A stretch of DNA of 64,000 nt from an uncultured Candidatus Poseidoniales archaeon (GTDB taxonomy: Archaea; Thermoplasmatota; Poseidoniia; Poseidoniales; Poseidoniaceae), in the NCBI GenBank assembly GCA_905181715.1, contig CAJIYT010000004.1:75185-139184 (forward strand), in the 5' to 3' direction. The notes beneath the pieces were generated by a model. The model worked only from the letters and a program-made list of their open reading frames with translations. It was not told the DNA's origin and made no database searches. Positions within the stretch are counted from its first letter, which is position 1, and the number at the start of each line of letters is the position of its first letter. Of this stretch, positions 1 to 64,000 are shown piece by piece. Made by a program: the position numbers and the translations under genes.

Positions 1-22
1 AACCAGTGAAGAATGGCGAACT

Positions 23-307
23 ATGTGGCACAATACCCATACTAACAAACCTGCTCCAGAAAACACTAGCCCTCTATTACAACGCCATACATGGGATGCA
101 AACGCATGGATAATAAGAGCGGAAATTGACGAACCAAAGACTTCTAAGAAATATTGGAAAAAGCACGATTGGCAAACAGAAGTACCACTTGGCACCCATC
201 TACTTCTTTCGGGATTAGTAACTACTATTGGTAATATGCCAGTTGACATTGGCTTCCCGGGTTGGATAGATGTCCCTGCCTGTAGAAAAGCTGGATTACT
301 CGATTGA
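23..307 (+). CDS. hypothetical protein; possibly the 3' end of a gene that begins upstream of the window
   Basis: 94-aa ORF. The same frame stays open back to nt 2, and it abuts the convergent gene ending at 308. I recognise no motif. Confidence 0.25.
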   Translation: MWHNTHTNKPAPENTSPLLQRHTWDANAWIIRAEIDEPKTSKKYWKKHDWQTEVPLGTHLLLSGLVTTIGNMPVDIGFPGWIDVPACRKAGLLD

Positions 308-2113
308 TTAAACGCGTCGCTTTAATTTCTCCATCAGACCATCTGCAGTAGCAAGATGCCCTAGTGTTTTTTCGGTTAACGATTCTTGATGTGCTTCGAG
401 TGCTAAAGCGACCTCTCGCTCGGCTGCAACCCTTTGCTCATCGCCTACACCAATCGATGATGCCTCGCATTGATTACGCAATATTTTCCATTCCTGTTGC
501 ACGTATTCTAGTAATTCAAGTGCATCCGCACTTGCCTTTCCTTCTGAATCAAGATCTGCGGATAAGCGCTCCAATAACGTAGCAGCATGGCTCCATTGTA
601 ATTCATCTACAGCTGACTCTATATCGTCAAATCTCTTCTGCCAGATGTTTTTATCAGCGCGATCTTGCCAACGTGTAACAAGATGCTTCTTCTGACGTAA
701 TGCTCTCCTAACATCATCCATAGCTTCTCGTTCGCTTAGAAGTTCTCTGAGAATTCCGTCTGCGAGTCCAGAAGCAAGTGAATAATTACCCTGAGCAAAT
801 GATTTTTCAGCCTGATCCAACCGTGAATTGAGGACTACTAGGTCAAGGCCCTCTGCTGCCTTCAGTTGCCTTGCTGCCTCGACGAGGCGCTCTTCTGCTT
901 GGTCTGTAGCGACATCTGCTCCTTCGAGTTGTATTGGAATTACTGTTGCGTATTCATAGGCTTTTTGTGGCTTTTCGGCAACCAGCTTTTCCTTGGCTTC
1001 TTGCAATAGATCGCGAAGGTTTTGCATTTCGGCTCCATCTCTACCAGAGAGAAGTCTCGAACCCTCTTCGATTGCGTTTTCGGCCAATCCCCACCAGCGA
1101 ATAACCTCACATGCCCGGCTCTTTGCCTGACGGAATAAGGACTCGCCTTCGCGCAAACTACCGAGGATTACCTCTCTTTCACCCATTTCATAGGCTTTAC
1201 GTGGTCGCTTGATTATTGGAGCGATACCTTCTGCCTTGACAATGTGTTGCAATGCATCTTCTTGGATTGCGCTAACATCATCTGCTAAAGACAATGAGCG
1301 TTCAATTTCCTCTTCGGCATGATCTAGCAGACTCATACCAAGGCCTAAATCACGATAACCTTCCTCATTTGCTGTCATTATGAGACTTGCAGCCTGATCT
1401 ACTGCTGCATCGATAGTCCTCAATTCCAGAATTCTATATTCTAATAAGTGTAACCGCTTTGCAAATTCCTTACGTAATTCCCGATTCTCATCAGCATTTA
1501 TCCACCCACGAATTATCATGGCTAAGACTAAAATAATCAACGCCCATTGTGCATAGATAATATTCTGAGAAATCCCGCCCATCAATGCGACTGAAATGGC
1601 GCACACTAGTCCTATTATGGCCATTACTGATTTGAAGCGAAGAACCTCTAAACCACCTATTAGTATTTGACTCTCCTCTCTTTTCAGGATAATTCCAGTG
1701 ATCATTATTAGGATACCACCTCCAATCTCAAGCATACTTCCGTTGGAATAGCGCATGCCCATCAATACTAGTGGTAGCCAAGCAATACCTGCAATTGAAC
1801 CGATTCTAGTTCTCGATTTCGATTCATTCATGCCGAGATCTTGAATGAACATCCCCCATGCTAGTACCAAGACTGCTAGACCTAGGCCACCTACCTTGGC
1901 AGAAGAGTTATCTGAAGATTCATTTAGACTAGGCCAGGCGAGAGCAATTGCTGCTACGATTAAGATTAGAGCACAAAATGCGGATAATTTCTCGATCCGC
2001 ATTTGAATAGTAGCCGACTCGCGGGCCAGTGCAGATTCGACTGATTGTACCTCCTCCATGAACAGACCACTTCCTTCATTGATTTCAAAAGAGAGGTTTA
2101 TTCCTCTGCCCAA
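308..2113 (-). CDS. polytopic membrane protein (~6 TM, aa ~43-203) with a ~390-aa alpha-helical/coiled-coil cytoplasmic C-terminal domain
   Basis: 601-aa ORF. Hydrophobic segments fill the N-terminal third. The rest is rich in E/A/L/R with repeated helical units. Its start overlaps the 3' end of the upstream surface-protein gene by 29 nt, which suggests an operon. Confidence 0.6.
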   Translation of the reverse strand: MGRGINLSFEINEGSGLFMEEVQSVESALARESATIQMRIEKLSAFCALILIVAAIALAWPSLNESSDNSSAKVGGLGLAVLVLAWGMFIQDLGMNESKSRTRIGSIAGIAWLPLVLMGMRYSNGSMLEIGGGILIMITGIILKREESQILIGGLEVLRFKSVMAIIGLVCAISVALMGGISQNIIYAQWALIILVLAMIIRGWINADENRELRKEFAKRLHLLEYRILELRTIDAAVDQAASLIMTANEEGYRDLGLGMSLLDHAEEEIERSLSLADDVSAIQEDALQHIVKAEGIAPIIKRPRKAYEMGEREVILGSLREGESLFRQAKSRACEVIRWWGLAENAIEEGSRLLSGRDGAEMQNLRDLLQEAKEKLVAEKPQKAYEYATVIPIQLEGADVATDQAEERLVEAARQLKAAEGLDLVVLNSRLDQAEKSFAQGNYSLASGLADGILRELLSEREAMDDVRRALRQKKHLVTRWQDRADKNIWQKRFDDIESAVDELQWSHAATLLERLSADLDSEGKASADALELLEYVQQEWKILRNQCEASSIGVGDEQRVAAEREVALALEAHQESLTEKTLGHLATADGLMEKLKRRV

Positions 2114-4679
2114 TAAACCATATCCCCACTGCTAAGGCTATGATGATCATCACCAGTTCCAACCCCCCAATTCCAGAACCACTAGCCATTTGTGTTGGAT
2201 GATAGATAGTTGCCTCATTACCTGAATCATCTGACCAAGATAGCTCCAATTCGACACTTTCCCACCAGCCCAATTCAATATCCAATATCACTTCCGAAGT
2301 AGTAGGACCTGCAAAAGTTGCACCTTCGATTGCACTTTGAACACAACGTTCAGCTTGACAAACCATGAAGATAGCAGGAGAACCAAGCCCGTTTTCAACT
2401 GTGATGTATAGGCGATTGATTCCCACCTCTAAATCAGCATTACCTGCAATCATACTGATTGACAATTGACTACCATTGATGGGGTTGACTGGTATTTCGA
2501 TATATTTACTCGCTAGATTGCCACTGCTATCGCTTACAATTACTACAAAAGTATGTATCCCTGGCGATAATAATGGGAAGGAATAATTATTGATTTCATC
2601 CCATGAAAGACTATATCGCCCAAATTCATCACTATATAGCACAAAATTGAGTTCTGTTATGGCATCATAGTCGTCAAAACTATGATCGAGATTAAGTCGG
2701 ATGTCATCACCAAAAGTAAATTCATCTCCCTCTATCCATGTTCCGTTGATATTTACTTCCAATATAGGAATCAGTATAGGTCCTGAACTGTCAATTAATT
2801 CAACTGTCCAATTAGCATTACTGACATGTCCTGCATCGTCTATTACCTCAACTTCGAGAGAATAATGAACTGGTTGGCGTTGTAAATGCCTCTGCTCGAT
2901 AGTATCGGTTGCAGAATTTAAGGTAGAGTCAACAAAGAACGATGTGCTAAGAAATTGCCCTGAATATGTCCAATTCAAGGTCTTATTACTAGTCCATGTC
3001 ACCTCAAGATTCTCATCATGGTCATCACTTGTATTCAACATCCATTCGAATATGCTATCTGGTGAATGCAAGATCAAGTCTGAAGTCTCATGAATAATAG
3101 GTGCTTCATCATCGAGTAAAAACTCACCTTGCCATTGGCCAATCAATCCTCCATCATCACTACAAATCAATTCAACTGATAGATTAGTATCAGCTGGAAA
3201 TTGTGAAAGATTTACGCTAATATTGCTTCCAAGGCCACCAATATCCCATTCACAATCATGTGATGAGAGAGGTGAATCGCTAATCTGTGCAATGAATTCA
3301 TGATTGGCCTCATGGGCGAGGACAGCGTTATCGACAGAGACAATCGGTGCTTGATTTTGACCGATGGTTATGGTTAATTCTCCTGCGATTGAGGCCTGAT
3401 CTCTTTGAATTACAAAATTCTCTGGGCTTCCGTTAAACCATTCTAAGGCAGAAGAAGAGAGGTGTTGCCAGCCCTCGGGAAGTATTACTCTAAGAGGGGT
3501 TTGTTGCCTGATATCGTCTGACAATACAATCCCTAATCGAATAAGTGAGATATGGCGTCTTTGACCAGATAAGTCCGCACTTTCATTCCAGCCCCAATAG
3601 CCGCTATCAAAATCGATCTTTGATTCGATTGTCAGATTATCGATGCTAAAAGGTTGAAGGTCCCATGTACAACACAATAAATTGATTGAATCCCGATAGG
3701 TCATTCCTTCAATAATATCTTCCAAAGCGCTGATATCATTGACAAACCAACGTTCGATTTGACTCTCGATACCCGCTGCCATTCCAGGTGCTAATGGAAC
3801 TCCTACACTGAGATCAAAACTGTGATTCGCTTGCCATGAAGCAGTCGTTTGACTATTTGATGCCATTCCACTGACAATCTCCAATACAGCACTACCATTC
3901 GACATATCTGAGACCATTTGTTCTTCTAACCATGAATCCGTTGGCGGCCAAATACTTTCACCTACGCCGATTGCACTTTTTGTTACTCGTGCAGACCAGC
4001 CCCCGCCTTCTGTACCAATAGTGAAATTCAATGGTTCATCGACTTCTATTACGTCACCACTTGCTGAATGAACAAGACGCAAACCATTTGACTCACCCCA
4101 CTCTGGTGGAATTGTCAGATTGAAAACTGTTGATTCATTTGCGATTGGTAAAATTGATTCAGAGGTGCGATAGACATGCCCCCCGTTACCGCTGACAATC
4201 AAACCTAGGCCGCTGGGTGCCCTCACTGCTGTGGAACCATTTACCGCGATAATACTCGACCAAAGTGTCCCATTTGCCGTTATTTCTACCTCACCGATTC
4301 CACTCAATGAAAATAAATCATCAATCAGTGGATGTGCGTCGATTATAACTGTGCTGCTACCACTGGATGGAATAGTAATAGGCATCTGCCAATCAACTGC
4401 ATAATCTACACAATGAGCCGTTATTGAATAAGTCCGTTCTCGTTCGATATCGAAAGAAGAAGAGCTGTCGGCACTAGAAATTGAAGTTCTGATTAATGCT
4501 TGCGACCAAGCATCACGAATTTCAATATCACAACCGCCGAGTGAGGAATTAAATTGATTTTTAATCCCAACCTGTAGTGGTGAAGCACCGTCCGCAGAGA
4601 CATCTACTAAAGCCATTGAGAGCACAAGAACTGACAGGATTAGTGCTCTGCGCATGTCTCCTGCTCTCATCAATACCAC
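2085..4679 (-). CDS. secreted, C-terminally membrane-anchored surface (glyco)protein
   Basis: 864-aa ORF with an N-terminal signal-peptide-like segment (MRRALILSVLVLSMALVDVSADG). The true start is probably the ATG at 4670 or 4655. There is a C-terminal TM (LELVMIIIALAVGIWFIG) with a short basic tail. I counted about 20 N-x-S/T sequons by hand. Confidence 0.65.
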   Translation of the reverse strand: MVLMRAGDMRRALILSVLVLSMALVDVSADGASPLQVGIKNQFNSSLGGCDIEIRDAWSQALIRTSISSADSSSSFDIERERTYSITAHCVDYAVDWQMPITIPSSGSSTVIIDAHPLIDDLFSLSGIGEVEITANGTLWSSIIAVNGSTAVRAPSGLGLIVSGNGGHVYRTSESILPIANESTVFNLTIPPEWGESNGLRLVHSASGDVIEVDEPLNFTIGTEGGGWSARVTKSAIGVGESIWPPTDSWLEEQMVSDMSNGSAVLEIVSGMASNSQTTASWQANHSFDLSVGVPLAPGMAAGIESQIERWFVNDISALEDIIEGMTYRDSINLLCCTWDLQPFSIDNLTIESKIDFDSGYWGWNESADLSGQRRHISLIRLGIVLSDDIRQQTPLRVILPEGWQHLSSSALEWFNGSPENFVIQRDQASIAGELTITIGQNQAPIVSVDNAVLAHEANHEFIAQISDSPLSSHDCEWDIGGLGSNISVNLSQFPADTNLSVELICSDDGGLIGQWQGEFLLDDEAPIIHETSDLILHSPDSIFEWMLNTSDDHDENLEVTWTSNKTLNWTYSGQFLSTSFFVDSTLNSATDTIEQRHLQRQPVHYSLEVEVIDDAGHVSNANWTVELIDSSGPILIPILEVNINGTWIEGDEFTFGDDIRLNLDHSFDDYDAITELNFVLYSDEFGRYSLSWDEINNYSFPLLSPGIHTFVVIVSDSSGNLASKYIEIPVNPINGSQLSISMIAGNADLEVGINRLYITVENGLGSPAIFMVCQAERCVQSAIEGATFAGPTTSEVILDIELGWWESVELELSWSDDSGNEATIYHPTQMASGSGIGGLELVMIIIALAVGIWFIGQRNKPLF

Positions 4680-4748
4680 ATCAATGGCATGGCCAATTGT
4701 GTGGCAATGTTCAAGTCCGTCTTCGGGACAAGCCTGTGAAGGGGAAGA

Positions 4749-5705
4749 GTGATGCCGGGCCTAATTACAATGGATGACCTGACCAATGAAGAGATAATCT
4801 CGATACTCGATGATGCCGAAAGATTGCTACCAATTGCCTATGGCGAAAGATATTTGCCACTTCTACGTGGCCGTATTTTGGGTAATCTCTTCTTTGAGCC
4901 AAGCACTAGAACAAGAATGTCTTTTGAAACGGCGATGAAGCGATTAGGTGGCGATGTAATCAACCTCGGCGATGTCAAAAACAGTTCTGTGGTCAAGGGT
5001 GAGACTCTTTACGATACAATTCAGATGATCGATGGCTATTCCGATATCATCGCTATGCGTCATCCTCGTCAAGGAGCAGCCCAATACGCTGCAGATGCCT
5101 GTAAAGTACCAATTCTCAACGGTGGCGATGGAGCTGGACATCATCCAACTCAAACCATGCTAGATTTATTCACCATTCGCCAAGCACATGGTAAACTAGA
5201 GAATCTGAGGGTCGTATTGGCTGGAGATTTGCGCTATGGTAGAACTGCTCATTCACTTTCTCATGCTCTGGTTAGATTTGGCTGTAAAGTTATTTTTGCT
5301 AGTCCGAAATCATTGAGCATGCCTACTGAGATTATCGCCGATATCGTCAGACAAGGAGGAGATGTCGAAGAAACCGAGGATTTACTCTCTGAAATAAACC
5401 AAGCAGATGTAATCTATATGACGCGTATACAAAAGGAGAGATTCCCCGACGAGGATGAATATCTCAAGGTTGCTGATGCATACAAACTCCATGCTAGGGA
5501 CCTCGATGACGCAAAATCAGAGATGATTATCATGCATCCTCTTCCACGTGTTGAGGAGATACACCCCAGTGTTGACGAGACTCGTTACGCCCGTTACTTC
5601 CAACAAGCATTTAACGGCGTAGTCACTCGAATGTCGCTGATGTGTTGGCTATTGGGAGTCGGTGTTCCTGGTGATGTTATCGCAGCCTCGGAGGTGATTG
5701 CATGA
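4749..5705 (+). CDS. pyrB: aspartate carbamoyltransferase catalytic subunit
   Basis: 318 aa. Carries the carbamoyl-phosphate signature FFEPSTRTRMSFE plus HPTQ and HPLPR motifs. Overlaps pyrI by 4 nt. Confidence 0.95.
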   Translation: MMPGLITMDDLTNEEIISILDDAERLLPIAYGERYLPLLRGRILGNLFFEPSTRTRMSFETAMKRLGGDVINLGDVKNSSVVKGETLYDTIQMIDGYSDIIAMRHPRQGAAQYAADACKVPILNGGDGAGHHPTQTMLDLFTIRQAHGKLENLRVVLAGDLRYGRTAHSLSHALVRFGCKVIFASPKSLSMPTEIIADIVRQGGDVEETEDLLSEINQADVIYMTRIQKERFPDEDEYLKVADAYKLHARDLDDAKSEMIIMHPLPRVEEIHPSVDETRYARYFQQAFNGVVTRMSLMCWLLGVGVPGDVIAASEVIA

Positions 5706-6181
5706 GCGTAAACGAGCAGAGTATGCGCAGAGTTACTGCTATCCGTAACGGCACTGTCATCGATCACGTTCCTGGAGGAATGTCACTAACCGTGCTCAAG
5801 ATGCTTGGAATAGGTGGAGTAATGTCCAATCCGGTCTCATTGTTGATGAATGTGCCAAGCAAGAAACTAGTTTCTAAGGATATAATCAAAGTTGAAGATA
5901 GAGAATTGAATCAAAACGAATTGGATCGTCTTGCCTTGGTTGCTCCTGAGGCATCGGTTTCGATTATCAGAGCTTATTCTGTGGCTGAGAAATTAACCAT
6001 TAACTTGAGTGATGAAATGGTTAATGTTGCACGTTGTGCTTTTTCGAATTGTATTACATCCAATAGTAGAGAGCCTCTACCACACCGCTTACTGATTATG
6101 GGAAGAGACCCTCTCGAGATAAGATGTCATTATTGTGGGAAGTTACAGGAAATCAACGATCTTGTCGAGCGCCTAATTTGA
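5702..6181 (+). CDS. pyrI: aspartate carbamoyltransferase regulatory subunit
   Basis: 159 aa. N-terminal AIRNGTVIDH motif and a C-terminal four-Cys zinc site (CAFSNC ... CHYC). Translationally coupled to pyrB. Confidence 0.9.
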   Translation: MSVNEQSMRRVTAIRNGTVIDHVPGGMSLTVLKMLGIGGVMSNPVSLLMNVPSKKLVSKDIIKVEDRELNQNELDRLALVAPEASVSIIRAYSVAEKLTINLSDEMVNVARCAFSNCITSNSREPLPHRLLIMGRDPLEIRCHYCGKLQEINDLVERLI

Positions 6182-7198
6182 AGTTAATCCCAGTGTATCT
6201 TTCATTTCACAGGATTTACAGATACTCATACTGCTCATTTCGCCACATCTGTCACAAGGCATTGGATCGCTGATTGGGAATGCGGTTTCACCGCGGTGCA
6301 ATGCCTTAACCCCATCTGCAAAACGCAGGAGGCTATGTCTCGTGCCTGGTATATCCGCTTCCATTCTAGCAATATTTTCACGATGCCTAAAGCGTAAAGC
6401 AACACCTCCATGGGGGCACTCCTCATGATGAATTGGCAGATTTTTGAATAGAGCGAGTAAATGAATTTCCTGTTCCGGTATCCAACGCAATGGGACGATT
6501 CGGGGTATCATTCCATCTTTGGGGCGGCCGGTATGAGGTGCCAAACGCAAAGTCCTCTCAACCTCGCCATTTTGTACGTTCATCAAGATTGTTTGCGCCA
6601 TGTCATCGAGATTATGTCCGAGTGCAATCACTTCTGCCCCGATTCTTTTAGCGAGATGATTTATCCCTTGACGCCTAAATACGCCACAATAAGAACACGG
6701 AGATTTTTTCTCTCCGATCTCACCCATAGTAACAACCACTTTGTCCATTTCCTCAAAACCGAGTTCCGGATAACTGACGGTTACAAATTCAATTCCAAGA
6801 TCGATACACAATTGGCGTGCACATTCCATTGAAGGAGAGCGATAACCTGCAATTCCCTCATCGACGCAACCCCCAACCAGCCTCACATGGGGGATTTTGC
6901 CTATTGAATCATACAAACTATTGAGCAATACCGCTGAATCCTTACCTCCGGATATCGCCACTAGAATTGTGAATTGATCAACCTTAGGAATATGTAGTTG
7001 CTCTCGTAGAGATCGATTGAATTTCTTGCGCATACTATCCTCTAGATGTATACCACACAAACTCCTACCACTGTAAGCCTGATGAACAAGAGCATCACGT
7101 GGACATTTGCAGCATCGAGGGATTACGATACTGCCGGCCATAACCGTGCCAAGTGATTGGCGATAAGATACCTCTGGTGTGGTTTTTTCTAATTGCAA
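6173..7198 (-). CDS. PP-loop ATPase, tRNA 2-thiolation enzyme of the TtuA/NcsA (Ncs6) family
   Basis: 341 aa. PP-loop SGGKDS, GHNLDD, a central CSYCG motif, and Cys pairs at both ends (CCKC...CGIH; CDRC...CKSC). Its 3' end overlaps pyrI convergently by 9 nt. Confidence 0.8.
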   Translation of the reverse strand: MQLEKTTPEVSYRQSLGTVMAGSIVIPRCCKCPRDALVHQAYSGRSLCGIHLEDSMRKKFNRSLREQLHIPKVDQFTILVAISGGKDSAVLLNSLYDSIGKIPHVRLVGGCVDEGIAGYRSPSMECARQLCIDLGIEFVTVSYPELGFEEMDKVVVTMGEIGEKKSPCSYCGVFRRQGINHLAKRIGAEVIALGHNLDDMAQTILMNVQNGEVERTLRLAPHTGRPKDGMIPRIVPLRWIPEQEIHLLALFKNLPIHHEECPHGGVALRFRHRENIARMEADIPGTRHSLLRFADGVKALHRGETAFPISDPMPCDRCGEMSSMSICKSCEMKDTLGLTSN

Positions 7199-7351
7199 TA
7201 ATCAAAAGTTCAATTGGCAAATTCACTAGCGGAGGTGCCGCTGATGTAAATTGTAGTCCAGTTGGCCATTTGAAATCGCCCCTCAAATCACCCTACAAGC
7301 GATGATAGAACCCAAACTTCTTGAAGCCGGTTGCGCCCTGCCAAGTCTTGA

Positions 7352-7693
7352 GTGGCGATGTTGCATAGGGTCCTCACTGGTTTTTGCTCACTACCCGGCG
7401 TTGAGCAAGCATTCCTTTTCGACAATCTAGGTTGCTTGGTTGCATCGGTGGGTAATGCTGGTGAAATACCGTCAGCAGATGCTGCAGATAGTTTAGTAAA
7501 AAGTTGTCAAATGGTGACTGAGGCTGCATCTGCAGGCACACTTGAAGAGATCTGGTGCGAAGGAAGTAAGAGGATGATAATCGATAGGATTCGAAGTGAT
7601 TTGGTCCTAGTATTGGAAGGAGAAGGTGGCCAGTTAGCTCGTTGGCGCCATAGTATCGATAGAGATAGAGCCCTAATCGCAGAAATCGCATGA
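7352..7693 (+). CDS. Roadblock/LC7 (MglB-like) domain protein
   Basis: 113 aa. The pattern LPGVEQAFLFDNLGCLVASVG ... LEEIWCEGSKRMIIDRI..DLVLVLEG matches the alpha-beta-alpha Roadblock signature as I remember it. The next gene starts 10 nt downstream. Confidence 0.6.
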   Translation: MAMLHRVLTGFCSLPGVEQAFLFDNLGCLVASVGNAGEIPSADAADSLVKSCQMVTEAASAGTLEEIWCEGSKRMIIDRIRSDLVLVLEGEGGQLARWRHSIDRDRALIAEIA

Positions 7694-7702
7694 GGTGAGA
7701 AG

Positions 7703-10700
7703 ATGTTTGACCTACCATTTGGAATACCCGTCAAGGAAGAAATCAACCCCCAATCAGATACAATAATGCCATTTGACCATGGTGTAATCACAACATTCCT
7801 TGGCCGTAGGAAAACCCCTACGGGTCACCGCCTAGTTCGTTCTGGGCGCATAATCGGCTGGCTGGCTGAAGCAGAGAAGGGGAAATTCCTCCTGTGTGCT
7901 GATGAAGCACGTCTGCGTTTAGAGAAAATTGAGAGCGAACAACATCGCTTAATCGCTAAAAGTTGGACTCTACAAGGGCTGGGTTTGGTTGCAGAACTAG
8001 TTCCAGAAGCATTTGAACACGCTGCCGATAAGCAGGGCTTAACTGCAAGTGGAGATGTATTAGAGAGGTTACTTTCACGTGATATTTCGATGATTCTGGA
8101 ATTGCTTTCACAGAGAGACGAGGTACGCGGTGCACTTGCTGCCGACCAAGGGATGTTGGTTGATTCAACAGGAGAATTACCAGGAGATGGCGATGAACTT
8201 GCCACTCAAATCGGTAAAACACTGGCTGATAGGGCTGCAATGGCTGCCAATCTTGGTATTGGAGAAGCAGGCCATTGGACATTACACACTGAAGAATCTT
8301 CATTGCTTCTCGCTGAAGCAGGAGATTTAGCACTTGCAGTCTGGACTGAGGCCGCTGTCGATCATTCTCGCCTTATCAATGCGGTTTCGGCACTATTAGA
8401 TGGAAAGATTGGAGCCCTAAGTGCTAATGATGGCCTTCTTCCATTAGGATTTGTACTACGTGAAGGGAAAAGTGGCACTGATGCCGTTCTCTCTATGCTA
8501 GCAGATGCCTGTAAAGAGGAAGTCACTGGGCATTTGATGTCTGGTAAGAGCGAAAAAGCAACTCAATTAGCATTGGTAAGAGGAGTTCCTGTTGCCATTC
8601 GCGCAGCCCCTGGCCATAGTCTGAACGATGCACTTGACGACCTTACTGAACCGCGCAGGGTTCTCGAGTTGCATCGGCTTCCACTCGGTACAATACTATC
8701 TGCTGAATCCGGTAACGTTTCGGGATTCACCTTACAATCATTCTGTGAGGGACTAAGCACTATCCGTACTAGAACCGAATCACGCCAAGAACTAATCAGG
8801 AGAAAATTAGACACTATACTTGGCTTTGAAATCGGTATTGAGAAACTGAAAATGGACCGAGCAAATGTTCAATTCGATATTGAAGTCAGCGCGATTAGCA
8901 GTGGAATCGATGCTGAGACAGTGATGGCAATCGATAGTGGCCTCCGTAGATCTGTTGAAAAGGCAGAACACAAGGTTTCTAACTTAGAGCAGGAGATTTC
9001 TGCTCTTAATGTCAAACTCACAGGTGCTGAAAAAGCAAGATTAGCGGCAAAGGTATCGGCAGATGAAGCCAATAATCAAAGCGCTGAATTACAACAAACA
9101 GTCGAGTTTGCTAATTCTAAACTCGACACTACTCAAATTGATTTATCAGAAGCGAAGGCGATAAGTGAAGACTCAGCAGCCAGGGCAGAAAGGCTTTCGA
9201 AAAGGGTCAATGAATTGGAGCACCAACTATCAACAAGGGCGGTTGAATTAGCACGTGTTCTCGGCGACGCTAAAGCAAGTGCGGAATTAGCAATACAAAT
9301 CGAAGAGATGGCTACCAAAGAAGCAACCCTTTCGGCAGACATTGACACATTCTCGTCTCGATTGACAGAAATGCGAGATTTGGGCGATAATGAAGAACGA
9401 AGACTTCGGATGTTAAACGACCAAGTTGAAGCATCGAGAGATCGGCAAAGAAGAGCACAAGCTGAACTAATCGAACTCGAGACACGAATCAATTCTAGTG
9501 ACCTACATCTAAAGAGTTTGGAAGCGGAATCGAGAATAGCCGTCGATAGGGCAGAGGATAGTCGCAGTCGTATTTCACAAGACGAAAGTCGCAGAGATAA
9601 TCTAAACTCAGAATTACGAGAATTAATGGATGAGAGGCGTAATGTATTACGCGAAATTGGAGATTTAGGGGCGCGGCGAGGTCAGGCTGAAGCCAAATTA
9701 TCTGTTCTTATCGACCAAGCAGAAGCACTGGCTGATGCCCATGAAGACGCTCTTGAAGATATCAATGAAGCCGAAAAGATACGAGCGAGACTTTCCGAAG
9801 AACCTCTGGCACAAGCCTTGCTTGATGACGAAGGTACCTTTGAAGCACTCGGTCCAATCCTAGATCGACTTGAACATGCGAGGACCCTCGGCTATTCCGT
9901 CTCTTTACTCGACCGCGCTGTCGAGAGATCGCTACAGGTCATTCAGCAAACAGTAGACCATGTGGCTAAAACACCACGTCATCTTCTCTCAAATGAGGTG
10001 ATGGATTTACTTGAGCGTCAAGTTCCAACAACTGCAGGAGCAGTTAGGGGATTAGCGAGATGGAGTGTCCAGCAGAAACTCGAACATCAGCTCGGTGATA
10101 CCGTCAATCACTTGATATTGGATTTGGAGAACTTATTGGAAGATCACGACAGAGCAATCACAATGTTGCGTCGAATCAGAGGTGTACTAGAGCAATTGGA
10201 AGGATTGGGAGCACCTAGCGAACAAATCGAGGCTTTGAAAGCCAATTGTCGAAGGCCGGAATCGCTACCCCATTTGGCTAAGGAAACGAGAAAGCTAATC
10301 CGAATCGCTCTTGATGACATTCATCTTGAAAGTGATTTACGTGATGCTGGTTCAGCGGTAAAACTCGAGGCAACCACTCTTGCCCTCGAGGAATTGATTA
10401 CCCAACTAGATGCCACCGGCCTTACAGAAGGTGTTCCAAAGGGAGCGCTTTGGGACTTCCAAAGGGATGGCCATCTTCCCTTTGAAACCGGTTCGGTTCC
10501 AGCCGGAAAGAGATTGGCTGTTTCAGAGGATTCACTAGAGGAAATGGATGGTGAGTTAATCGATCAAGAAGCGGCGATTCAAATCGAGGATGAAGATATT
10601 CCAGTTGAATGGGTCGCACTTGAAGCCCCGGTCGATGTCGATGAGCCTAAAATAGAATTTACGGCGACTCCCACTCCACTAAGAAACAGTGATCACGATG

Positions 10701-10834
10701 AACGCGCCGCTCTTGAAGAGGAGTTAGCACGACTCGATGCGAGGTGGCAAAACAGGCTGGAACCTGAGGAAAGAGGCACAAGTAATGTCGCTCTATCAAG
10801 CCTTGAAGCTGATTTAGTCGATATCGATTTGTGA
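7703..10834 (+). CDS. large multidomain protein: internal Roadblock/LC7-like domain, possible PATAN/DUF4388-like segment, ~290-aa coiled coil, helical C-terminal domain and acidic tail
   Basis: 1043 aa. Residues ~120-233 (EVRGALAADQGMLVDSTGELPG...LLLAEAGDLALAVWTE) look like Roadblock. Residues ~415-700 are charged and heptad-like (E/R/A/L/S). The C-terminus is very acidic. Confidence 0.6.
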   Translation: MFDLPFGIPVKEEINPQSDTIMPFDHGVITTFLGRRKTPTGHRLVRSGRIIGWLAEAEKGKFLLCADEARLRLEKIESEQHRLIAKSWTLQGLGLVAELVPEAFEHAADKQGLTASGDVLERLLSRDISMILELLSQRDEVRGALAADQGMLVDSTGELPGDGDELATQIGKTLADRAAMAANLGIGEAGHWTLHTEESSLLLAEAGDLALAVWTEAAVDHSRLINAVSALLDGKIGALSANDGLLPLGFVLREGKSGTDAVLSMLADACKEEVTGHLMSGKSEKATQLALVRGVPVAIRAAPGHSLNDALDDLTEPRRVLELHRLPLGTILSAESGNVSGFTLQSFCEGLSTIRTRTESRQELIRRKLDTILGFEIGIEKLKMDRANVQFDIEVSAISSGIDAETVMAIDSGLRRSVEKAEHKVSNLEQEISALNVKLTGAEKARLAAKVSADEANNQSAELQQTVEFANSKLDTTQIDLSEAKAISEDSAARAERLSKRVNELEHQLSTRAVELARVLGDAKASAELAIQIEEMATKEATLSADIDTFSSRLTEMRDLGDNEERRLRMLNDQVEASRDRQRRAQAELIELETRINSSDLHLKSLEAESRIAVDRAEDSRSRISQDESRRDNLNSELRELMDERRNVLREIGDLGARRGQAEAKLSVLIDQAEALADAHEDALEDINEAEKIRARLSEEPLAQALLDDEGTFEALGPILDRLEHARTLGYSVSLLDRAVERSLQVIQQTVDHVAKTPRHLLSNEVMDLLERQVPTTAGAVRGLARWSVQQKLEHQLGDTVNHLILDLENLLEDHDRAITMLRRIRGVLEQLEGLGAPSEQIEALKANCRRPESLPHLAKETRKLIRIALDDIHLESDLRDAGSAVKLEATTLALEELITQLDATGLTEGVPKGALWDFQRDGHLPFETGSVPAGKRLAVSEDSLEEMDGELIDQEAAIQIEDEDIPVEWVALEAPVDVDEPKIEFTATPTPLRNSDHDERAALEEELARLDARWQNRLEPEERGTSNVALSSLEADLVDIDL

Positions 10835-10843
10835 GGGATTATC

Positions 10844-11050
10844 GTGCGGGTCTATCCACTTTGGATTGAGAAGATTGTTTTCATTTTACTAGCTACGGCT
10901 GGTGTCTGGGGTCTTTGGACTCAAAGTGACCTCATAGGATACCAATTATGGCTCAGCCTCTGTTGTGGCTTACCATTCTTCGGACTGATAATTACTGAAG
11001 CGGTTGGAAGAATGGTACAATTAGTCCACGTTTCAAGAACGGTTAAGTGA
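10844..11050 (+). CDS. small two-TM membrane protein (hypothetical)
   Basis: 68-aa ORF with a GTG start, 10 nt after the stop of the coiled-coil gene. It has two hydrophobic helices. The 3' end overlaps the convergent gene. Confidence 0.35.
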   Translation: MRVYPLWIEKIVFILLATAGVWGLWTQSDLIGYQLWLSLCCGLPFFGLIITEAVGRMVQLVHVSRTVK

Positions 11051-12190
11051 AGTCTCGATTAGACCCCACAGTCTTTGCCAAGGTACGAAGAAACGTAAAA
11101 CCGCCATTAAACCTAAGAAGAGCAGGGCTGAAATCACTAGTCCATAGGTCAATGTTAATTCAATAGATTCAGAAACCTGTGCTGCCCATTGACTTCCGGT
11201 CACTCCCTCTACAAACTCTAACAATACCGAGTGGAAGCCTAAAGCTACCATCGTGCTGAGTGTAGTTATAGTTAGGAATATCACAGTATGACGGAGATGG
11301 CCATTAAGGACATTATCTACCTGCTTTACATATTCTGGGTCTCTTTTACATGATTCTGGCAAACGGAAAGCATATTCCAATTGACGAATTACTCCAAATG
11401 CTGATTCCTGGAAGATCATGATTAAACAAGCTATCATTATGAGTGAAAACTGTTGTTCGGTTACAAGGTTCATACCTAAGAAACCGACAGTTGGTGCCCC
11501 GACCAATACATCTAGAGTCGCTAATTTATCGCCATATCCACCCAACTGCGCCTTGACAACTGGGAAGGAAAGTATTGCATGGATAGCGAGGAAAAGTAGA
11601 ACGAAGCCGATACACCAGGCAACTCCTTTTCTTGAGAGACCCCATATACCGCGAGTACCCATTATCACAGGCAATAGGTAGAACATGAGAATAACCATCG
11701 AGAGAATCATCAGCAATGGCCATTCAAGTGTGCCTAGAGCACTATCATCAGGAATTGTCCACCCCTCATCCCATAATTGCCATATATAACTCATTACGAA
11801 CCTTCCAGCGAGAATTAAAATCAAACCTATTACGAAACCGAGTTTAATCTTCTGTTGACGTTTTGGCGGTTGGAATGCGAGAAGTGACATCCCTCCTCCT
11901 ATGGTGAGGCCTACGCCGATTGGAACGTAATAGCTGGCAACCCCTTCTTGGTCAAGTCCGGTTAACCAATCACCAACCGGTAATTTCGACCCAATTTCGG
12001 CTTCAAGCATCCTGAAAAGGATGGTATGATCGATACTACCGACAACATATGTGGAAACGATTTCCATATACATCCAAACAAGAGCAACGGTAGCGATAAC
12101 CTGTAGTGTGATTATTTGCCATTGTTTACGTAATGTACGTAAATGAAGGGTACGATTGCCTTCTTCTTGGGGGGAAACTTCGCCTGCCAT
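11033..12190 (-). CDS. polytopic integral membrane protein, last gene of the DUF4350-DUF58 operon
   Basis: 385 aa with many hydrophobic helices. The ATG lies 11 nt after the DUF58 stop and is preceded by a GGTGA Shine-Dalgarno-like motif. Confidence 0.6.
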   Translation of the reverse strand: MAGEVSPQEEGNRTLHLRTLRKQWQIITLQVIATVALVWMYMEIVSTYVVGSIDHTILFRMLEAEIGSKLPVGDWLTGLDQEGVASYYVPIGVGLTIGGGMSLLAFQPPKRQQKIKLGFVIGLILILAGRFVMSYIWQLWDEGWTIPDDSALGTLEWPLLMILSMVILMFYLLPVIMGTRGIWGLSRKGVAWCIGFVLLFLAIHAILSFPVVKAQLGGYGDKLATLDVLVGAPTVGFLGMNLVTEQQFSLIMIACLIMIFQESAFGVIRQLEYAFRLPESCKRDPEYVKQVDNVLNGHLRHTVIFLTITTLSTMVALGFHSVLLEFVEGVTGSQWAAQVSESIELTLTYGLVISALLFLGLMAVLRFFVPWQRLWGLIETSLNRS

Positions 12191-12201
12191 TATCTCACCA
12201 C

Positions 12202-13455
12202 CTAATATCCTCGCACCTGCAATAATGCCTGACTCAAGTCCATATCAGGCATCCAATCAATTACCTGTGACCCGAAACCTGCTAGGCTTGTCATTCGATT
12301 TTGACGTTCGATTTTGAGAACTTCATAACTCATCCTTGGAATTCGACTTACCAATCGCTCGAAATCTATACTTGAAGGGGAGAGAACGGTAACCTCGTGT
12401 CCACGTCCAACCAAGTCCCTAATCGCTGCTGGAACAGTACCATCACCTTCACAACTGGAGATGATGAAGATAGGGCTTCCACGACTGAAACGTGCTGCTA
12501 GACTATTGGTCACCGCTTGTAATGGCATTGCTCCTTTTGGTGCTACACCTGCGAGTGAACTGAGAATTTTGAAATGCTGCTTATCGCCTGTATCAGGAGG
12601 CAGATAACTGAGTTTTTCATCATAGATAATCAGTGATACCGAGTCTCTCCGTTGAAGGAAGAAATTAGCGAGGCTAGCGGCAGCAACTGTGCCCATCTCA
12701 AGAGGATTCTTGAGAACGGTACCTATTCTAGCGATATCTCGGCTATCGAGGATGATGTAGAGATCAGTTACCGCATCACGGCATTTCTCATTAATCATCA
12801 AATCACCAGTTCTAGCAAATGCTTTCCAATTAATATTCTTGAAAGGGTCGCCTGGGACATATTCCCTCAACGAATAGAACTCAGTACCTGGGCCTGGGGT
12901 CCGCAGTGTTGTCGCACCTGTGTACATCTTTGGAGTGCGAGAACGGATGAATGCCTCTTCAACATCACGAAGTTGAGGGAAGACAATCATGTCCGAGTGA
13001 TGATCGACAAACATTTCTTCGACACTGAGGTTGAAGGTGTTTCGATAGCGCAGAGAAACCGGTCCAATTGAGAAATGGCCACGTAATGGACATCGCAATA
13101 CATAGCGAATCCTCGCACTTTCGCCTGGACCTAGATTCATCTTCATTTGGTTTAATCCACTCCGTAATTTCATCTCGTGAGGGACGTTATCGTATACCTC
13201 TAGTGTCTGAGTCCTACGGCTACTGCGATTAGTTACCAGTAACTCGACATAGAGATCATCACCTTTGTAGAGGTTATCTGCTGACAAAGTTCGTTGGACC
13301 TCAACATCACCATGACCGCTAATCCATGAATTGGCGACGATAAAGGCGACAAACGAAAGGCCAAGAATCATCATTTGGTGATTGGAGATCATCATTCCAA
13401 TCAAGATTAACGATATACCTCCAGCGAAAGTGAAGGATGCCTTGCGTGTCCACAT
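12202..13455 (-). CDS. DUF58 family protein (vWA-like, normally a MoxR-associated partner)
   Basis: ~417 aa. N-terminal TM pair, then the DUF58 hallmark LREYVPGDPFKNINWKAFARTGDLMINEK, followed by a vWA-like LYIILDSRD segment. The ATG at 13455 lies 1 nt after the upstream stop. Confidence 0.8.
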   Translation of the reverse strand: MWTRKASFTFAGGISLILIGMMISNHQMMILGLSFVAFIVANSWISGHGDVEVQRTLSADNLYKGDDLYVELLVTNRSSRRTQTLEVYDNVPHEMKLRSGLNQMKMNLGPGESARIRYVLRCPLRGHFSIGPVSLRYRNTFNLSVEEMFVDHHSDMIVFPQLRDVEEAFIRSRTPKMYTGATTLRTPGPGTEFYSLREYVPGDPFKNINWKAFARTGDLMINEKCRDAVTDLYIILDSRDIARIGTVLKNPLEMGTVAAASLANFFLQRRDSVSLIIYDEKLSYLPPDTGDKQHFKILSSLAGVAPKGAMPLQAVTNSLAARFSRGSPIFIISSCEGDGTVPAAIRDLVGRGHEVTVLSPSSIDFERLVSRIPRMSYEVLKIERQNRMTSLAGFGSQVIDWMPDMDLSQALLQVRGY

Positions 13456-13456
13456 T

Positions 13457-15094
13457 TCAGACACGCCCCCATACTTTCACTCGTTTGACTATGGCAACGG
13501 TTTGCTCAAGGGTGAAATCTCTATTTTCGAAGACGAACTTCACCAAAACCGGGTCTGCTATCATCGCCTGTAATTCACGAGCGGGCATTGAATCAAATTC
13601 CTCTCTAGTCAAGCCGTTTTGATTACGAACCTTCGAGAGGAAAACCTGCTTAATCTTATTTGTTTTAGCATAATAGGAATAACGATTAGCATCGCCAAAC
13701 CCATAGTAGATAATTGAAAATACGTGACGCCAAGGGTCGGGATCTTTCTTTTTCAGCAATACACCCTCGAATAAAACGAATAAACCGATAAATAACAATA
13801 GTTTTGCTAAACCTTCACCGGTAAAATATACCAATACGAAATATAGCATGTTGTAGGTATCTGTTGCCACATTGGATTGAACGTGACGACTCTCATCGAA
13901 TATTACCATCGCTGTTGGTGATGGTTCTCCTAAAGGCATTCCAGTGACAGGGTCTAGCCCCATCAAAGCCTCTGCGATTACATCTAATGCCCATTTTCGA
14001 TTATCATTAGCCGGGATTTCCTTGGTAACTGGACCATACTTACCGGCGTTAAAGCCCTCATAATCGTAAATGGCATTTATCAGAGTTGAGCCATCGGCGA
14101 TGAAGTGAACTCTCCCTCCGGCTTCGAATGGACTACAAGTGACCGATGCGCATACCTCGATTGAAAGATTGAATTGACCCCAAAGATCGGGAGTTTTTGT
14201 GTTCGTGCTCAACTGAATCTCACCGTCTCCGTTGATGTCAATTGTAGCCTCACTACTGCTCACTGCACGTATTCCCTGAGTGATCATTGCCGAGTGTTTG
14301 CTACTTTCATCAATATCGATTGAAGTGATATTGTTCAAAAGCATTTGATAAGATGCATTGTATTCTATTACACCATCTTGGTGATGCTGGGCACATAAAC
14401 CAGCTTCATCCTTACTGATAGTGGTTCCATTCAAGGCCATTAAATCAGCCCAAACCGCACAGATGTGCCTTCCAGAGAGCGCATCGCTGCTATTCCATCG
14501 GGAATGGGACTCGATTGTTTCAGTATCTATAACCGTGCCATTCATCCCACAAGGAGAGAGTTGCATACAGGTCCAAATGTAATTGTAATCCAATTCATGG
14601 ACGTAAACCGTATCGAAAAGTTGTGCTCTCTTGAATTTGACACCGAATTTTTCAGCGATGGTGTTTGCATAGCCATAATCCTCGAATACGATTACAGTAC
14701 CTCCTTTGATTACAAATTCGACGATTGCATCTACTTCACCAGGAGAATAGCCATCCTCGCTGGCAAATGTAACTACGCTATCACCACTAAATTGTGGAAG
14801 TGAAATGGTATCTCTCTCGACTCCTGCTATTACAAAAGTGACGTTGCGAGGATCTTCGAGTTCTTCGAGAAGCAATGGGCTTGAAACCAAAGATTTGGTT
14901 TTTATCCCCATATCATTGATATCTTGTCTAAAGGCTGAAAGGTCATCCCAATCGTCATCATAGGCCGAAAGTTGATTTGGTTGGCCGATATTGACAAAAT
15001 TAACCATCAAGGTTCCAAACAGAATAATCAGAACACCCCAAAAGGCGAATTGCAGGCCAATTCGCTTAAATTTAGAATTTCCGTCTGCCGCCAC
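13457..15094 (-). CDS. membrane-anchored DUF4350-like protein
   Basis: 545 aa. N-terminal TM, a flavodoxin-like block typical of DUF4350/GldG-type proteins (NVTFVIAGVERD...GGTVIVFEDYGYAN), a C-terminal TM and a cytoplasmic tail. GTG start preceded by GGTGA. The family call is from memory. Confidence 0.5.
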   Translation of the reverse strand: MAADGNSKFKRIGLQFAFWGVLIILFGTLMVNFVNIGQPNQLSAYDDDWDDLSAFRQDINDMGIKTKSLVSSPLLLEELEDPRNVTFVIAGVERDTISLPQFSGDSVVTFASEDGYSPGEVDAIVEFVIKGGTVIVFEDYGYANTIAEKFGVKFKRAQLFDTVYVHELDYNYIWTCMQLSPCGMNGTVIDTETIESHSRWNSSDALSGRHICAVWADLMALNGTTISKDEAGLCAQHHQDGVIEYNASYQMLLNNITSIDIDESSKHSAMITQGIRAVSSSEATIDINGDGEIQLSTNTKTPDLWGQFNLSIEVCASVTCSPFEAGGRVHFIADGSTLINAIYDYEGFNAGKYGPVTKEIPANDNRKWALDVIAEALMGLDPVTGMPLGEPSPTAMVIFDESRHVQSNVATDTYNMLYFVLVYFTGEGLAKLLLFIGLFVLFEGVLLKKKDPDPWRHVFSIIYYGFGDANRYSYYAKTNKIKQVFLSKVRNQNGLTREEFDSMPARELQAMIADPVLVKFVFENRDFTLEQTVAIVKRVKVWGRV

Positions 15095-15170
15095 TCATTC
15101 ACCTCTGGTACACAATTCAGACGGGACACTCGCATTCAGGTTTAGAAGGTTCTGTGTTGTTGAATAAGAT

Positions 15171-15410
15171 TCATCGCTTCAGATGGATACGGGATGAGAT
15201 TCTTTCGACCTCGTCTGCAGGCACATTACAAACACTTTCGTTCGAAGGCCAAGGAAGCCGAGAAGGATCAAGATCATCCTCTAGTTTAACCAGTAATTCC
15301 AATATCACTCCCGATCTGATATCGATGACTATGTCATCGAGTGTTCCTAGACTATCGCCATTGGAATCGATGACCTGACGACCAATGAACTCGCGACCGA
15401 AGCTTGCCAT
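15171..15410 (-). CDS. PRC-barrel domain protein
   Basis: ~79 aa from the ATG at 15410. The ORF can extend to a GTG at 15473 that overlaps the cdc48 stop. The motif GRQVIDSNGDSLGTLDDIVIDIRSGVILELLV is typical of PRC barrels. Confidence 0.65.
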   Translation of the reverse strand: MASFGREFIGRQVIDSNGDSLGTLDDIVIDIRSGVILELLVKLEDDLDPSRLPWPSNESVCNVPADEVERISSRIHLKR

Positions 15411-15469
15411 AGTATTCCGCCAATCCTGCAATGGGAGTACGCAATGTATCAAGCAATCGGCGAATCGAC

Positions 15470-17701
15470 TCACATTGATTCCATACCACGACTGCTATCA
15501 CGGTCGCGTTTGATGTTTGAAATCCCTGAGGTTAGTCTTGCTTCCATCTTGGTATAGTATTCAAGCATTTCCGGGGTTACCGTTGGCCTGATTCGTGATA
15601 TCGCTTCTATGAAGTTTGATTTTGAAACGCTTTTCTTATTCGCCCGCATTGCTATCAATGCCGCTTCTCGACAAACAGCCTCGATGTCAGCACCGGTTAA
15701 GCCATCCATGTCGGCAAGTAAGTCCCCAGTACTGAATCTTCCTAGAGGCATTTTTTTAATGTGGATATTAAGGATTGCTTCTCTTGCCTCCTTATCAGGT
15801 GGTGGAACGTGCAATACCCGTTCAAACCGGCCACTCCGAAGTAATGCTGGGTCGATCATTTCGGGGCGATTAGTTGCTGAAATTACAATAACACCATCGA
15901 ATGACTCAACCCCGTCCATGCTCGCCAATAATTGATTAACCACACGATTGGATACGTCGGAGCCCTCATTTGATGATGAACTCGCCCTCATGCTGGCTAT
16001 CGACTCGAATTCATCAAGAAAAATTATTGAAGGCGAAGATTGTTTTGCCTTCTTGAATATCTCACGGATCGCTCGCTCAGATTCACCGACCCATTTGCTG
16101 ATTAACTCAGGGCCCTTTATCGAGATGAAATTAGCCTTTGCCTCTGTAGCTACCGCTTTTGCAAGCAAAGTCTTTCCAGTTCCAGGGGCACCGAATAGGA
16201 CGATTCCCCGTGGTGGCTTTATGCCGAAATGCTTGAACTTCTCAGGTTGGGTAAGCGGCCATTCGACGCTTTCCTTCAATCGTTCCTTGATTTCGGTTAA
16301 ACCGCCTACGCTATCCCAACTTACATTTGGAATCTCGACGTAAATCTCACGAAGTGCACTGGGCTCAATCTCTTTGATAGCGAATTTGAAATCATCCATT
16401 GTGACTTCCATCTTCTCAAGAACCTCCGGTGGAACCGTATCCTCTTCAAGATCTATTTCCGGCAGGTAGCGGCGCAGTGCTTTCATTGCACTCTCACGTA
16501 CCAGTGCCGCTAGGTCAGCCCCAACGAAACCATACGTATGCTCCAATACCCACTCGATATCGAAATCGTCGGATATTGGCATCTGCCTAGTATGAACATC
16601 CATTATTTCCTTGCGTCCTTCACGGTCGGGGACGCCAATCTCAATCTCTCTATCGAACCGACCTGGTCTACGTAATGCAGGATCGAGAGCATCACGGCGA
16701 TTGGTTGCACCAATTACGATAACATTGTCTCTACCTTGCATTCCGTCCATCAAGGTGAGCATCTGTGCTACTACTCTGCGTTCTACTTCGCCAGATACTT
16801 CTTCACGTTTTGGACAAATAGAATCGATTTCATCGATAAAGATAATCGCTGGAGCATTTTTTGCTGCTTCATCGAAAATCTCACGCAATTGCTTTTCAGA
16901 TTCGCCATAATATTTTGAGATAATCTCTGGGCCATTGATAGAGGTGAAATGTGCATTTGTTTCAGTGGCTACCGCTTTGGCAATCATGGTTTTCCCGGTC
17001 CCGGGTGAACCGTGCAATAATACACCCTTTGGTGGGTCTATTCCTAAGCGCCTGAATAATTCAGGGTGTTTAAGTGGTAATTCAATCATTTCACGAACTT
17101 TGAGCAATTGGGTACCAATGCCACCTATATCCTCGTAGGTTATTCCTTGGGATTGGCCAACATCCTCTTCATCAACCGCTTCGTCTTTGATGACGATATC
17201 GGTGTCGTTATCAACTTGAACGATTCCTTTTGGAGTGGTCTTCAACACGGCAAATGGTAATGCTTCAGCAAAGAGGGTCATTCCCGGAATGAAAATACGA
17301 TCGCCAACTACAACTGGGCGTTTGTTCAAACCGCGGCGAGCGAAACCCTCGATGCCTGGCCCAAACTTGACTTTTTGACGATCTGCCATTACAGGAGAAA
17401 GGACTAGTTTAGTGCAAGCCTTTGCTTCAACTTTGGATACAGTTACTTTATCTCCGAGGGAAACACCTGCATTTTTACGGATTATTCCATCAATTCTAAT
17501 AATTCCAAGTTTTGCATCTTCTGGCCGGCTGCGCCAATAGATTGCTGCTGTGGACTCGTTTTCACCCTTGATTTCAATGATATCGCCGGGCTTGAGATCT
17601 AGGTTATTACCACCACTGATTCTAGCCCTTCCATGACCTACATCAGAGGGGATTGCCTTGGCTACACGTAGAGAAATTGCAGTACTGTCATCATCGCCCA
17701 T
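15470..17701 (-). CDS. cdc48: AAA+ ATPase Cdc48/VCP/p97 (CdcA) homolog
   Basis: 743 aa. Has an N-domain (double-psi barrel region) and two AAA modules with Walker A motifs GSPGTGKT and GAPGTGKT, Walker [17 protein letters not shown], and second-region-of-homology motifs. Confidence 0.95.
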
Positions 17702-17804
17702 GTCGGACCACCAATACCTCTCAGCATCAGGACTGCTATGAACCCTTCATTCTCCAGTAGTGAGTGAGCGGTGGATTGATGAGAAGAAGGTGGCACGATG
17801 ATAC

Positions 17805-19433
17805 ATGGCTCACGTATTGGAAACGGGATTGGAACAACTCGCAGCAGAAAACCCAGATGGGCTGCCAAAGATAAGAGGATACAATATCATCAATGGACAA
17901 TTAACACTTGCCGGTGAAGGTGAAACTTTCATATCTCGCAACCCTGCATTACTCGTCGACGAATTAGGAGAGTTCCCTCTTTCGACTCGTGATGATGTTC
18001 ACGAAGCAATCGCTGCTGCCCGAGAGGCACTGGCCGGTTGGTCTGCAACACCTGCTCCGACACGTGGCCAAATCATCGGTAACATGGGACGCTTACTGAT
18101 GGAGCACAAGGATGCAATCGTCGCCTTAGAAACCCGTGAAATAGGTAAGACACTCAAAGAATCTGCTGGATCTGTTCAAGAAGCAATCGATACCTGTCTT
18201 TTCTTCCAATCCGAGGGACGTCGCCTATATGGTCAAACCGTCAATTCGGAATTGCCCGATAAAGAATTGTCAACTTACCGCAGACCCCTCGGTGTCTGTG
18301 GAATTATTAATGCCTGTAATTTCCCAGCAGCAGTGCCTTTCTGGAAGATGATTCCAGCACTGATCTGTGGGAATACCTGTGTCTGGAAATCACCGCAAGA
18401 TGCACCACTACTATCATTCGCTTTAGCACGAATCATGCATGAAGCTGGACTACCCGACGGAGTGGTAAACCTTGTACATGGCAAAGGCAGTGGCGCTGGA
18501 CAATATCTTATCGATGCAGTCGATGAGGGATTAATCAACAAAATCTCTTTCACCGGCAGCACCGCTGTCGGCAAGATGATTGGCGAGGTCTGTGGACGAA
18601 ACCTAGTTTCTTGTAGTCTCGAATTGGGCGGTAAGAATCCAATGGTAGTCATGCCTAGTTCCGATATGGAAAATGCTGTTGAAGGCGCATATTGGGGGGC
18701 CTTTGGCACTGCTGGGCAACGTTGTACCAGTCTTGGAAACCTGATTATTCACGAGGATATTTACGATGAATTCCTCGTCAAATTCATGGACAAGGTCAAG
18801 AGCACACGCATCGGTGATTCAGCGCGTACCGAAAACGTTCTCTATGGCCCAATGCTATCACAAAAGTATGCAGGAGATTTCCTAGAAGCCATAAAGATCT
18901 GTGAAACCGATGGTGCTACACATCTCTATGGCAAGGGTCGTATTGAGAATGGAAATGCACCTGACCATTTCGTTGGAAATGCAGAGGATGGAGTCTACAT
19001 GTGGCCGCACGTCTTTACAGATGTCACCGAAGATATGAACTGCTTCCATGAGGAGCTTTTCGGCCCTGCGGTTACTATCGTTAAGGCTAAAGATTTCGAT
19101 CACGCACTTCATCTGGCTAACGCCAGCCCATACGGACTATCATCAGCAATTTACACCAATGATAGACTTGAGGCATATCGTTACAAGATTGGTATCAAAG
19201 CAGGAATGACTGGCATCAACAACTCGACTAGTGGGGCTGAGGCTCATCTGCCATTCGGTGGAGTAAAGGGTAGCGGCAACGGCAGTAGAGAATCTGGGAT
19301 CTGGGTTATCGAATCCTATTCCTATTGGCACGCTGTTAACGACGAACTCTCGGGCAAGCTGCAGTTAGCCCAAATGGACGTCGATGAGATAGAGATGGCA
19401 GAGGCTGAAGTCGATTATTCCACTCTTGCCTGA
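17805..19433 (+). CDS. NAD(P)-dependent aldehyde dehydrogenase family protein
   Basis: 542 aa. Carries the ALDH signatures ELGGKNP and catalytic-Cys motif FGTAGQRCTS, plus a GSTAVG nucleotide motif. I did not resolve the substrate. Confidence 0.85.
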   Translation: MAHVLETGLEQLAAENPDGLPKIRGYNIINGQLTLAGEGETFISRNPALLVDELGEFPLSTRDDVHEAIAAAREALAGWSATPAPTRGQIIGNMGRLLMEHKDAIVALETREIGKTLKESAGSVQEAIDTCLFFQSEGRRLYGQTVNSELPDKELSTYRRPLGVCGIINACNFPAAVPFWKMIPALICGNTCVWKSPQDAPLLSFALARIMHEAGLPDGVVNLVHGKGSGAGQYLIDAVDEGLINKISFTGSTAVGKMIGEVCGRNLVSCSLELGGKNPMVVMPSSDMENAVEGAYWGAFGTAGQRCTSLGNLIIHEDIYDEFLVKFMDKVKSTRIGDSARTENVLYGPMLSQKYAGDFLEAIKICETDGATHLYGKGRIENGNAPDHFVGNAEDGVYMWPHVFTDVTEDMNCFHEELFGPAVTIVKAKDFDHALHLANASPYGLSSAIYTNDRLEAYRYKIGIKAGMTGINNSTSGAEAHLPFGGVKGSGNGSRESGIWVIESYSYWHAVNDELSGKLQLAQMDVDEIEMAEAEVDYSTLA

Positions 19434-19529
19434 TAATACAATTCGATAGTGTGAAGACTTAGGCATGAAAGGTGTCTGGGTTAGTATCAAGTGCCCAACG
19501 CCCTCGCCACTAACAAGAGGGTAAATTCC

Positions 19530-20384
19530 ATGGTTGATGCCAAGCAATTACCGATGGCCAGAGGCCTGGGGAAAACAGACCGTATCGATGCTTGGTGGAA
19601 ATCACCAATCGCCATGGCAACATATCTTGCAGTCATGATAGCCTATTCCACCTGGCGCGGATTCATGGAAGCTGATTTCTGGTTCTTTGCTGAATTCGGG
19701 CGCAGTGCAGGGCAACAAACAATGTATATCGAAAGCAATGCTAGTCACGTACTATCTCCTCTTTTCTCACCGATTATCCTACCTGGAGAAGGTAAGTTAG
19801 GAGGATTGATTCCTGAATTCCTCTATTGGATGAGCCCGGCTATGTTCATCTTGATTATCCCTGCTGGGTTTAGAGGAACTTGCTATTATTATCGCAAAGC
19901 CTACTACCGCTCCTTTTTTGCTAGCCCTGCTGCTTGTGCTGTCAGCACACCATATGACAAATATAATGGTGAAACAAGACTATTGGTGTTCCAAAATATA
20001 CATCGCTATTTCATGTATTTGGCGGTTGCATATATGTTCATACTTTTGTGGGATGTATGGCTCGCTACACAATTTCACTCTGGAAGTGAATCCGGTTTCA
20101 TCATCTCAGTCGGTACTTTGGTTCTCACACTAAACGTAGTCCTTCTCGGAGGGTACACACTAGGATGCCATTCTTTCCGTCACATGATCGGTGGTATTCG
20201 CAATAAATTTCGTGGCAATGGTGGTGCAGTAGCCGAGGCTTGCTGGAAAGCCTGCACAGGTCTGAACAAGCATCACAATAAATGGGCATTGTACTCCTTG
20301 TTTTGGGTTATGTTTGCTGACTTTTACATCTACATGTGCACTACTGGAGTATGGACCGATGTTGTCTTACTTGGAGGGATTTGA
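19530..20384 (+). CDS. sdhC: putative succinate dehydrogenase/fumarate reductase membrane-anchor subunit (atypical single polytopic subunit)
   Basis: Polytopic ~285-aa protein ending 1 nt before the sdhA start codon (the ORF can extend to a GTG at 19491). The call is mainly positional. Cys/His-rich motifs are present: GCHSFRH and CWKACTGLNKHH. Confidence 0.55.
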   Translation: MVDAKQLPMARGLGKTDRIDAWWKSPIAMATYLAVMIAYSTWRGFMEADFWFFAEFGRSAGQQTMYIESNASHVLSPLFSPIILPGEGKLGGLIPEFLYWMSPAMFILIIPAGFRGTCYYYRKAYYRSFFASPAACAVSTPYDKYNGETRLLVFQNIHRYFMYLAVAYMFILLWDVWLATQFHSGSESGFIISVGTLVLTLNVVLLGGYTLGCHSFRHMIGGIRNKFRGNGGAVAEACWKACTGLNKHHNKWALYSLFWVMFADFYIYMCTTGVWTDVVLLGGI

Positions 20385-22205
20385 ATGACTTTTGAATCCC
20401 ATGAATACGATGTTATCGTCGTTGGCGCCGGTGGTGCTGGACTGCGAGCAGCGATTGAGGCTAGCCGCCAAGGAGCAAAGACCGCAATCATTTGCAAATC
20501 TCTACTGGGCAAAGCCCACACCGTGATGGCTGAAGGAGGAGCTGCTGCTGCTCTTGGAAATGCTGATGATAGAGATGGTTGGAAAGTCCACTTCAAAGAT
20601 ACTATGAAGGGTGGTAAATACCTCAATAATTGGCGTATGGCACAAATTCATGCTCAAGAGTCCGCAGATCGGATTAGAGAGTTAGAGCAATGGGGTGCGG
20701 TATTCGATAGAACCCCTAAGGGCCTGATTAACCAACGTAATTTTGGCGGCCACACCTATCCTCGTCTCGCTCACGTCGGTGATTCTACCGGACTTGAGAT
20801 CATTCGTACATTACAAGAAAAGGGTATTCATTCGGGAGTTGACATCTTCATGGAATACACCGTAAGTCACCTATTGCAAAACGATGATGGCACCTGCACT
20901 GGTTGTGTAGCATACAATCGGGTAGATGGAGCAATGCATGCATTCTCTAGTAAATCCGTGATACTCGCAACCGGCGGAATCACTCGCTGTTGGTCTGTCT
21001 GCTCTGGATCGTGGGAATATACCGGCGACGGGCATGCACTAGCACTGAATGCTGGTGCCGAACTTATCGACATGGAATTTGTTCAATTTCACCCGACCGG
21101 AATGGTCTGGCCGCCAAGTGTACGCGGAATCCTCGTTACTGAAGGAGTGCGCGGAGAAGGTGGAGTTTTGAAGAATTCCGAAGGGGTTCGCTTCATGTTT
21201 GACAACGTTCCTGATATGTTCAAAGGAGATCACGCTGAAAGCGAAGAAGAATCAAACGAATGGGTTCGTCAAGTCGTTGCAGGTGAAATCGCAACCGTAC
21301 GTCGCCCACCTGAATTACTTACCAGAGATGTGGTGGCAAAAGCGATCAACAAAGAGGTCGCTGAAGGAAGAGGTTCGACCCACGGCGGCGCTTATCTCGA
21401 TATCGCTAGCCAGCGTTCACCAGAGGAAATTATCTCCAAATTGCCGAGTATGCATCACCAATTCAAAGAACTCGCTGGTGTTGATATCACCAAGGAGCCG
21501 ATGGAAGTCGGCCCCACCGCTCATTACGTCATGGGTGGAGTAAGAGTTGATGCCGAAACCCAAGAGTCGACTGTAGCAGGATTATTCGCAGCAGGTGAGG
21601 TTGCTAGCGGATTACATGGAGCAAATCGACTGGGAGGAAATTCCCTCTCTGATCTCATCGTCTTTGGAAAGAGAGCCGGCGAGTTTGCAGCTAAGCGTGC
21701 TACAGAAGTAGAGCAACCCCAATTGGATAACGCTGATATCGATGCTGCAATCGCCGCTAATCTCGCTCCATTGGCACGAGAAGGGGGAGAAAACCCTGGG
21801 AAGGTCTATGATGAACTGCGTGATATGATGCAGGAAAAGGTCGGTATCATCCGAAAGGAAGCAGAATTGGAGAGCGCACTAGAGGATCTGAAAGAATTCG
21901 CAACAAGAGTTGGAAAAACCAACCCCGGTTCGTCGATGATTTACAATTCTGGCTGGCACCAAGTAATGGATTTGACCAATATGGTCGAAATCTCAACTGC
22001 ATGTGCGCTTGCAGCACTGACAAGAACCGAAAGCCGTGGAGGTCATACCCGCGAAGACCATCCTGAACCAGATAATGGCATGTGGTCACACACAACCAAT
22101 GTAATTCGCAAGATAGATGGCGATATTGTCATCAATCAAGAAGAATTAATCCAACCCCCAGCGGAGTTGGAAGAACTACTCGACCGAGTAAAGAAGGAGG
22201 ATTGA
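20385..22205 (+). CDS. sdhA: succinate dehydrogenase/fumarate reductase flavoprotein subunit
   Basis: 606 aa. N-terminal FAD fold VIVVGAGGAGLRAA, then HPTG, the RLGGNSL motif and ESRGGHTRED. Confidence 0.95.
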   Translation: MTFESHEYDVIVVGAGGAGLRAAIEASRQGAKTAIICKSLLGKAHTVMAEGGAAAALGNADDRDGWKVHFKDTMKGGKYLNNWRMAQIHAQESADRIRELEQWGAVFDRTPKGLINQRNFGGHTYPRLAHVGDSTGLEIIRTLQEKGIHSGVDIFMEYTVSHLLQNDDGTCTGCVAYNRVDGAMHAFSSKSVILATGGITRCWSVCSGSWEYTGDGHALALNAGAELIDMEFVQFHPTGMVWPPSVRGILVTEGVRGEGGVLKNSEGVRFMFDNVPDMFKGDHAESEEESNEWVRQVVAGEIATVRRPPELLTRDVVAKAINKEVAEGRGSTHGGAYLDIASQRSPEEIISKLPSMHHQFKELAGVDITKEPMEVGPTAHYVMGGVRVDAETQESTVAGLFAAGEVASGLHGANRLGGNSLSDLIVFGKRAGEFAAKRATEVEQPQLDNADIDAAIAANLAPLAREGGENPGKVYDELRDMMQEKVGIIRKEAELESALEDLKEFATRVGKTNPGSSMIYNSGWHQVMDLTNMVEISTACALAALTRTESRGGHTREDHPEPDNGMWSHTTNVIRKIDGDIVINQEELIQPPAELEELLDRVKKED

Positions 22206-22207
22206 AG

Positions 22208-22963
22208 ATGACCGATGTGAAAATGCAGATCTTCCGCGGCGAAGAAGGCGAAGGCGAGATGGTTGAATACACAATCGGCCTTGATGAAGGAATGGTATTA
22301 CTCGATTGTGTCCACAGAATCCAGCATGAACAGGAAGCCGAATTATCCTGCCGCTGGAATTGTAAAGCTGGAAAATGCGGCTCTTGTAGCGCTGAAATCA
22401 ACGGTAAAGCGCGATTGATGTGCATGACAAGAATGAGCGATATCATTGAGGAAACCCCTGAGGATGAGGTCATCACTGTTCGACCGATGAAAACCTTCCC
22501 ACATATCAAAGATCTCGTGACTGATGTCTCATGGAATTATGAAATGGCAAAGGCTGTAGTTCCACTAAAGGGTCCCGAAGAGACCGATTGGGTTTTCAGT
22601 CAATTCGAAGCCGAGAGGGCTCAGGAATTCCGCACGTGTATCGAGTGCTTCATCTGCCAGGATACCTGTCACGTGCTCCGAGAATACCGCAAGTTCGACG
22701 AGTTTGGCGGGCCACGCACAATGGTTCGTCTAGCCAACTTTGAGATGCATCCGATGGACCAAGAGGATAGAATACCAGAGGTCAAGGATGAATTCGGTAT
22801 CGGTTATTGTAATATCAACAAATGCTGTACAGACGTTTGTCCAGCTGGCATCAATATTACCGACAACGCCATCATTCCACTCAAAGAACGCGTTGTCGAC
22901 CGCTATTACGATCCAATAAAGATGATTTGGCGCACGATTACTGGACGCAAATTACGAACTTGA
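22208..22963 (+). CDS. sdhB: succinate dehydrogenase/fumarate reductase iron-sulfur subunit
   Basis: 251 aa from the ATG at 22208, which is preceded by AAGGAGGA. Three Cys clusters: CRWNCKAGKCGSC...C, CIECFICQDTC and CNINKCCTDVCP. The longer ORF from 22082 overlaps sdhA and I rejected it. Confidence 0.9.
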   Translation: MTDVKMQIFRGEEGEGEMVEYTIGLDEGMVLLDCVHRIQHEQEAELSCRWNCKAGKCGSCSAEINGKARLMCMTRMSDIIEETPEDEVITVRPMKTFPHIKDLVTDVSWNYEMAKAVVPLKGPEETDWVFSQFEAERAQEFRTCIECFICQDTCHVLREYRKFDEFGGPRTMVRLANFEMHPMDQEDRIPEVKDEFGIGYCNINKCCTDVCPAGINITDNAIIPLKERVVDRYYDPIKMIWRTITGRKLRT

Positions 22964-23011
22964 ATCGGTGTTTACCGATTGTAACTCGTGTTCATCGAAG
23001 AACTGAAGATG

Positions 23012-23371
23012 CTAAATCCAGACATCATTGTCTGCCGTTAGTTCACTTCCAGCAGCACCGGTATTAACCACATCACGAGGTTCGACTATCATAATCTTAC
23101 ATTCGTGTTCAGCGCTTGGCCTATGCTCGATACCCTTTGGAACCACGTACATTTCGCCTGCATTAATTTCAATCGTTCGATCTTTGAATTCAAGATTCAT
23201 GCTGCCTTCGATGACTATGAACACCTCATCGGTATGCGAATGATTGTGCCAGACAAATTCATCCTGTATTTTGACTAATTTGAACTGGTAATCATTCATT
23301 TCTGCGATGACTTTTGGCGTCCAATGTTCGGAAAATTTTGAAAACTTTTCAGAAAAAATGATTTTCTCCAT
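23012..23371 (-). CDS. cupin domain protein
   Basis: 119 aa. Cupin motifs HSHTDEVFIVIEG and GEMYVVPKGIEHRP. Confidence 0.7.
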   Translation of the reverse strand: MEKIIFSEKFSKFSEHWTPKVIAEMNDYQFKLVKIQDEFVWHNHSHTDEVFIVIEGSMNLEFKDRTIEINAGEMYVVPKGIEHRPSAEHECKIMIVEPRDVVNTGAAGSELTADNDVWI

Positions 23372-23550
23372 AAAGAATGTGAATGGCTGCTGTTACTTCT
23401 TCTTATGGCTTTCTTTTTGATAATCATGGATTATCAGTAACTAATTTATCGGTAACAATGACCGTATATCGTCATCTACCTGTGGAATAGAAGGCTAATT
23501 TGGCCTTAACTTCACTAAAATTAATGTACTGACGTAGTCCGGTAGCAATT

Positions 23551-23880
23551 ATGGTTAATGTTACTATGAGAACTGGTCTCTTTTTGCTATTAGGATCAGT
23601 TGTAGCAATTATTTTGGGATTTGTGTTTCTAAATGGTGCAATGGGGGGTTTCAACGATAGTATTGAATCCACCGAATGTAACAAGCTTCCTTGGTTCGAT
23701 TCGTTAATTAATCCACCTGAATGCTCCTCGGATGGGGATTGGGGAATAGGTTCTCTATGTTGTGGAATTATATTCATCTTGATTGGATTTGGGGTTGCCA
23801 TTAGCGCGGTAGTGACTCTAATTACTGGCATGGCTAGTGACAATAGACAAGTGATAATAATTCAACAACAAGACGATTGA
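23551..23880 (+). CDS. small membrane protein (hypothetical)
   Basis: 109-aa ORF with two hydrophobic helices flanking a Cys-containing loop. An antisense ORF of similar size also exists, so coding status is uncertain. Confidence 0.3.
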   Translation: MVNVTMRTGLFLLLGSVVAIILGFVFLNGAMGGFNDSIESTECNKLPWFDSLINPPECSSDGDWGIGSLCCGIIFILIGFGVAISAVVTLITGMASDNRQVIIIQQQDD

Positions 23881-23882
23881 AT

Positions 23883-24389
23883 CTATGATTGCAAAAGTGT
23901 AACTATTTCGCCAACACCAATATTTCCACCTTGAATAACACGCGCATACCAACCGCGTAATCCATTACTTTCTTGCAGTAATTGCTTGATGTGTGTTTTC
24001 CCAATCGCAGGTATCTGTGATAATTTACTACATGGGTCACAAATTCTGCTAACCTGTAGAATGACTTCATCACCTACACTCAATCTCATATCCGGCATTA
24101 GATTTGTAAAATGAATACCGTCAAGCAAGATATTCTCGCCAAAATCGCCAGGTTGAATAGAAAAACCTCGTAACTTTAATTCTTCTAATTCCGCTATTGT
24201 GAGTAATAGTATAGCCATATCAGGGTCGCCTTTCTTCTTATTGTAACGAAACTTATTGGAATCGCCAATAATGCCCTCTTTTGTCAATGTAACTGATTTG
24301 ATGCTCTGTTTAGGAAGTGAAAACCCATCTGGTATTCCTTCCATTGGACCACAAAAGATACCCTCAATAACACCAGTAATGGGTTCCAT
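23883..24389 (-). CDS. MOSC domain protein
   Basis: 168 aa. Contains GDFGENILLDG and the conserved Cys context SRICDPCSKL, both typical of MOSC/YiiM-like domains. Confidence 0.75.
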   Translation of the reverse strand: MEPITGVIEGIFCGPMEGIPDGFSLPKQSIKSVTLTKEGIIGDSNKFRYNKKKGDPDMAILLLTIAELEELKLRGFSIQPGDFGENILLDGIHFTNLMPDMRLSVGDEVILQVSRICDPCSKLSQIPAIGKTHIKQLLQESNGLRGWYARVIQGGNIGVGEIVTLLQS

Positions 24390-24461
24390 ATTGAAATGGA
24401 TTCAGCGATATTACTTCACCATTTAGGCAAGAACTCTTGATTCATAATTGGATTAAGATGT

Positions 24462-26429
24462 TTAATTTTCATCTTCTTCGTCAATAATCTCTTCTGTTCG
24501 CACTGAGAAGGTTAGAACTTCTGGATTTTGAATTGCAACTAAGCCCCTGATATTATGCATTTCACGTAATAACTCGGTCGGAGTGGCGACTTTGATTTTA
24601 CTGCCTTTTATTTGGATTAAATTACCAGGTGCAGCCTCAATTCCACCATCAGGAAGCCAGAGACCAAGTGCTCCTATTTCTGCATGATGAGTAACCACCA
24701 ATGCTCTTCCATCATCATCTTCATCGATTCGTAATACAGTCAATGGCTGGCCGGCAGGAATGAGGCGAGATACGTCTTGCCATTCTGTCCAAGTTTCATC
24801 CAATGGCTTGGAAAACTCAGAACTACGTTGATCTATTTCGGTGATTTTGGTTTCAAATTCATCCCTTACATCTTCATGAATATCATTTAGTCCATCAAGT
24901 AATTGTCGCAATCCCTCGAACTGATTTTGTTCGTTGTCATTGATTGCCGTATTGGCTAATAAAAGATAATCTGCGAGTTTCTCTAAGCGATCTCTTTGTT
25001 CAGATTCAATAGCGCATTCCATGGCCTCATCAAACACCTCAATCGCTAAACCTGGACAATCAACTGCAAGAAGGGCTTTGCCAATACCAGTCAAAATGTC
25101 TGTTGATTCTGCCTTGCTATTTTGCACTAGTGATGCGGCTGCTTTGATATGTGAAGATGCCAGTTCCTCATCTCCATTGAAATGACGGGATATGGCTGCA
25201 GTGACAAGATGTGGAATACGAGATGCACCAATCTGTTGAGCTTGACGATCTGATGTTTCAAACAATGGTGCTGCCCTTGACCAATCATCTGTTGCTAAAG
25301 CAAGCAATCCCAATTGATGCATTGCTCGCATCTCTGCTCCTACATCATCAACAAGTGTCGCAAAATGTAGTGCTCTCGATAGATGTAAACGCGAAACTGC
25401 AAGTCTTCCAGACATTTTAGCCATTAATCCCAACGCAGATTCCATTCGATACAGATGTCCAGCCATTGCGCGGTGTGCTATTTCAGCCATATCTTCGCCT
25501 AAAGGCGCTAACCCGATACCAGTTGATTCTAACACTTCACTCAATATTTGAGCGGTTTTGTCATACTTTTGAACTACATCATCTGAACTCTCAGACGAGG
25601 AAATTGAAGTTAAATGTTGATCAAGTCTTGCAACAGGTGCACAGATTTCAGGTAGTGAGCCGAGTTTGTTGAGAAGCGATTTTTTGATTACCTCGCCACG
25701 AATAGAGCGAATTAGCCCTGCAATCATTTTCCTTTCATCTGAAATCGTGGAAGAATCTTCTTCAGAATCGAGATTTACTTGTGATGTCAATAATGAGTCA
25801 ACCATCCAGGTCAACTTCTCTTGAATATCATATTCACCTGCACGACTGATAGCATACCTCATTTCAGCAGCACGAACTCTTCTAGATAAACTTCGTAAGC
25901 AATTTCTTTGGTTTTCTGGGCCTAAATTGGAAAGTCGTTGTAAAAAAGTAGATGGTGGGCATGTGTCAAAACCGAAACTTGAACCACTGCCAGTCAATGT
26001 CATCTTAAAATCGTCAGAAACCAATGTTACATCTTTTCCTTCTTTCGACATTTTTGTTGCAAGGACCATCAATGAAAGATCCACGTCTTGAGGTGATGCT
26101 TTTTCTCCAATCCTTTTCGCAAGGGTACGGATTTCTGATTCATCAATTGTTATTGTGTTCAGAACATCCTGCATTTTATCCAGTAGATTCGGCTTATCGG
26201 GCCATCTTTTGAACTTCACAGTTCGAACTTCGTCATGAACGCCTGGGGTGACAAAAATACTCATTGACTCGTTTTCTAAGGTTTTTTGCAAATCCCTAAT
26301 GAAACTTTCAGGAGCCATTTCGCCAATATGAATGAAACAATTTGAATCAACTACCCAGACACTGGTCATAAGTCTCCCTAGGGGAGGTGGTAGTAGATTT
26401 TTTGCATTCTGCTTTAATTCAGAATACAC
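24462..26429 (-). CDS. large PIN-domain protein with a helical-repeat middle region and a small beta-rich C-terminal domain
   Basis: 655 aa. The N-terminal ~140 aa carry PIN-like acidic positions (VWVVDSNCF, HDEV, QDVDLS, LVSDD). The middle ~350 aa are helical and TPR-like. The C-terminal ~110 aa are beta-rich. Confidence 0.5.
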   Translation of the reverse strand: MYSELKQNAKNLLPPPLGRLMTSVWVVDSNCFIHIGEMAPESFIRDLQKTLENESMSIFVTPGVHDEVRTVKFKRWPDKPNLLDKMQDVLNTITIDESEIRTLAKRIGEKASPQDVDLSLMVLATKMSKEGKDVTLVSDDFKMTLTGSGSSFGFDTCPPSTFLQRLSNLGPENQRNCLRSLSRRVRAAEMRYAISRAGEYDIQEKLTWMVDSLLTSQVNLDSEEDSSTISDERKMIAGLIRSIRGEVIKKSLLNKLGSLPEICAPVARLDQHLTSISSSESSDDVVQKYDKTAQILSEVLESTGIGLAPLGEDMAEIAHRAMAGHLYRMESALGLMAKMSGRLAVSRLHLSRALHFATLVDDVGAEMRAMHQLGLLALATDDWSRAAPLFETSDRQAQQIGASRIPHLVTAAISRHFNGDEELASSHIKAAASLVQNSKAESTDILTGIGKALLAVDCPGLAIEVFDEAMECAIESEQRDRLEKLADYLLLANTAINDNEQNQFEGLRQLLDGLNDIHEDVRDEFETKITEIDQRSSEFSKPLDETWTEWQDVSRLIPAGQPLTVLRIDEDDDGRALVVTHHAEIGALGLWLPDGGIEAAPGNLIQIKGSKIKVATPTELLREMHNIRGLVAIQNPEVLTFSVRTEEIIDEEDEN

Positions 26430-26510
26430 TGTTAAAATGGAATCGGGAATTAAAGGGCCATTATTTAGGAATCAATAAGAGCCCAAATCGATTTTTTGGT
26501 TTAGCACCAA

Positions 26511-26726
26511 TTACTCAATTGCGATATTGCTTTTGAATGTTGCAGGGCAAGTGTTCACTCCAAATACCCGGTAAAATGGGCACCATCCGAAGACCGAAGT
26601 AAGAACACTCCACAATCCAAATAATAAGAATATAATTTCCCAATTTGCATTAGCTAAGTAATCAAATAAAACTACACCGACACCGGTGGAGAGTCGCAAA
26701 ACTCTATCTAAAATTCCAATATTCAC
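26511..26726 (-). CDS. DUF2892 (YgaP-like) small membrane protein
   Basis: 71 aa. DRVLRLSTGVGVVLF ... GWCPFYRVFGVNTC matches the DUF2892 pattern. Confidence 0.65.
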   Translation of the reverse strand: MNIGILDRVLRLSTGVGVVLFDYLANANWEIIFLLFGLWSVLTSVFGWCPFYRVFGVNTCPATFKSNIAIE

Positions 26727-26740
26727 ATTATCCCCTCTGA

Positions 26741-26908
26741 TTACTTAAATATCTCTTCTATCTCTTTAGCGGCTAACATTATTGTTGGAGCCCAAAGCCC
26801 TACAAATATTCCCAATGTTTCATTACTTTGTGTAAAGTAAAGGAACAAAGATCCTACAATCGACATCATACTAGCACAAAACCCTATTTTCCTTGACCTT
26901 CCAAGCAT
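26741..26908 (-). CDS. possible unannotated 55-aa membrane ORF
   Basis: My own translation of the minus strand gives MLGRSRKIGFCASMMSIVGSLFLYFTQSNETLGIFVGLWAPTIMLAAKEIEEIFK*. It falls below the 60-aa cutoff of the ORF track and fills an otherwise empty ~300-nt gap. No homology is known to me. Confidence 0.2.
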   Translation of the reverse strand: MLGRSRKIGFCASMMSIVGSLFLYFTQSNETLGIFVGLWAPTIMLAAKEIEEIFK

Positions 26909-27035
26909 ATTTCTCACTAAACCAAGTTTTACCAGTTTGCTTATTAAATGGTGTTCACCACCAAAAGAGAAAATTCACCAGTGGTAGTGTACAGTAATAT
27001 AAATATCAAACTGCTAAGCACTACTCGGGTAGAAC

Positions 27036-27395
27036 ATGTCTTGGCATACCGCATTAAAGGAAAGTAAATTGAAAATCGGTAAGAAAAAGATGATAACCGT
27101 TGCTAGAAAGATGGTTCTCGTTGGTAGGACTGACGACGGATACTTTGCAACTGAAGCTCTCTGTCGCCATATGAGATGGCCACTTGCATATGGAGGTAAA
27201 GTCAAAGATGGCTGTATCAGGTGCCCGCTACATCAAACAACACACAAACTCGATGATGGAGAATTAGTCGAATGGTCCCCTTTTCCTCTTTTTCCACCTT
27301 ATGGTAAACTATTAGGAAAAATGTCGAAGAAAAAAGATCTGAAGGTCTATGAAACTCGCCTCAAGGACGGGAATATCGAGATTAAAATAGAGTGA
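27036..27395 (+). CDS. small Rieske [2Fe-2S] domain protein
   Basis: 119 aa with the Rieske ligand motifs CRH ... CPLH at typical spacing. Confidence 0.7.
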   Translation: MSWHTALKESKLKIGKKKMITVARKMVLVGRTDDGYFATEALCRHMRWPLAYGGKVKDGCIRCPLHQTTHKLDDGELVEWSPFPLFPPYGKLLGKMSKKKDLKVYETRLKDGNIEIKIE

Positions 27396-27544
27396 TCAAA
27401 GGCTAGCGCCAGGTTCTGGCCATAATATTGCACACTGGAAACGAACGATGTTTCTGTCAATAAATCATTGAGTATGAAATTATACTTCCCTTGTGGTTAA
27501 TTGTGAGATGCCATGAGAGTAAGAGGAATTGCTAATTATCAAGG

Positions 27545-28339
27545 TTGGCAGGAGAGGATAGAGGGAGTATAATCGGAAAAATTCGTCTCCACCAATTTCT
27601 ATCTAAATGTGGTTATTTTTCTTCCAAAGAAGAGGTCAAGCAAGCCATCTGGAGTGGAGACATAACCGTTAATGGGAAGATTACCAAGCATATTGCGTTT
27701 GAATTCAATCCTTCTACCCGTATAGTGATGTATCGCGGAATAGAACTCAAACTTCCAGAGACAAACATCTATTTTCTTTTGAATAAACCCGTTGGATGTA
27801 TTTGTTCTCGCTTGAACTCACATGAACGAGAATTGGAAAAAAAGTCAGTTTACGAACTCTTTCGAAGCGATGTATCTGCTTCGGTTTATGAATCGCTCGT
27901 AACAGTGGGGAGATTAGATGAGGATACTACGGGATTATTGTTAGTTACATCAGATGGCCATTTAGTGAACCGAATTACAAAGCCTGAAAATAAGGTTAAC
28001 AAATCTTACAAGGTTGATTGTTATGATTTACTGAGTGAATCACAACTTGTTTCTTTGCGTGAAGGGGTTGAGGTAGTGGTTAATGACCATGGCTCAACTG
28101 AGACCTACCGTGCTCTTCCAGCAATAGTTGAACTTGAGCATGATCACTGTGCCATTGTTACCATCAGTGAAGGTAAGAAGCGACAAATACGTCGGATGTT
28201 TACATCGATTGGTAATGAAGTAAAACATTTGCATCGTCTTTCAACTGAAGGTATGATCCTATCGGATTACAACCTCAATCCAGGTGAGTATTGCACTATA
28301 ACTCTTGAAGATATTGAACGCGTTATATTTGCTTCCTAG
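27545..28339 (+). CDS. pseudouridine synthase, RsuA/RluB family, with N-terminal S4 domain
   Basis: 264 aa (TTG start in the ORF track). S4-like IRLHQFLSKCG..., the catalytic motif GRLDEDTTGLLL, and a KRQIRRMF motif. Confidence 0.85.
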   Translation: MAGEDRGSIIGKIRLHQFLSKCGYFSSKEEVKQAIWSGDITVNGKITKHIAFEFNPSTRIVMYRGIELKLPETNIYFLLNKPVGCICSRLNSHERELEKKSVYELFRSDVSASVYESLVTVGRLDEDTTGLLLVTSDGHLVNRITKPENKVNKSYKVDCYDLLSESQLVSLREGVEVVVNDHGSTETYRALPAIVELEHDHCAIVTISEGKKRQIRRMFTSIGNEVKHLHRLSTEGMILSDYNLNPGEYCTITLEDIERVIFAS

Positions 28340-28409
28340 TTACTTTAATCGGAAATTCTACTTGAATTCACTATATCCGTATTTAACGATGTAAATTGGA
28401 ATCGAGTCT

Positions 28410-29141
28410 TCAGTTTCTTAAATTGGACATACCACCGTCTAGATGGAGTACCTGACCGGTAAGATTGTCAGGTGCATTACACAACAACCATTCTATTGTT
28501 GATGCTATTTCATCGGGTTGATTGATTCTCTTTGATGGAATCATTCCAATTGCTGCTTCTCTGATCGCATCTGATTTGAGAATATTTTCTGCCAACCGAG
28601 TTTCAGTTAAACCAGGTGCAACTGCGTTGACGCGTATATTTCGTTGACTATACGTTGCAGCAGCAGTCCGAACCATAGATTCGATACCACCTTTTGCAGC
28701 GGCAATCGCTTCATGGTTTACAAGACCAAGACTCGCTGCGACACTGGAGATGAATACCAAACGGCCGCCGCCTGAACGAAGCATAGCCTTACATGCGATT
28801 GAAAGTGTCAGGAAAGCTGTTGAAAGATTTGTATGGATAACTTCGTTGAATGCTTCGATTTTAACGCTGTGAGGTGGACGAATTAGCAATGAACCAACCA
28901 AATGAGCAACCCCTGCAATGGAGCCATCTCCACGCTCTTGTGCAGCACTTACTGCAGCAGAAACCGCTGAGGCATCCAACGCATCACCCTGTATTATTTC
29001 CGCTCCTAAGGCCTGTATTTCGGAACATCGAGCAATGTCTCTAGCAAGAATCGTGACATTGTGTTGTTCTTTGAGCAATCGCTTGGCAAGAATGAGGGCA
29101 ATATCGCTACTTCCACCAACTATCAGGTATGAGTCTGTCAT
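28410..29141 (-). CDS. short-chain dehydrogenase/reductase (SDR) family protein with a non-canonical active-site motif
   Basis: 243 aa. Rossmann start IVGGSSDIAL, and the NAVAPG motif in IRVNAVAPGLTET. At the position of YxxxK the sequence reads IAAAK. Confidence 0.8.
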   Translation of the reverse strand: MTDSYLIVGGSSDIALILAKRLLKEQHNVTILARDIARCSEIQALGAEIIQGDALDASAVSAAVSAAQERGDGSIAGVAHLVGSLLIRPPHSVKIEAFNEVIHTNLSTAFLTLSIACKAMLRSGGGRLVFISSVAASLGLVNHEAIAAAKGGIESMVRTAAATYSQRNIRVNAVAPGLTETRLAENILKSDAIREAAIGMIPSKRINQPDEIASTIEWLLCNAPDNLTGQVLHLDGGMSNLRN

Positions 29142-29303
29142 GAATTATTTGTCATGGGTTTACCATTTATACTTCTGTTTACGAATAGAAAAATGCTCAT
29201 TTGGCACAACCGTGATTGTTTGATTGTTTTTCGGCAATTTATCAATTTAAAGTTATGATTTAAGGATATAATAATTCCTAACTCAACTTGGAGAACTAAG
29301 TAG

Positions 29304-31076
29304 TCAAATCTGTTCACCGGTTTGAATAGCCCACATTCGTGCATAAATGCCGTCTAATGTCAGCAAATCTTCGTGTAAGCCGTCCTCGACAATTTTGCCT
29401 TGGTCCAACACTAGAATCCTATCTGCATTGCGTACTGTCGATAAACGGTGTGCAATGATTACAGCAGTACGATTTTGTGAAATCTTGTTGATCGAACGCT
29501 GGAGTGCTGCCTCAGTTTCATTATCGACAGCAGATGTTGCTTCGTCTAAAATGAGGAGAGGGGCATCTTTGAGAACGGCTCTTGCGATTGCAAGTCGTTG
29601 ACGTTGGCCTCCTGATAACCGATGGCCGCCTTCACCAACCAATGTTTCCCAACCATCGGGAAGCGCTTCAACAAAGTCGGTGACTTCACCAAGACTAGCG
29701 GCTTCAAGGACCGCTGCATCGACAGCATCAGGATTACCATACCGAATATTTTCCATAATAGTTGTTGGAAATAATGTGATATGTTGGTCTACCAAGGCCA
29801 TAGATGAACGCAGGCGCTCTAATTTCCATTCATGTAGTGGCTTTCCAGCCCATTCGATAGTACCATTATTTGGTTCAGCAAATCGCAATAGCAAACGAAT
29901 CAAAGTTGTCTTACCAGAACCTGTTGAACCTACTACTCCAACGGTTTCTCCAGAGCGTAATTCTAAATTTAGATTGGAAAATACAGGATCACGCCCTGGA
30001 TAAGAAAAATCGACATCTGAGAATATGATTGATGTCGATTCGATGATTTTGGAATCAGGAGAGTAATCTCCCTGAATTACTTCGGTTGGTGAAGTAAGGA
30101 CATCGAGCACTCGCGTTGATGATGCCATTGCTCTTTGGTAAAGATCGAATGTTTCACCCAATCGTGTTAGTGGCCATAACAAACGCTGGGTCATGAAGAC
30201 AAGTACTGAATATGCACCTACTGCCAATTCATCCTCAAGGGTCATCCAACCACCAAGGAGTAATGTCGCCGTAAAGCCACATAGAATGGCCATTCGAATC
30301 AAAGGAGTAAACGCTGCAGATAGACGAATCGCTTGACGATTTGATTCGCGATAGACGTTGCTAAGTTCCTCGACGCGCTTTATTTCCCGCTCTTCAGCTG
30401 TGAAGGATTGAATCGTTGACATACCTGAGAGATCATTCTCTAGCAATGAATTCATGGCTCCAGCAGCGCGACGGACCTCAGCATAACGTGGTTCGAGACT
30501 ACGTTGATAACGGAAAGAACCCCACACAATCAGTGGGATTGGAAGAACTGCAAACAATGCTACTTGCCAGGAGATAGCGATGAATACCGCACCAACTACT
30601 ACGACTGTGGTCGAGACTTGTAACAAGTCGTTCGCACCTTTATCGAGAAAACGTTCCAACTGATTGACATCATCATTGAGAATTGCAAGGATGTCACCTT
30701 TTTGCCGTTCATCAAACCATCCCATCCCTTGGCGTTGAACGTGTGCAAAAGTATCTAGCCGTAATTCGTGTTGAACTGTCTGGGCTAGATTTCGCCAAAG
30801 AATGCCATAGAAATACTCGAATAGAGATTCCAGCCCCCAAATGACAAAAGTTAGTACTGAGAGCAATATTAGTTGGTGCCATGGGTTAACAAAACCCAAT
30901 GAAGCAAGAAATGAATCTTCGCGTTCGACCACCACATCGACTGCCAAACCAATCAATAGCGGAGGGGCTAGATCCCAGACTTTATTGGTGATTGAACAGA
31001 ATGAAGCCAATCGGATTGTTCCTTTGTGATCGCCCATGTGCCCAAGGAGACGACGAAACGGACCGGTTTCACCCAT
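29304..31076 (-). CDS. ABC transporter, fused permease/ATP-binding exporter (MsbA/multidrug type)
   Basis: ~590 aa from the ATG at 31076. Six-helix TMD, then Walker A GSTGSGKT, signature LSGGQRQR and Walker B LLILDEATS. The ORF-track extension to 31316 overlaps the divergent gene and I do not trust it. Confidence 0.9.
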   Translation of the reverse strand: MGETGPFRRLLGHMGDHKGTIRLASFCSITNKVWDLAPPLLIGLAVDVVVEREDSFLASLGFVNPWHQLILLSVLTFVIWGLESLFEYFYGILWRNLAQTVQHELRLDTFAHVQRQGMGWFDERQKGDILAILNDDVNQLERFLDKGANDLLQVSTTVVVVGAVFIAISWQVALFAVLPIPLIVWGSFRYQRSLEPRYAEVRRAAGAMNSLLENDLSGMSTIQSFTAEEREIKRVEELSNVYRESNRQAIRLSAAFTPLIRMAILCGFTATLLLGGWMTLEDELAVGAYSVLVFMTQRLLWPLTRLGETFDLYQRAMASSTRVLDVLTSPTEVIQGDYSPDSKIIESTSIIFSDVDFSYPGRDPVFSNLNLELRSGETVGVVGSTGSGKTTLIRLLLRFAEPNNGTIEWAGKPLHEWKLERLRSSMALVDQHITLFPTTIMENIRYGNPDAVDAAVLEAASLGEVTDFVEALPDGWETLVGEGGHRLSGGQRQRLAIARAVLKDAPLLILDEATSAVDNETEAALQRSINKISQNRTAVIIAHRLSTVRNADRILVLDQGKIVEDGLHEDLLTLDGIYARMWAIQTGEQI

Positions 31077-31201
31077 GAGCCGGCCACAACGGTGAGGTAT
31101 GAGTAGTCTGTGATTATTATCACAATGTAAATCATAGGCTCGAATGAATCTCGTCTGCATTATTACAAAGGACTTTGAATGAATCTTTATGAGGGCCACA
31201 A

Positions 31202-32104
31202 ATGGGCCTGCCTCTCGGATATGGCGAACGGGATTCGACCCCTTACACCATATTGTCATTGGTTTTAACAAGTATATTTTGCCTTCTTGCATTCTTCCAA
31301 TGGAATCTTTTTTCACTAATTGAAGATAGTTCCCCTACATTTCATACATCTTGGGCTCCATTGGGATTTGTAGTGATATGGCGTTTTGTTTGTGCGATAG
31401 TAGGATTATCTGCAGTTGTTTACATGTTTAGGAAAACTCCTGGCTTCATGCCAGTTATACGTCATAAAGAGCGAACTGAAGAGATCATTCACCCTGTCGG
31501 CATTCAGCATTTTGTCACTTTCAGTAGTTGGACTTTGTTGATCAACATACTTTATTTCCTTCTTTCTGGTATTGTCACTTTGTCGATACTAATTGGAACT
31601 ACTGTACCGATATTGATGGATATCGCTGTAATTATTTTCTTTTCGGCTGCAGCTGGGTCTTCTTTCCTAACCTCGACAGTTGTTCGTCACATAATTCTGC
31701 CAGAGGAGGTGAAAATTGGACGGATTAACGAGAATATGTTCAACTTTCATAATCAATTAATGCATAATTTAGCAGCTATTTTCATTGCTGTTGACTTGAT
31801 TATTATTCAACCTATACTACATCCTGAATTCGCTGTATTCGGGTTGTTTTTTGGTCTTCTTTACGTGGTTTTCGCCTATATTTTTGCATTCTATGGCGGC
31901 GGTTTCTATGTCTATACCTTTATTGATCCAAGATTGAAATTTGCTCCGTTGTTGATGAGTGCTTTGGCTATAGCTATAGCGACATTCTATCTTGGATTAT
32001 GGGGTTTGAATCAATTGATGTCATACAATTACCTGATTGGAACTGCAGTACTGGTTTTATGGGTTTCATTTATTGTTCAATTCCGGTCTAAATTACCCGA
32101 ATAG
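31202..32104 (+). CDS. polytopic membrane protein (possibly FAR-17a/AIG1- or Pr6Pr-like)
   Basis: 300 aa with ~7 hydrophobic helices. The family suggestion rests on a weak remembered resemblance (TFSSWTLLINILYF). Confidence 0.45.
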   Translation: MGLPLGYGERDSTPYTILSLVLTSIFCLLAFFQWNLFSLIEDSSPTFHTSWAPLGFVVIWRFVCAIVGLSAVVYMFRKTPGFMPVIRHKERTEEIIHPVGIQHFVTFSSWTLLINILYFLLSGIVTLSILIGTTVPILMDIAVIIFFSAAAGSSFLTSTVVRHIILPEEVKIGRINENMFNFHNQLMHNLAAIFIAVDLIIIQPILHPEFAVFGLFFGLLYVVFAYIFAFYGGGFYVYTFIDPRLKFAPLLMSALAIAIATFYLGLWGLNQLMSYNYLIGTAVLVLWVSFIVQFRSKLPE

Positions 32105-32198
32105 TGTAATTATTGTTTACTGGGTTTTGCGTAAGCCATTCGTAATATTAACCTCTGATTTGGAGTAAACTTATTGCCTGAAGTCATCTGCAGCAATC

Positions 32199-32678
32199 AT
32201 GATATTTCGTACACTTCGTAATGAAGATGCTCCCTCACTTTGGAGAATCAATGAAGAAGGACTACCTGGTACTGGTAAAGTTTCTGAAAATGATATTATT
32301 GATTTGCTCAATCTTGCAGAACTTCCACTCGGGGCTTTTGAAGAAGATGAACTGGTGGGTTTTGTCCTCTGTTTACCTCCTAAAACCCGATATGGAAGCC
32401 TGAACTATGCATGGTTTAACAAGCGCTACGATAATTTCCTCTATGTCGATAGAATTGCAGTTTCAGAAAAGCATAGAAATCGAAAGATTGGTTCACTTCT
32501 TTACCAGAAGGTCATCGCATACGCACAAGAAAAAAACCGTCCTGTCGCTGCCGAAGTCAGTCTAAAACCACCAAATCCCAAATCAATGCGATTTCATGCC
32601 CGTCATGATTTCGACGAATTAGAAGTATTCCATCACGAAAGTATGTCCGTGACGATGATGTTACGAGACTGTGAATGA
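32199..32678 (+). CDS. GNAT family N-acetyltransferase
   Basis: 159 aa. Acetyl-CoA-binding motif-A-like VDRIAVSEKHRNRKIGSLLYQ. Confidence 0.75.
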   Translation: MIFRTLRNEDAPSLWRINEEGLPGTGKVSENDIIDLLNLAELPLGAFEEDELVGFVLCLPPKTRYGSLNYAWFNKRYDNFLYVDRIAVSEKHRNRKIGSLLYQKVIAYAQEKNRPVAAEVSLKPPNPKSMRFHARHDFDELEVFHHESMSVTMMLRDCE

Positions 32679-32714
32679 AATCACATTAAACTGCAAATTG
32701 TAAGAAAAGAGTAG

Positions 32715-32790
32715 GTCCCACCCGGCGCCGAGGCGCCGGTAGGGACAATTTCCCGTAAGGGAGTGACGTCTGAGTGCTCAAAGAGCCTCA
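32715..32790. other. GC-rich cluster of three consecutive stem-loops in a convergent intergenic region (3'-UTR structure, terminator or small RNA candidate)
   Basis: Hairpin 1: GTCCC..CCGGCGC-cgag-GCGCCGG..GGGAC (32715-32746). Hairpin 2: TCCC-gtaa-GGGA (32751-32762). Hairpin 3: TGAG-t-GCTC-aaa-GAGC-CTCA (32771-32790). All were paired by hand. Confidence 0.3.
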
Positions 32791-33051
32791 GAGATGCTCG
32801 ATTCCGAGCTTCTTAACGTTCGCCTTCTTGATCTTGTCAGGAAGCCATGCCGGTCCGTTTGCTGGCTTAGCTACAGTATCGACCCAGCCCTTGAAACAGT
32901 GAACTCTCTTGGTTCCACGTTCTCTTAGGCGTATGCTGGTCGATCCTCGAGTTGCTGCTTTTAATGCGGCTCCTCTTGGCTGTCTGCTTGCAAACACTTG
33001 GCTGGTATCCTTTCCTCCTGACATCAGGACGAAGTATTTCTTCTCACCCAT
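32788..33051 (-). CDS. archaeal chromosomal (chromatin) protein MC1
   Basis: ~87 aa from the ATG at 33051. QPRGAALKAATRGS...IRLRERGTKRVHCFKGW...PAWLPDKI..KK closely tracks the Methanosarcina MC1 sequence as I recall it. Confidence 0.85.
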   Translation of the reverse strand: MGEKKYFVLMSGGKDTSQVFASRQPRGAALKAATRGSTSIRLRERGTKRVHCFKGWVDTVAKPANGPAWLPDKIKKANVKKLGIEHL

Positions 33052-33083
33052 TCTATATACCTCGTAGGGCACACGAACCAACA

Positions 33084-33109
33084 AAGAATATAATATTTTT
33101 GCTTAAAAA
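33084..33109 (-). promoter_or_regulatory. candidate BRE/TATA promoter element for the MC1 gene
   Basis: AT-rich element (minus strand TTTTTAAGCAAAAATATTATATTC) about 35-55 nt upstream of the ATG at 33051. Positional inference only. Confidence 0.25.
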
Positions 33110-33177
33110 CGCTATGCTGCGGCTAATAATGGACGCAGTAGCACGGTTCCACAGCCCACTTTGGCGCAGTATGACGT

Positions 33178-33411
33178 TTATACATCTGCGCCGGCTAAGG
33201 TCTTGGTATCGGTGATACCAGGAAGTTGCCTAATAGTATCAACAACGGTTTTTGCTATGATAGAAAGATCGCTAGCGCTCAATTTGATAATGATGTCATA
33301 GTCACCGAAAAGAATCGTTGCATCGACCACATAATCCATGTCTTTCACCTGTTCATACACCGAAAACTCTTCTCCGGGCTTAACATTGATGAGAACATAA
33401 CCGACTGCCAT
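33178..33411 (-). CDS. stand-alone Lrp/AsnC ligand-binding (RAM) domain protein
   Basis: 77 aa from the ATG at 33411. MAVGYVLINVKPGEE...V...ILFGDYDIIIKL...I..LPGITDTKT is the AsnC-type RAM-domain pattern, with no HTH domain. It starts 2 nt after the stop of the giant gene. Confidence 0.75.
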   Translation of the reverse strand: MAVGYVLINVKPGEEFSVYEQVKDMDYVVDATILFGDYDIIIKLSASDLSIIAKTVVDTIRQLPGITDTKTLAGADV

Positions 33412-33413
33412 GC

Positions 33414-36400
33414 TCACTCCACACCCTCTTGGTGGATAGAGGTTACCTCTCGTAAATCCTCATTATCCAGCCGGTAATTATACCAATCATCCTCGTCCCA
33501 ACCTTCGGGGATTGGACCATCAAGCCACCATATGAATTCCTGAGTTGTCCAACCATCCGGGATACGTTCATCTATTATTTCCACTTCATTACCCGGTAAA
33601 TCATCGAGTGTAGGGAGTTGCAATGATTCCTGTTGTTCAGCAAACCATTCGCTTTCTGGGATCTCTTCTTTACGCCGTAATGTAAATGCAAAGGAGCTTA
33701 TTATTACTAAAACAATCACGAACCCAATACCAAGATATGCTACTGTAGTCATCTTTACCCCGGACTCAACCTCATCATTGAGGTCTTCTGTCTGGCAATT
33801 TAAGCAAGGGAGAGGAGCGTCGATTCTAATAGTATCATTGACTCTTGTAGACTGTCCAGTTGGATCCGTACAAATAATCGAAATAGTTAGGTTTCCCTCT
33901 AAATTCTTGGGAACAAGCCACGTCCATGTCGAAACTCCACTGCCATCTATTTCAGAGACGGTTTGACTTGAATCCCAAATCGGATCCACTCCCTGAAAGA
34001 GAGTTATAGCACATTCTGTATTTTCAACACCATCGGCATCTGTAACAATTACTTGGAAATTGACTGTTTTCCCCGCGGTTGTATTTACAGGGAAGTTGGT
34101 TTCTATTACCGGAGGAGCATATCGTAATTGCAGTGATATCTGTTGTGAAATCGACAAGCCATCGAGATCACGAATTGTGGTTTTTATCAACCCACTGCCT
34201 TCTCCGAATGCCAAATCAGGATATATATTGAACATATGTAGTTCGGTATCATTGTAAACTTGTGCACAATTATTTTCGTAATCTTGTTGCTCAGGCGCAT
34301 CTGCAGCCCATCCATCTTGGAAAAGTGTAGTTGAGATGGTAGAAAGATCTCTATCTGAATTTACCCAAACAAAGGCATATGCAGGATGACCAAGCATCAA
34401 TTCATCGATTTCATTACCTAATTCATCACATATCTTCAAGGAAATAATCTCGGGTGGCCTTAACAATAATGGAATCGTTATAATTGAACTATTCTCACTT
34501 TGGTGTAATCCTTGAATCGTGACCTCGATAATTACCTCACCGCTTTCAAGTGCAAACGATGGCGCTGCGATAGGTAGAATAATCTCAGTTTGATTTGCTT
34601 CTAGATAGAAAGTACTGCTTATCGCTTGGTATCCGGGCCAAGCCAAACTCATCTCTCCGCTGGCTGTGGTAATTGGGTCATCGAAGTCTTCGATTGTTAT
34701 TCTGACATTTTCTCTGCCACTGCCGTGAAGCCTATCTTTGATTTCTCCATCATTACCAACAATTTCGAGACTTATACTAGGGGCGTAATCGACGATTTTT
34801 ATCTCCCGGGAAGAGATTACGGTCCCAGCATTGGTAGCAAGGGTAAGAGTGAATGGTATTAGGAATGGTTCTAATTCATCCATCACTTCAATCAACAATG
34901 TGGATGAATAACAGTTCTGATCGCCAATAGAATCGTTTTCAAGGACTATTTCACCGAGTATTCCTTTAGAAGCACTGATGATGGGTTTCTCAGTGATAAT
35001 ATCATGATCGGGATCGATTACACAAGTTCTGAGATATATTATTTCACCGCGATGCACTCCTGCTATTGGTTTGGTTAGAAGATATGTAGCCCCGCTCCAA
35101 CTATCCGAATCAACTCCCTCGACATGAACTCCATACCATCTCGCTTGAGCATCGACTACCTCTGATATATTCGTCATTACACCTGATATAGATTGAACTG
35201 AAGCATCAATTGCTTTTGCAGTAATTGTTAACCAACCCAATGGAACATCACTTCCTAGTTGGAAAGACGTCCACCAAGTCAATTTATCGGAACTACCGGC
35301 ATTAGACCATGTCACAGAAGTTGTATTACCGTCCATATCGGTAATACTCCAGCCAATCATCACCGCAGTCACCTCATTATCATCATTGGCAATCACGGTA
35401 CAACCGAAAGTGTCTCCCCTACTATATACGCTGGAATCGCAATAAATTTGTTCGATTACAGGTGGGCTATTTACCCACACTCTAATTCTGTGATCATTAT
35501 TATCGACAATACGTTCTCCCATTACCGAATCATCAGAATCATAACTTATTACAAGTTCATTCCAACCAATTCTACTAGAATTGAATTGCAATTGCAAGAT
35601 AGCCCTACTGCCATCTTGGTCACCACCTGGAAGAGAGATTGTCATCTCAGTAAGGATAATTCCACCCATAAGGTCTCTGAGGGTAATTGAACCATTGGCC
35701 TGACCTGGAGATAGATTCTCAAGGGCGATTTCCATTGTCGTATTCTGACCTTTAGAAGCATTGTTTATCATTCGGACATCTATGATATTGATATCATGCA
35801 ACCCATTGGCAAATGCTGCCATTTTGGGATCGCCGATTACGACACCCATCCAGCCAGATAAGGTGTTTGCAGCATAATAAGATTCAGCCATCGTATATCC
35901 TTGGGCGTAGGTAGAATGCAATACTGAAGGATAACTAATCGCAGTGATATATGGCTCATAGACGTAACCTTTGACACCACTAACTCCATCTTCCAATAAA
36001 TCTGCAACCAAAGATTGCCCGTACGAAGTGTCCCAATTGAAAGAACGGCCCCCGGTAGAAACCGCAGTTTCTGCGATTGAACCATTCGCCCACTGATTAT
36101 GAGGACGAATGGGCTGTAAATTGACTGTATCAAGGAATAATGAGCCATCTGTAGATGTAGAAACGATATCTAATGAAATTGTTATTTTGAAAGCGTGTGT
36201 GTTTGAAGGAGGACGGTATCTCAAACTAGCTGCTTCCCAAGATGTGGTGAATGCTTTGCTCAACGACTTATTTGTAGCAATTATTGCACCATTCACATCT
36301 AATGATTCTACTTCGGTTTCAAATTCACCATATACTCCACCAGTACGCATCCCCTGTGCTGATAAAATCCAAGCGTGATTTTCATAATCCAATGGAACAG

Positions 36401-38642
36401 TAAATGTTTGCGTTATCGAGGCCACTGTTTGGCCATGTCCTGAATAAGCTGAACAATCATTGTAGATTTCACGATGCAATGATGTCACTGAACCATTACT
36501 AAGAGCAGTGTCCCAAATTCTCAGATTATCTATCATTCCTTCAAAATAAGAACTACCAGCACGGTTTACTCCTAATTTGTATAAATCAATATTATTGAAA
36601 GAACCATTTGGGAATGAGTTTGTGCCAACCAAGACTCCATCCAAATATTGTCTCGTTTGCCCGTTATCGAATACTGTAACTAGATGAACCCATTCCTGTG
36701 GTTCCACAATTCCAAATGAATATGATTGATTGTTGTGCATTTTCCATTCCCCATTGATGACTGCATGTTGGAATGAATAATTAGAACCAGCATTATTGTC
36801 GATTGCAAAGGTTGAGGCGTAGGTAGGTTGGGAACTGGTATTAGCCCAAACCCATTGACTAATGGTAAAGTTGCCAACCCAATCATCAACATCTACCTGC
36901 AAATAATCATCGACGCCATCGTACCAGAGACAATCGCCATCCACACATGATCTCCAATTGGTAGAATCCATTCCATTTAGAGAAAAACTACTACCGTTCA
37001 CTACCGAATCATTGGCGAGATTCCCTGAACCTTCTTCAAAGTCCCATTTGTGTATTAGTGAATTCTGTGAAGGAGTACTATTACCTGAAACAAAAAATGC
37101 TGAAGCTGGAATTATGCTCTTACTCTGATTTGGCCCTTCCCAAGAAAATTGCAAGCCATGCGGGCCACCTCCTTGGAAGAATTCTATTCTAAAATCATGA
37201 AGTCCTTCTGTTACCATCAAAGTATGTGATATCTCTCTCATTCCATGTGAACCATAATTCTGAATGATACTATTGTCATCAAGCCATAATTCTGAACCAT
37301 CATCAGTTGTAAGATAGAAGGTCCAATTTCCTATTTCAGGGATGTCGATTAGTCCGCTAAATCTTGCACCCCAGTCATTCTTGAAACGATTGTCGAGCCC
37401 TTGATAAGCCTGTGAGGAAGATGAATATGCGAGGTTGCTTTCCAATCGTATATGATCTGGAGTTCTAATCATTAAATCAGGCATGGAAGCAGTATTGAAA
37501 CTAATTCCATTATTATCAAAATATTCAGCATATATCCCTGGAGCATTCCTTCCAGATTCTTGATTACAAACCGTTGAAAGTGAAGCCTCTAAAGCACCAC
37601 TTCCTGCATTCTTAGTTTGAGTTTGATAACTCCAATCAAATCCATCGCCTGATGATAAACTGGGAGATGTCGCATTCCAATATTGAGAACCACTAGACCA
37701 GGTTGTATCGTTAACATCTAAACCGCCATTTGTCAAAATATTCTGCGCCCAACTATTATCGTTTGAACCCCATGATGCATATGCCATTACATTGGATATA
37801 TTGGTGAGGAACAAAGAGGTGTCATCGAATATTGTGGGTAATCCAAGGGTTTGATTTAGCGTGGTATTTGCGACATAGAGGTCATCATTCCAATACTTGT
37901 ACCCTGAATCATTACGATTTGTAGCCAAATCCAAAACGAAATTACCTCGAGTGCCAAAACTATTATTTGCCTTTTCGATTAAGTCAAGAGCGGTTTGGAC
38001 ATTATATCCGGTTAGCCTTGTCACTAAATAAAAGCCATAATCCTCCCGTGAGAATGCCTCGATTTCTTTACCAGCGAGTGGCCCATAGGTATGCTGAGTC
38101 CAGTAATCGGTTCCAATATCGGCATGATACCAACCCTCGAGTAATGAAATCTCTTGATCGAAACTCGCTTTATCTAGCCCACCATCGATCCGTAGAGGTA
38201 TGCCTTTGGTAGTAACGAGATAATTCAATTCCTCGGTGAGATTACGATTGGCTAACATCAGGCTCAAAGGTTCAGCAAAATAAGTATTGAATTTTTCGCG
38301 GTTGATAGTTTCAGAACTCGGTGTGGATTCATTTGTGAAGAGAAATACTCGCTCTATGCTGATATTCCTTGCACTTACGAAAGCCCAACCTATAGTTCGG
38401 CTGGCTTCGCTTTGGTTGTTAATTAGCACCCCAACATCACTGTAATCCTGCAATGATTCAAGAGTAAAACCTCCATTTACCGCGATGGTCCTAAGCGGTG
38501 TTTCATTCCAGATATCAGTCTGTTCAGAGTAAATGGAAGTACTCGTTAACGGCAATGTGCCGGCTTCGGGTGTGAAAAAAGAAGACGCTCCGCTCAATAG
38601 CATGAGAAAGGCAAAGAAAACCGGCGACAACTTTCTATCCAC
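33414..38642 (-). CDS. giant membrane-anchored surface protein with PA14 and LamG (concanavalin-A-like) domains
   Basis: 1742 aa. Signal peptide. PA14-like aa ~368-515 (GIYAEYFDNNG...WGARFSG...NWTFYLTTDDGSELWLDD). LamG-like aa ~530-720 (LWYDGVDDYLQV...FTISQWVW...HLVTVFDNGQTRQYLDGV...LRIWD). Many N-x-S/T sequons. TM near aa ~1630-1655, then an 87-aa acidic Trp-rich tail. Confidence 0.8.
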   Translation of the reverse strand: MDRKLSPVFFAFLMLLSGASSFFTPEAGTLPLTSTSIYSEQTDIWNETPLRTIAVNGGFTLESLQDYSDVGVLINNQSEASRTIGWAFVSARNISIERVFLFTNESTPSSETINREKFNTYFAEPLSLMLANRNLTEELNYLVTTKGIPLRIDGGLDKASFDQEISLLEGWYHADIGTDYWTQHTYGPLAGKEIEAFSREDYGFYLVTRLTGYNVQTALDLIEKANNSFGTRGNFVLDLATNRNDSGYKYWNDDLYVANTTLNQTLGLPTIFDDTSLFLTNISNVMAYASWGSNDNSWAQNILTNGGLDVNDTTWSSGSQYWNATSPSLSSGDGFDWSYQTQTKNAGSGALEASLSTVCNQESGRNAPGIYAEYFDNNGISFNTASMPDLMIRTPDHIRLESNLAYSSSSQAYQGLDNRFKNDWGARFSGLIDIPEIGNWTFYLTTDDGSELWLDDNSIIQNYGSHGMREISHTLMVTEGLHDFRIEFFQGGGPHGLQFSWEGPNQSKSIIPASAFFVSGNSTPSQNSLIHKWDFEEGSGNLANDSVVNGSSFSLNGMDSTNWRSCVDGDCLWYDGVDDYLQVDVDDWVGNFTISQWVWANTSSQPTYASTFAIDNNAGSNYSFQHAVINGEWKMHNNQSYSFGIVEPQEWVHLVTVFDNGQTRQYLDGVLVGTNSFPNGSFNNIDLYKLGVNRAGSSYFEGMIDNLRIWDTALSNGSVTSLHREIYNDCSAYSGHGQTVASITQTFTVPLDYENHAWILSAQGMRTGGVYGEFETEVESLDVNGAIIATNKSLSKAFTTSWEAASLRYRPPSNTHAFKITISLDIVSTSTDGSLFLDTVNLQPIRPHNQWANGSIAETAVSTGGRSFNWDTSYGQSLVADLLEDGVSGVKGYVYEPYITAISYPSVLHSTYAQGYTMAESYYAANTLSGWMGVVIGDPKMAAFANGLHDINIIDVRMINNASKGQNTTMEIALENLSPGQANGSITLRDLMGGIILTEMTISLPGGDQDGSRAILQLQFNSSRIGWNELVISYDSDDSVMGERIVDNNDHRIRVWVNSPPVIEQIYCDSSVYSRGDTFGCTVIANDDNEVTAVMIGWSITDMDGNTTSVTWSNAGSSDKLTWWTSFQLGSDVPLGWLTITAKAIDASVQSISGVMTNISEVVDAQARWYGVHVEGVDSDSWSGATYLLTKPIAGVHRGEIIYLRTCVIDPDHDIITEKPIISASKGILGEIVLENDSIGDQNCYSSTLLIEVMDELEPFLIPFTLTLATNAGTVISSREIKIVDYAPSISLEIVGNDGEIKDRLHGSGRENVRITIEDFDDPITTASGEMSLAWPGYQAISSTFYLEANQTEIILPIAAPSFALESGEVIIEVTIQGLHQSENSSIITIPLLLRPPEIISLKICDELGNEIDELMLGHPAYAFVWVNSDRDLSTISTTLFQDGWAADAPEQQDYENNCAQVYNDTELHMFNIYPDLAFGEGSGLIKTTIRDLDGLSISQQISLQLRYAPPVIETNFPVNTTAGKTVNFQVIVTDADGVENTECAITLFQGVDPIWDSSQTVSEIDGSGVSTWTWLVPKNLEGNLTISIICTDPTGQSTRVNDTIRIDAPLPCLNCQTEDLNDEVESGVKMTTVAYLGIGFVIVLVIISSFAFTLRRKEEIPESEWFAEQQESLQLPTLDDLPGNEVEIIDERIPDGWTTQEFIWWLDGPIPEGWDEDDWYNYRLDNEDLREVTSIHQEGVE

Positions 38643-38754
38643 GTGCTTCGGGATACTGCGTATGGTATAATCTCTATCGAGTACCTATCGGATTGAACTT
38701 CAAATCGATAGTGAAGCGATGGGAATATGTACGGCGCCTCCTCTGCGTGGGCCG

Positions 38755-39384
38755 ATGGTCGAACTGTATATGGCGAGAACCTGCAAATGGGGCGTATTAC
38801 GCGTCATTGGAGGTGAATTACACCAACAAGAGGCAGATGTTCTTATCGCGCCTGCAAATAATAGATTATCTGGACGCGAAACCTTGGATGGTAATATTCA
38901 CAAAGCGGCTGGAGAAGAATTGACTGAAAAATGCAGAGCGATTAGTGTTGAGCAGCGAAAACTCAACCTGCCACCCTGCCCCGTAACCACAAATGTAGTG
39001 ACAAAACCATATGGCCTCAAAGGAAAATTCAAGCATATTATCCATGTTGTTGCACCTGATTGTCGACGTCCAAACCAAGATGAAGCAAGAAGAGATTTAC
39101 TTCCTGTAGCATATGCAAATTTATTTGATACTATCAAGGGGCTAAAAGGAGTTAAATCGATTATGGCTCCACCTCTATCAATGGGCGTATTTGCTTATCC
39201 ACACAGAGAAGGTGCTCGTCTAACCCTTGAAACAATACTTGGGATCTTGAATGGCAAAGAGGACCCCGGGATTAACGAATATACCATTATTGTTAAAGAG
39301 CGTAATTTCATCAAGAATATGCGCACTGTATATCGCGAATCTGAAGATCAATTACCAGGAATAGATACCACAAACGAAATTTAA
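38755..39384 (+). CDS. macro domain (ADP-ribose-binding/hydrolase) protein
   Basis: ~209 aa (start ambiguous: 38719, 38755 or 38770). VIGGELHQQEADVLIAPANNRLSGRETLDGNIHKAAGEEL matches the macrodomain N-terminal signature, with a divergent Gly-rich loop. Confidence 0.7.
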   Translation: MVELYMARTCKWGVLRVIGGELHQQEADVLIAPANNRLSGRETLDGNIHKAAGEELTEKCRAISVEQRKLNLPPCPVTTNVVTKPYGLKGKFKHIIHVVAPDCRRPNQDEARRDLLPVAYANLFDTIKGLKGVKSIMAPPLSMGVFAYPHREGARLTLETILGILNGKEDPGINEYTIIVKERNFIKNMRTVYRESEDQLPGIDTTNEI

Positions 39385-40137
39385 TCAGTGTGACCTTTTT
39401 ATCTGTATATCGATTGCTTCATCTAACGAAAGACGGCCGACTGCGACTGATCTTGACAAATCACTTGCAATGGTTAGTCTGCCATTGCTCGCAGTTCTAG
39501 ACCTTCTCTGTAACTCTTTTATCTCGCCATTTGTGACTTCGAGATGACGCTTTTTCATTACTTTGAATCCTTTGAGCATTGCAATTCTAATAGCCGCAGT
39601 AGCATGAGATTTATGGCGTGGTCCTTTCGAGGTTTGTTTCTCATCAACAATTTGTACCTCGATACTACGAGCAATCAATAGATTTGCCAATCTATCTCTA
39701 ATCACTGGTGAGCCATCACCAATCTTTACACGCAAACGATCATATTCGAATAATGATGCTATTGCTAAGATATGGTCAATAACATCATCGACAAACTCCA
39801 ATTGCGCAGTACCGACCAATACTCCATCAGACAACCAAGCAATCCCCGGACGTGGTCCTGGATCGATTCCGAAAGTCAGAAAAACCGCGGAATCAAGACC
39901 TCTGGCTAAATGAACCGCTCTTTCTACACTGAGGTTCACTGTTTCTATTGAAACACCAATGCCCCGGCCTATGCCAATGCAATTTGCTACTTCCTCATTT
40001 GAGCCAAGCCAAATACCTGAAGGTTTAGGGTCGCGTTTGAAATCAAGAACATCAAATAATACACCTCTACGTTTTAATTCGCCCACCAAACGGAAACTCA
40101 GCCGAAAATCATCGGTGTAAATCGCTATCGGCTCCAC
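39385..40137 (-). CDS. conserved hypothetical protein with C-terminal RuvC/YqgF(RuvX)-like RNase H fold
   Basis: 250 aa. FGIDPGPRPGIAWL (first acidic motif), KIGDGSP, and IVDEKQTSKG resembling the YqgF vDERlTT motif. Remembered motifs only. Confidence 0.4.
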   Translation of the reverse strand: MEPIAIYTDDFRLSFRLVGELKRRGVLFDVLDFKRDPKPSGIWLGSNEEVANCIGIGRGIGVSIETVNLSVERAVHLARGLDSAVFLTFGIDPGPRPGIAWLSDGVLVGTAQLEFVDDVIDHILAIASLFEYDRLRVKIGDGSPVIRDRLANLLIARSIEVQIVDEKQTSKGPRHKSHATAAIRIAMLKGFKVMKKRHLEVTNGEIKELQRRSRTASNGRLTIASDLSRSVAVGRLSLDEAIDIQIKRSH

Positions 40138-40198
40138 AGCCGAGAGTAGGGAAACAAGCCTTTCAACATAGTGATGCCACCGAAGTCATCAATAACGA

Positions 40199-40837
40199 TT
40201 GACAGAATTGTCAACTGTGTCCAGCCAATATGAGAGAGAATTGCGCGCTGTTCTCGCCGGCAGTACTGCCGGAGTGAAGGCGGTTACTCGCTCTTGCGAT
40301 GATATGACCACTGCCAGTGCAATGCAGGTAGTTGACAGACCTTTTCTCGTGGTTAGAGCTGCAGGCAGTGGCATGGATGGTTCAGGTGATCTTCTAGCAC
40401 TTAGGGGAGACATGTGCTTTCCAATAGAAGTTAAATCTTGTAAGGTTTCTAAATTGTATCTTTCAGGAAGAACTTGGACTCAATATGAAGAAATGAGAGA
40501 CGAGGGCATCAGATGTCAACTGATGCCACTTTATGCATATAGATTGAAAGGAGTAAGAGGCGATTCGTGGCGGATATTCAGAGTAGAAACCAATACCAAT
40601 GCTGGCAGAATGAATCTCCTCAAACGTAGAATTCCTGCGCTACCACTTACCAGAAATGGAAAGCCATTCCTCGATTGGCAACAAGGTTTGCCATTACACA
40701 AATTTATAGACATCGTCTGTCGTACTAATAGCACAAAGGATTCGATTGAAGCTCTTGAACAGAGGGTAAAAGAATTCGATCGTATCATTGAAGATAACCA
40801 TTTATCGGTTGCTCTCCCTCTCACAGATAGGGCATGA
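40199..40837 (+). CDS. hjc: Holliday junction resolvase Hjc (archaeal type) with an internal insertion and a ~70-aa C-terminal extension
   Basis: 212 aa. YERELRAVL ... LVVRAAGSG ... DLLALRG...FPIEVKS reproduces the Hjc E / D / E-x-K catalytic arrangement. Confidence 0.75.
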   Translation: MTELSTVSSQYERELRAVLAGSTAGVKAVTRSCDDMTTASAMQVVDRPFLVVRAAGSGMDGSGDLLALRGDMCFPIEVKSCKVSKLYLSGRTWTQYEEMRDEGIRCQLMPLYAYRLKGVRGDSWRIFRVETNTNAGRMNLLKRRIPALPLTRNGKPFLDWQQGLPLHKFIDIVCRTNSTKDSIEALEQRVKEFDRIIEDNHLSVALPLTDRA

Positions 40838-42338
40838 TCATTATCGAAAGAATCACTATCAATAAGCCTAAAGAGGATAGTGAAGAGGCCTTATTAGAAA
40901 TATGTTCAACCCATAATGGATGTATTTTCCATAATCCAGAGCGTTTACCGATGCTGCGAATCCCCGACATTGCCGAATGCACGAGATCTTTGAATAAATG
41001 CCCCCCATCAAAAGGTATCATTGGAATTAAATTTGTGAAACCGAGAAGAATATTTACCCAAATTAGCCAAAAGAATAGATTGGTGAGGAAGAGCAATCCT
41101 GAGATACCTATCAGTGATGCAAACCAACCATCATCTGCTGCTAACATTTTCTCTTGCGCTGGGTGAATTGCAACCCCTTGATATTGGAAGGGCGTTATTA
41201 GAATGTTAAGCGCGTGGATTGGTACATCGATTATCAAATTCCCAATCCCGCCTTGATAACGTGGAGAAAGAGGACCTGCTAAACGATCGATTCCAGCAGT
41301 ACCTTCTGCAAGGCCTTCAACACCTAAGAATGGATCACCTTCTACGACACCTGCGGCTTCAAGGTTATCTGCACTCCAGCCAAGTTCGGAATAATAGTCA
41401 TATTTGTCGCTGAAGTTTACTAACAAATTCTCGCGCTGTCCTTCAACTCTAACAACTTGTAATGTAACTGAATCTCCAGCAGAGTATTGTGACATCACAT
41501 CTTTGAAGTCATCAAGATTTTCAACTGGTTTATCGTCTATTGCAGTGATTACATCCATAGGTTGTAAACCAGCTTCATCTGCACCTGCACCTAATACAAT
41601 ACCAGAAGCATGTACTCCTGGACTTGCGGCTACGAAATGTCCTGCGATCCCGCCCATCAAAAGTACGATTATTATCGCTGCAAAAATATTAGTCGCCGGG
41701 CCTGCAGCAAACATCCGTTGACGTTCCCTTTTTGGCGCCTCTGTTATCTCTGAATATTCTGGTTCAGCAAATGCCCCTAGGGGTAATGGACCAAGCATCA
41801 GTAGACCAAAACTACGAATTCTCATACCATGAGCGCGTGCTTGAATACCATGTCCAAACTCATGAATAACTAGACAAACAACGAATGCAATCACTCCCCA
41901 ACCCAAAGGAATCATGGGATTCAAGCCAGGGATTGCTACCAACTCCGAAGGAGAAGGAGGGTCTGCTAAATTTGGTGATAGTAATGCCGAGATAAATGTC
42001 AACACTAGCAATAATGCTACAATAGCCATAGCAGCCCAACAAACCCACAATGAGACCTCACCATAGGCACGCCAAAATTTCCTGGGTTTGGATATAATTT
42101 CTAGCGATTTATTTCCTGCTGAAGTACGCATCATCAGAATTACGCCAAATACTCTAGTTGCATCCCAATCATCTAGTTTACCTGTACGCTCCCAATATCG
42201 CAATAATAGCCACCAAGCCATTATTGAGATTAGAATGACTTGCCAGCTGAGGCTGATCGATAACCAACCTGCTCCCATGAATACGCCAGACAGTCGTACC
42301 TCTTCAATGCGTGTGCGTAAGACATATGTCCTAGTCAT
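40821..42338 (-). CDS. site-2 protease (peptidase M50) with PDZ domain
   Basis: 505 aa. HEFGHGIQA zinc motif in a TM helix, a PDZ-like GIVLGAGADEAGLQPMDVITAIDDKPV segment, and a C-terminal FDGGH motif. Start uncertain (42338 or the internal Met 21). Confidence 0.85.
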   Translation of the reverse strand: MTRTYVLRTRIEEVRLSGVFMGAGWLSISLSWQVILISIMAWWLLLRYWERTGKLDDWDATRVFGVILMMRTSAGNKSLEIISKPRKFWRAYGEVSLWVCWAAMAIVALLLVLTFISALLSPNLADPPSPSELVAIPGLNPMIPLGWGVIAFVVCLVIHEFGHGIQARAHGMRIRSFGLLMLGPLPLGAFAEPEYSEITEAPKRERQRMFAAGPATNIFAAIIIVLLMGGIAGHFVAASPGVHASGIVLGAGADEAGLQPMDVITAIDDKPVENLDDFKDVMSQYSAGDSVTLQVVRVEGQRENLLVNFSDKYDYYSELGWSADNLEAAGVVEGDPFLGVEGLAEGTAGIDRLAGPLSPRYQGGIGNLIIDVPIHALNILITPFQYQGVAIHPAQEKMLAADDGWFASLIGISGLLFLTNLFFWLIWVNILLGFTNLIPMIPFDGGHLFKDLVHSAMSGIRSIGKRSGLWKIHPLWVEHISNKASSLSSLGLLIVILSIMIMPYL

Positions 42339-42873
42339 GAATCGAAGGGTTGTGGAGAACAGAGAACAAGTCGTAAGAGATTGGTGCGAACATCTTCTCG
42401 GAGAGAAGCCTCACGAAATTCTTACGTGGGCTGATGAAGAAGATATCGTACAGTCTCTTATCAGACTTGAGAGAATGGTACTCGTTGTTGATCTTCAATT
42501 GGATGAAGACGATAATATCGTTGAGGAGAAGCACATTTCAATCGCATTAGAAACTTGGTCCCCTGGCTCTATTCAAACCAGAAGAATGGCAGACGGTTCG
42601 GTCCGATTTAAGCATCGTAAGGACGAATTGATTCTTGCAGCACGGCTCCGATCCCCAGAATGGGCAGGGGCTTTGTTGGAAGAATGGTTGATGGATATGA
42701 GAGGAGAACAAAGTAAACCTCGAGAAAAGAATAGACATATCACTAATATGAAAAGAAGTAGAGAGACCATTGGTCGAATGCTTGAACAGGCTGAATTAAC
42801 TATGCTCAAAGACACCATGACTGAGATTTCAACTATTCTAGAAAATACTGAACATCTGCTTGCTGACGAATGA
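42337..42873 (+). CDS. hypothetical cytoplasmic protein
   Basis: 178 aa from the ATG at 42337. The longer ORF from 42088 lies antisense to the M50 protease gene. Charged and helical, with no motif I recognise. Confidence 0.4.
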   Translation: MNRRVVENREQVVRDWCEHLLGEKPHEILTWADEEDIVQSLIRLERMVLVVDLQLDEDDNIVEEKHISIALETWSPGSIQTRRMADGSVRFKHRKDELILAARLRSPEWAGALLEEWLMDMRGEQSKPREKNRHITNMKRSRETIGRMLEQAELTMLKDTMTEISTILENTEHLLADE

Positions 42874-42906
42874 TTATTATTATTATTATTCTTCTTCTTC
42901 TTCTTC
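42873..42906. repeat. compound trinucleotide microsatellite (ATT)6 followed by (TTC)6
   Basis: Read directly from the sequence: attattattattattatt cttcttcttcttcttc, between convergent stop codons. The TTC part encodes the C-terminal EEEEEE of the minus-strand signal peptidase. Confidence 0.9.
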
Positions 42907-43860
42907 GCCAAGCAAAGAAACCACTGCATCAAGAGCGTCTTCGCGTTGAGCCTCAATTAATTCAGGAGATGTCGCTATCATTCTCTTTCCAATCGGTTCA
43001 AGAATTATTGGAGCCAATAATAATGCAACAATAAGTCCTGCAAGCCAGAAAAATGAACTATTAGGAACGTGAATTATTCCAGGAGAATCATCTCCGCTTA
43101 CCATCAGTTTGACAACGCCTAGCCAAGGGATTTCACCACCGGCAACCCCGATAAGCCAATCTGCTTTAACCGGCCCAACTACCCCTGAGGCACTGTAAAC
43201 ACCACTTGAGCCAGGTACGGCTTTACTTCCTTGATCGACCGAACAATGATTATTATCGCCAAGAGTGAGGAAACCACTGTGTTCTGGTCTCCACTCAACT
43301 ACATTTAGTATCATATTACCATGGGCTTCAACGCCGCAGTCATACCTTCCGGCACTGATTCCATCAAAGCTGATTGAGATATTCTCCGCGTCTCTAATCT
43401 CAGTGCCTGGAACGTCCCATGATAAGATGCAAATTCCAACCGATTGGTCGTGGACGCCCTCTTCACAACTATTATTGACCACAACTGCAGTTCGGTTTGG
43501 TATCACTCTTAGAATAGCCCGATGGATAATTGGTGTTCCTTCTTCGCCATTACGCTCGTAGATAATTACATCACCCGCTAATCCATGTGATTCATGGCCG
43601 AAATTTGCATTGGTGGTATCTGTCGCTTCTGCAAACGTAATCACATCGGACCATTCACGTTTGTGTACGAGAATCAGATCACCAGCATCTATCGAACCAA
43701 CCTCACCTGATTTGTCATGAATCATCGAACTTGATTCTACTACTACAAGAGGGGGCATAGAGCCGGTATGAGCCCAAAGTGCAAGAATGATAATCGCTAT
43801 CATTCCCACTGCGAGAATAATCTCTCGGACTAGACCGAGAAGCGGATCTTGCTTCGCCAT
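42886..43860 (-). CDS. signal peptidase I, archaeal/eukaryotic Sec11 type (S26B), with insertions, a C-terminal TM and a poly-Glu tail
   Basis: ~324 aa from the ATG at 43860. N-terminal TM, Ser box VVVESSSM, His box TPIIHRAI, GDNN box LTLGDNNHCSVDQ, a C-terminal TM and EEEEEE. Confidence 0.7.
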   Translation of the reverse strand: MAKQDPLLGLVREIILAVGMIAIIILALWAHTGSMPPLVVVESSSMIHDKSGEVGSIDAGDLILVHKREWSDVITFAEATDTTNANFGHESHGLAGDVIIYERNGEEGTPIIHRAILRVIPNRTAVVVNNSCEEGVHDQSVGICILSWDVPGTEIRDAENISISFDGISAGRYDCGVEAHGNMILNVVEWRPEHSGFLTLGDNNHCSVDQGSKAVPGSSGVYSASGVVGPVKADWLIGVAGGEIPWLGVVKLMVSGDDSPGIIHVPNSSFFWLAGLIVALLLAPIILEPIGKRMIATSPELIEAQREDALDAVVSLLGEEEEEE

Positions 43861-43871
43861 AGCCACGCCTC

Positions 43872-44276
43872 TCAGCGGCGCTTTTTCAATCCCTTCTCTT
43901 CGAGGAAGGAGTTCCAAGCCAGTTCGTGGCCACCGCGTAATTTAGCAGCAGCATCTGATCCTTCGCTAATTCTACGTCGTAATTCAGCAGAGCTTGTTAT
44001 CTCCATCAATTCATTGATAAGATTGGCAAGACCTTTGAGATGAAGGAACTCTGGAGCGGATATGAATAGACCGATTAAAGAAAATACCAGTAATGAGATC
44101 GCCAAGCCAGTTAACTCATCCCAGCCTTCTGTATCCTGCATAAATCCAAGATGGAATAGTGAAAAAATTAGTAATAAGGTAAAGGCAAAAGTTGCGGTCG
44201 CGCATATCGCTAATTGTTTCCCTTCACATTTCGCCCACAGGTTTCCGATGATGCCCAATTGTTTCCCCTCGTTCAC
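43872..44276 (-). CDS. small two-TM membrane protein (hypothetical)
   Basis: 134 aa. Two hydrophobic helices, then an amphipathic charged C-terminus. Ends 11 nt upstream of the signal-peptidase ATG. Confidence 0.4.
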   Translation of the reverse strand: MNEGKQLGIIGNLWAKCEGKQLAICATATFAFTLLLIFSLFHLGFMQDTEGWDELTGLAISLLVFSLIGLFISAPEFLHLKGLANLINELMEITSSAELRRRISEGSDAAAKLRGGHELAWNSFLEEKGLKKRR

Positions 44277-44380
44277 TCAAGGTCATCGGCCATTCATGAG
44301 CATTGTCATTACAAATTCTGAACGATAAAGGGGATGATTGAAATCAAATACCTCGCGTGGGCCACTGGCCCACGTTGGAG

Positions 44381-47300
44381 ATGATGATGATGAAGCGCGC
44401 AATTCTAATGTCTATACTCATGCTTACAGTGGTCTTTGTGCCCACTATATCAGGTGAAGTTACCGAAACTAAATTTACAAATGGGCTAAGTTCCTCCACT
44501 CATATATTTACCGGTACTGGCAATAGTAATGCAGGGGAAATCTCAATTCCTTATGGCGCTGTGGTCACCGATTCTCAGTTCACAATGACTGGTGTTCCAG
44601 CAAGTGAATCCTATGGTAATCTCAGTACTGATAGCGATTTTGGCGGGGTCGGAAGTAATTCTTGGCAGAACACTCCGCCGGGATTCAATTATGGATATCG
44701 ATATAATCTAGAATCAACTCTCGATTCTATCTCACTAAAAGGGCAAACAAGCATTGGGTCATACCCGCTTGAGAAAGCAGGAGATATTTCTTCAACTACC
44801 GGTTTCCACAATACTACTGGAGAATTCGTCGCTAATGGCGACCAAGGATATAGTGGGCTGACCGAAAAGAAATCTTCACTATCTGTAGATACCAGTGCTG
44901 CATGGAATTATCCAGGCCCTGTTACCTTTGATGAAAATGAGGTTCACGTATTGCATTGGAGTACTACTTCTTTCACGACGGCGCCTGCTGTGATGAGATT
45001 CAACAGAAGTACTGGTGATTACGAAGGAGCGGCTAATCTAGCAATAAACACCTGTCATTTTGGCGCTGATTACTATCTCTATGATGTTACCAACGGAGGA
45101 GAAGGGGTAATGTGGACTGTATCTTATAATTACGAAGTCATTGCCAAATGGACACTCAATGCTGCGAAAACAACTTGGAATTGCGATTCTAGTTGGCAAA
45201 TGAGTTATCCATTTCAACCTGCAGGCATCGATATCGATGAAGATACTGGAGAGATGTATCTATACGTTTACGAATCTAATTTTCAGGCTAATTATCCCCG
45301 TCATCTATACCAAGTAAGTACCAGCAATCCATTAAACATACAACAACAATGGAATCTTGGTGATGCTGATGATTACAAATTATCCTCCTCTAATGGATTG
45401 GTTGTCAACCTCCCACTGATTATCACAGGCGAATATAGTAGTTCAAAGAGCAATCATCACTATCACAATTTGATTGGTGGTTTTATCGAACGAATGGGGT
45501 TTCAAGAATTTTCAGGAACGCCTCACTACGGCATGGAACAGAGTGAAGATGGGAAACTAGCATTTACCTGTTATTACAAGTCGACATGTACTGCAAAAGT
45601 GCATGAAATTTTGCAATATGGCGACGGTTCGGTCACCGATGCGAGAATACCGTCATCATCAATGTCAACGGTTACATCTCCAACCAAATTCTTGAGTTTG
45701 GCAATCGATCGGGTGAAACTATCTGCTCTTGTCGGTTTCATCCCAAGCCAAACATCAATCGAATTATCGGTTTCAAATGATGGTGGGGGAACATGGCAAT
45801 CAATACTCCCCGAGCAGACGATTTCATTTCCGACTTCAGGTACACAATTACGTTGGAAAGCATGGTTGAATGGTAGCGCGAGCGTCACACCTATTCTCGA
45901 CCTAGTAAATCTTGAATATACTAGCTCATATTCCTCAAGTGGTTATTTCTATCTTAGGACTCTATCATTCACTCAGCAAAGTATGCCTGCTGCTATGACT
46001 ATTCACTACAATGCAACAATTCCTGCTAGTACTACCTTTACCGTTGAACTAAGGCAAGGAAGTACCTCGACGGTGAATGCAATTCAATTCGCTGATGGAG
46101 ATACTAACGCCATCACTTTAACAAGCGGATATCTATACGTCTATGTGACTTATATTTCAGGTTCTGCTAGAACCCAAACCCCCATGCTACATGATATCAA
46201 TATCACTTTCCATAATGATGCTCCACAAGAGGCCGCGATAGATATCGGCTCTGATGGTTCAAAAGAATGGAAAAGTTCTGGGACTTTTATTGGTACCTCT
46301 ACTTTGAACGAAAATGACTTTGATGATGCATTCAACTCATTGATACCGAATAGCGGTTCTGGCTTCGAAAATATTTCAATCGACATATCGAGTAAATCAT
46401 CTGGAATATTAATCCTTGAAAGTTTTTCAGTAACATATGTCATGAATACGATTAATCTGGACATAAGTTTCCCAGAGGGAGAAATTCTCCATTCAAGAGA
46501 TGCTCCGTATGAGATTATCACACGTCACATCATCGGCGAAAACGCGAATGATATTTCGTCTGCAACTCTTTCTTTCAAAGCTAACCCTGTTGGATTAGCA
46601 CCAACTCTTGAGTGGGACTCAACAGATGGGTTTGCCGAACCCAACGACCCGGATTCATGGATTGATACGAGTGCTGATCACTCCTTTACCCGAGAGATAA
46701 ATGGAATGCTTGAAATCCACTGGATATTCGAAGTTACTAGTAACTTCGCTGAACAAGAAAATGTTCTTTTTACTGTCGATTGCCTTGATGACTCTGGTAA
46801 CGCAGGGATTTCACCAATAGCTCTTACCTCTGCTACAGGAATGCGAGTGAATCAATCATACGGCATGGGATGGATGAAAGTTAGAGATAATTTCGGTGAA
46901 ATGACACGAGAAGATGTGGCTACTGGAGAATGGGTTGCTGCTGGTGAAGACCTACTTTTCCAGGGTGCATTATGGTTCTCAGACTCAGTTGATGCGCCTA
47001 AAGATGATGCATTTGATATCCGAATCTCACAGGATGGTTATGTCTGCACCAATTGTAGAGATAATACCAACTTCAATGGCTCTTTCTCACTCCAGGTGCA
47101 AGTTCCTAACTCAAATAATGAAGAAGGCGTCGTCTATGAAATTCAAACCTATAATGAAAGGGATTCCACTCTGGTATTACCTATAAATGATAATTGGCGA
47201 AGAGTTCTGAAAGTAGATGCTACTCCGCCTCAAATATTATCGGTTTATCCAAATGACGAGTCATATGAGGCAGCGAGTTATCTGCAAACTGTGGCCATTG

Positions 47301-49393
47301 AAGTGGTAGATGCAGTGGGCGACCCCCAGCAATTACAACTCTATTACTGGGTTGAATCAACTCATGACTTGAACTTGAACGGTGAAGCCGATGCCGAAGA
47401 GTACGTGATGAAAACCGTCACAAATACCACTGATGCTGACACCAAGTGGTTTATGACTACAATCGACCATTCCATGAATCCAAATATGGGCCGTGTCTCA
47501 TATTATTGGGATGGTGGTGATAGAGCTGGTAATTCTCTCTACCACACAGCTATCACCGGTGATGGACCCGTGAATTACGAAAATGGCCCTGGTTTTGACT
47601 ACGATGATGCAACCTTTAGAACTCGTAAAGATTCTAGTGCAATCTTTACTGGTCTTATTTGGCAAGGCCACGAGGATAATCAGCCAATTTATGCAGGGAC
47701 ACCACAGTCTATATCACTTGGATTAATCGATGCAAATACGGTTATCGATTTTGAATATATATCATTGATATTTGACTTTGAGGGACCTGATCCAGAAAAG
47801 GATAGACAGACTATTTCTTATTCAGGAACACAGGATATATTTTGGTCAGAAAGTGATTATATCACAATGTCACCAACCTCTACTGTATCTCAAACCACAA
47901 CTGAAACAGGTATGCCACTTATTGGAGTCAATATGGATTTCACAATCGGTTGGGATTGGCCTGATGAAGAGATAAGTGATCTGGTACTTGAATTCAAGGA
48001 AAGAGGGGCTGTAAACCCAACTAGATACATAATTTACGAACATACCTTCACTGTTGAAAATGACCTTGTCCTTTCTGCAAATGATTTCTTAGTTGAAGAT
48101 ATTAGCGAGCCGAGAACAGGCCTCATTGCCGATGGAAGTAGGGTTCGCAATGATGACCGAATCGAATTTACAGGTAGAGTTGTCTATGAGGGTAGTAATA
48201 TTCCTGCTCCTCGTGATCAAAGTATTATCATCGAAGTATTCGATGGTGAAAGAATGTGGACTGATGGAAGTCTTTCTGCTGATGGCGGTTATACCATCGA
48301 AGTTCCACTCTCAGGAGCTGCATCACTTGCCAATAGTCCAACTCGTACCTGCTTGATTTCAATCAAAGAGATCCCCGGAAATGGCCAAGACATGACCGGA
48401 CAGAGTATATCGACAACATTACGAATGATCGTAGACGATACTGCACCTCGAGTTGTCAGTAGAACCTCCCCCGTAAATATCATCGATATTTCATCTACAA
48501 CCGATCTTACAGCTGTTCCAGTTGAATTCAAAGGTAGTGAAGATGCAGATATGACCGGTAGTGAACAACAAGTTCACTGGGTTATGAGAGATGCGAGCAG
48601 AACTATGACAATCGGTGCTGGAAGTTCTGTTTTGGGTATGCTCCAGGATGGACAATCGGTTAATTGGACCGCAACTGTCGACTTGACAAATGGAGGAGAG
48701 ATAACACCTAGGGAAGGCGACTGGATTGGTTTCTACCTTACAGGGTGGGATGCTGCTGGCAACGAATTCCCAATTATTTCCAACTCGGAAGCAAGCCCTA
48801 TTGCTGAAATAGCCAGTGCTGATAACGACTTTGAGCGCCAATGGATTAGACTTGGTGCAGTTGGAGCTGAACTATCCGTAATTAGTATCAAGATGGATGA
48901 TAATCACTTATCTCCGGGGCAAGAAGTTGCTATCCAAGCAGAAATAATGAATACCGGAGGGCCAACTACTACTCAATTCAAGGTAGCTTTTTATCAGGGG
49001 GATTCCAGTGAACCATTCGCTACCTCGACTTTGAATAAGATAGAATCAGGTGAGATACTTGTCGTATCAGCGCTATGGACTTCGGTGGAGGGAATTGACC
49101 GAATTCGAGTTGTAGTTGATTCTGACAATGACATTGTAGAAGTAAACGATGATGATAATTCAGCAGAACATAATGTCGAGATCGCATATTCTGCTTACTT
49201 AGGTTGGCTGGATAGTCCGCGTGAAAATCCTCTGATTTGGTTATTTGTTATTATCACCCTTCTTGCCGTAACCGGAATTGCAGTTACTGCCTCAAAAACC
49301 GCTATTACAATGAATGCTGATGGCCTACTCGATGATGAAGAGTGGGACGAAGAGGAAGAGGAACAGCACGAAGACGAATACGAAGACCTCTGA
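44381..49393 (+). CDS. giant membrane-anchored surface protein with C-proximal CARDB domain
   Basis: ~1670 aa from the MMMMK start at 44381 (the ORF track uses a GTG at 44357). Signal peptide KRAILMSILMLTVVFVPTISG. CARDB-like LSPGQEVAIQAEIMNTGGPTTTQFKVAFYQG...VVVDSDNDIVEVNDDDN. C-terminal TM and an acidic tail DDEEWDEEEEEQHEDEYEDL. Confidence 0.75.
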   Translation: MMMMKRAILMSILMLTVVFVPTISGEVTETKFTNGLSSSTHIFTGTGNSNAGEISIPYGAVVTDSQFTMTGVPASESYGNLSTDSDFGGVGSNSWQNTPPGFNYGYRYNLESTLDSISLKGQTSIGSYPLEKAGDISSTTGFHNTTGEFVANGDQGYSGLTEKKSSLSVDTSAAWNYPGPVTFDENEVHVLHWSTTSFTTAPAVMRFNRSTGDYEGAANLAINTCHFGADYYLYDVTNGGEGVMWTVSYNYEVIAKWTLNAAKTTWNCDSSWQMSYPFQPAGIDIDEDTGEMYLYVYESNFQANYPRHLYQVSTSNPLNIQQQWNLGDADDYKLSSSNGLVVNLPLIITGEYSSSKSNHHYHNLIGGFIERMGFQEFSGTPHYGMEQSEDGKLAFTCYYKSTCTAKVHEILQYGDGSVTDARIPSSSMSTVTSPTKFLSLAIDRVKLSALVGFIPSQTSIELSVSNDGGGTWQSILPEQTISFPTSGTQLRWKAWLNGSASVTPILDLVNLEYTSSYSSSGYFYLRTLSFTQQSMPAAMTIHYNATIPASTTFTVELRQGSTSTVNAIQFADGDTNAITLTSGYLYVYVTYISGSARTQTPMLHDINITFHNDAPQEAAIDIGSDGSKEWKSSGTFIGTSTLNENDFDDAFNSLIPNSGSGFENISIDISSKSSGILILESFSVTYVMNTINLDISFPEGEILHSRDAPYEIITRHIIGENANDISSATLSFKANPVGLAPTLEWDSTDGFAEPNDPDSWIDTSADHSFTREINGMLEIHWIFEVTSNFAEQENVLFTVDCLDDSGNAGISPIALTSATGMRVNQSYGMGWMKVRDNFGEMTREDVATGEWVAAGEDLLFQGALWFSDSVDAPKDDAFDIRISQDGYVCTNCRDNTNFNGSFSLQVQVPNSNNEEGVVYEIQTYNERDSTLVLPINDNWRRVLKVDATPPQILSVYPNDESYEAASYLQTVAIEVVDAVGDPQQLQLYYWVESTHDLNLNGEADAEEYVMKTVTNTTDADTKWFMTTIDHSMNPNMGRVSYYWDGGDRAGNSLYHTAITGDGPVNYENGPGFDYDDATFRTRKDSSAIFTGLIWQGHEDNQPIYAGTPQSISLGLIDANTVIDFEYISLIFDFEGPDPEKDRQTISYSGTQDIFWSESDYITMSPTSTVSQTTTETGMPLIGVNMDFTIGWDWPDEEISDLVLEFKERGAVNPTRYIIYEHTFTVENDLVLSANDFLVEDISEPRTGLIADGSRVRNDDRIEFTGRVVYEGSNIPAPRDQSIIIEVFDGERMWTDGSLSADGGYTIEVPLSGAASLANSPTRTCLISIKEIPGNGQDMTGQSISTTLRMIVDDTAPRVVSRTSPVNIIDISSTTDLTAVPVEFKGSEDADMTGSEQQVHWVMRDASRTMTIGAGSSVLGMLQDGQSVNWTATVDLTNGGEITPREGDWIGFYLTGWDAAGNEFPIISNSEASPIAEIASADNDFERQWIRLGAVGAELSVISIKMDDNHLSPGQEVAIQAEIMNTGGPTTTQFKVAFYQGDSSEPFATSTLNKIESGEILVVSALWTSVEGIDRIRVVVDSDNDIVEVNDDDNSAEHNVEIAYSAYLGWLDSPRENPLIWLFVIITLLAVTGIAVTASKTAITMNADGLLDDEEWDEEEEEQHEDEYEDL

Positions 49394-49438
49394 GAACATT
49401 CGATGCCCTCATCAAGCAGATGATGTGGCATATAGTGT

Positions 49439-52438
49439 ATGGGGGAGGGGATGTTCGGTACGTTGCACCCCTCTCTAGGGGACATACTCAAGCGTCGAGG
49501 TTGGGATGAAACCCCGATTCAAAAAAGTGCTATTCCAATTCTAGCATCTGGTAATGATGGGCTGGTAATCGCACCAACTGGCTCTGGAAAAACCATGGCC
49601 GCAATCCTACCACTACTCGATCGCTGCTTACGAGAAGAATGGCAAGGATTGTCAATACTTTACATCACTCCTCTAAGAGCATTGAACCGGGATGTTGATC
49701 GCAGGCTAACAAAATTAGCCGAAGAAGTCGGTCTGAGTGTTGGAATTAGACACGGCGATACGACCCCTTACCAGAGGCAGAAACAGGTGAAAAAACCACC
49801 AAATATTCTCATTACTACACCTGAAACCTTCCAATTAATGTTCACTGGAATTCGTCTGCGAGAATTACTCCGAACTGTGAAAGTGGTGATAATCGATGAA
49901 GTTCACGATATGGCTTCAGGTGAAAGAGGTTGGCAACTATCTGTTGGAATATCTAGGCTATCTGCGATGAAGGGTTCAAAATGCCAGATGGTCGGACTAT
50001 CTGCGACAGTAGGTAATCCCGAACAAGTAGCACGCTGGTTGAGTCCTAATGCCATACCGATTATTGAAATGAGTGAAAGGGAAACCATACTAAGTGTCGA
50101 GGCTATTTCACCAATAGCAGATGACGACATAGGTGCAATCGACTTAGGGATTTCACCAAGAGCACATTCAACACTCAGAGGTCTTTGCGAAATAATTCGT
50201 AATGAACCCCCTTGCCTGGTTTTCGTCAATAGTCGTAATAGCGCTGAAACTATTTCACAACGGTTGGCAGCGATGGCCACTGATTTACGAATCGGTGTCC
50301 ATCATGGTTCTTTAGCAGTCGAAACTAGAACGCAGATGGAAGATGAATTGCGCAATGGCGAATTACAAGCATTGGTCTGTACCTCAAGTCTTGAGCTGGG
50401 GATAGATGTAGGTAGTGTCAATCGCATAATTCAGGTTAGATCACCCAGGTCTGTCGACCGCATGTTACAACGTGTGGGAAGGGCCGACCATCGCCTCGGC
50501 GGAATTGGTAGAGGACACGTTCTAGGCTGGGAAGTCGATGATATCGCTGAATCTGCGGTTATAGCACGTCGGGCGATGATAGGGGATATCGAAGCGGTAG
50601 AATGGCGTAATCGTCCGCTTTCAATCGCCGCTAATCAAATGGTGATGATGGTTCATTCATGGGGGGCAATTACTCCGGTTCAATTCACTAACATCATGAA
50701 TGAAACCTTGCAATTTGAGGGTTGGCGCCCTGAAGATAGTGATAATATTGCAAAGGTTCTCGCCGATGGTTGGATAATAAAATACAGTTCAAAACCAAGT
50801 GAAATACCATGGTATCGATGGCCTGCAGCAGTCTGGAATCGGTTGGTAGAACTTAGTGATGAAGAACTACCTGAACGTCCAGATCTAAGAGCTGGTGACG
50901 TTTCTGAAAAACTAAAAGCCCTAAAATTCAATCCTCCGCCCCCGTTTGAAAAAGGCTGGATTGCTCGTGGTTCTCGTACTAGAGACTGGGTTACCAATCA
51001 TCTTTCGATGATTCCAGACAAGAAATCATATCGTGTAAGAGATGCTGTTAGTCGAAGAAATCTAGGTTCTGTAGATGAAGCATTCGTCCTGTCGTTAAGT
51101 GACGGTGGTGAAGAAGAAGATGGACGTTCAAGACGCTTCGTAATGGCTGGACGCACATGGATGGTAATCGATGCTGACCCCGAACAAAGTGAATTGCTAG
51201 TAGCACCGGTTTCCGATGTTGGAAATGCTCCGCACTGGCTGGGAGAATTACCTCCCACTCCCGCTGCTATCGCTCGTGAAATCGGACAACTAAGGCGAAC
51301 AATCGCCGGAGACCTCGGTTGGAATGATACTCAGGTAAACCCCACTACCCCTAATCCTCTCAACCAGATGCCTGAATTTACAGATCATCCCCTCGATGGT
51401 GAGAGTCGTGGATTACTGGCAGAAATAATCTCAGCACACCTTGAGGTCACTGGGACCATTCCCTCAGACAAATTAATCACCATCGAAGATAGAGAAAATA
51501 CCCTAATTATCAATTGTTGTCATGGTTCTCGAATCAATGAAGCGCTTGGCCATTTCCTTTTGGCGATGTCAAGCACTAAATCTGGAAAGTGGGGGCGATT
51601 AATCACTGAACCAACCCGTATTTCCTTACAGGTGAAAGGTGTTACTCCAGCCCAGATTATCGACTGGTTGAGCAACACACCCCCTGAGGCATTGGAAGGT
51701 GTACTTTCGGTTACCCTACCAAACTCAAGAGAGGTTAGATGGAGATTTGCCCAGGTTGCTAAAACCTTCGGAATTCTAAGACATGGGGTAGATCCTCGAC
51801 GTATCAATTTACAGGCTCTACTAAAGAAATACCGCGGTACAATAGTAATGGAAGAGGTTCTATCCAAACTCTTTCATGAACGCATGGACACTATCGGTGC
51901 TGCTGAAGTTCTACAAGCGATTCGTAGTGGACACATCGAAATCGAAGTTACAGCACCAGGACCACTAGGACTTTCATCACGCCACGAACGTGACCTGATG
52001 CTCCCTAATTGGGATGATAAGCAAGTAAGAGAGCGTCTCAAGCATCGATTACTAAACGAAAGAGCGGTTACCTGTTGCCTCAAATGCCATTCTACCCGAA
52101 GATTTCGAGTCGCTAGATATGGAGAGATGGACGATGTTGGAAAGTGCCTGCGTTGCGGGGGTCGAATGCTTGCCTGTGCCAGAGAAGGTATGGAGAAAAT
52201 GCTAGTTACATGGGTAACAAGTGATGATATAAAAGATCGAAACCGTATGCAGAAAAATGCTCAAGCGGTAGCCAGTCGCAAGCAAGAAGCGATTATCGCT
52301 CTAATGGGTAGAGGGATTGGTGAAGCGACCTGTCAAAGAATTATGAGGAAAGTTCAACGCGGCAATATGGATGGTTTACTAGAAGCAATACATCTCAGCG
52401 AACTTGAATATGCCAGAACTAGAAGGTTTTGGGCTTGA
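49439..52438 (+). CDS. lhr: Lhr-family DEAD/DEAH-box (superfamily 2) helicase
   Basis: 999 aa. Motif I APTGSGKT, motif II DEVH, motif III SAT, helicase C (VCTSSLELGIDV, QRVGRADH), a long Lhr-type C-terminal region, and a Cys4 ribbon CLKC...CLRC. Confidence 0.85.
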   Translation: MGEGMFGTLHPSLGDILKRRGWDETPIQKSAIPILASGNDGLVIAPTGSGKTMAAILPLLDRCLREEWQGLSILYITPLRALNRDVDRRLTKLAEEVGLSVGIRHGDTTPYQRQKQVKKPPNILITTPETFQLMFTGIRLRELLRTVKVVIIDEVHDMASGERGWQLSVGISRLSAMKGSKCQMVGLSATVGNPEQVARWLSPNAIPIIEMSERETILSVEAISPIADDDIGAIDLGISPRAHSTLRGLCEIIRNEPPCLVFVNSRNSAETISQRLAAMATDLRIGVHHGSLAVETRTQMEDELRNGELQALVCTSSLELGIDVGSVNRIIQVRSPRSVDRMLQRVGRADHRLGGIGRGHVLGWEVDDIAESAVIARRAMIGDIEAVEWRNRPLSIAANQMVMMVHSWGAITPVQFTNIMNETLQFEGWRPEDSDNIAKVLADGWIIKYSSKPSEIPWYRWPAAVWNRLVELSDEELPERPDLRAGDVSEKLKALKFNPPPPFEKGWIARGSRTRDWVTNHLSMIPDKKSYRVRDAVSRRNLGSVDEAFVLSLSDGGEEEDGRSRRFVMAGRTWMVIDADPEQSELLVAPVSDVGNAPHWLGELPPTPAAIAREIGQLRRTIAGDLGWNDTQVNPTTPNPLNQMPEFTDHPLDGESRGLLAEIISAHLEVTGTIPSDKLITIEDRENTLIINCCHGSRINEALGHFLLAMSSTKSGKWGRLITEPTRISLQVKGVTPAQIIDWLSNTPPEALEGVLSVTLPNSREVRWRFAQVAKTFGILRHGVDPRRINLQALLKKYRGTIVMEEVLSKLFHERMDTIGAAEVLQAIRSGHIEIEVTAPGPLGLSSRHERDLMLPNWDDKQVRERLKHRLLNERAVTCCLKCHSTRRFRVARYGEMDDVGKCLRCGGRMLACAREGMEKMLVTWVTSDDIKDRNRMQKNAQAVASRKQEAIIALMGRGIGEATCQRIMRKVQRGNMDGLLEAIHLSELEYARTRRFWA

Positions 52439-52536
52439 TTAAATGCTGTATGAGATTATGATAATCGGTAGTACAATATATTGAAATCATCTCAAAACTA
52501 CGATAAAGTGATAAGTGAAAATCATCAGTCGCTGGT

Positions 52537-53409
52537 ATGGGTTTCTTTGATACTATCGGCCGTGGCTGGAAAATGAGTAAACTGAGTATGGCCGTCGTAC
52601 GTAAAGATGGAGAATTGATGGTCTACATGCTATTGTGTGGGGTTCTGAGTATCGGTGCTATGGCCGCTATGAGTCTTCCTCAGTATCTCGAACAATCTTG
52701 GACTCAAACCTCAGATGGAGCTTTGTCCCCTGCTTATATGGCATTCATATTTGGTGGATACATGAGTATCAGTATCATTGTAACATTCTGGAATAGTGCA
52801 ATAATCGCTAATTCTCACATACGATTAACTGGTGGCGATCCATCTTTTGGTGATGGTTTCTCCGCAGCAGCTAAGCGTATTCACATCATCATAATTTGGG
52901 GAATAATCGCAGGAACAGTTGGTCTATTGCTGAAGATCCTCTCCAATGCTGGAAAAGGTAGCGACAACGGTGGAGCTCAAATATTTGTAATGATAATACA
53001 AATAATTGGAGCGACCATTTGGTGGATGCTTACCTTCTTCATGATCCCACATATGATTATCGAGGGCAAGAGTGTAAGTGAAAGCATGAAGTCAAGCAGA
53101 CAGATGTTCTCGAAAACCTGGGGGGAGAATATCAGTTCAGGCTTAGGAATCGGTATTATTACATTCTTATTCGGCGCAATCATCGCCGTAGTCACCTTCG
53201 GTCTAATGGCAGTTATCGGCCCAATAGGCCTAATATTCGGTGGATTGGCAATGGCTGTGTTAATTATGTGGAGCAGTGCAGCAGAACAAGTAGCTGTAAC
53301 TGCATTATACATCTATTCAAAGACTGGAAAAATGCCACAACTATACCAGGACATGGGGGTTGCTGAATACACATTCCCTACATCTGTCAATGTAGGACGA
53401 ATGTCCTGA
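52537..53409 (+). CDS. polytopic membrane protein (DUF6159-like)
   Basis: 290 aa. The N-terminal FDTIGRGWKMSKLSMAVVRKDGEL followed by ~6 TM helices resembles DUF6159 as I remember it. Confidence 0.4.
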   Translation: MGFFDTIGRGWKMSKLSMAVVRKDGELMVYMLLCGVLSIGAMAAMSLPQYLEQSWTQTSDGALSPAYMAFIFGGYMSISIIVTFWNSAIIANSHIRLTGGDPSFGDGFSAAAKRIHIIIIWGIIAGTVGLLLKILSNAGKGSDNGGAQIFVMIIQIIGATIWWMLTFFMIPHMIIEGKSVSESMKSSRQMFSKTWGENISSGLGIGIITFLFGAIIAVVTFGLMAVIGPIGLIFGGLAMAVLIMWSSAAEQVAVTALYIYSKTGKMPQLYQDMGVAEYTFPTSVNVGRMS

Positions 53410-53462
53410 AATGCTAACATTATAGAACTCTGTTAATCAGATTATACCTATTTTGATACAAT

Positions 53463-54455
53463 TCAAGTTAACTGTGGTATTTCATCAGACCAATTACCCA
53501 TTTTGTTAATGGTTCTTGCCACTGCAACAACATCACCATCTTCCCACCAATCGACGGCTATGAAGGTCGGTCGACTATCATGAAATTCCCAGCAATCCAA
53601 AGCCCGATTAAGCAAAAATTCGTAGTCATTCGTCTCTGCTGCTCTATTTGGATCAGATAAACCAACTGAATTTGAAAGCCAATTATTGAGATGCCAAACC
53701 GGTTGTTGGCCATCGCCTCGAAGGACCTCACAAGTCATGTCATCAGTATCATCCTCTGAATAATCTGTAGTCCAGCTGTGAACAAGGAAATCATGAATCA
53801 TAGGATAATCTACAGCCTCTCCTTGCTCCCAGAAGATTACCAAACGGGTTTCATTTTGTATCAATTCAATTAAAGTCGGCCATCTTTCATCAAGTGTATG
53901 AGTATACATCCAAGAACTGAGATTACTTTGGTTTAGAACATGGAATACGTGTTCAGCAGAAACGTGCGATTCGATTAACAGAGTTACCACGTCTCGAGGG
54001 GATTCATCCATATTTGACCTTAGAGCAGAAAGCCATTCTACTGCATCTACTTCACCATAGATACAGGGGCTGTAACCATCACCAGAACTACCATGACAAA
54101 GTCTGACATCCTCTGCTTCGCTCGATGATGTCGTAGAATAATGAGTATCTATCATGAATGCTCTCATTCCCGCTTGCCATTGTGCATTCAGTCCTGTTGC
54201 ATGATTGCTAGCAGGATAATAGATTCCGTCCTCATGTGTGGCATGAGCATTATGAGTCTCTGGGAAAGTGACGTCATCATAGGTTCTATGGCATAGATCT
54301 ACAAAGCCATTACAGCCTTCAGTTTCAGGAATGAAAGTATCGACTTTGATCTCTTCTGCTATCGGCGAGGTACAACCAGAAAGGGTGAACAGCGCCGCAC
54401 AGAAAATGACAAGAATCCGTTGCATACGCTTTCTCATCTGAATCACCGCAATCAA
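53463..54455 (-). CDS. secreted lipoprotein, possibly a PI-PLC X-domain-like phosphodiesterase
   Basis: 330 aa. Signal peptide ending in the lipobox-like LSGC. The motif PETHNAHATHEDG...GMRAFMIDTHY resembles the catalytic His region of PLC-like phosphodiesterases. Weak call. Confidence 0.4.
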   Translation of the reverse strand: MIAVIQMRKRMQRILVIFCAALFTLSGCTSPIAEEIKVDTFIPETEGCNGFVDLCHRTYDDVTFPETHNAHATHEDGIYYPASNHATGLNAQWQAGMRAFMIDTHYSTTSSSEAEDVRLCHGSSGDGYSPCIYGEVDAVEWLSALRSNMDESPRDVVTLLIESHVSAEHVFHVLNQSNLSSWMYTHTLDERWPTLIELIQNETRLVIFWEQGEAVDYPMIHDFLVHSWTTDYSEDDTDDMTCEVLRGDGQQPVWHLNNWLSNSVGLSDPNRAAETNDYEFLLNRALDCWEFHDSRPTFIAVDWWEDGDVVAVARTINKMGNWSDEIPQLT

Positions 54456-54463
54456 ATAACCGG

Positions 54464-54931
54464 TCAGCGAGGGTCCTTTGGCCCCTCTGTACGTTGCAAT
54501 TCAACGCCGTGGTTCTCTAGATATGATACACCATTCTCACCGGAAAAACCGCCATCGACGATTATTACACGAGTGATTCCTGCATGATGAATGAGTTTTG
54601 CACACATCATGCATGGCTCTCCTGTTACCAATAACCATGCGCCGTTGGTCGAAACACCATTGGCTGCTGCATTGCAGATAAGATTCATCTCAGCGTGGTG
54701 GCAACCAATCTCTACTCTGGTGCCACTGGCAACCTGCTGTGTATCTCTCAAGCAGACATCTCCGCCACAAAGTTCTCCGCCTCCTCGTGGTCCGCCGTTA
54801 TAGCCATCCATGAGTGCTACATTACGCACTGGATCTACTAGTAGTGCTCCGAACTTTCGCCTAGGACAATTACTAGCCTTAGATAATGCAAGGCATTGTT
54901 CGATTCTAATCGCCAAATGTTTTGCCTTCAT
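54464..54931 (-). CDS. dCMP/CMP deaminase family zinc enzyme
   Basis: 155 aa. HAEMNLI and PCMMCAKLI zinc-binding motifs. Confidence 0.85.
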   Translation of the reverse strand: MKAKHLAIRIEQCLALSKASNCPRRKFGALLVDPVRNVALMDGYNGGPRGGGELCGGDVCLRDTQQVASGTRVEIGCHHAEMNLICNAAANGVSTNGAWLLVTGEPCMMCAKLIHHAGITRVIIVDGGFSGENGVSYLENHGVELQRTEGPKDPR

Positions 54932-54954
54932 CGTCTTGGGCAGTAAGTTCTAGG

Positions 54955-56115
54955 TCAAGATGATTGTGACAATATATCCAGGTCATCATCACTGTCCTTA
55001 CCCAAGTGTTGCAGAATATTTCCGCAGAGATAAAGTGAACCGATTACAAGTATCAGGTCACAATCTTCTGCTTTGGCGGCTTCGATTGCCTCTGCGGGAT
55101 CTCTAATCCATTCTCCTTGTAAAGGGAATTCACTCAACGGTGGATACCTTCCCCCTTTAGGTTCTGTAAATATTACTCTCTTTGGGTTTTTTTGCTCGAT
55201 TAGTGAGGCGATTGGCTTAAGAAAATTCTCAATATCGTTCTGAGGTGAACTACCGAAAATCAAGAGCCAATTTTCTGGTAATTCTGTGATTAGTTGTGGT
55301 ATGACTTTGGCAATGCCACTTGGATTATGCGCAGCATCGAGTAAAATAGCCGGATTGCCGGTAATCATTTGCATTCTCGCTGGCCAATTTATCGGCCCCT
55401 CCTTCCATGGTAATTTCAATTCGATTAACAATTCCCGTGCTAATGCTTGTGCCTCGTCATGTATGTTTCCGTCTACAGCGATAAAGCGAGCATGGGGCGC
55501 TATTTCGAGGATTGCTTTCTGTATATTTTCTGCAGGCCTTTTGATTATAATCGGAATCCCTGTGCGGGCGATTGCTGCTTTCTCTTTGGCGATCTCTTCG
55601 ATTGTCTCTCCAAGAATATCCGAATGCTCCAGTGAAATTGCAGTGACTAAACAACCGATTACTTCAGCGGCTCTAGTAGCATCTAGACGCCCACCGAGTC
55701 CGGTTTCAAGAATCATGTATTCACAACCACCATCTCTGCAAGCTACGAGTGCTGCCAAGAACGTTATCTCAAAAAAGGTCAACTCCTCGCTTGCAGCATG
55801 AACTATTTTCAGTGCTGAATCAAATCTTTTGGATGAGATTGGTTTGCCATTAATACGAATACGCTCTTCTATCCGTGAAACATGAGGTGAGGTAAACAAG
55901 CCAACTTGATAACCAGAGCGAATCAATGATGCTGCAAGATGGGCACATGTACTTCCTTTACCATTACTGCCTGCAACGTGAATACAACGCAGAGACTTAT
56001 CGGGCCGGTCAAGCGTTTCAAGTGCAGCCATTACCCGCTCAAGACCCAGCGACATTCCCGCTGATTTGCTGTGCTCTAGCCAATCTCTCACAGTCACTGC
56101 AAACAGCCTGTCCAC
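54955..56115 (-). CDS. folC: folylpolyglutamate synthase/dihydrofolate synthase (Mur ligase family)
   Basis: 386 aa. P-loop HVAGSNGKGST and an overall FolC-like layout (LGLERV near the N-terminus). The start may be an internal Met. Confidence 0.85.
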   Translation of the reverse strand: MDRLFAVTVRDWLEHSKSAGMSLGLERVMAALETLDRPDKSLRCIHVAGSNGKGSTCAHLAASLIRSGYQVGLFTSPHVSRIEERIRINGKPISSKRFDSALKIVHAASEELTFFEITFLAALVACRDGGCEYMILETGLGGRLDATRAAEVIGCLVTAISLEHSDILGETIEEIAKEKAAIARTGIPIIIKRPAENIQKAILEIAPHARFIAVDGNIHDEAQALARELLIELKLPWKEGPINWPARMQMITGNPAILLDAAHNPSGIAKVIPQLITELPENWLLIFGSSPQNDIENFLKPIASLIEQKNPKRVIFTEPKGGRYPPLSEFPLQGEWIRDPAEAIEAAKAEDCDLILVIGSLYLCGNILQHLGKDSDDDLDILSQSS

Positions 56116-56174
56116 ATCATCTCATCGGCTTATCATACGATTGCCTCAAAACCCATCAGTCTCTGGACTGCCCT

Positions 56175-58376
56175 ATGGGCAGACCTGAATCCGTTGATGC
56201 TGAAGATGACCTATTGTCAGCAATGCGGGAGATGTTACCGGGCATGATTGGGATGGCATTCATGTTTGTAGTTACCATTATGATTGGTATCTGGTTACTA
56301 CCATTTTTCGAATCTGCTGAATTATATGCATTTGGCGAATCTGGCACTACTCAAGTTCGCTATATCATGCTTGAACTAGTCATGATCTTCATTTTTACTG
56401 CTTTTATCCTTGCCTTAGCCAAATGGAAAAAGGAATGGATAATCAAATATGGATTGATGGCTGTATTATTTCTCGCACTTACCTATACAACGGTCCCAGG
56501 TGCGCATCTATTACTTGTCGATGACACTCAGGAAGTGTTTGAACTTGAAACTAGTAACTCGGTCTCTGGCGAAATAATGACTGCTCTAAGCGAGAATGAG
56601 ATTCTCTTTTACGATATTTCTGGGCCTGAATTAAATCAAACTGTAACCATTGAAATGCGAGATGACCCCACAGGTGAAGCTTCGTGGACTAATGAACACA
56701 GAGTTGAACCAGGTATTGAAACGACTAGGGTTCTTGAGAGTCAGTACGGCTTAACAATGGCAAATCTTGCGTATGTATGGACTGTTGATCCAGATAATGG
56801 TTCGCAGAGAGGTCCGGATTATCACTGCTTTGATTACCAGAGTTTTATCGATAACCCCAATGGGGATATAGAACATGACAATCTAAAGGGAGGTTGCCTC
56901 TATGCGATACAATATGCTGATTCATTTTATATCTTAACTTCAAATAATGATTTGGTAAGAATGAATATTATCGATGCTGAAAATGGAATTTGGAAATATC
57001 AGGCGCGATGGAATCTACCTCCCAATCTCACATTAGGAGATGGTCTCACTCATGTCGAAATGCTCGATGAAGAGCATATCTTAATCGCTGGTTCAAAAGT
57101 AACATTCGTCTACAAACTCGAGATATTCGCTAGCGGTATTGCTGGAGACCCTTTTATCGAAACCGCTGCACAGCCGCTATGGAATATTACACGGGTAAGT
57201 GGTGATAATTTCACTACTATCGACGTCGGTCTTTCACCATATGAAGAAAAAAGAAACCTATCTACTTGGAATGATACTGGCGACCATCTGATTTTAATCG
57301 GCGATGAATCCGGCGACATTGAAGCCTGGAATTGGAAGGCTGAGACCAAGGAAATGGTCGAGGAAGACAGAATGAAACTAGAAGGGGTAATGCAAGGACC
57401 TATCTCTTCAATCAGACTACTAGACCTCGACTCTTCGGGCAGATCTGATGTCTGGATAGCAGACGCTGATGGAATCCATGGTCTATTTGGTACTAATCAA
57501 ATAGAATTTGTTAAATTTACAGCCAATACTTCAGATACAGTATTGATTCACATCCTCACATATGATGAAAATGAGGACAGAGCGGACATTATTCTGATAA
57601 ATGGTGGTACTGAATTAACTGCAGAAATGGGCGAGTTTACCAGTGCAATGTACCTGAAACAGGGATTGGTGCTCGACGGAACTGCAACAATGGTTGGATT
57701 GATTATCGCTATTGTGTTGATGATCTTACTCTACATCCGCCCAGAATGGTATGTTGTCAATACCGTTGGCGTATTGGTTGGAGCGGGAGTTGTTGTAATG
57801 TTAGGAATTACTTTTGTTCCAACTTTAGTAATAATATTCATGGTTCTGGCTGCTATATATGATGCATGGGCGGTTTACAAATCCAAACACATGCTTGATT
57901 TAGCGGATACAATGATTGGACTAAAACTACCAATTCTACTAGTTGCACCACAAGAGAGGGGTTATTCGATGCTTGAAGAGCAGGCCCCAATGCGAGAAAG
58001 AGTTGAACAAGTTGAAAGTCGAGACAACGAAGATGCTACTGAAGCAATTACACCAAAGGAAGGCAGCGCTCCTAATATGGTTTTGAAACCTAAGAAGCGC
58101 CCTAAGGAAGCTATGTTCATGGGTCTTGGTGATGTAATTTTCCCAGGAATGTTGGTGGTTTCTGCAGTGCAGTGGTTACCAAATGATGGATTTTTAGTTG
58201 GAATGATAACTATGCTAGGAGGATTGTGTGGCTACATGGCTTTGATGACTTATGTCGCTCGCGGTAAACCACAAGCAGGCTTACCACTATTGAACGGGGG
58301 CGCTATTTTGGGCTATCTTATCGGTGGTCTGATACTAGTTGGAACCGCTGCATTTGAGTTCGGGATTACATTCTAG
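56175..58376 (+). CDS. presenilin/signal-peptide-peptidase family (A22) intramembrane aspartyl protease with a large extracytoplasmic insertion
   Basis: 733 aa from the ATG at 56175. YD motif (AAIYDAW; codons 57858-57863), GLGD motif (MGLGDVIFPG; 58122-58133), and a PAL-like GLPLLNGG. Three TMs, a ~385-aa soluble insert, then six TMs. Confidence 0.7.
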   Translation: MGRPESVDAEDDLLSAMREMLPGMIGMAFMFVVTIMIGIWLLPFFESAELYAFGESGTTQVRYIMLELVMIFIFTAFILALAKWKKEWIIKYGLMAVLFLALTYTTVPGAHLLLVDDTQEVFELETSNSVSGEIMTALSENEILFYDISGPELNQTVTIEMRDDPTGEASWTNEHRVEPGIETTRVLESQYGLTMANLAYVWTVDPDNGSQRGPDYHCFDYQSFIDNPNGDIEHDNLKGGCLYAIQYADSFYILTSNNDLVRMNIIDAENGIWKYQARWNLPPNLTLGDGLTHVEMLDEEHILIAGSKVTFVYKLEIFASGIAGDPFIETAAQPLWNITRVSGDNFTTIDVGLSPYEEKRNLSTWNDTGDHLILIGDESGDIEAWNWKAETKEMVEEDRMKLEGVMQGPISSIRLLDLDSSGRSDVWIADADGIHGLFGTNQIEFVKFTANTSDTVLIHILTYDENEDRADIILINGGTELTAEMGEFTSAMYLKQGLVLDGTATMVGLIIAIVLMILLYIRPEWYVVNTVGVLVGAGVVVMLGITFVPTLVIIFMVLAAIYDAWAVYKSKHMLDLADTMIGLKLPILLVAPQERGYSMLEEQAPMRERVEQVESRDNEDATEAITPKEGSAPNMVLKPKKRPKEAMFMGLGDVIFPGMLVVSAVQWLPNDGFLVGMITMLGGLCGYMALMTYVARGKPQAGLPLLNGGAILGYLIGGLILVGTAAFEFGITF

Positions 58377-58384
58377 GTGATGAA

Positions 58385-59671
58385 ATGCTAGATATTGAGC
58401 TCTTCCGTGAAAATACTGCCAACCTGATTCGTGCAGATCATGATAAGCGTGGAATATCTCATGACAAAATCGATCGAGTTATCAGTCTTGACAATGAATG
58501 GAAAAATGCTCTGCAAAAGATGGAATTAGCACGTCGTGAGCGAAATGAGGCTGCCCGTAATATCTCAGAAGCAAAGAAATCTGGTGATGCTGAAAGAGCG
58601 GATAAAATAATGCTTGAAGTCAAGAATATCGGTACTGCTATTAGTGAACTAGATAATCAAGCCAATAATCTTCTTGAACAGAGAGATGCAATTCGGATGA
58701 CAATTCCCAATATCTTGCACGATGCTGTACCAGTGGGTGCAGACGAAGGCGGGAATACCGTTCATTCACTTCATGGAAGCAAACAAGAATATGACTTCGA
58801 TGTCCGCACTCACAATGAATTAATCGAGATGAATAATTGGGTTGAACTAGAAAGAGCAGCAAAAATTGCTGGTAGTCGTTTCTTCTTTCTCAAGGGTGAC
58901 TTGGCAAGACTAGAATTAGCCTTACAACAACATACAATCGACCTTTTGACCGGTAAGGGCTTCACTTTTGTTCAACCGCCGGCTATGATGAATCGTGCAG
59001 CCTACGAGGGTGTAACCGATTTAGCGGATTTTGAAATGGTAATGTATGGGGTTGAACCCGATAAACTCTACATGATTGCAACCTCAGAACACCCATTGAC
59101 TGCGATGTTCATGGACGAGGTTATCGAACCATCATTATTGCCGATTAAGATGGTAGGCATCTCACAGTGTTTCAGGCGGGAAGTCGGTGCTCATGGTTTG
59201 TCTGACCGCGGTATCTGGCGAGTTCACCAGTTCACCAAAATCGAACAGATAATTCTCTCTCATCCTGATGATTCTTGGCAACATCATGAAGAATTATTGC
59301 AAAATTGTATCGAACTTTGGGATTCACTTGAGATTCACTATGAAGTTGTCAATATCTGTACTGGTGATATGGGAACTGTGGCTGCCAGAAAGTATGACTT
59401 AGAAGCGTGGTTACCTGGTGCTGGATCTTACAAGGAAGTCGTATCATGCTCAAATTGTACCGATTATCAGGCAAATCGGTTACGTATGCGCTACAGAACC
59501 TCAGAGGGTAACGAAAGTGTTCACACCCTAAATTCAACCGCTGTTGCAACTAGCAGGGCTTTAGTTGCCATAATGGAACAGAATCAACTCGCTGATGGTC
59601 GCGTGGAAATTCCCAAGGTCTTACAACCTTTCATGGGTGGTCAAACTACCCTAGAACCCTGTCAGTGGTGA
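58385..59671 (+). CDS. serS: seryl-tRNA synthetase
   Basis: 428 aa. N-terminal coiled-coil arm (MLDIELFREN...) and class II core motifs (FRRE..., GDMG..., NSTAVATSR). Confidence 0.95.
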   Translation: MLDIELFRENTANLIRADHDKRGISHDKIDRVISLDNEWKNALQKMELARRERNEAARNISEAKKSGDAERADKIMLEVKNIGTAISELDNQANNLLEQRDAIRMTIPNILHDAVPVGADEGGNTVHSLHGSKQEYDFDVRTHNELIEMNNWVELERAAKIAGSRFFFLKGDLARLELALQQHTIDLLTGKGFTFVQPPAMMNRAAYEGVTDLADFEMVMYGVEPDKLYMIATSEHPLTAMFMDEVIEPSLLPIKMVGISQCFRREVGAHGLSDRGIWRVHQFTKIEQIILSHPDDSWQHHEELLQNCIELWDSLEIHYEVVNICTGDMGTVAARKYDLEAWLPGAGSYKEVVSCSNCTDYQANRLRMRYRTSEGNESVHTLNSTAVATSRALVAIMEQNQLADGRVEIPKVLQPFMGGQTTLEPCQW

Positions 59672-59673
59672 AA

Positions 59674-60123
59674 TTACTCGGTTTGTAAATCGAGTAATAG
59701 TGCTCCGCCGGTTACTTGATCACCAGTATTGAAGTGAATTGCGGTGATTTCACCGTCTTTTGGTGCCAAAATCCGATGTTCCATCTTCATCGCTTCCAAT
59801 ACCAATAATGCTTGACCTTCGGTTACATTCTGTCCTGTTTTAACCAATACTTCGAGCACCTTACCCGGCATTGGTGCAGTTAATCCACCGCCTGAATCCG
59901 ATGCTGTAAATCCGGCCTCAACTATATCGAGACGAATTGTATGACCGGCGAAGTGCACCCACCATGCATCCTTGCTGAGAGCGACATGAGCCTGTTGTCT
60001 CCTGCCATCGATAGTTATCCAAACCGTATTATCGACTTCAGCAACCATATTACCGAGAATAAATAATTGCCCATCACGAGTGATGGTACCAGAAAGATCC
60101 TCTCCAAGATAACTTAATTCCAT
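59674..60123 (-). CDS. biotin carboxyl carrier (biotinyl-domain) protein, split C-terminal part of an acyl-CoA carboxylase alpha subunit
   Basis: 149 aa. Biotinylation motif EAMKMEH. Its start overlaps the biotin carboxylase stop (TGATG). Confidence 0.8.
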   Translation of the reverse strand: MELSYLGEDLSGTITRDGQLFILGNMVAEVDNTVWITIDGRRQQAHVALSKDAWWVHFAGHTIRLDIVEAGFTASDSGGGLTAPMPGKVLEVLVKTGQNVTEGQALLVLEAMKMEHRILAPKDGEITAIHFNTGDQVTGGALLLDLQTE

Positions 60124-61616
60124 CAGGGGTACCTCCTAGATAATGTTGCAAATGGTGTTTCTAATTCACTGCTATTGCCAATTATCGATTGTTTACCTTT
60201 GCGACCGTAACCACTTGCCTCTGCTGCGTTCGCAGCTAGATATGCTACTTCGAGAATTCTTCCAGTCATATCAGGAGTCCAACCATCGGGCCATAAACGC
60301 TCAATCATATCGGTAGTGGTCCAACCATCTATCACATCAGGATGGTCGCAGAGTTCTCGTAAGAATCGGATATTGGTGGTACAACCGAGAATGACGAATT
60401 CGTCTAGTGCTCGAGCAAGCCTCTGTAATGCTTCTTGGCGTGATGGTGCCCAAACGATTAATTTAGCCAGCATGGGATCATAATCAGGTGTTACCGCATC
60501 TCCTTGACGTACACCGGTATCGAGTCTGATTCCAGGGCCTTGAGGTGCAATAAAAGTCAGTAAATCTCCTATTGCAGGCAGAAAATTATTGCTTGGGTCT
60601 TCAGCATAAAGCCTCACTTCAATAGCATGACCACGCATTTGTAATTCCTCACAACTCATCTCCTCTCCAGCAGCAATACGCAGTTGTTCCCTGACCAAAT
60701 CAACTCCAGTGACCAATTCGGTAACCGGGTGCTCAACTTGTATTCTGGTGTTCATTTCAAGAAAGAAAAACTCCCCTTGAGGAGTTAGTAAGAATTCCAC
60801 TGTTCCTGCACCGACAAAGGATACTGCCTCTGCTGCAGCAATTGCTGCATCTCCCATCTGCTGGCGTAAATCTGGTTCTAATGCTACACTTGGCGACTCT
60901 TCAAACACCTTTTGATGGCGTCTTTGAATCGAACATTCCCTCTCGCCGAGATGAATTGTATTACCATGGCTATCGGCAAGAATCTGAATCTCAATGTGTC
61001 TGCTGCCTGACAATAACCTTTCGACATAAACCCGATCATCACCAAATGAATTCAATGCCTCACGCATTGCACCTTCGGCTGCTTCACGCACATCTTCAGG
61101 AGAATGAACCGCACGCATCCCTTTACCACCACCTCCGGCGCTGGCTTTGAGCAATAATGGATAGCCAACCTTTGCCGCAGCAGCGATTATCTCTTCGATT
61201 CCTCCTTCGACCTCTTCGCCAGGTATTACCGGAACCTCTGCTGCTCTCATGGTCCTTCTAGCAGTCATCTTATCGCCCATCTCAATAATGGCTTGAGGTG
61301 AAGGGCCAATCCAAATCAAATCAGATTCGATTACGGCTGTCGCAAATTCAGCACGCTCTGAGAGAAAGCCGTAACCAGGGTGTATTGAATCGGCTTCTAC
61401 ATCTTTGGCGATAGTGATGATTTGCTCACTATTAAGATAGGTTTCAGCGATGGTATTACCTTCCAATTCAACCACAATATCAGCGAGTTCTGTAAATAAT
61501 GCACCAGAATCATTGGCAGCATGTATTGCTACCGATTCGATACCTGCTTCTTTGCATGCTCTGATAATTCGACAGGCAATCTCACCGCGATTCGCGATGA
61601 GAACCCGTTTCAACAT
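60123..61616 (-). CDS. biotin carboxylase subunit of an acyl-CoA (probably 3-methylcrotonyl-CoA) carboxylase
   Basis: 497 aa. MLKRVLIANRGEIACRIIRA start, ATP-grasp Gly-rich loop KASAGGGGKGMR, and EMNTRIQVEHPVTE. Confidence 0.9.
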   Translation of the reverse strand: MLKRVLIANRGEIACRIIRACKEAGIESVAIHAANDSGALFTELADIVVELEGNTIAETYLNSEQIITIAKDVEADSIHPGYGFLSERAEFATAVIESDLIWIGPSPQAIIEMGDKMTARRTMRAAEVPVIPGEEVEGGIEEIIAAAAKVGYPLLLKASAGGGGKGMRAVHSPEDVREAAEGAMREALNSFGDDRVYVERLLSGSRHIEIQILADSHGNTIHLGERECSIQRRHQKVFEESPSVALEPDLRQQMGDAAIAAAEAVSFVGAGTVEFLLTPQGEFFFLEMNTRIQVEHPVTELVTGVDLVREQLRIAAGEEMSCEELQMRGHAIEVRLYAEDPSNNFLPAIGDLLTFIAPQGPGIRLDTGVRQGDAVTPDYDPMLAKLIVWAPSRQEALQRLARALDEFVILGCTTNIRFLRELCDHPDVIDGWTTTDMIERLWPDGWTPDMTGRILEVAYLAANAAEASGYGRKGKQSIIGNSSELETPFATLSRRYP

Positions 61617-61620
61617 CAGA

Positions 61621-62463
61621 TCACTCCTGGGGTTTCCAATCAGCAGGGCGCTTTTCTAGGAAGGAAGAGAGTCCTTCTTGTCCTTCGACACTTGAACGCA
61701 TTCGACTAGTGAAATCAAGTGTCCATTCGCGGAATTCCTCATCACTGCCGCTCCAACGGTCAAACCCTAGAGTCAATTCCTTGGCTGCAGCAACTGCAGA
61801 TGGCCCTGTCGAAAGTACTTCGGAGATAATCGCGACTGAATCGCTTTGTTCCGACTCGCTAACTGCATCGATCATTCCAATTCTCAACGCTTCCGCTGCA
61901 TCCATTCTTCCAGCAAGCATTGCATGCCTGCGGAAATTTGCACTACCTATTCTTCGATATACATACGGTCCTATTACAGCAGGGAGGATTCCAAGTTTTC
62001 CTTCCGATAGTGCAATCTTGGCATGAGGATTACAAATCACATGATCGAGACATGCTATCAAGCCAGCGCCTCCTCCTAACGCAACTCCTTGAATTAATCC
62101 AATAGTGAAACAAGGGTGAGACCATAAGGAATTGAATAATCGGTCTAAGCGCTTTGAATCAGCCCTATTCTCCTCCGCAGATTGAGCGCCTGCATCTCGC
62201 ATCATGTTGATGTCTGCACCAGCACAGAAGTGCTTTCCATCACCTTTTAGAATCAATATACGAAGGTTTTCAGCACCATTTTCAGCCAATGAACCCTTTA
62301 CTGCGACCGAGTTGTTAGCTGTCCATTCGAATACGGCAATTAATTCGTTTATCATTTGCACGTTGAGTGCATTATATTTGTCAGCACGATTAAGAATAAT
62401 TTCACAACACGGACCATCGATCTCCAATCTAATGAGTTCTGTCTCTGGTCTATCTTGCATCAT
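61621..62463 (-). CDS. enoyl-CoA hydratase/isomerase (crotonase) family, probably methylglutaconyl-CoA hydratase
   Basis: ~280 aa from the ATG at 62463, which lies directly after the upstream stop. Crotonase oxyanion region FCAGADI and GGGAGL. The function is inferred from context. Confidence 0.75.
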   Translation of the reverse strand: MMQDRPETELIRLEIDGPCCEIILNRADKYNALNVQMINELIAVFEWTANNSVAVKGSLAENGAENLRILILKGDGKHFCAGADINMMRDAGAQSAEENRADSKRLDRLFNSLWSHPCFTIGLIQGVALGGGAGLIACLDHVICNPHAKIALSEGKLGILPAVIGPYVYRRIGSANFRRHAMLAGRMDAAEALRIGMIDAVSESEQSDSVAIISEVLSTGPSAVAAAKELTLGFDRWSGSDEEFREWTLDFTSRMRSSVEGQEGLSSFLEKRPADWKPQE

Positions 62464-62464
62464 T

Positions 62465-64000
62465 TCACATCCTGAATACGCCATATTTACTCTCTGGCAT
62501 CTTAGCATTCCTACTTGCTGCTATTGCCAAACCCAGTACATCTCGTGTATCGCGTGGGTCGATTATACCATCGTCCCAAAGACGTGCTGTGGAATAGTAA
62601 GGTGAGCCTTCAACTTCGTATTTTTCAAGAATTGGGGCTCTAAATGCATTCAATTCATCCTCTTCGAAGGCATCGAGGCCTTCTCGTGCGCGTTGATCTT
62701 GCTTGACGGTTGCCAATACATCAGCCGCCTGTGGACCACCCATCACTGAGATTCTAGAATTAGGCCACATAAAGAGGAAGCGTGGGTCGTATGCTCTACC
62801 ACACATTCCGTAATTACCAGCACCGTGACTCCCACCGATGATAACAGTAAACTTAGGCACAGGAACACAGGAGACAGCGGTTACCAATTTTGCTCCATCC
62901 TTGGCAATTCCCCTTGCTTCATACTCCTTACCGACCATGAAGCCAGTAATATTCTGCAAGAAGACCAGAGGTATTCCTCTTTGCCCACAGATTTCGACAA
63001 AATGTGCACCTTTTAGCGATGATTCGCTGAATAGAATACCGTTATTGGCCAGAATACCAACTTTGTAGCCATGTATATTGGCAAATCCACAAATCAATGT
63101 TGTACCATAACGTGGTTTGAATTCATGAAAGCGACTGCCGTCGACAATTCTAGCAATGATTTCTCGCACGTCGATAGGGGTGCGATTATCTAGTGGAATG
63201 AGACTCAATAATTCCTCAGAATTGTAATATGGCTCCTCTGGTTGCTCTCTTGCGAAATCCGCTAGTTGCCTTACTCCGATGTTTTCAACAATATTACGAA
63301 CCATTCTCAATGCTTCTTCCTCGTTTTCTGCGAAATGATCGGCTACGCCACTCTTCGAAGTATGAACATCAGCTCCGCCGAGGTCTTCAGCACTGACCTC
63401 TTCGCCAGTCGCCGCTTTTACCAGTGGAGGACCTGCGAGGAAGATTGTTCCATTACCCTTGACGATGACCGTCTCATCACTCATTGCCGGGACATAGGCG
63501 CCACCTGCTGTGCATGAACCAAGAACTGCAGCGATTTGCGGTATACCGTCGCCACTCATCATAGCCTGGTTGCGAAAGATTCGACCAAAATGAGTGACGT
63601 CTGGAAAAACCTCGTCTTGCATTGGTAAGAATGCCCCTCCTGAGTCTACAAGATAGATACAAGGAAGGTTATTCTCATGGGCTATTGTCTGAGCTCTGAT
63701 GTGTTTCTTTACAGTCATTGGATAATAAGAGCCACCTTTTACAGTAGCATCGTTAGCGACGAATAAACATTCACGGCCATGAACCATACCAACGCCGGTA
63801 ATCACACCAGCAGAGTGTGCTCGACCGTCGTAAAGATCCCATGCAGCCAGAGTACTCAATTCTAGAAAAGCAGTCCCTGGGTCGATAATACGCTCTATTC
63901 TCTCACGTGCTAACATTTTATCACGGCTGCGATGTCTTTCGACATAACGCCCGCCACCGCCCTCAGAAACCTGAGAAATACGTTCTCGAAGGGTTTTGAT
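62465..64000 (-). CDS. acyl-CoA carboxylase carboxyltransferase (beta) subunit, probably methylcrotonyl-CoA carboxylase beta; 5'-truncated by the window edge
   Basis: The frame stays open from 63916 to nt 64000 ([35 protein letters not shown]...), so the N-terminus lies outside the window. Typical carboxyltransferase blocks are present: GGSYYPMT and [11 protein letters not shown]. Confidence 0.9.

Follow-up and report, generated by a model that had tools for sequence, protein, structure and literature searches.

Three adjacent genes in the window (the whole 64-kb stretch of DNA analyzed here) encode a small Roadblock/LC7 protein, a multidomain protein of more than a thousand residues (hereafter the giant) and a mini-protein with two predicted TMs; they form a genuine conserved operon that is specific to Poseidoniales (Table 1). 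We tentatively propose that the three products make up a membrane-associated dimeric rod with a Roadblock platform, which would serve as an adaptor or scaffold without enzymatic activity. The Marine Group II archaea rank among the most abundant archaea of the plankton; to our knowledge, none of them has been cultured, so that their cell biology is essentially unknown. An order-wide core gene set that is annotated as hypothetical and nevertheless consists of recognizable parts, namely two Roadblock modules, a rod and a membrane hairpin, provides a handle on how Poseidoniales cells organize their interior or envelope.

Table 1. Features of the operon (window coordinates, nt) and the basis of each assignment
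Feature	Coordinates	Strand	Basis
Small Roadblock/LC7 protein gene	7358..7693 (ATG, 111 aa) or from 7352 (GTG, 113 aa)	+	ORF list, ortholog starts
Intergenic spacer, 9 nt, with Shine-Dalgarno-like GGTGA	7694..7702	+	Read from sequence
Giant, 1043 aa, multidomain, ATG start	7703..10834	+	ORF list, homologs
Giant, β-rich N-terminal domain, aa 1-113	7703..8041	+	AF2 secondary structure, conservation
Giant, predicted Roadblock/LC7 domain, aa 119-232	8057..8398	+	AF2, Foldseek, consensus Pfam match
Giant, small α/β domain, aa 250-325	8450..8677	+	AF2
Giant, charged α-helical coiled-coil segment, aa ~415-700	8945..9802	+	Profile matches, composition
Giant, helical-bundle C-terminal domain, aa ~701-930	9803..10492	+	AF2, conservation
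Giant, acidic tail, aa ~931-1043	10493..10831	+	AF2, conservation
Mini-protein, 68 aa, GTG start, two TM segments	10844..11050	+	ORF list, conservation

A conserved three-gene operon in Poseidoniales

All three ORFs are located on the plus strand, and the gaps of about 10 nt noticed originally are both exactly 9 nt; the GGTGA motif in the first of them lies just 5′ of the ATG of the giant, which suggests translational coupling within the operon. The giant has over 500 homologs of 1039-1052 aa, relatives are encoded in 293 GTDB species-level genomes, and the family accounts for only 59 representative clusters among 1.84 billion (full-length members, 1020-1089 aa). The named records with giant relatives all come from Poseidoniales, save for one mis-binned contig, and both MGIIa and MGIIb carry such relatives. 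The archaeal (Thermoplasmatota/Poseidoniales) origin assumed for this DNA is supported. The family members are all annotated as hypothetical, with a COG-based JGI name, 'regulator of Ras-like GTPase activity', attached to some. Our literature search found no paper describing this family, in line with the original statement that no characterized equivalent was known.

Comparison of gene order across related genomes, suggested as a check in the original prediction, showed that the trio is kept in both MGIIa and MGIIb, with identity of the giant as low as 28%. Among 80 genome loci, the small gene is located immediately 5′ of the giant gene in every one that has upstream sequence, and a TM-bearing ORF occupies the position of the mini-protein in 68 of the 78 scorable loci. 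Given that the flanking ORFs are short and that the small protein of the window falls below the Pfam cutoff, these ORFs might be taken for chance ORFs, or the three genes for unrelated neighbors, but this interpretation is already contradicted by the conservation of both small ORFs as proteins, in the same positions, in dozens of species, and we consider it highly improbable. The giant is the constant core of the module because the small Roadblock gene has been lost in one lineage and the mini-protein is missing from another. Pfam and profile searches, conservation analysis and a frame scan revealed neither an enzymatic domain nor a P-loop in any of the three proteins.

The small Roadblock protein

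Orthologs of the small protein start with MLHRVL or MLQRVL, and the true start is therefore probably the ATG rather than the upstream GTG. The protein from the window scores 20.0 bits (E = 5.9e-4) against the Pfam Robl_LC7 profile (PF03259; cutoff 23), whereas 17 of the 18 orthologs match this profile with E ≤ 0.01 (best E = 2.8e-7), and several orthologs carry a precomputed PF03259 match. A PDB profile search returned 7 matches, each of them weak (E = 0.019-1.2) and all 7 to Roadblock or MglB chains, the best one being 7f8m, an Asgard archaeal Roadblock protein. On the strength of these sequence matches, the small protein is assigned to the Roadblock/LC7 family, as originally proposed for the 113-aa version.

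Two lineages deviate from the common arrangement: in one (L006/L007), the giant is kept and the small gene is reduced to a 38-aa remnant, and in the other (L004/L005), the small protein is shortened to 100 aa. Judging from these sequences, an obligatory heterodimer of the small protein with the Roadblock domain of the giant is unlikely, and the retention of the giant where its partner is lost or shortened points to an accessory role of the small protein.

Domain architecture of the giant

The domain order originally proposed for the giant is supported by our analysis, with the exception of the identity of one domain. The N-terminal domain begins with an almost invariant MFxLPxG motif and contains a basic GRRxTPxGHRLV hairpin; it has no Pfam match, even when the family consensus is used as the query. 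The following domain shows, in the AF2 model, the pattern α-β-β-α-β-β-β-α, and the top 50 Foldseek matches are all to Roadblock, MglB or LAMTOR structures (E = 1.9e-6 to 9e-5, target TM-score 0.61-0.84, 89-127 aligned columns), with 7yh1_A as the best hit (E = 1.9e-6, target TM-score 0.84). The giant of the window itself produced no Robl_LC7 match in the Pfam search, and only the family consensus passes the gathering score (32 bits against the cutoff of 23, E = 1e-7, covering profile positions 4-89 of 91); a distant member, P0145, has a sub-threshold match at aa 132-215 (E = 6e-4, 19.9 bits). Thus, the Roadblock-like domain originally placed at aa ~120-233 is recovered almost to the residue, and this region is predicted to adopt the Roadblock fold.

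For the small α/β domain, AF2 predicts the order β-α-β-β-β-α-β. The resemblance to PATAN/DUF4388 (PF14332) that had been suggested for this part of the protein was not confirmed: there is no Pfam match at E ≤ 10 within aa 240-345 (13 + 9 members and the consensus searched), and the hhalign scores against PATAN (E = 0.017-0.077) are statistically indistinguishable from those of the control comparisons (0.0032-0.9). With a profile built from 13 real PATAN sequences, aa 260-294 yielded E = 0.017 and aa 336-355 yielded E = 0.0019, compared to 0.0032 for the unrelated N-terminal domain as a control; the register and the order of secondary structure elements look compatible, but the score does not rise above the background.

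The same domain contains a Walker A-like sequence, GHLMSGKS (aa 276-283), that we rejected as a P-loop. No more than about a third of the loci have it, G276 is its sole residue conserved throughout the family, and the GKS is not kept in distant members. The motif is located in an AF2-predicted β-hairpin (strands 276-280 and 287-292).

The charged heptad-like stretch described originally is supported as a coiled coil: it contains about 6 Pro and Gly residues in 280 aa, 30-49% of its residues are charged, and matches to SMC and tropomyosin profiles, far below the family cutoffs, are restricted to aa 416-718. A conserved GDLGARRG break interrupts the coiled coil at aa 652-660. Both a parallel dimer and a folded-back hairpin are conceivable for this segment.

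The SMC matches raise the question of whether the giant is an SMC/Rad50-type chromosome-organizing ATPase or belongs to another characterized coiled-coil family. The E-values for SMC (TIGR02168, 8e-10), JetC (0.0097) and Rad50 (0.49) would be in line with such an identity, but the matches cover only the coiled-coil stretch (aa 413-718; in the case of TIGR02168, aa 419-718 with 37 bits, the cutoff being 567) and reach 9-37 bits, compared to cutoffs of 567-1087. The giant has no SMC_N match and hence no SMC_N head, nor a hinge, a conserved Walker motif or a full-length HMM match; an SMC/Rad50 identity, which the original prediction had named as a possible refutation, is already refuted by the missing ATPase heads and is extremely improbable. 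The search against the PADLOC models of anti-phage defense systems likewise assigned no membership, with the JetC match (11.7 bits) at the level of the coiled coil only, and the operon is a core, syntenic feature and not a variable one.

The region of aa ~701-930 is the most conserved part of the giant family. AF2 models aa 690-1043 as entirely helical (pLDDT 77), in agreement with the helical C-terminal domain and acidic tail recognized originally. For the C-terminal domain, neither Foldseek (best E = 0.75) nor a profile search (best E = 0.18) revealed a relative in the PDB, and a Pfam search with the consensus yielded nothing near the cutoff. As modeled, aa ~700-930 define a new conserved helical domain without a structural relative in the PDB. 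In the tail, an acidic stretch with pLDDT below 50 (model residues 274-306, about aa 963-995) precedes two predicted helices (model residues 307-330 and 338-350); the part that follows this low-confidence middle consists of a helix with the conserved sequence ERAxLExELARLD and a C-terminal peptide, LxDIDL, that is conserved as well.

The mini-protein and the gene neighborhood

The two-TM ORF noticed originally encodes a protein with two hydrophobic segments that is conserved at the protein level (42% identity, E = 4e-16, between the window copy and that of locus L002). An alignment of 67 unique sequences shows seven invariant or near-invariant residues (Y4, P5, E9, P44, E52, G55, R56, Q59 region), with conservation near both termini; YP..IE and E..GR..Q are conserved motifs. 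Basic residues at both ends suggest that both termini are cytoplasmic. The P0120 lineage (L001, L017, L056) has no room for the mini-protein gene, so that membrane anchoring via this protein cannot be universal; together with its replacement by a 448-aa FG-GAP protein in L004/L005, this absence implies that the membrane link cannot be essential.

The trio is abutted in every locus examined, with identities of the giant from 28% to 91%, by a convergent cluster that encodes a 385-aa multi-TM protein, a DUF58 protein and a DUF4350-like protein, and in the window the mini-protein gene and the gene for the 385-aa protein share 18 nt at their 3′ ends. This arrangement could indicate a larger membrane complex that includes both groups, for example, one that assembles or regulates a vWA/DUF58-type machine. 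Convergent transcription, however, means that the two groups are not one operon, and collinearity across the order extends over the entire pyrBI-TtuA-...-CDC48-aldehyde dehydrogenase region, so that adjacency may only reflect conservative gene order and is, by itself, weak evidence of functional coupling. Furthermore, the evolution of DUF58 is far slower than that of the giant (85-94% compared to about 60% identity), which does not suggest co-evolution; we regard a larger complex of this kind as rather improbable.

Absence of a neighboring small GTPase

The Roadblock fold also serves GTPase-independent roles, as in dynein LC7. No P-loop GTPase ORF had been seen on either side of the operon, and a scan of all frames for small ORFs containing G....GK[ST] bears this out, with no small GTPase gene either in the 64 kb of the window or in the 1.07 Mb covered by 87 related loci. 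The accompanying assertion that prokaryotic Roadblock genes usually lie beside an MglA-like GTPase gene is overstated: in the survey by Wuichet and Sogaard-Andersen, 328 of the 749 MglB homologs (44%) are orphans (PMC4316618).

An MglB-like regulator remains to be weighed, in which the Roadblock platform (of the small protein, the giant or both) would act on a Ras-like or other small GTPase, encoded at a distant site in Poseidoniales genomes, as its GAP or GEF, with the coiled coil localizing this activity. The closest fold relatives, MglB (a GAP) and LAMTOR (a GEF or scaffold), the best PDB sequence relatives of the small protein (Roadblock and MglB) and the JGI names mentioned above fit this possibility, and orphan MglA and MglB genes acting in trans are known (PMC4316618). 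The lack of a P-loop small GTPase in the scanned loci argues against it, as do the GTPase-independent uses of the fold, the near-confinement of archaeal MglA (group 4) to methanogens in the 2015 survey and the fact that no orphan MglB had been characterized as of that survey (PMC4316618). On balance, regulation of a distant GTPase appears unlikely. Characterization of the trio would add a studied case to the orphan Roadblock/MglB class, which had none according to the same survey (PMC4316618).

A tentative model

Under the scaffold model that we tentatively favor, the giant would dimerize via its coiled coil to form a rod, at most about 40 nm long for an uninterrupted helix (280 residues × about 0.15 nm), and its two Roadblock domains would thereby be joined into a dimeric platform of the usual Roadblock type. 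The small Roadblock protein would be an accessory subunit that docks on this platform, either as a stacked dimer, similarly to MglC on MglB and the LAMTOR dimers in Ragulator, or by replacing one protomer. Assembly of one Roadblock protein on another has a precedent in MglB and MglC (PMC4719450) and a second one in Ragulator, entries of which are among the Foldseek matches of the Roadblock domain of the giant. The C-terminal bundle, together with the C-terminal acidic peptide, might be the effector end; the conservation of this domain, the highest in the protein, is consistent with a partner-binding end. The two-TM mini-protein would hold this end, or the whole rod, at the membrane in most lineages, and the complex would position a partner at the membrane rather than act as a GTPase switch itself.

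A more specific version, in which the trio serves Poseidoniales alone as a cytoskeletal or polarity scaffold with a Roadblock platform that dispenses with a small GTPase, and the C-terminal bundle recruits a cellular machine, such as division, cell-shape or surface-appendage components, to the membrane, is doubtful; if true, it would be a new kind of archaeal spatial-organization system in one of the most abundant uncultured groups of ocean archaea.

Comparison with known Roadblock and scaffold systems

Like the trio, the MglB/MglC system of Myxococcus xanthus and Thermus thermophilus (a Roadblock GAP for MglA and a Roadblock paralog) combines two different Roadblock proteins in one module; MglB structures (6hjm, 6izw, 3t12) are among the top fold matches of the giant and MglB chains among the sequence matches of the small protein, and MglB and MglC are single-domain proteins of about 110-160 aa. 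In contrast, one of the Roadblock domains of the trio is embedded in a 1043-aa coiled-coil protein, there is no MglA-type GTPase nearby, and the trio has an archaeal host. The same fold is found in Ragulator/LAMTOR (p14/MP1 and related proteins) and in the C-terminal Roadblock domains of Rag (5y39, 1veu, 6ehr). In Ragulator, stacked Roadblock dimers are anchored in the membrane by a separate small protein, LAMTOR1, offering a parallel to the proposed arrangement of small protein, giant and mini-protein; however, LAMTOR1 is lipid-anchored and wraps the dimers whereas the candidate anchor of the trio is a two-TM hairpin, and Ragulator is eukaryotic, lacks a coiled coil and serves Rag GTPases whereas the trio is archaeal and has a coiled coil.

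FrzS and AglZ of M. xanthus, which consist of a receiver domain and a long coiled coil, are polarity and motility scaffolds. They resemble the giant in that a long coiled coil, which in FrzS and AglZ belongs to a localized scaffold, comes after a small regulatory domain at the N-terminus, but they are bacterial, the regulatory domain is a receiver rather than Roadblock, and their sequences are not related to that of the giant; PMC4316618 has AglZ among its references. The Asgard archaeal Roadblock proteins (7yh1, 9jue, 7f8m), also archaeal, include the best structural match of the giant domain and the best sequence match of the small protein, but are stand-alone and single-domain, with none fused to a coiled coil as in the giant; they are discussed alongside Rag and Arf-like GTPases (PMC10933270). 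The actinobacterial conservon, with its sensor-kinase-like CvnA and the GTPase CvnD (PMC4316618), differs from the trio, which has neither, but it is likewise a multi-gene membrane-associated module, and its CvnB subunit (3kye) is a Roadblock fold match of the giant domain.

Organization and conservation of the three-gene module

The three ORFs of the original prediction, encoding a small Roadblock protein, a giant protein and a mini-protein with two TMs, were recovered at the same positions by ORF calling, all on the plus strand (see the table). Adjacent ORFs are separated by 9 nt and the ATG of the giant is preceded by a Shine-Dalgarno-like GGTGA, which is the layout of a putative translationally coupled operon. 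Because the orthologs of the small protein begin with MLHRVL or MLQRVL, translation probably begins at the ATG of position 7358, which predicts a product of 111 aa. An antisense 114-aa ORF overlapping the small gene (7374-7718) has nothing in its favor and was taken as spurious. The small gene and the giant share a reading frame, with a stop codon and two more codons between them and an offset of 351 nt (7352-7705); since the corresponding offset in the related locus L002 is 344 nt, we regard the shared frame as a coincidence and discard read-through from one gene into the other.

Features of the three-gene module, its neighborhood and the modeled N-terminal region of the giant protein
Feature	Position	Strand	Remark
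Small Roadblock ORF	7352-7693	+	113 aa
Giant ORF	7703-10834	+	1043 aa
Mini-protein ORF	10844-11050	+	68 aa
Giant, beta-rich unit	aa 1-113		AF2 model
Giant, alpha-beta-beta-alpha-beta-beta-beta-alpha unit	aa 119-232		AF2 model
Giant, beta-alpha-beta-beta-beta-alpha-beta unit	aa 250-325		AF2 model
Convergent three-gene cluster (385-aa multi-TM protein, DUF58, DUF4350-like)	11033-15094	-	adjoins the trio in every related locus
DUF58 protein	12202-13464	-	
DUF4350-like protein	13457-15094	-	
100-aa ORF directly upstream of CDC48	15171-15473	-	
CDC48	15470-17701	-	

Close homologs of the giant number more than 500 (1039-1052 aa), and 293 GTDB species genomes encode a relative. When aa 1-410 were searched exhaustively against 1.84 billion representatives, only 59 clusters were returned, including ten full-length ones (1020-1089 aa) that each match the query over the first ~380-400 residues. 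Among the 80 GTDB loci that were kept, the named ones belong to Poseidoniales, Poseidoniaceae or Poseidonia, and the remainder carry generic Euryarchaeota or Methanobacteriota labels, plus one mis-binned contig. Given that the distant clusters include Candidatus Thalassarchaeaceae, the family spans both MGIIa and MGIIb. The relatives are named 'hypothetical protein' or bear COG-derived labels in their sources, and literature searches found nothing relevant on this family in Poseidoniales or Thermoplasmatota. Complete archaeal operons with the same neighbors also occur on contigs labeled Phycisphaerae bacterium and Flavobacteriales bacterium (locus L082, NZFX01000057.1, and the contig encoding the homolog P0106), which are probably mis-binned MAG contigs.

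The synteny of the trio is conserved from the species of the window to divergent MGIIb loci, with some lineage exceptions. A small Roadblock gene lies immediately upstream of the giant in every locus of the 80 that has upstream sequence, and a TM-bearing mini-ORF with the conserved motifs YPLWIE and E..GR..Q follows it in 68 of the 78 scorable loci; MGIIb and other divergent loci encode the same trio with sizes of 123+1071+89 aa, 101+1076+86 aa and 114+1064+72 aa. The reading of the trio as chance ORFs is thus refuted. In the P0145 lineage (named, like the next two, after a homolog of the giant), the small gene is reduced to a 38-aa remnant; in the P0156 lineage, the small protein is shortened to 100 aa and a 448-aa FG-GAP protein occupies the position of the mini-protein; and in the P0120 lineage, there is no room for a mini-protein gene. 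Because these lineages lose or alter the flanking genes, the giant is the constant element of the trio. In the two P0145-lineage loci, about 310 nt of non-coding DNA replace the small gene (L006, 7690-8001; L007, 2588-2899), and the remnant ORF (MMQRMVASFCCFMAFVRGV...) resembles the N-terminus of the small protein, which looks like decay of this gene with the giant kept intact.

Two Roadblock modules

For the small protein of the window, the match to the Pfam Robl_LC7 profile (20 bits, E=5.9e-4) falls below the cutoff of 23. The same profile matches 17 of the 18 members of the ortholog alignment (best E=2.8e-7), several orthologs carry a precomputed PF03259 annotation, and a family profile run against the PDB retrieved Roadblock or MglB chains only, namely a Thorarchaeota Roadblock protein (7f8m, E=0.019) followed by MglB entries. 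The predicted assignment of the small protein to the Roadblock/LC7 family is accordingly accepted. Past the Roadblock core, it continues into a basic segment at the C-terminus that is strongly conserved (LARWRHxxDRDR).

A second Roadblock domain had been predicted at about aa 120-233 of the giant. HMMER searches of the full protein against Pfam and NCBIfam gave coiled-coil noise alone, and a sequence-profile search of the N-terminal region against the PDB gave no match. An AF2 model of aa 1-410 built from 13 family sequences (pLDDT 69.9) contains three units followed by helices running into the coiled coil. All of the top 50 Foldseek matches of this model in the PDB are Roadblock-fold proteins, including an Asgard Roadblock protein (7yh1, E=1.9e-6, target TM-score 0.84), MglB of M. 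xanthus and Thermus, LAMTOR/Ragulator subunits and Streptomyces 3kye; the match was placed at aa 119-232 by its secondary-structure pattern, as the output gave no query coordinates. The family consensus of aa 118-237 matches Robl_LC7 over profile positions 4-89 of 91 (32 bits, E=1e-7), and so does the distant member P0145 (aa 132-215, E=6e-4). Together, the Foldseek matches and the consensus search identify aa 119-232 as a Roadblock domain, in agreement with the prediction. Direct hhalign comparison with the small Roadblock family aligned only 27 columns (aa 130-162 with 6-32, probability 5%), which is why the call was made from structure and consensus searches; judged by sequence, the two modules are not recent duplicates. 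The giant opens with a near-invariant MFxLPxG (aa 1-7, 7703-7723) that lies outside the assigned domains.

The suggested likeness of the following segment to PATAN/DUF4388 was not confirmed. PF14332 had no match, even at E<=10, in giant family members, distant members or the consensus. A PATAN consensus, which matches PF14332 at E=1e-28, returned nothing when used as the query of a homologous-protein search. A tblastn search of plasmids yielded six Deinococcus DUF4388 matches and a metagenome scan nine further PATAN loci; a profile was then assembled from 13 real sequences, of which four came from Deinococcus plasmids and nine from the metagenome loci. With hhalign, this profile aligned to aa 260-294 at E=0.017 and to a second motif, 'SGNVSGFTLQSF' (aa 336-355), at E=0.0019, compared with E=0.0032 for the unrelated N-terminal domain of the giant and 0.055-0.83 for the other controls. 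The register looks sensible; because the score does not rise above background, the unit at aa 250-325 was not assigned to PATAN. On Deinococcus gobiensis plasmid P2 (L008, 43781-46969), three small hypothetical genes that overlap one another precede a DUF4388/PATAN gene, apparently as one operon.

Within the same unit, GHLMSGKS (aa 276-283, 8528-8551) fits the Walker A pattern and could lead motif-based annotation astray. A P-loop at this site is ruled out: the first glycine alone is conserved family-wide, only about one in three related loci has the motif, and AF2 places it in a beta-hairpin, not a strand-loop-helix.

Coiled coil and C-terminal region of the giant

The stretch at aa ~415-700 contains few Pro and Gly residues, and 30-49% of its residues are charged. 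Tropomyosin, SMC, Rad50 and JetC profiles cover aa ~413-718 alone, with scores far under their cutoffs. As the SMC/Rad50 matches are limited to the coiled coil, an SMC-like ATPase is refuted, and an anti-phage defense system is rejected on the same grounds for JetC.

The most conserved part of the giant is aa ~650-930, in family members down to 28% identity. The AF2 model of aa 690-1043, built from 18 sequences (pLDDT 77, pTM 0.61), consists of a bundle made up of helices only, an acidic stretch modeled with low confidence and, at the end, two more helices. It has no significant match among PDB folds (best E=0.75, TM-score <0.3 for the larger alignments), and neither PDB sequence profiles nor a consensus search of Pfam gave a meaningful match for this region, the FliS hit (E=0.18) included. 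Two further conserved motifs lie outside the assigned domains: a GDLGARRG break within the coiled coil (aa 652-660, 9656-9682) and an acidic C-terminal peptide, LExxLxDIDL (aa 1030-1043, 10790-10831). Together with MFxLPxG, these are candidate interaction or hinge sites.

Search for a partner GTPase and possible function

The trio had been predicted to have no P-loop GTPase gene beside it, and this holds for the window and for 87 related loci (1.07 Mb in total), where no small ORF in any frame contains G....GK[ST]. The only other Walker A motifs in the window belong to CDC48 and an ABC transporter (29304-31316), so that an archaellum or pilus ATPase nearby is excluded as well. With the scan covering the window and these loci, a partner GTPase encoded elsewhere in the genome is possible, and the giant and the small protein could then be an MglB-like regulator of a distant GTPase, a reading that we consider unlikely. 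Archaeal MglA is almost confined to methanogens, and 328 of 749 MglB homologs are orphans, none of which had been characterized by the time of that survey (Wuichet and Sogaard-Andersen, PMC4316618). An orphan Roadblock protein is therefore less unusual than originally implied.

The trio lacks a catalytic domain. It combines two Roadblock modules with a long coiled coil, a terminal bundle that is conserved and a membrane hairpin, a set of parts that suggests a scaffold. We tentatively propose, at somewhat less than even confidence, that the trio acts as a non-catalytic scaffold as follows. The giant would dimerize through its coiled coil into a rod of about 20-40 nm, and its Roadblock domains would pair to give the usual platform; on this, the small protein would dock as an accessory, by analogy with MglC on MglB or with stacked LAMTOR dimers. 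The C-terminal bundle and tail would bind an effector, and in most lineages the mini-protein at the membrane may be a further contact of these, or of the whole rod. Because the small gene has been lost in one lineage, an obligatory heterodimer of the small protein and the giant is disfavored. Nothing so far goes against expectation for the trio. Roadblock proteins form a well-known superfamily in which orphans are common; what is new here is the architecture, the conservation across the whole order and the unrecognized C-terminal domain. The trio is a sound and well-delimited target in an uncultured group of importance.

Neighboring genes

Another reading, which the constant adjacency of the convergent multi-TM, DUF58 and DUF4350 cluster brings to mind, is that this cluster and the trio form one functional unit; we rate it as quite improbable. 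DUF58 is 85-94% identical between species in which the giant is ~60% identical. The usual partner of DUF58 is a MoxR-type ATPase, and none is found next to DUF58 in the window.

Wherever the related loci reach this region, the 100-aa ORF is again paired with CDC48, and its counterpart there has a PRC-barrel domain (PF05239). Proteins with PRC barrels (CdpB) are implicated in the division of archaeal cells.

The window also contains very large ORFs (308-4679, minus strand; 33414-38642, minus; 44357-49393, plus) encoding proteins of 601, 864, 1742 and 1678 aa. Pfam gave no match for the 601- and 864-aa proteins, which have syntenic counterparts of 833 and 581 aa in L002. In the three largest, the N-terminus resembles a signal or anchor sequence, and these large proteins are probably surface proteins.
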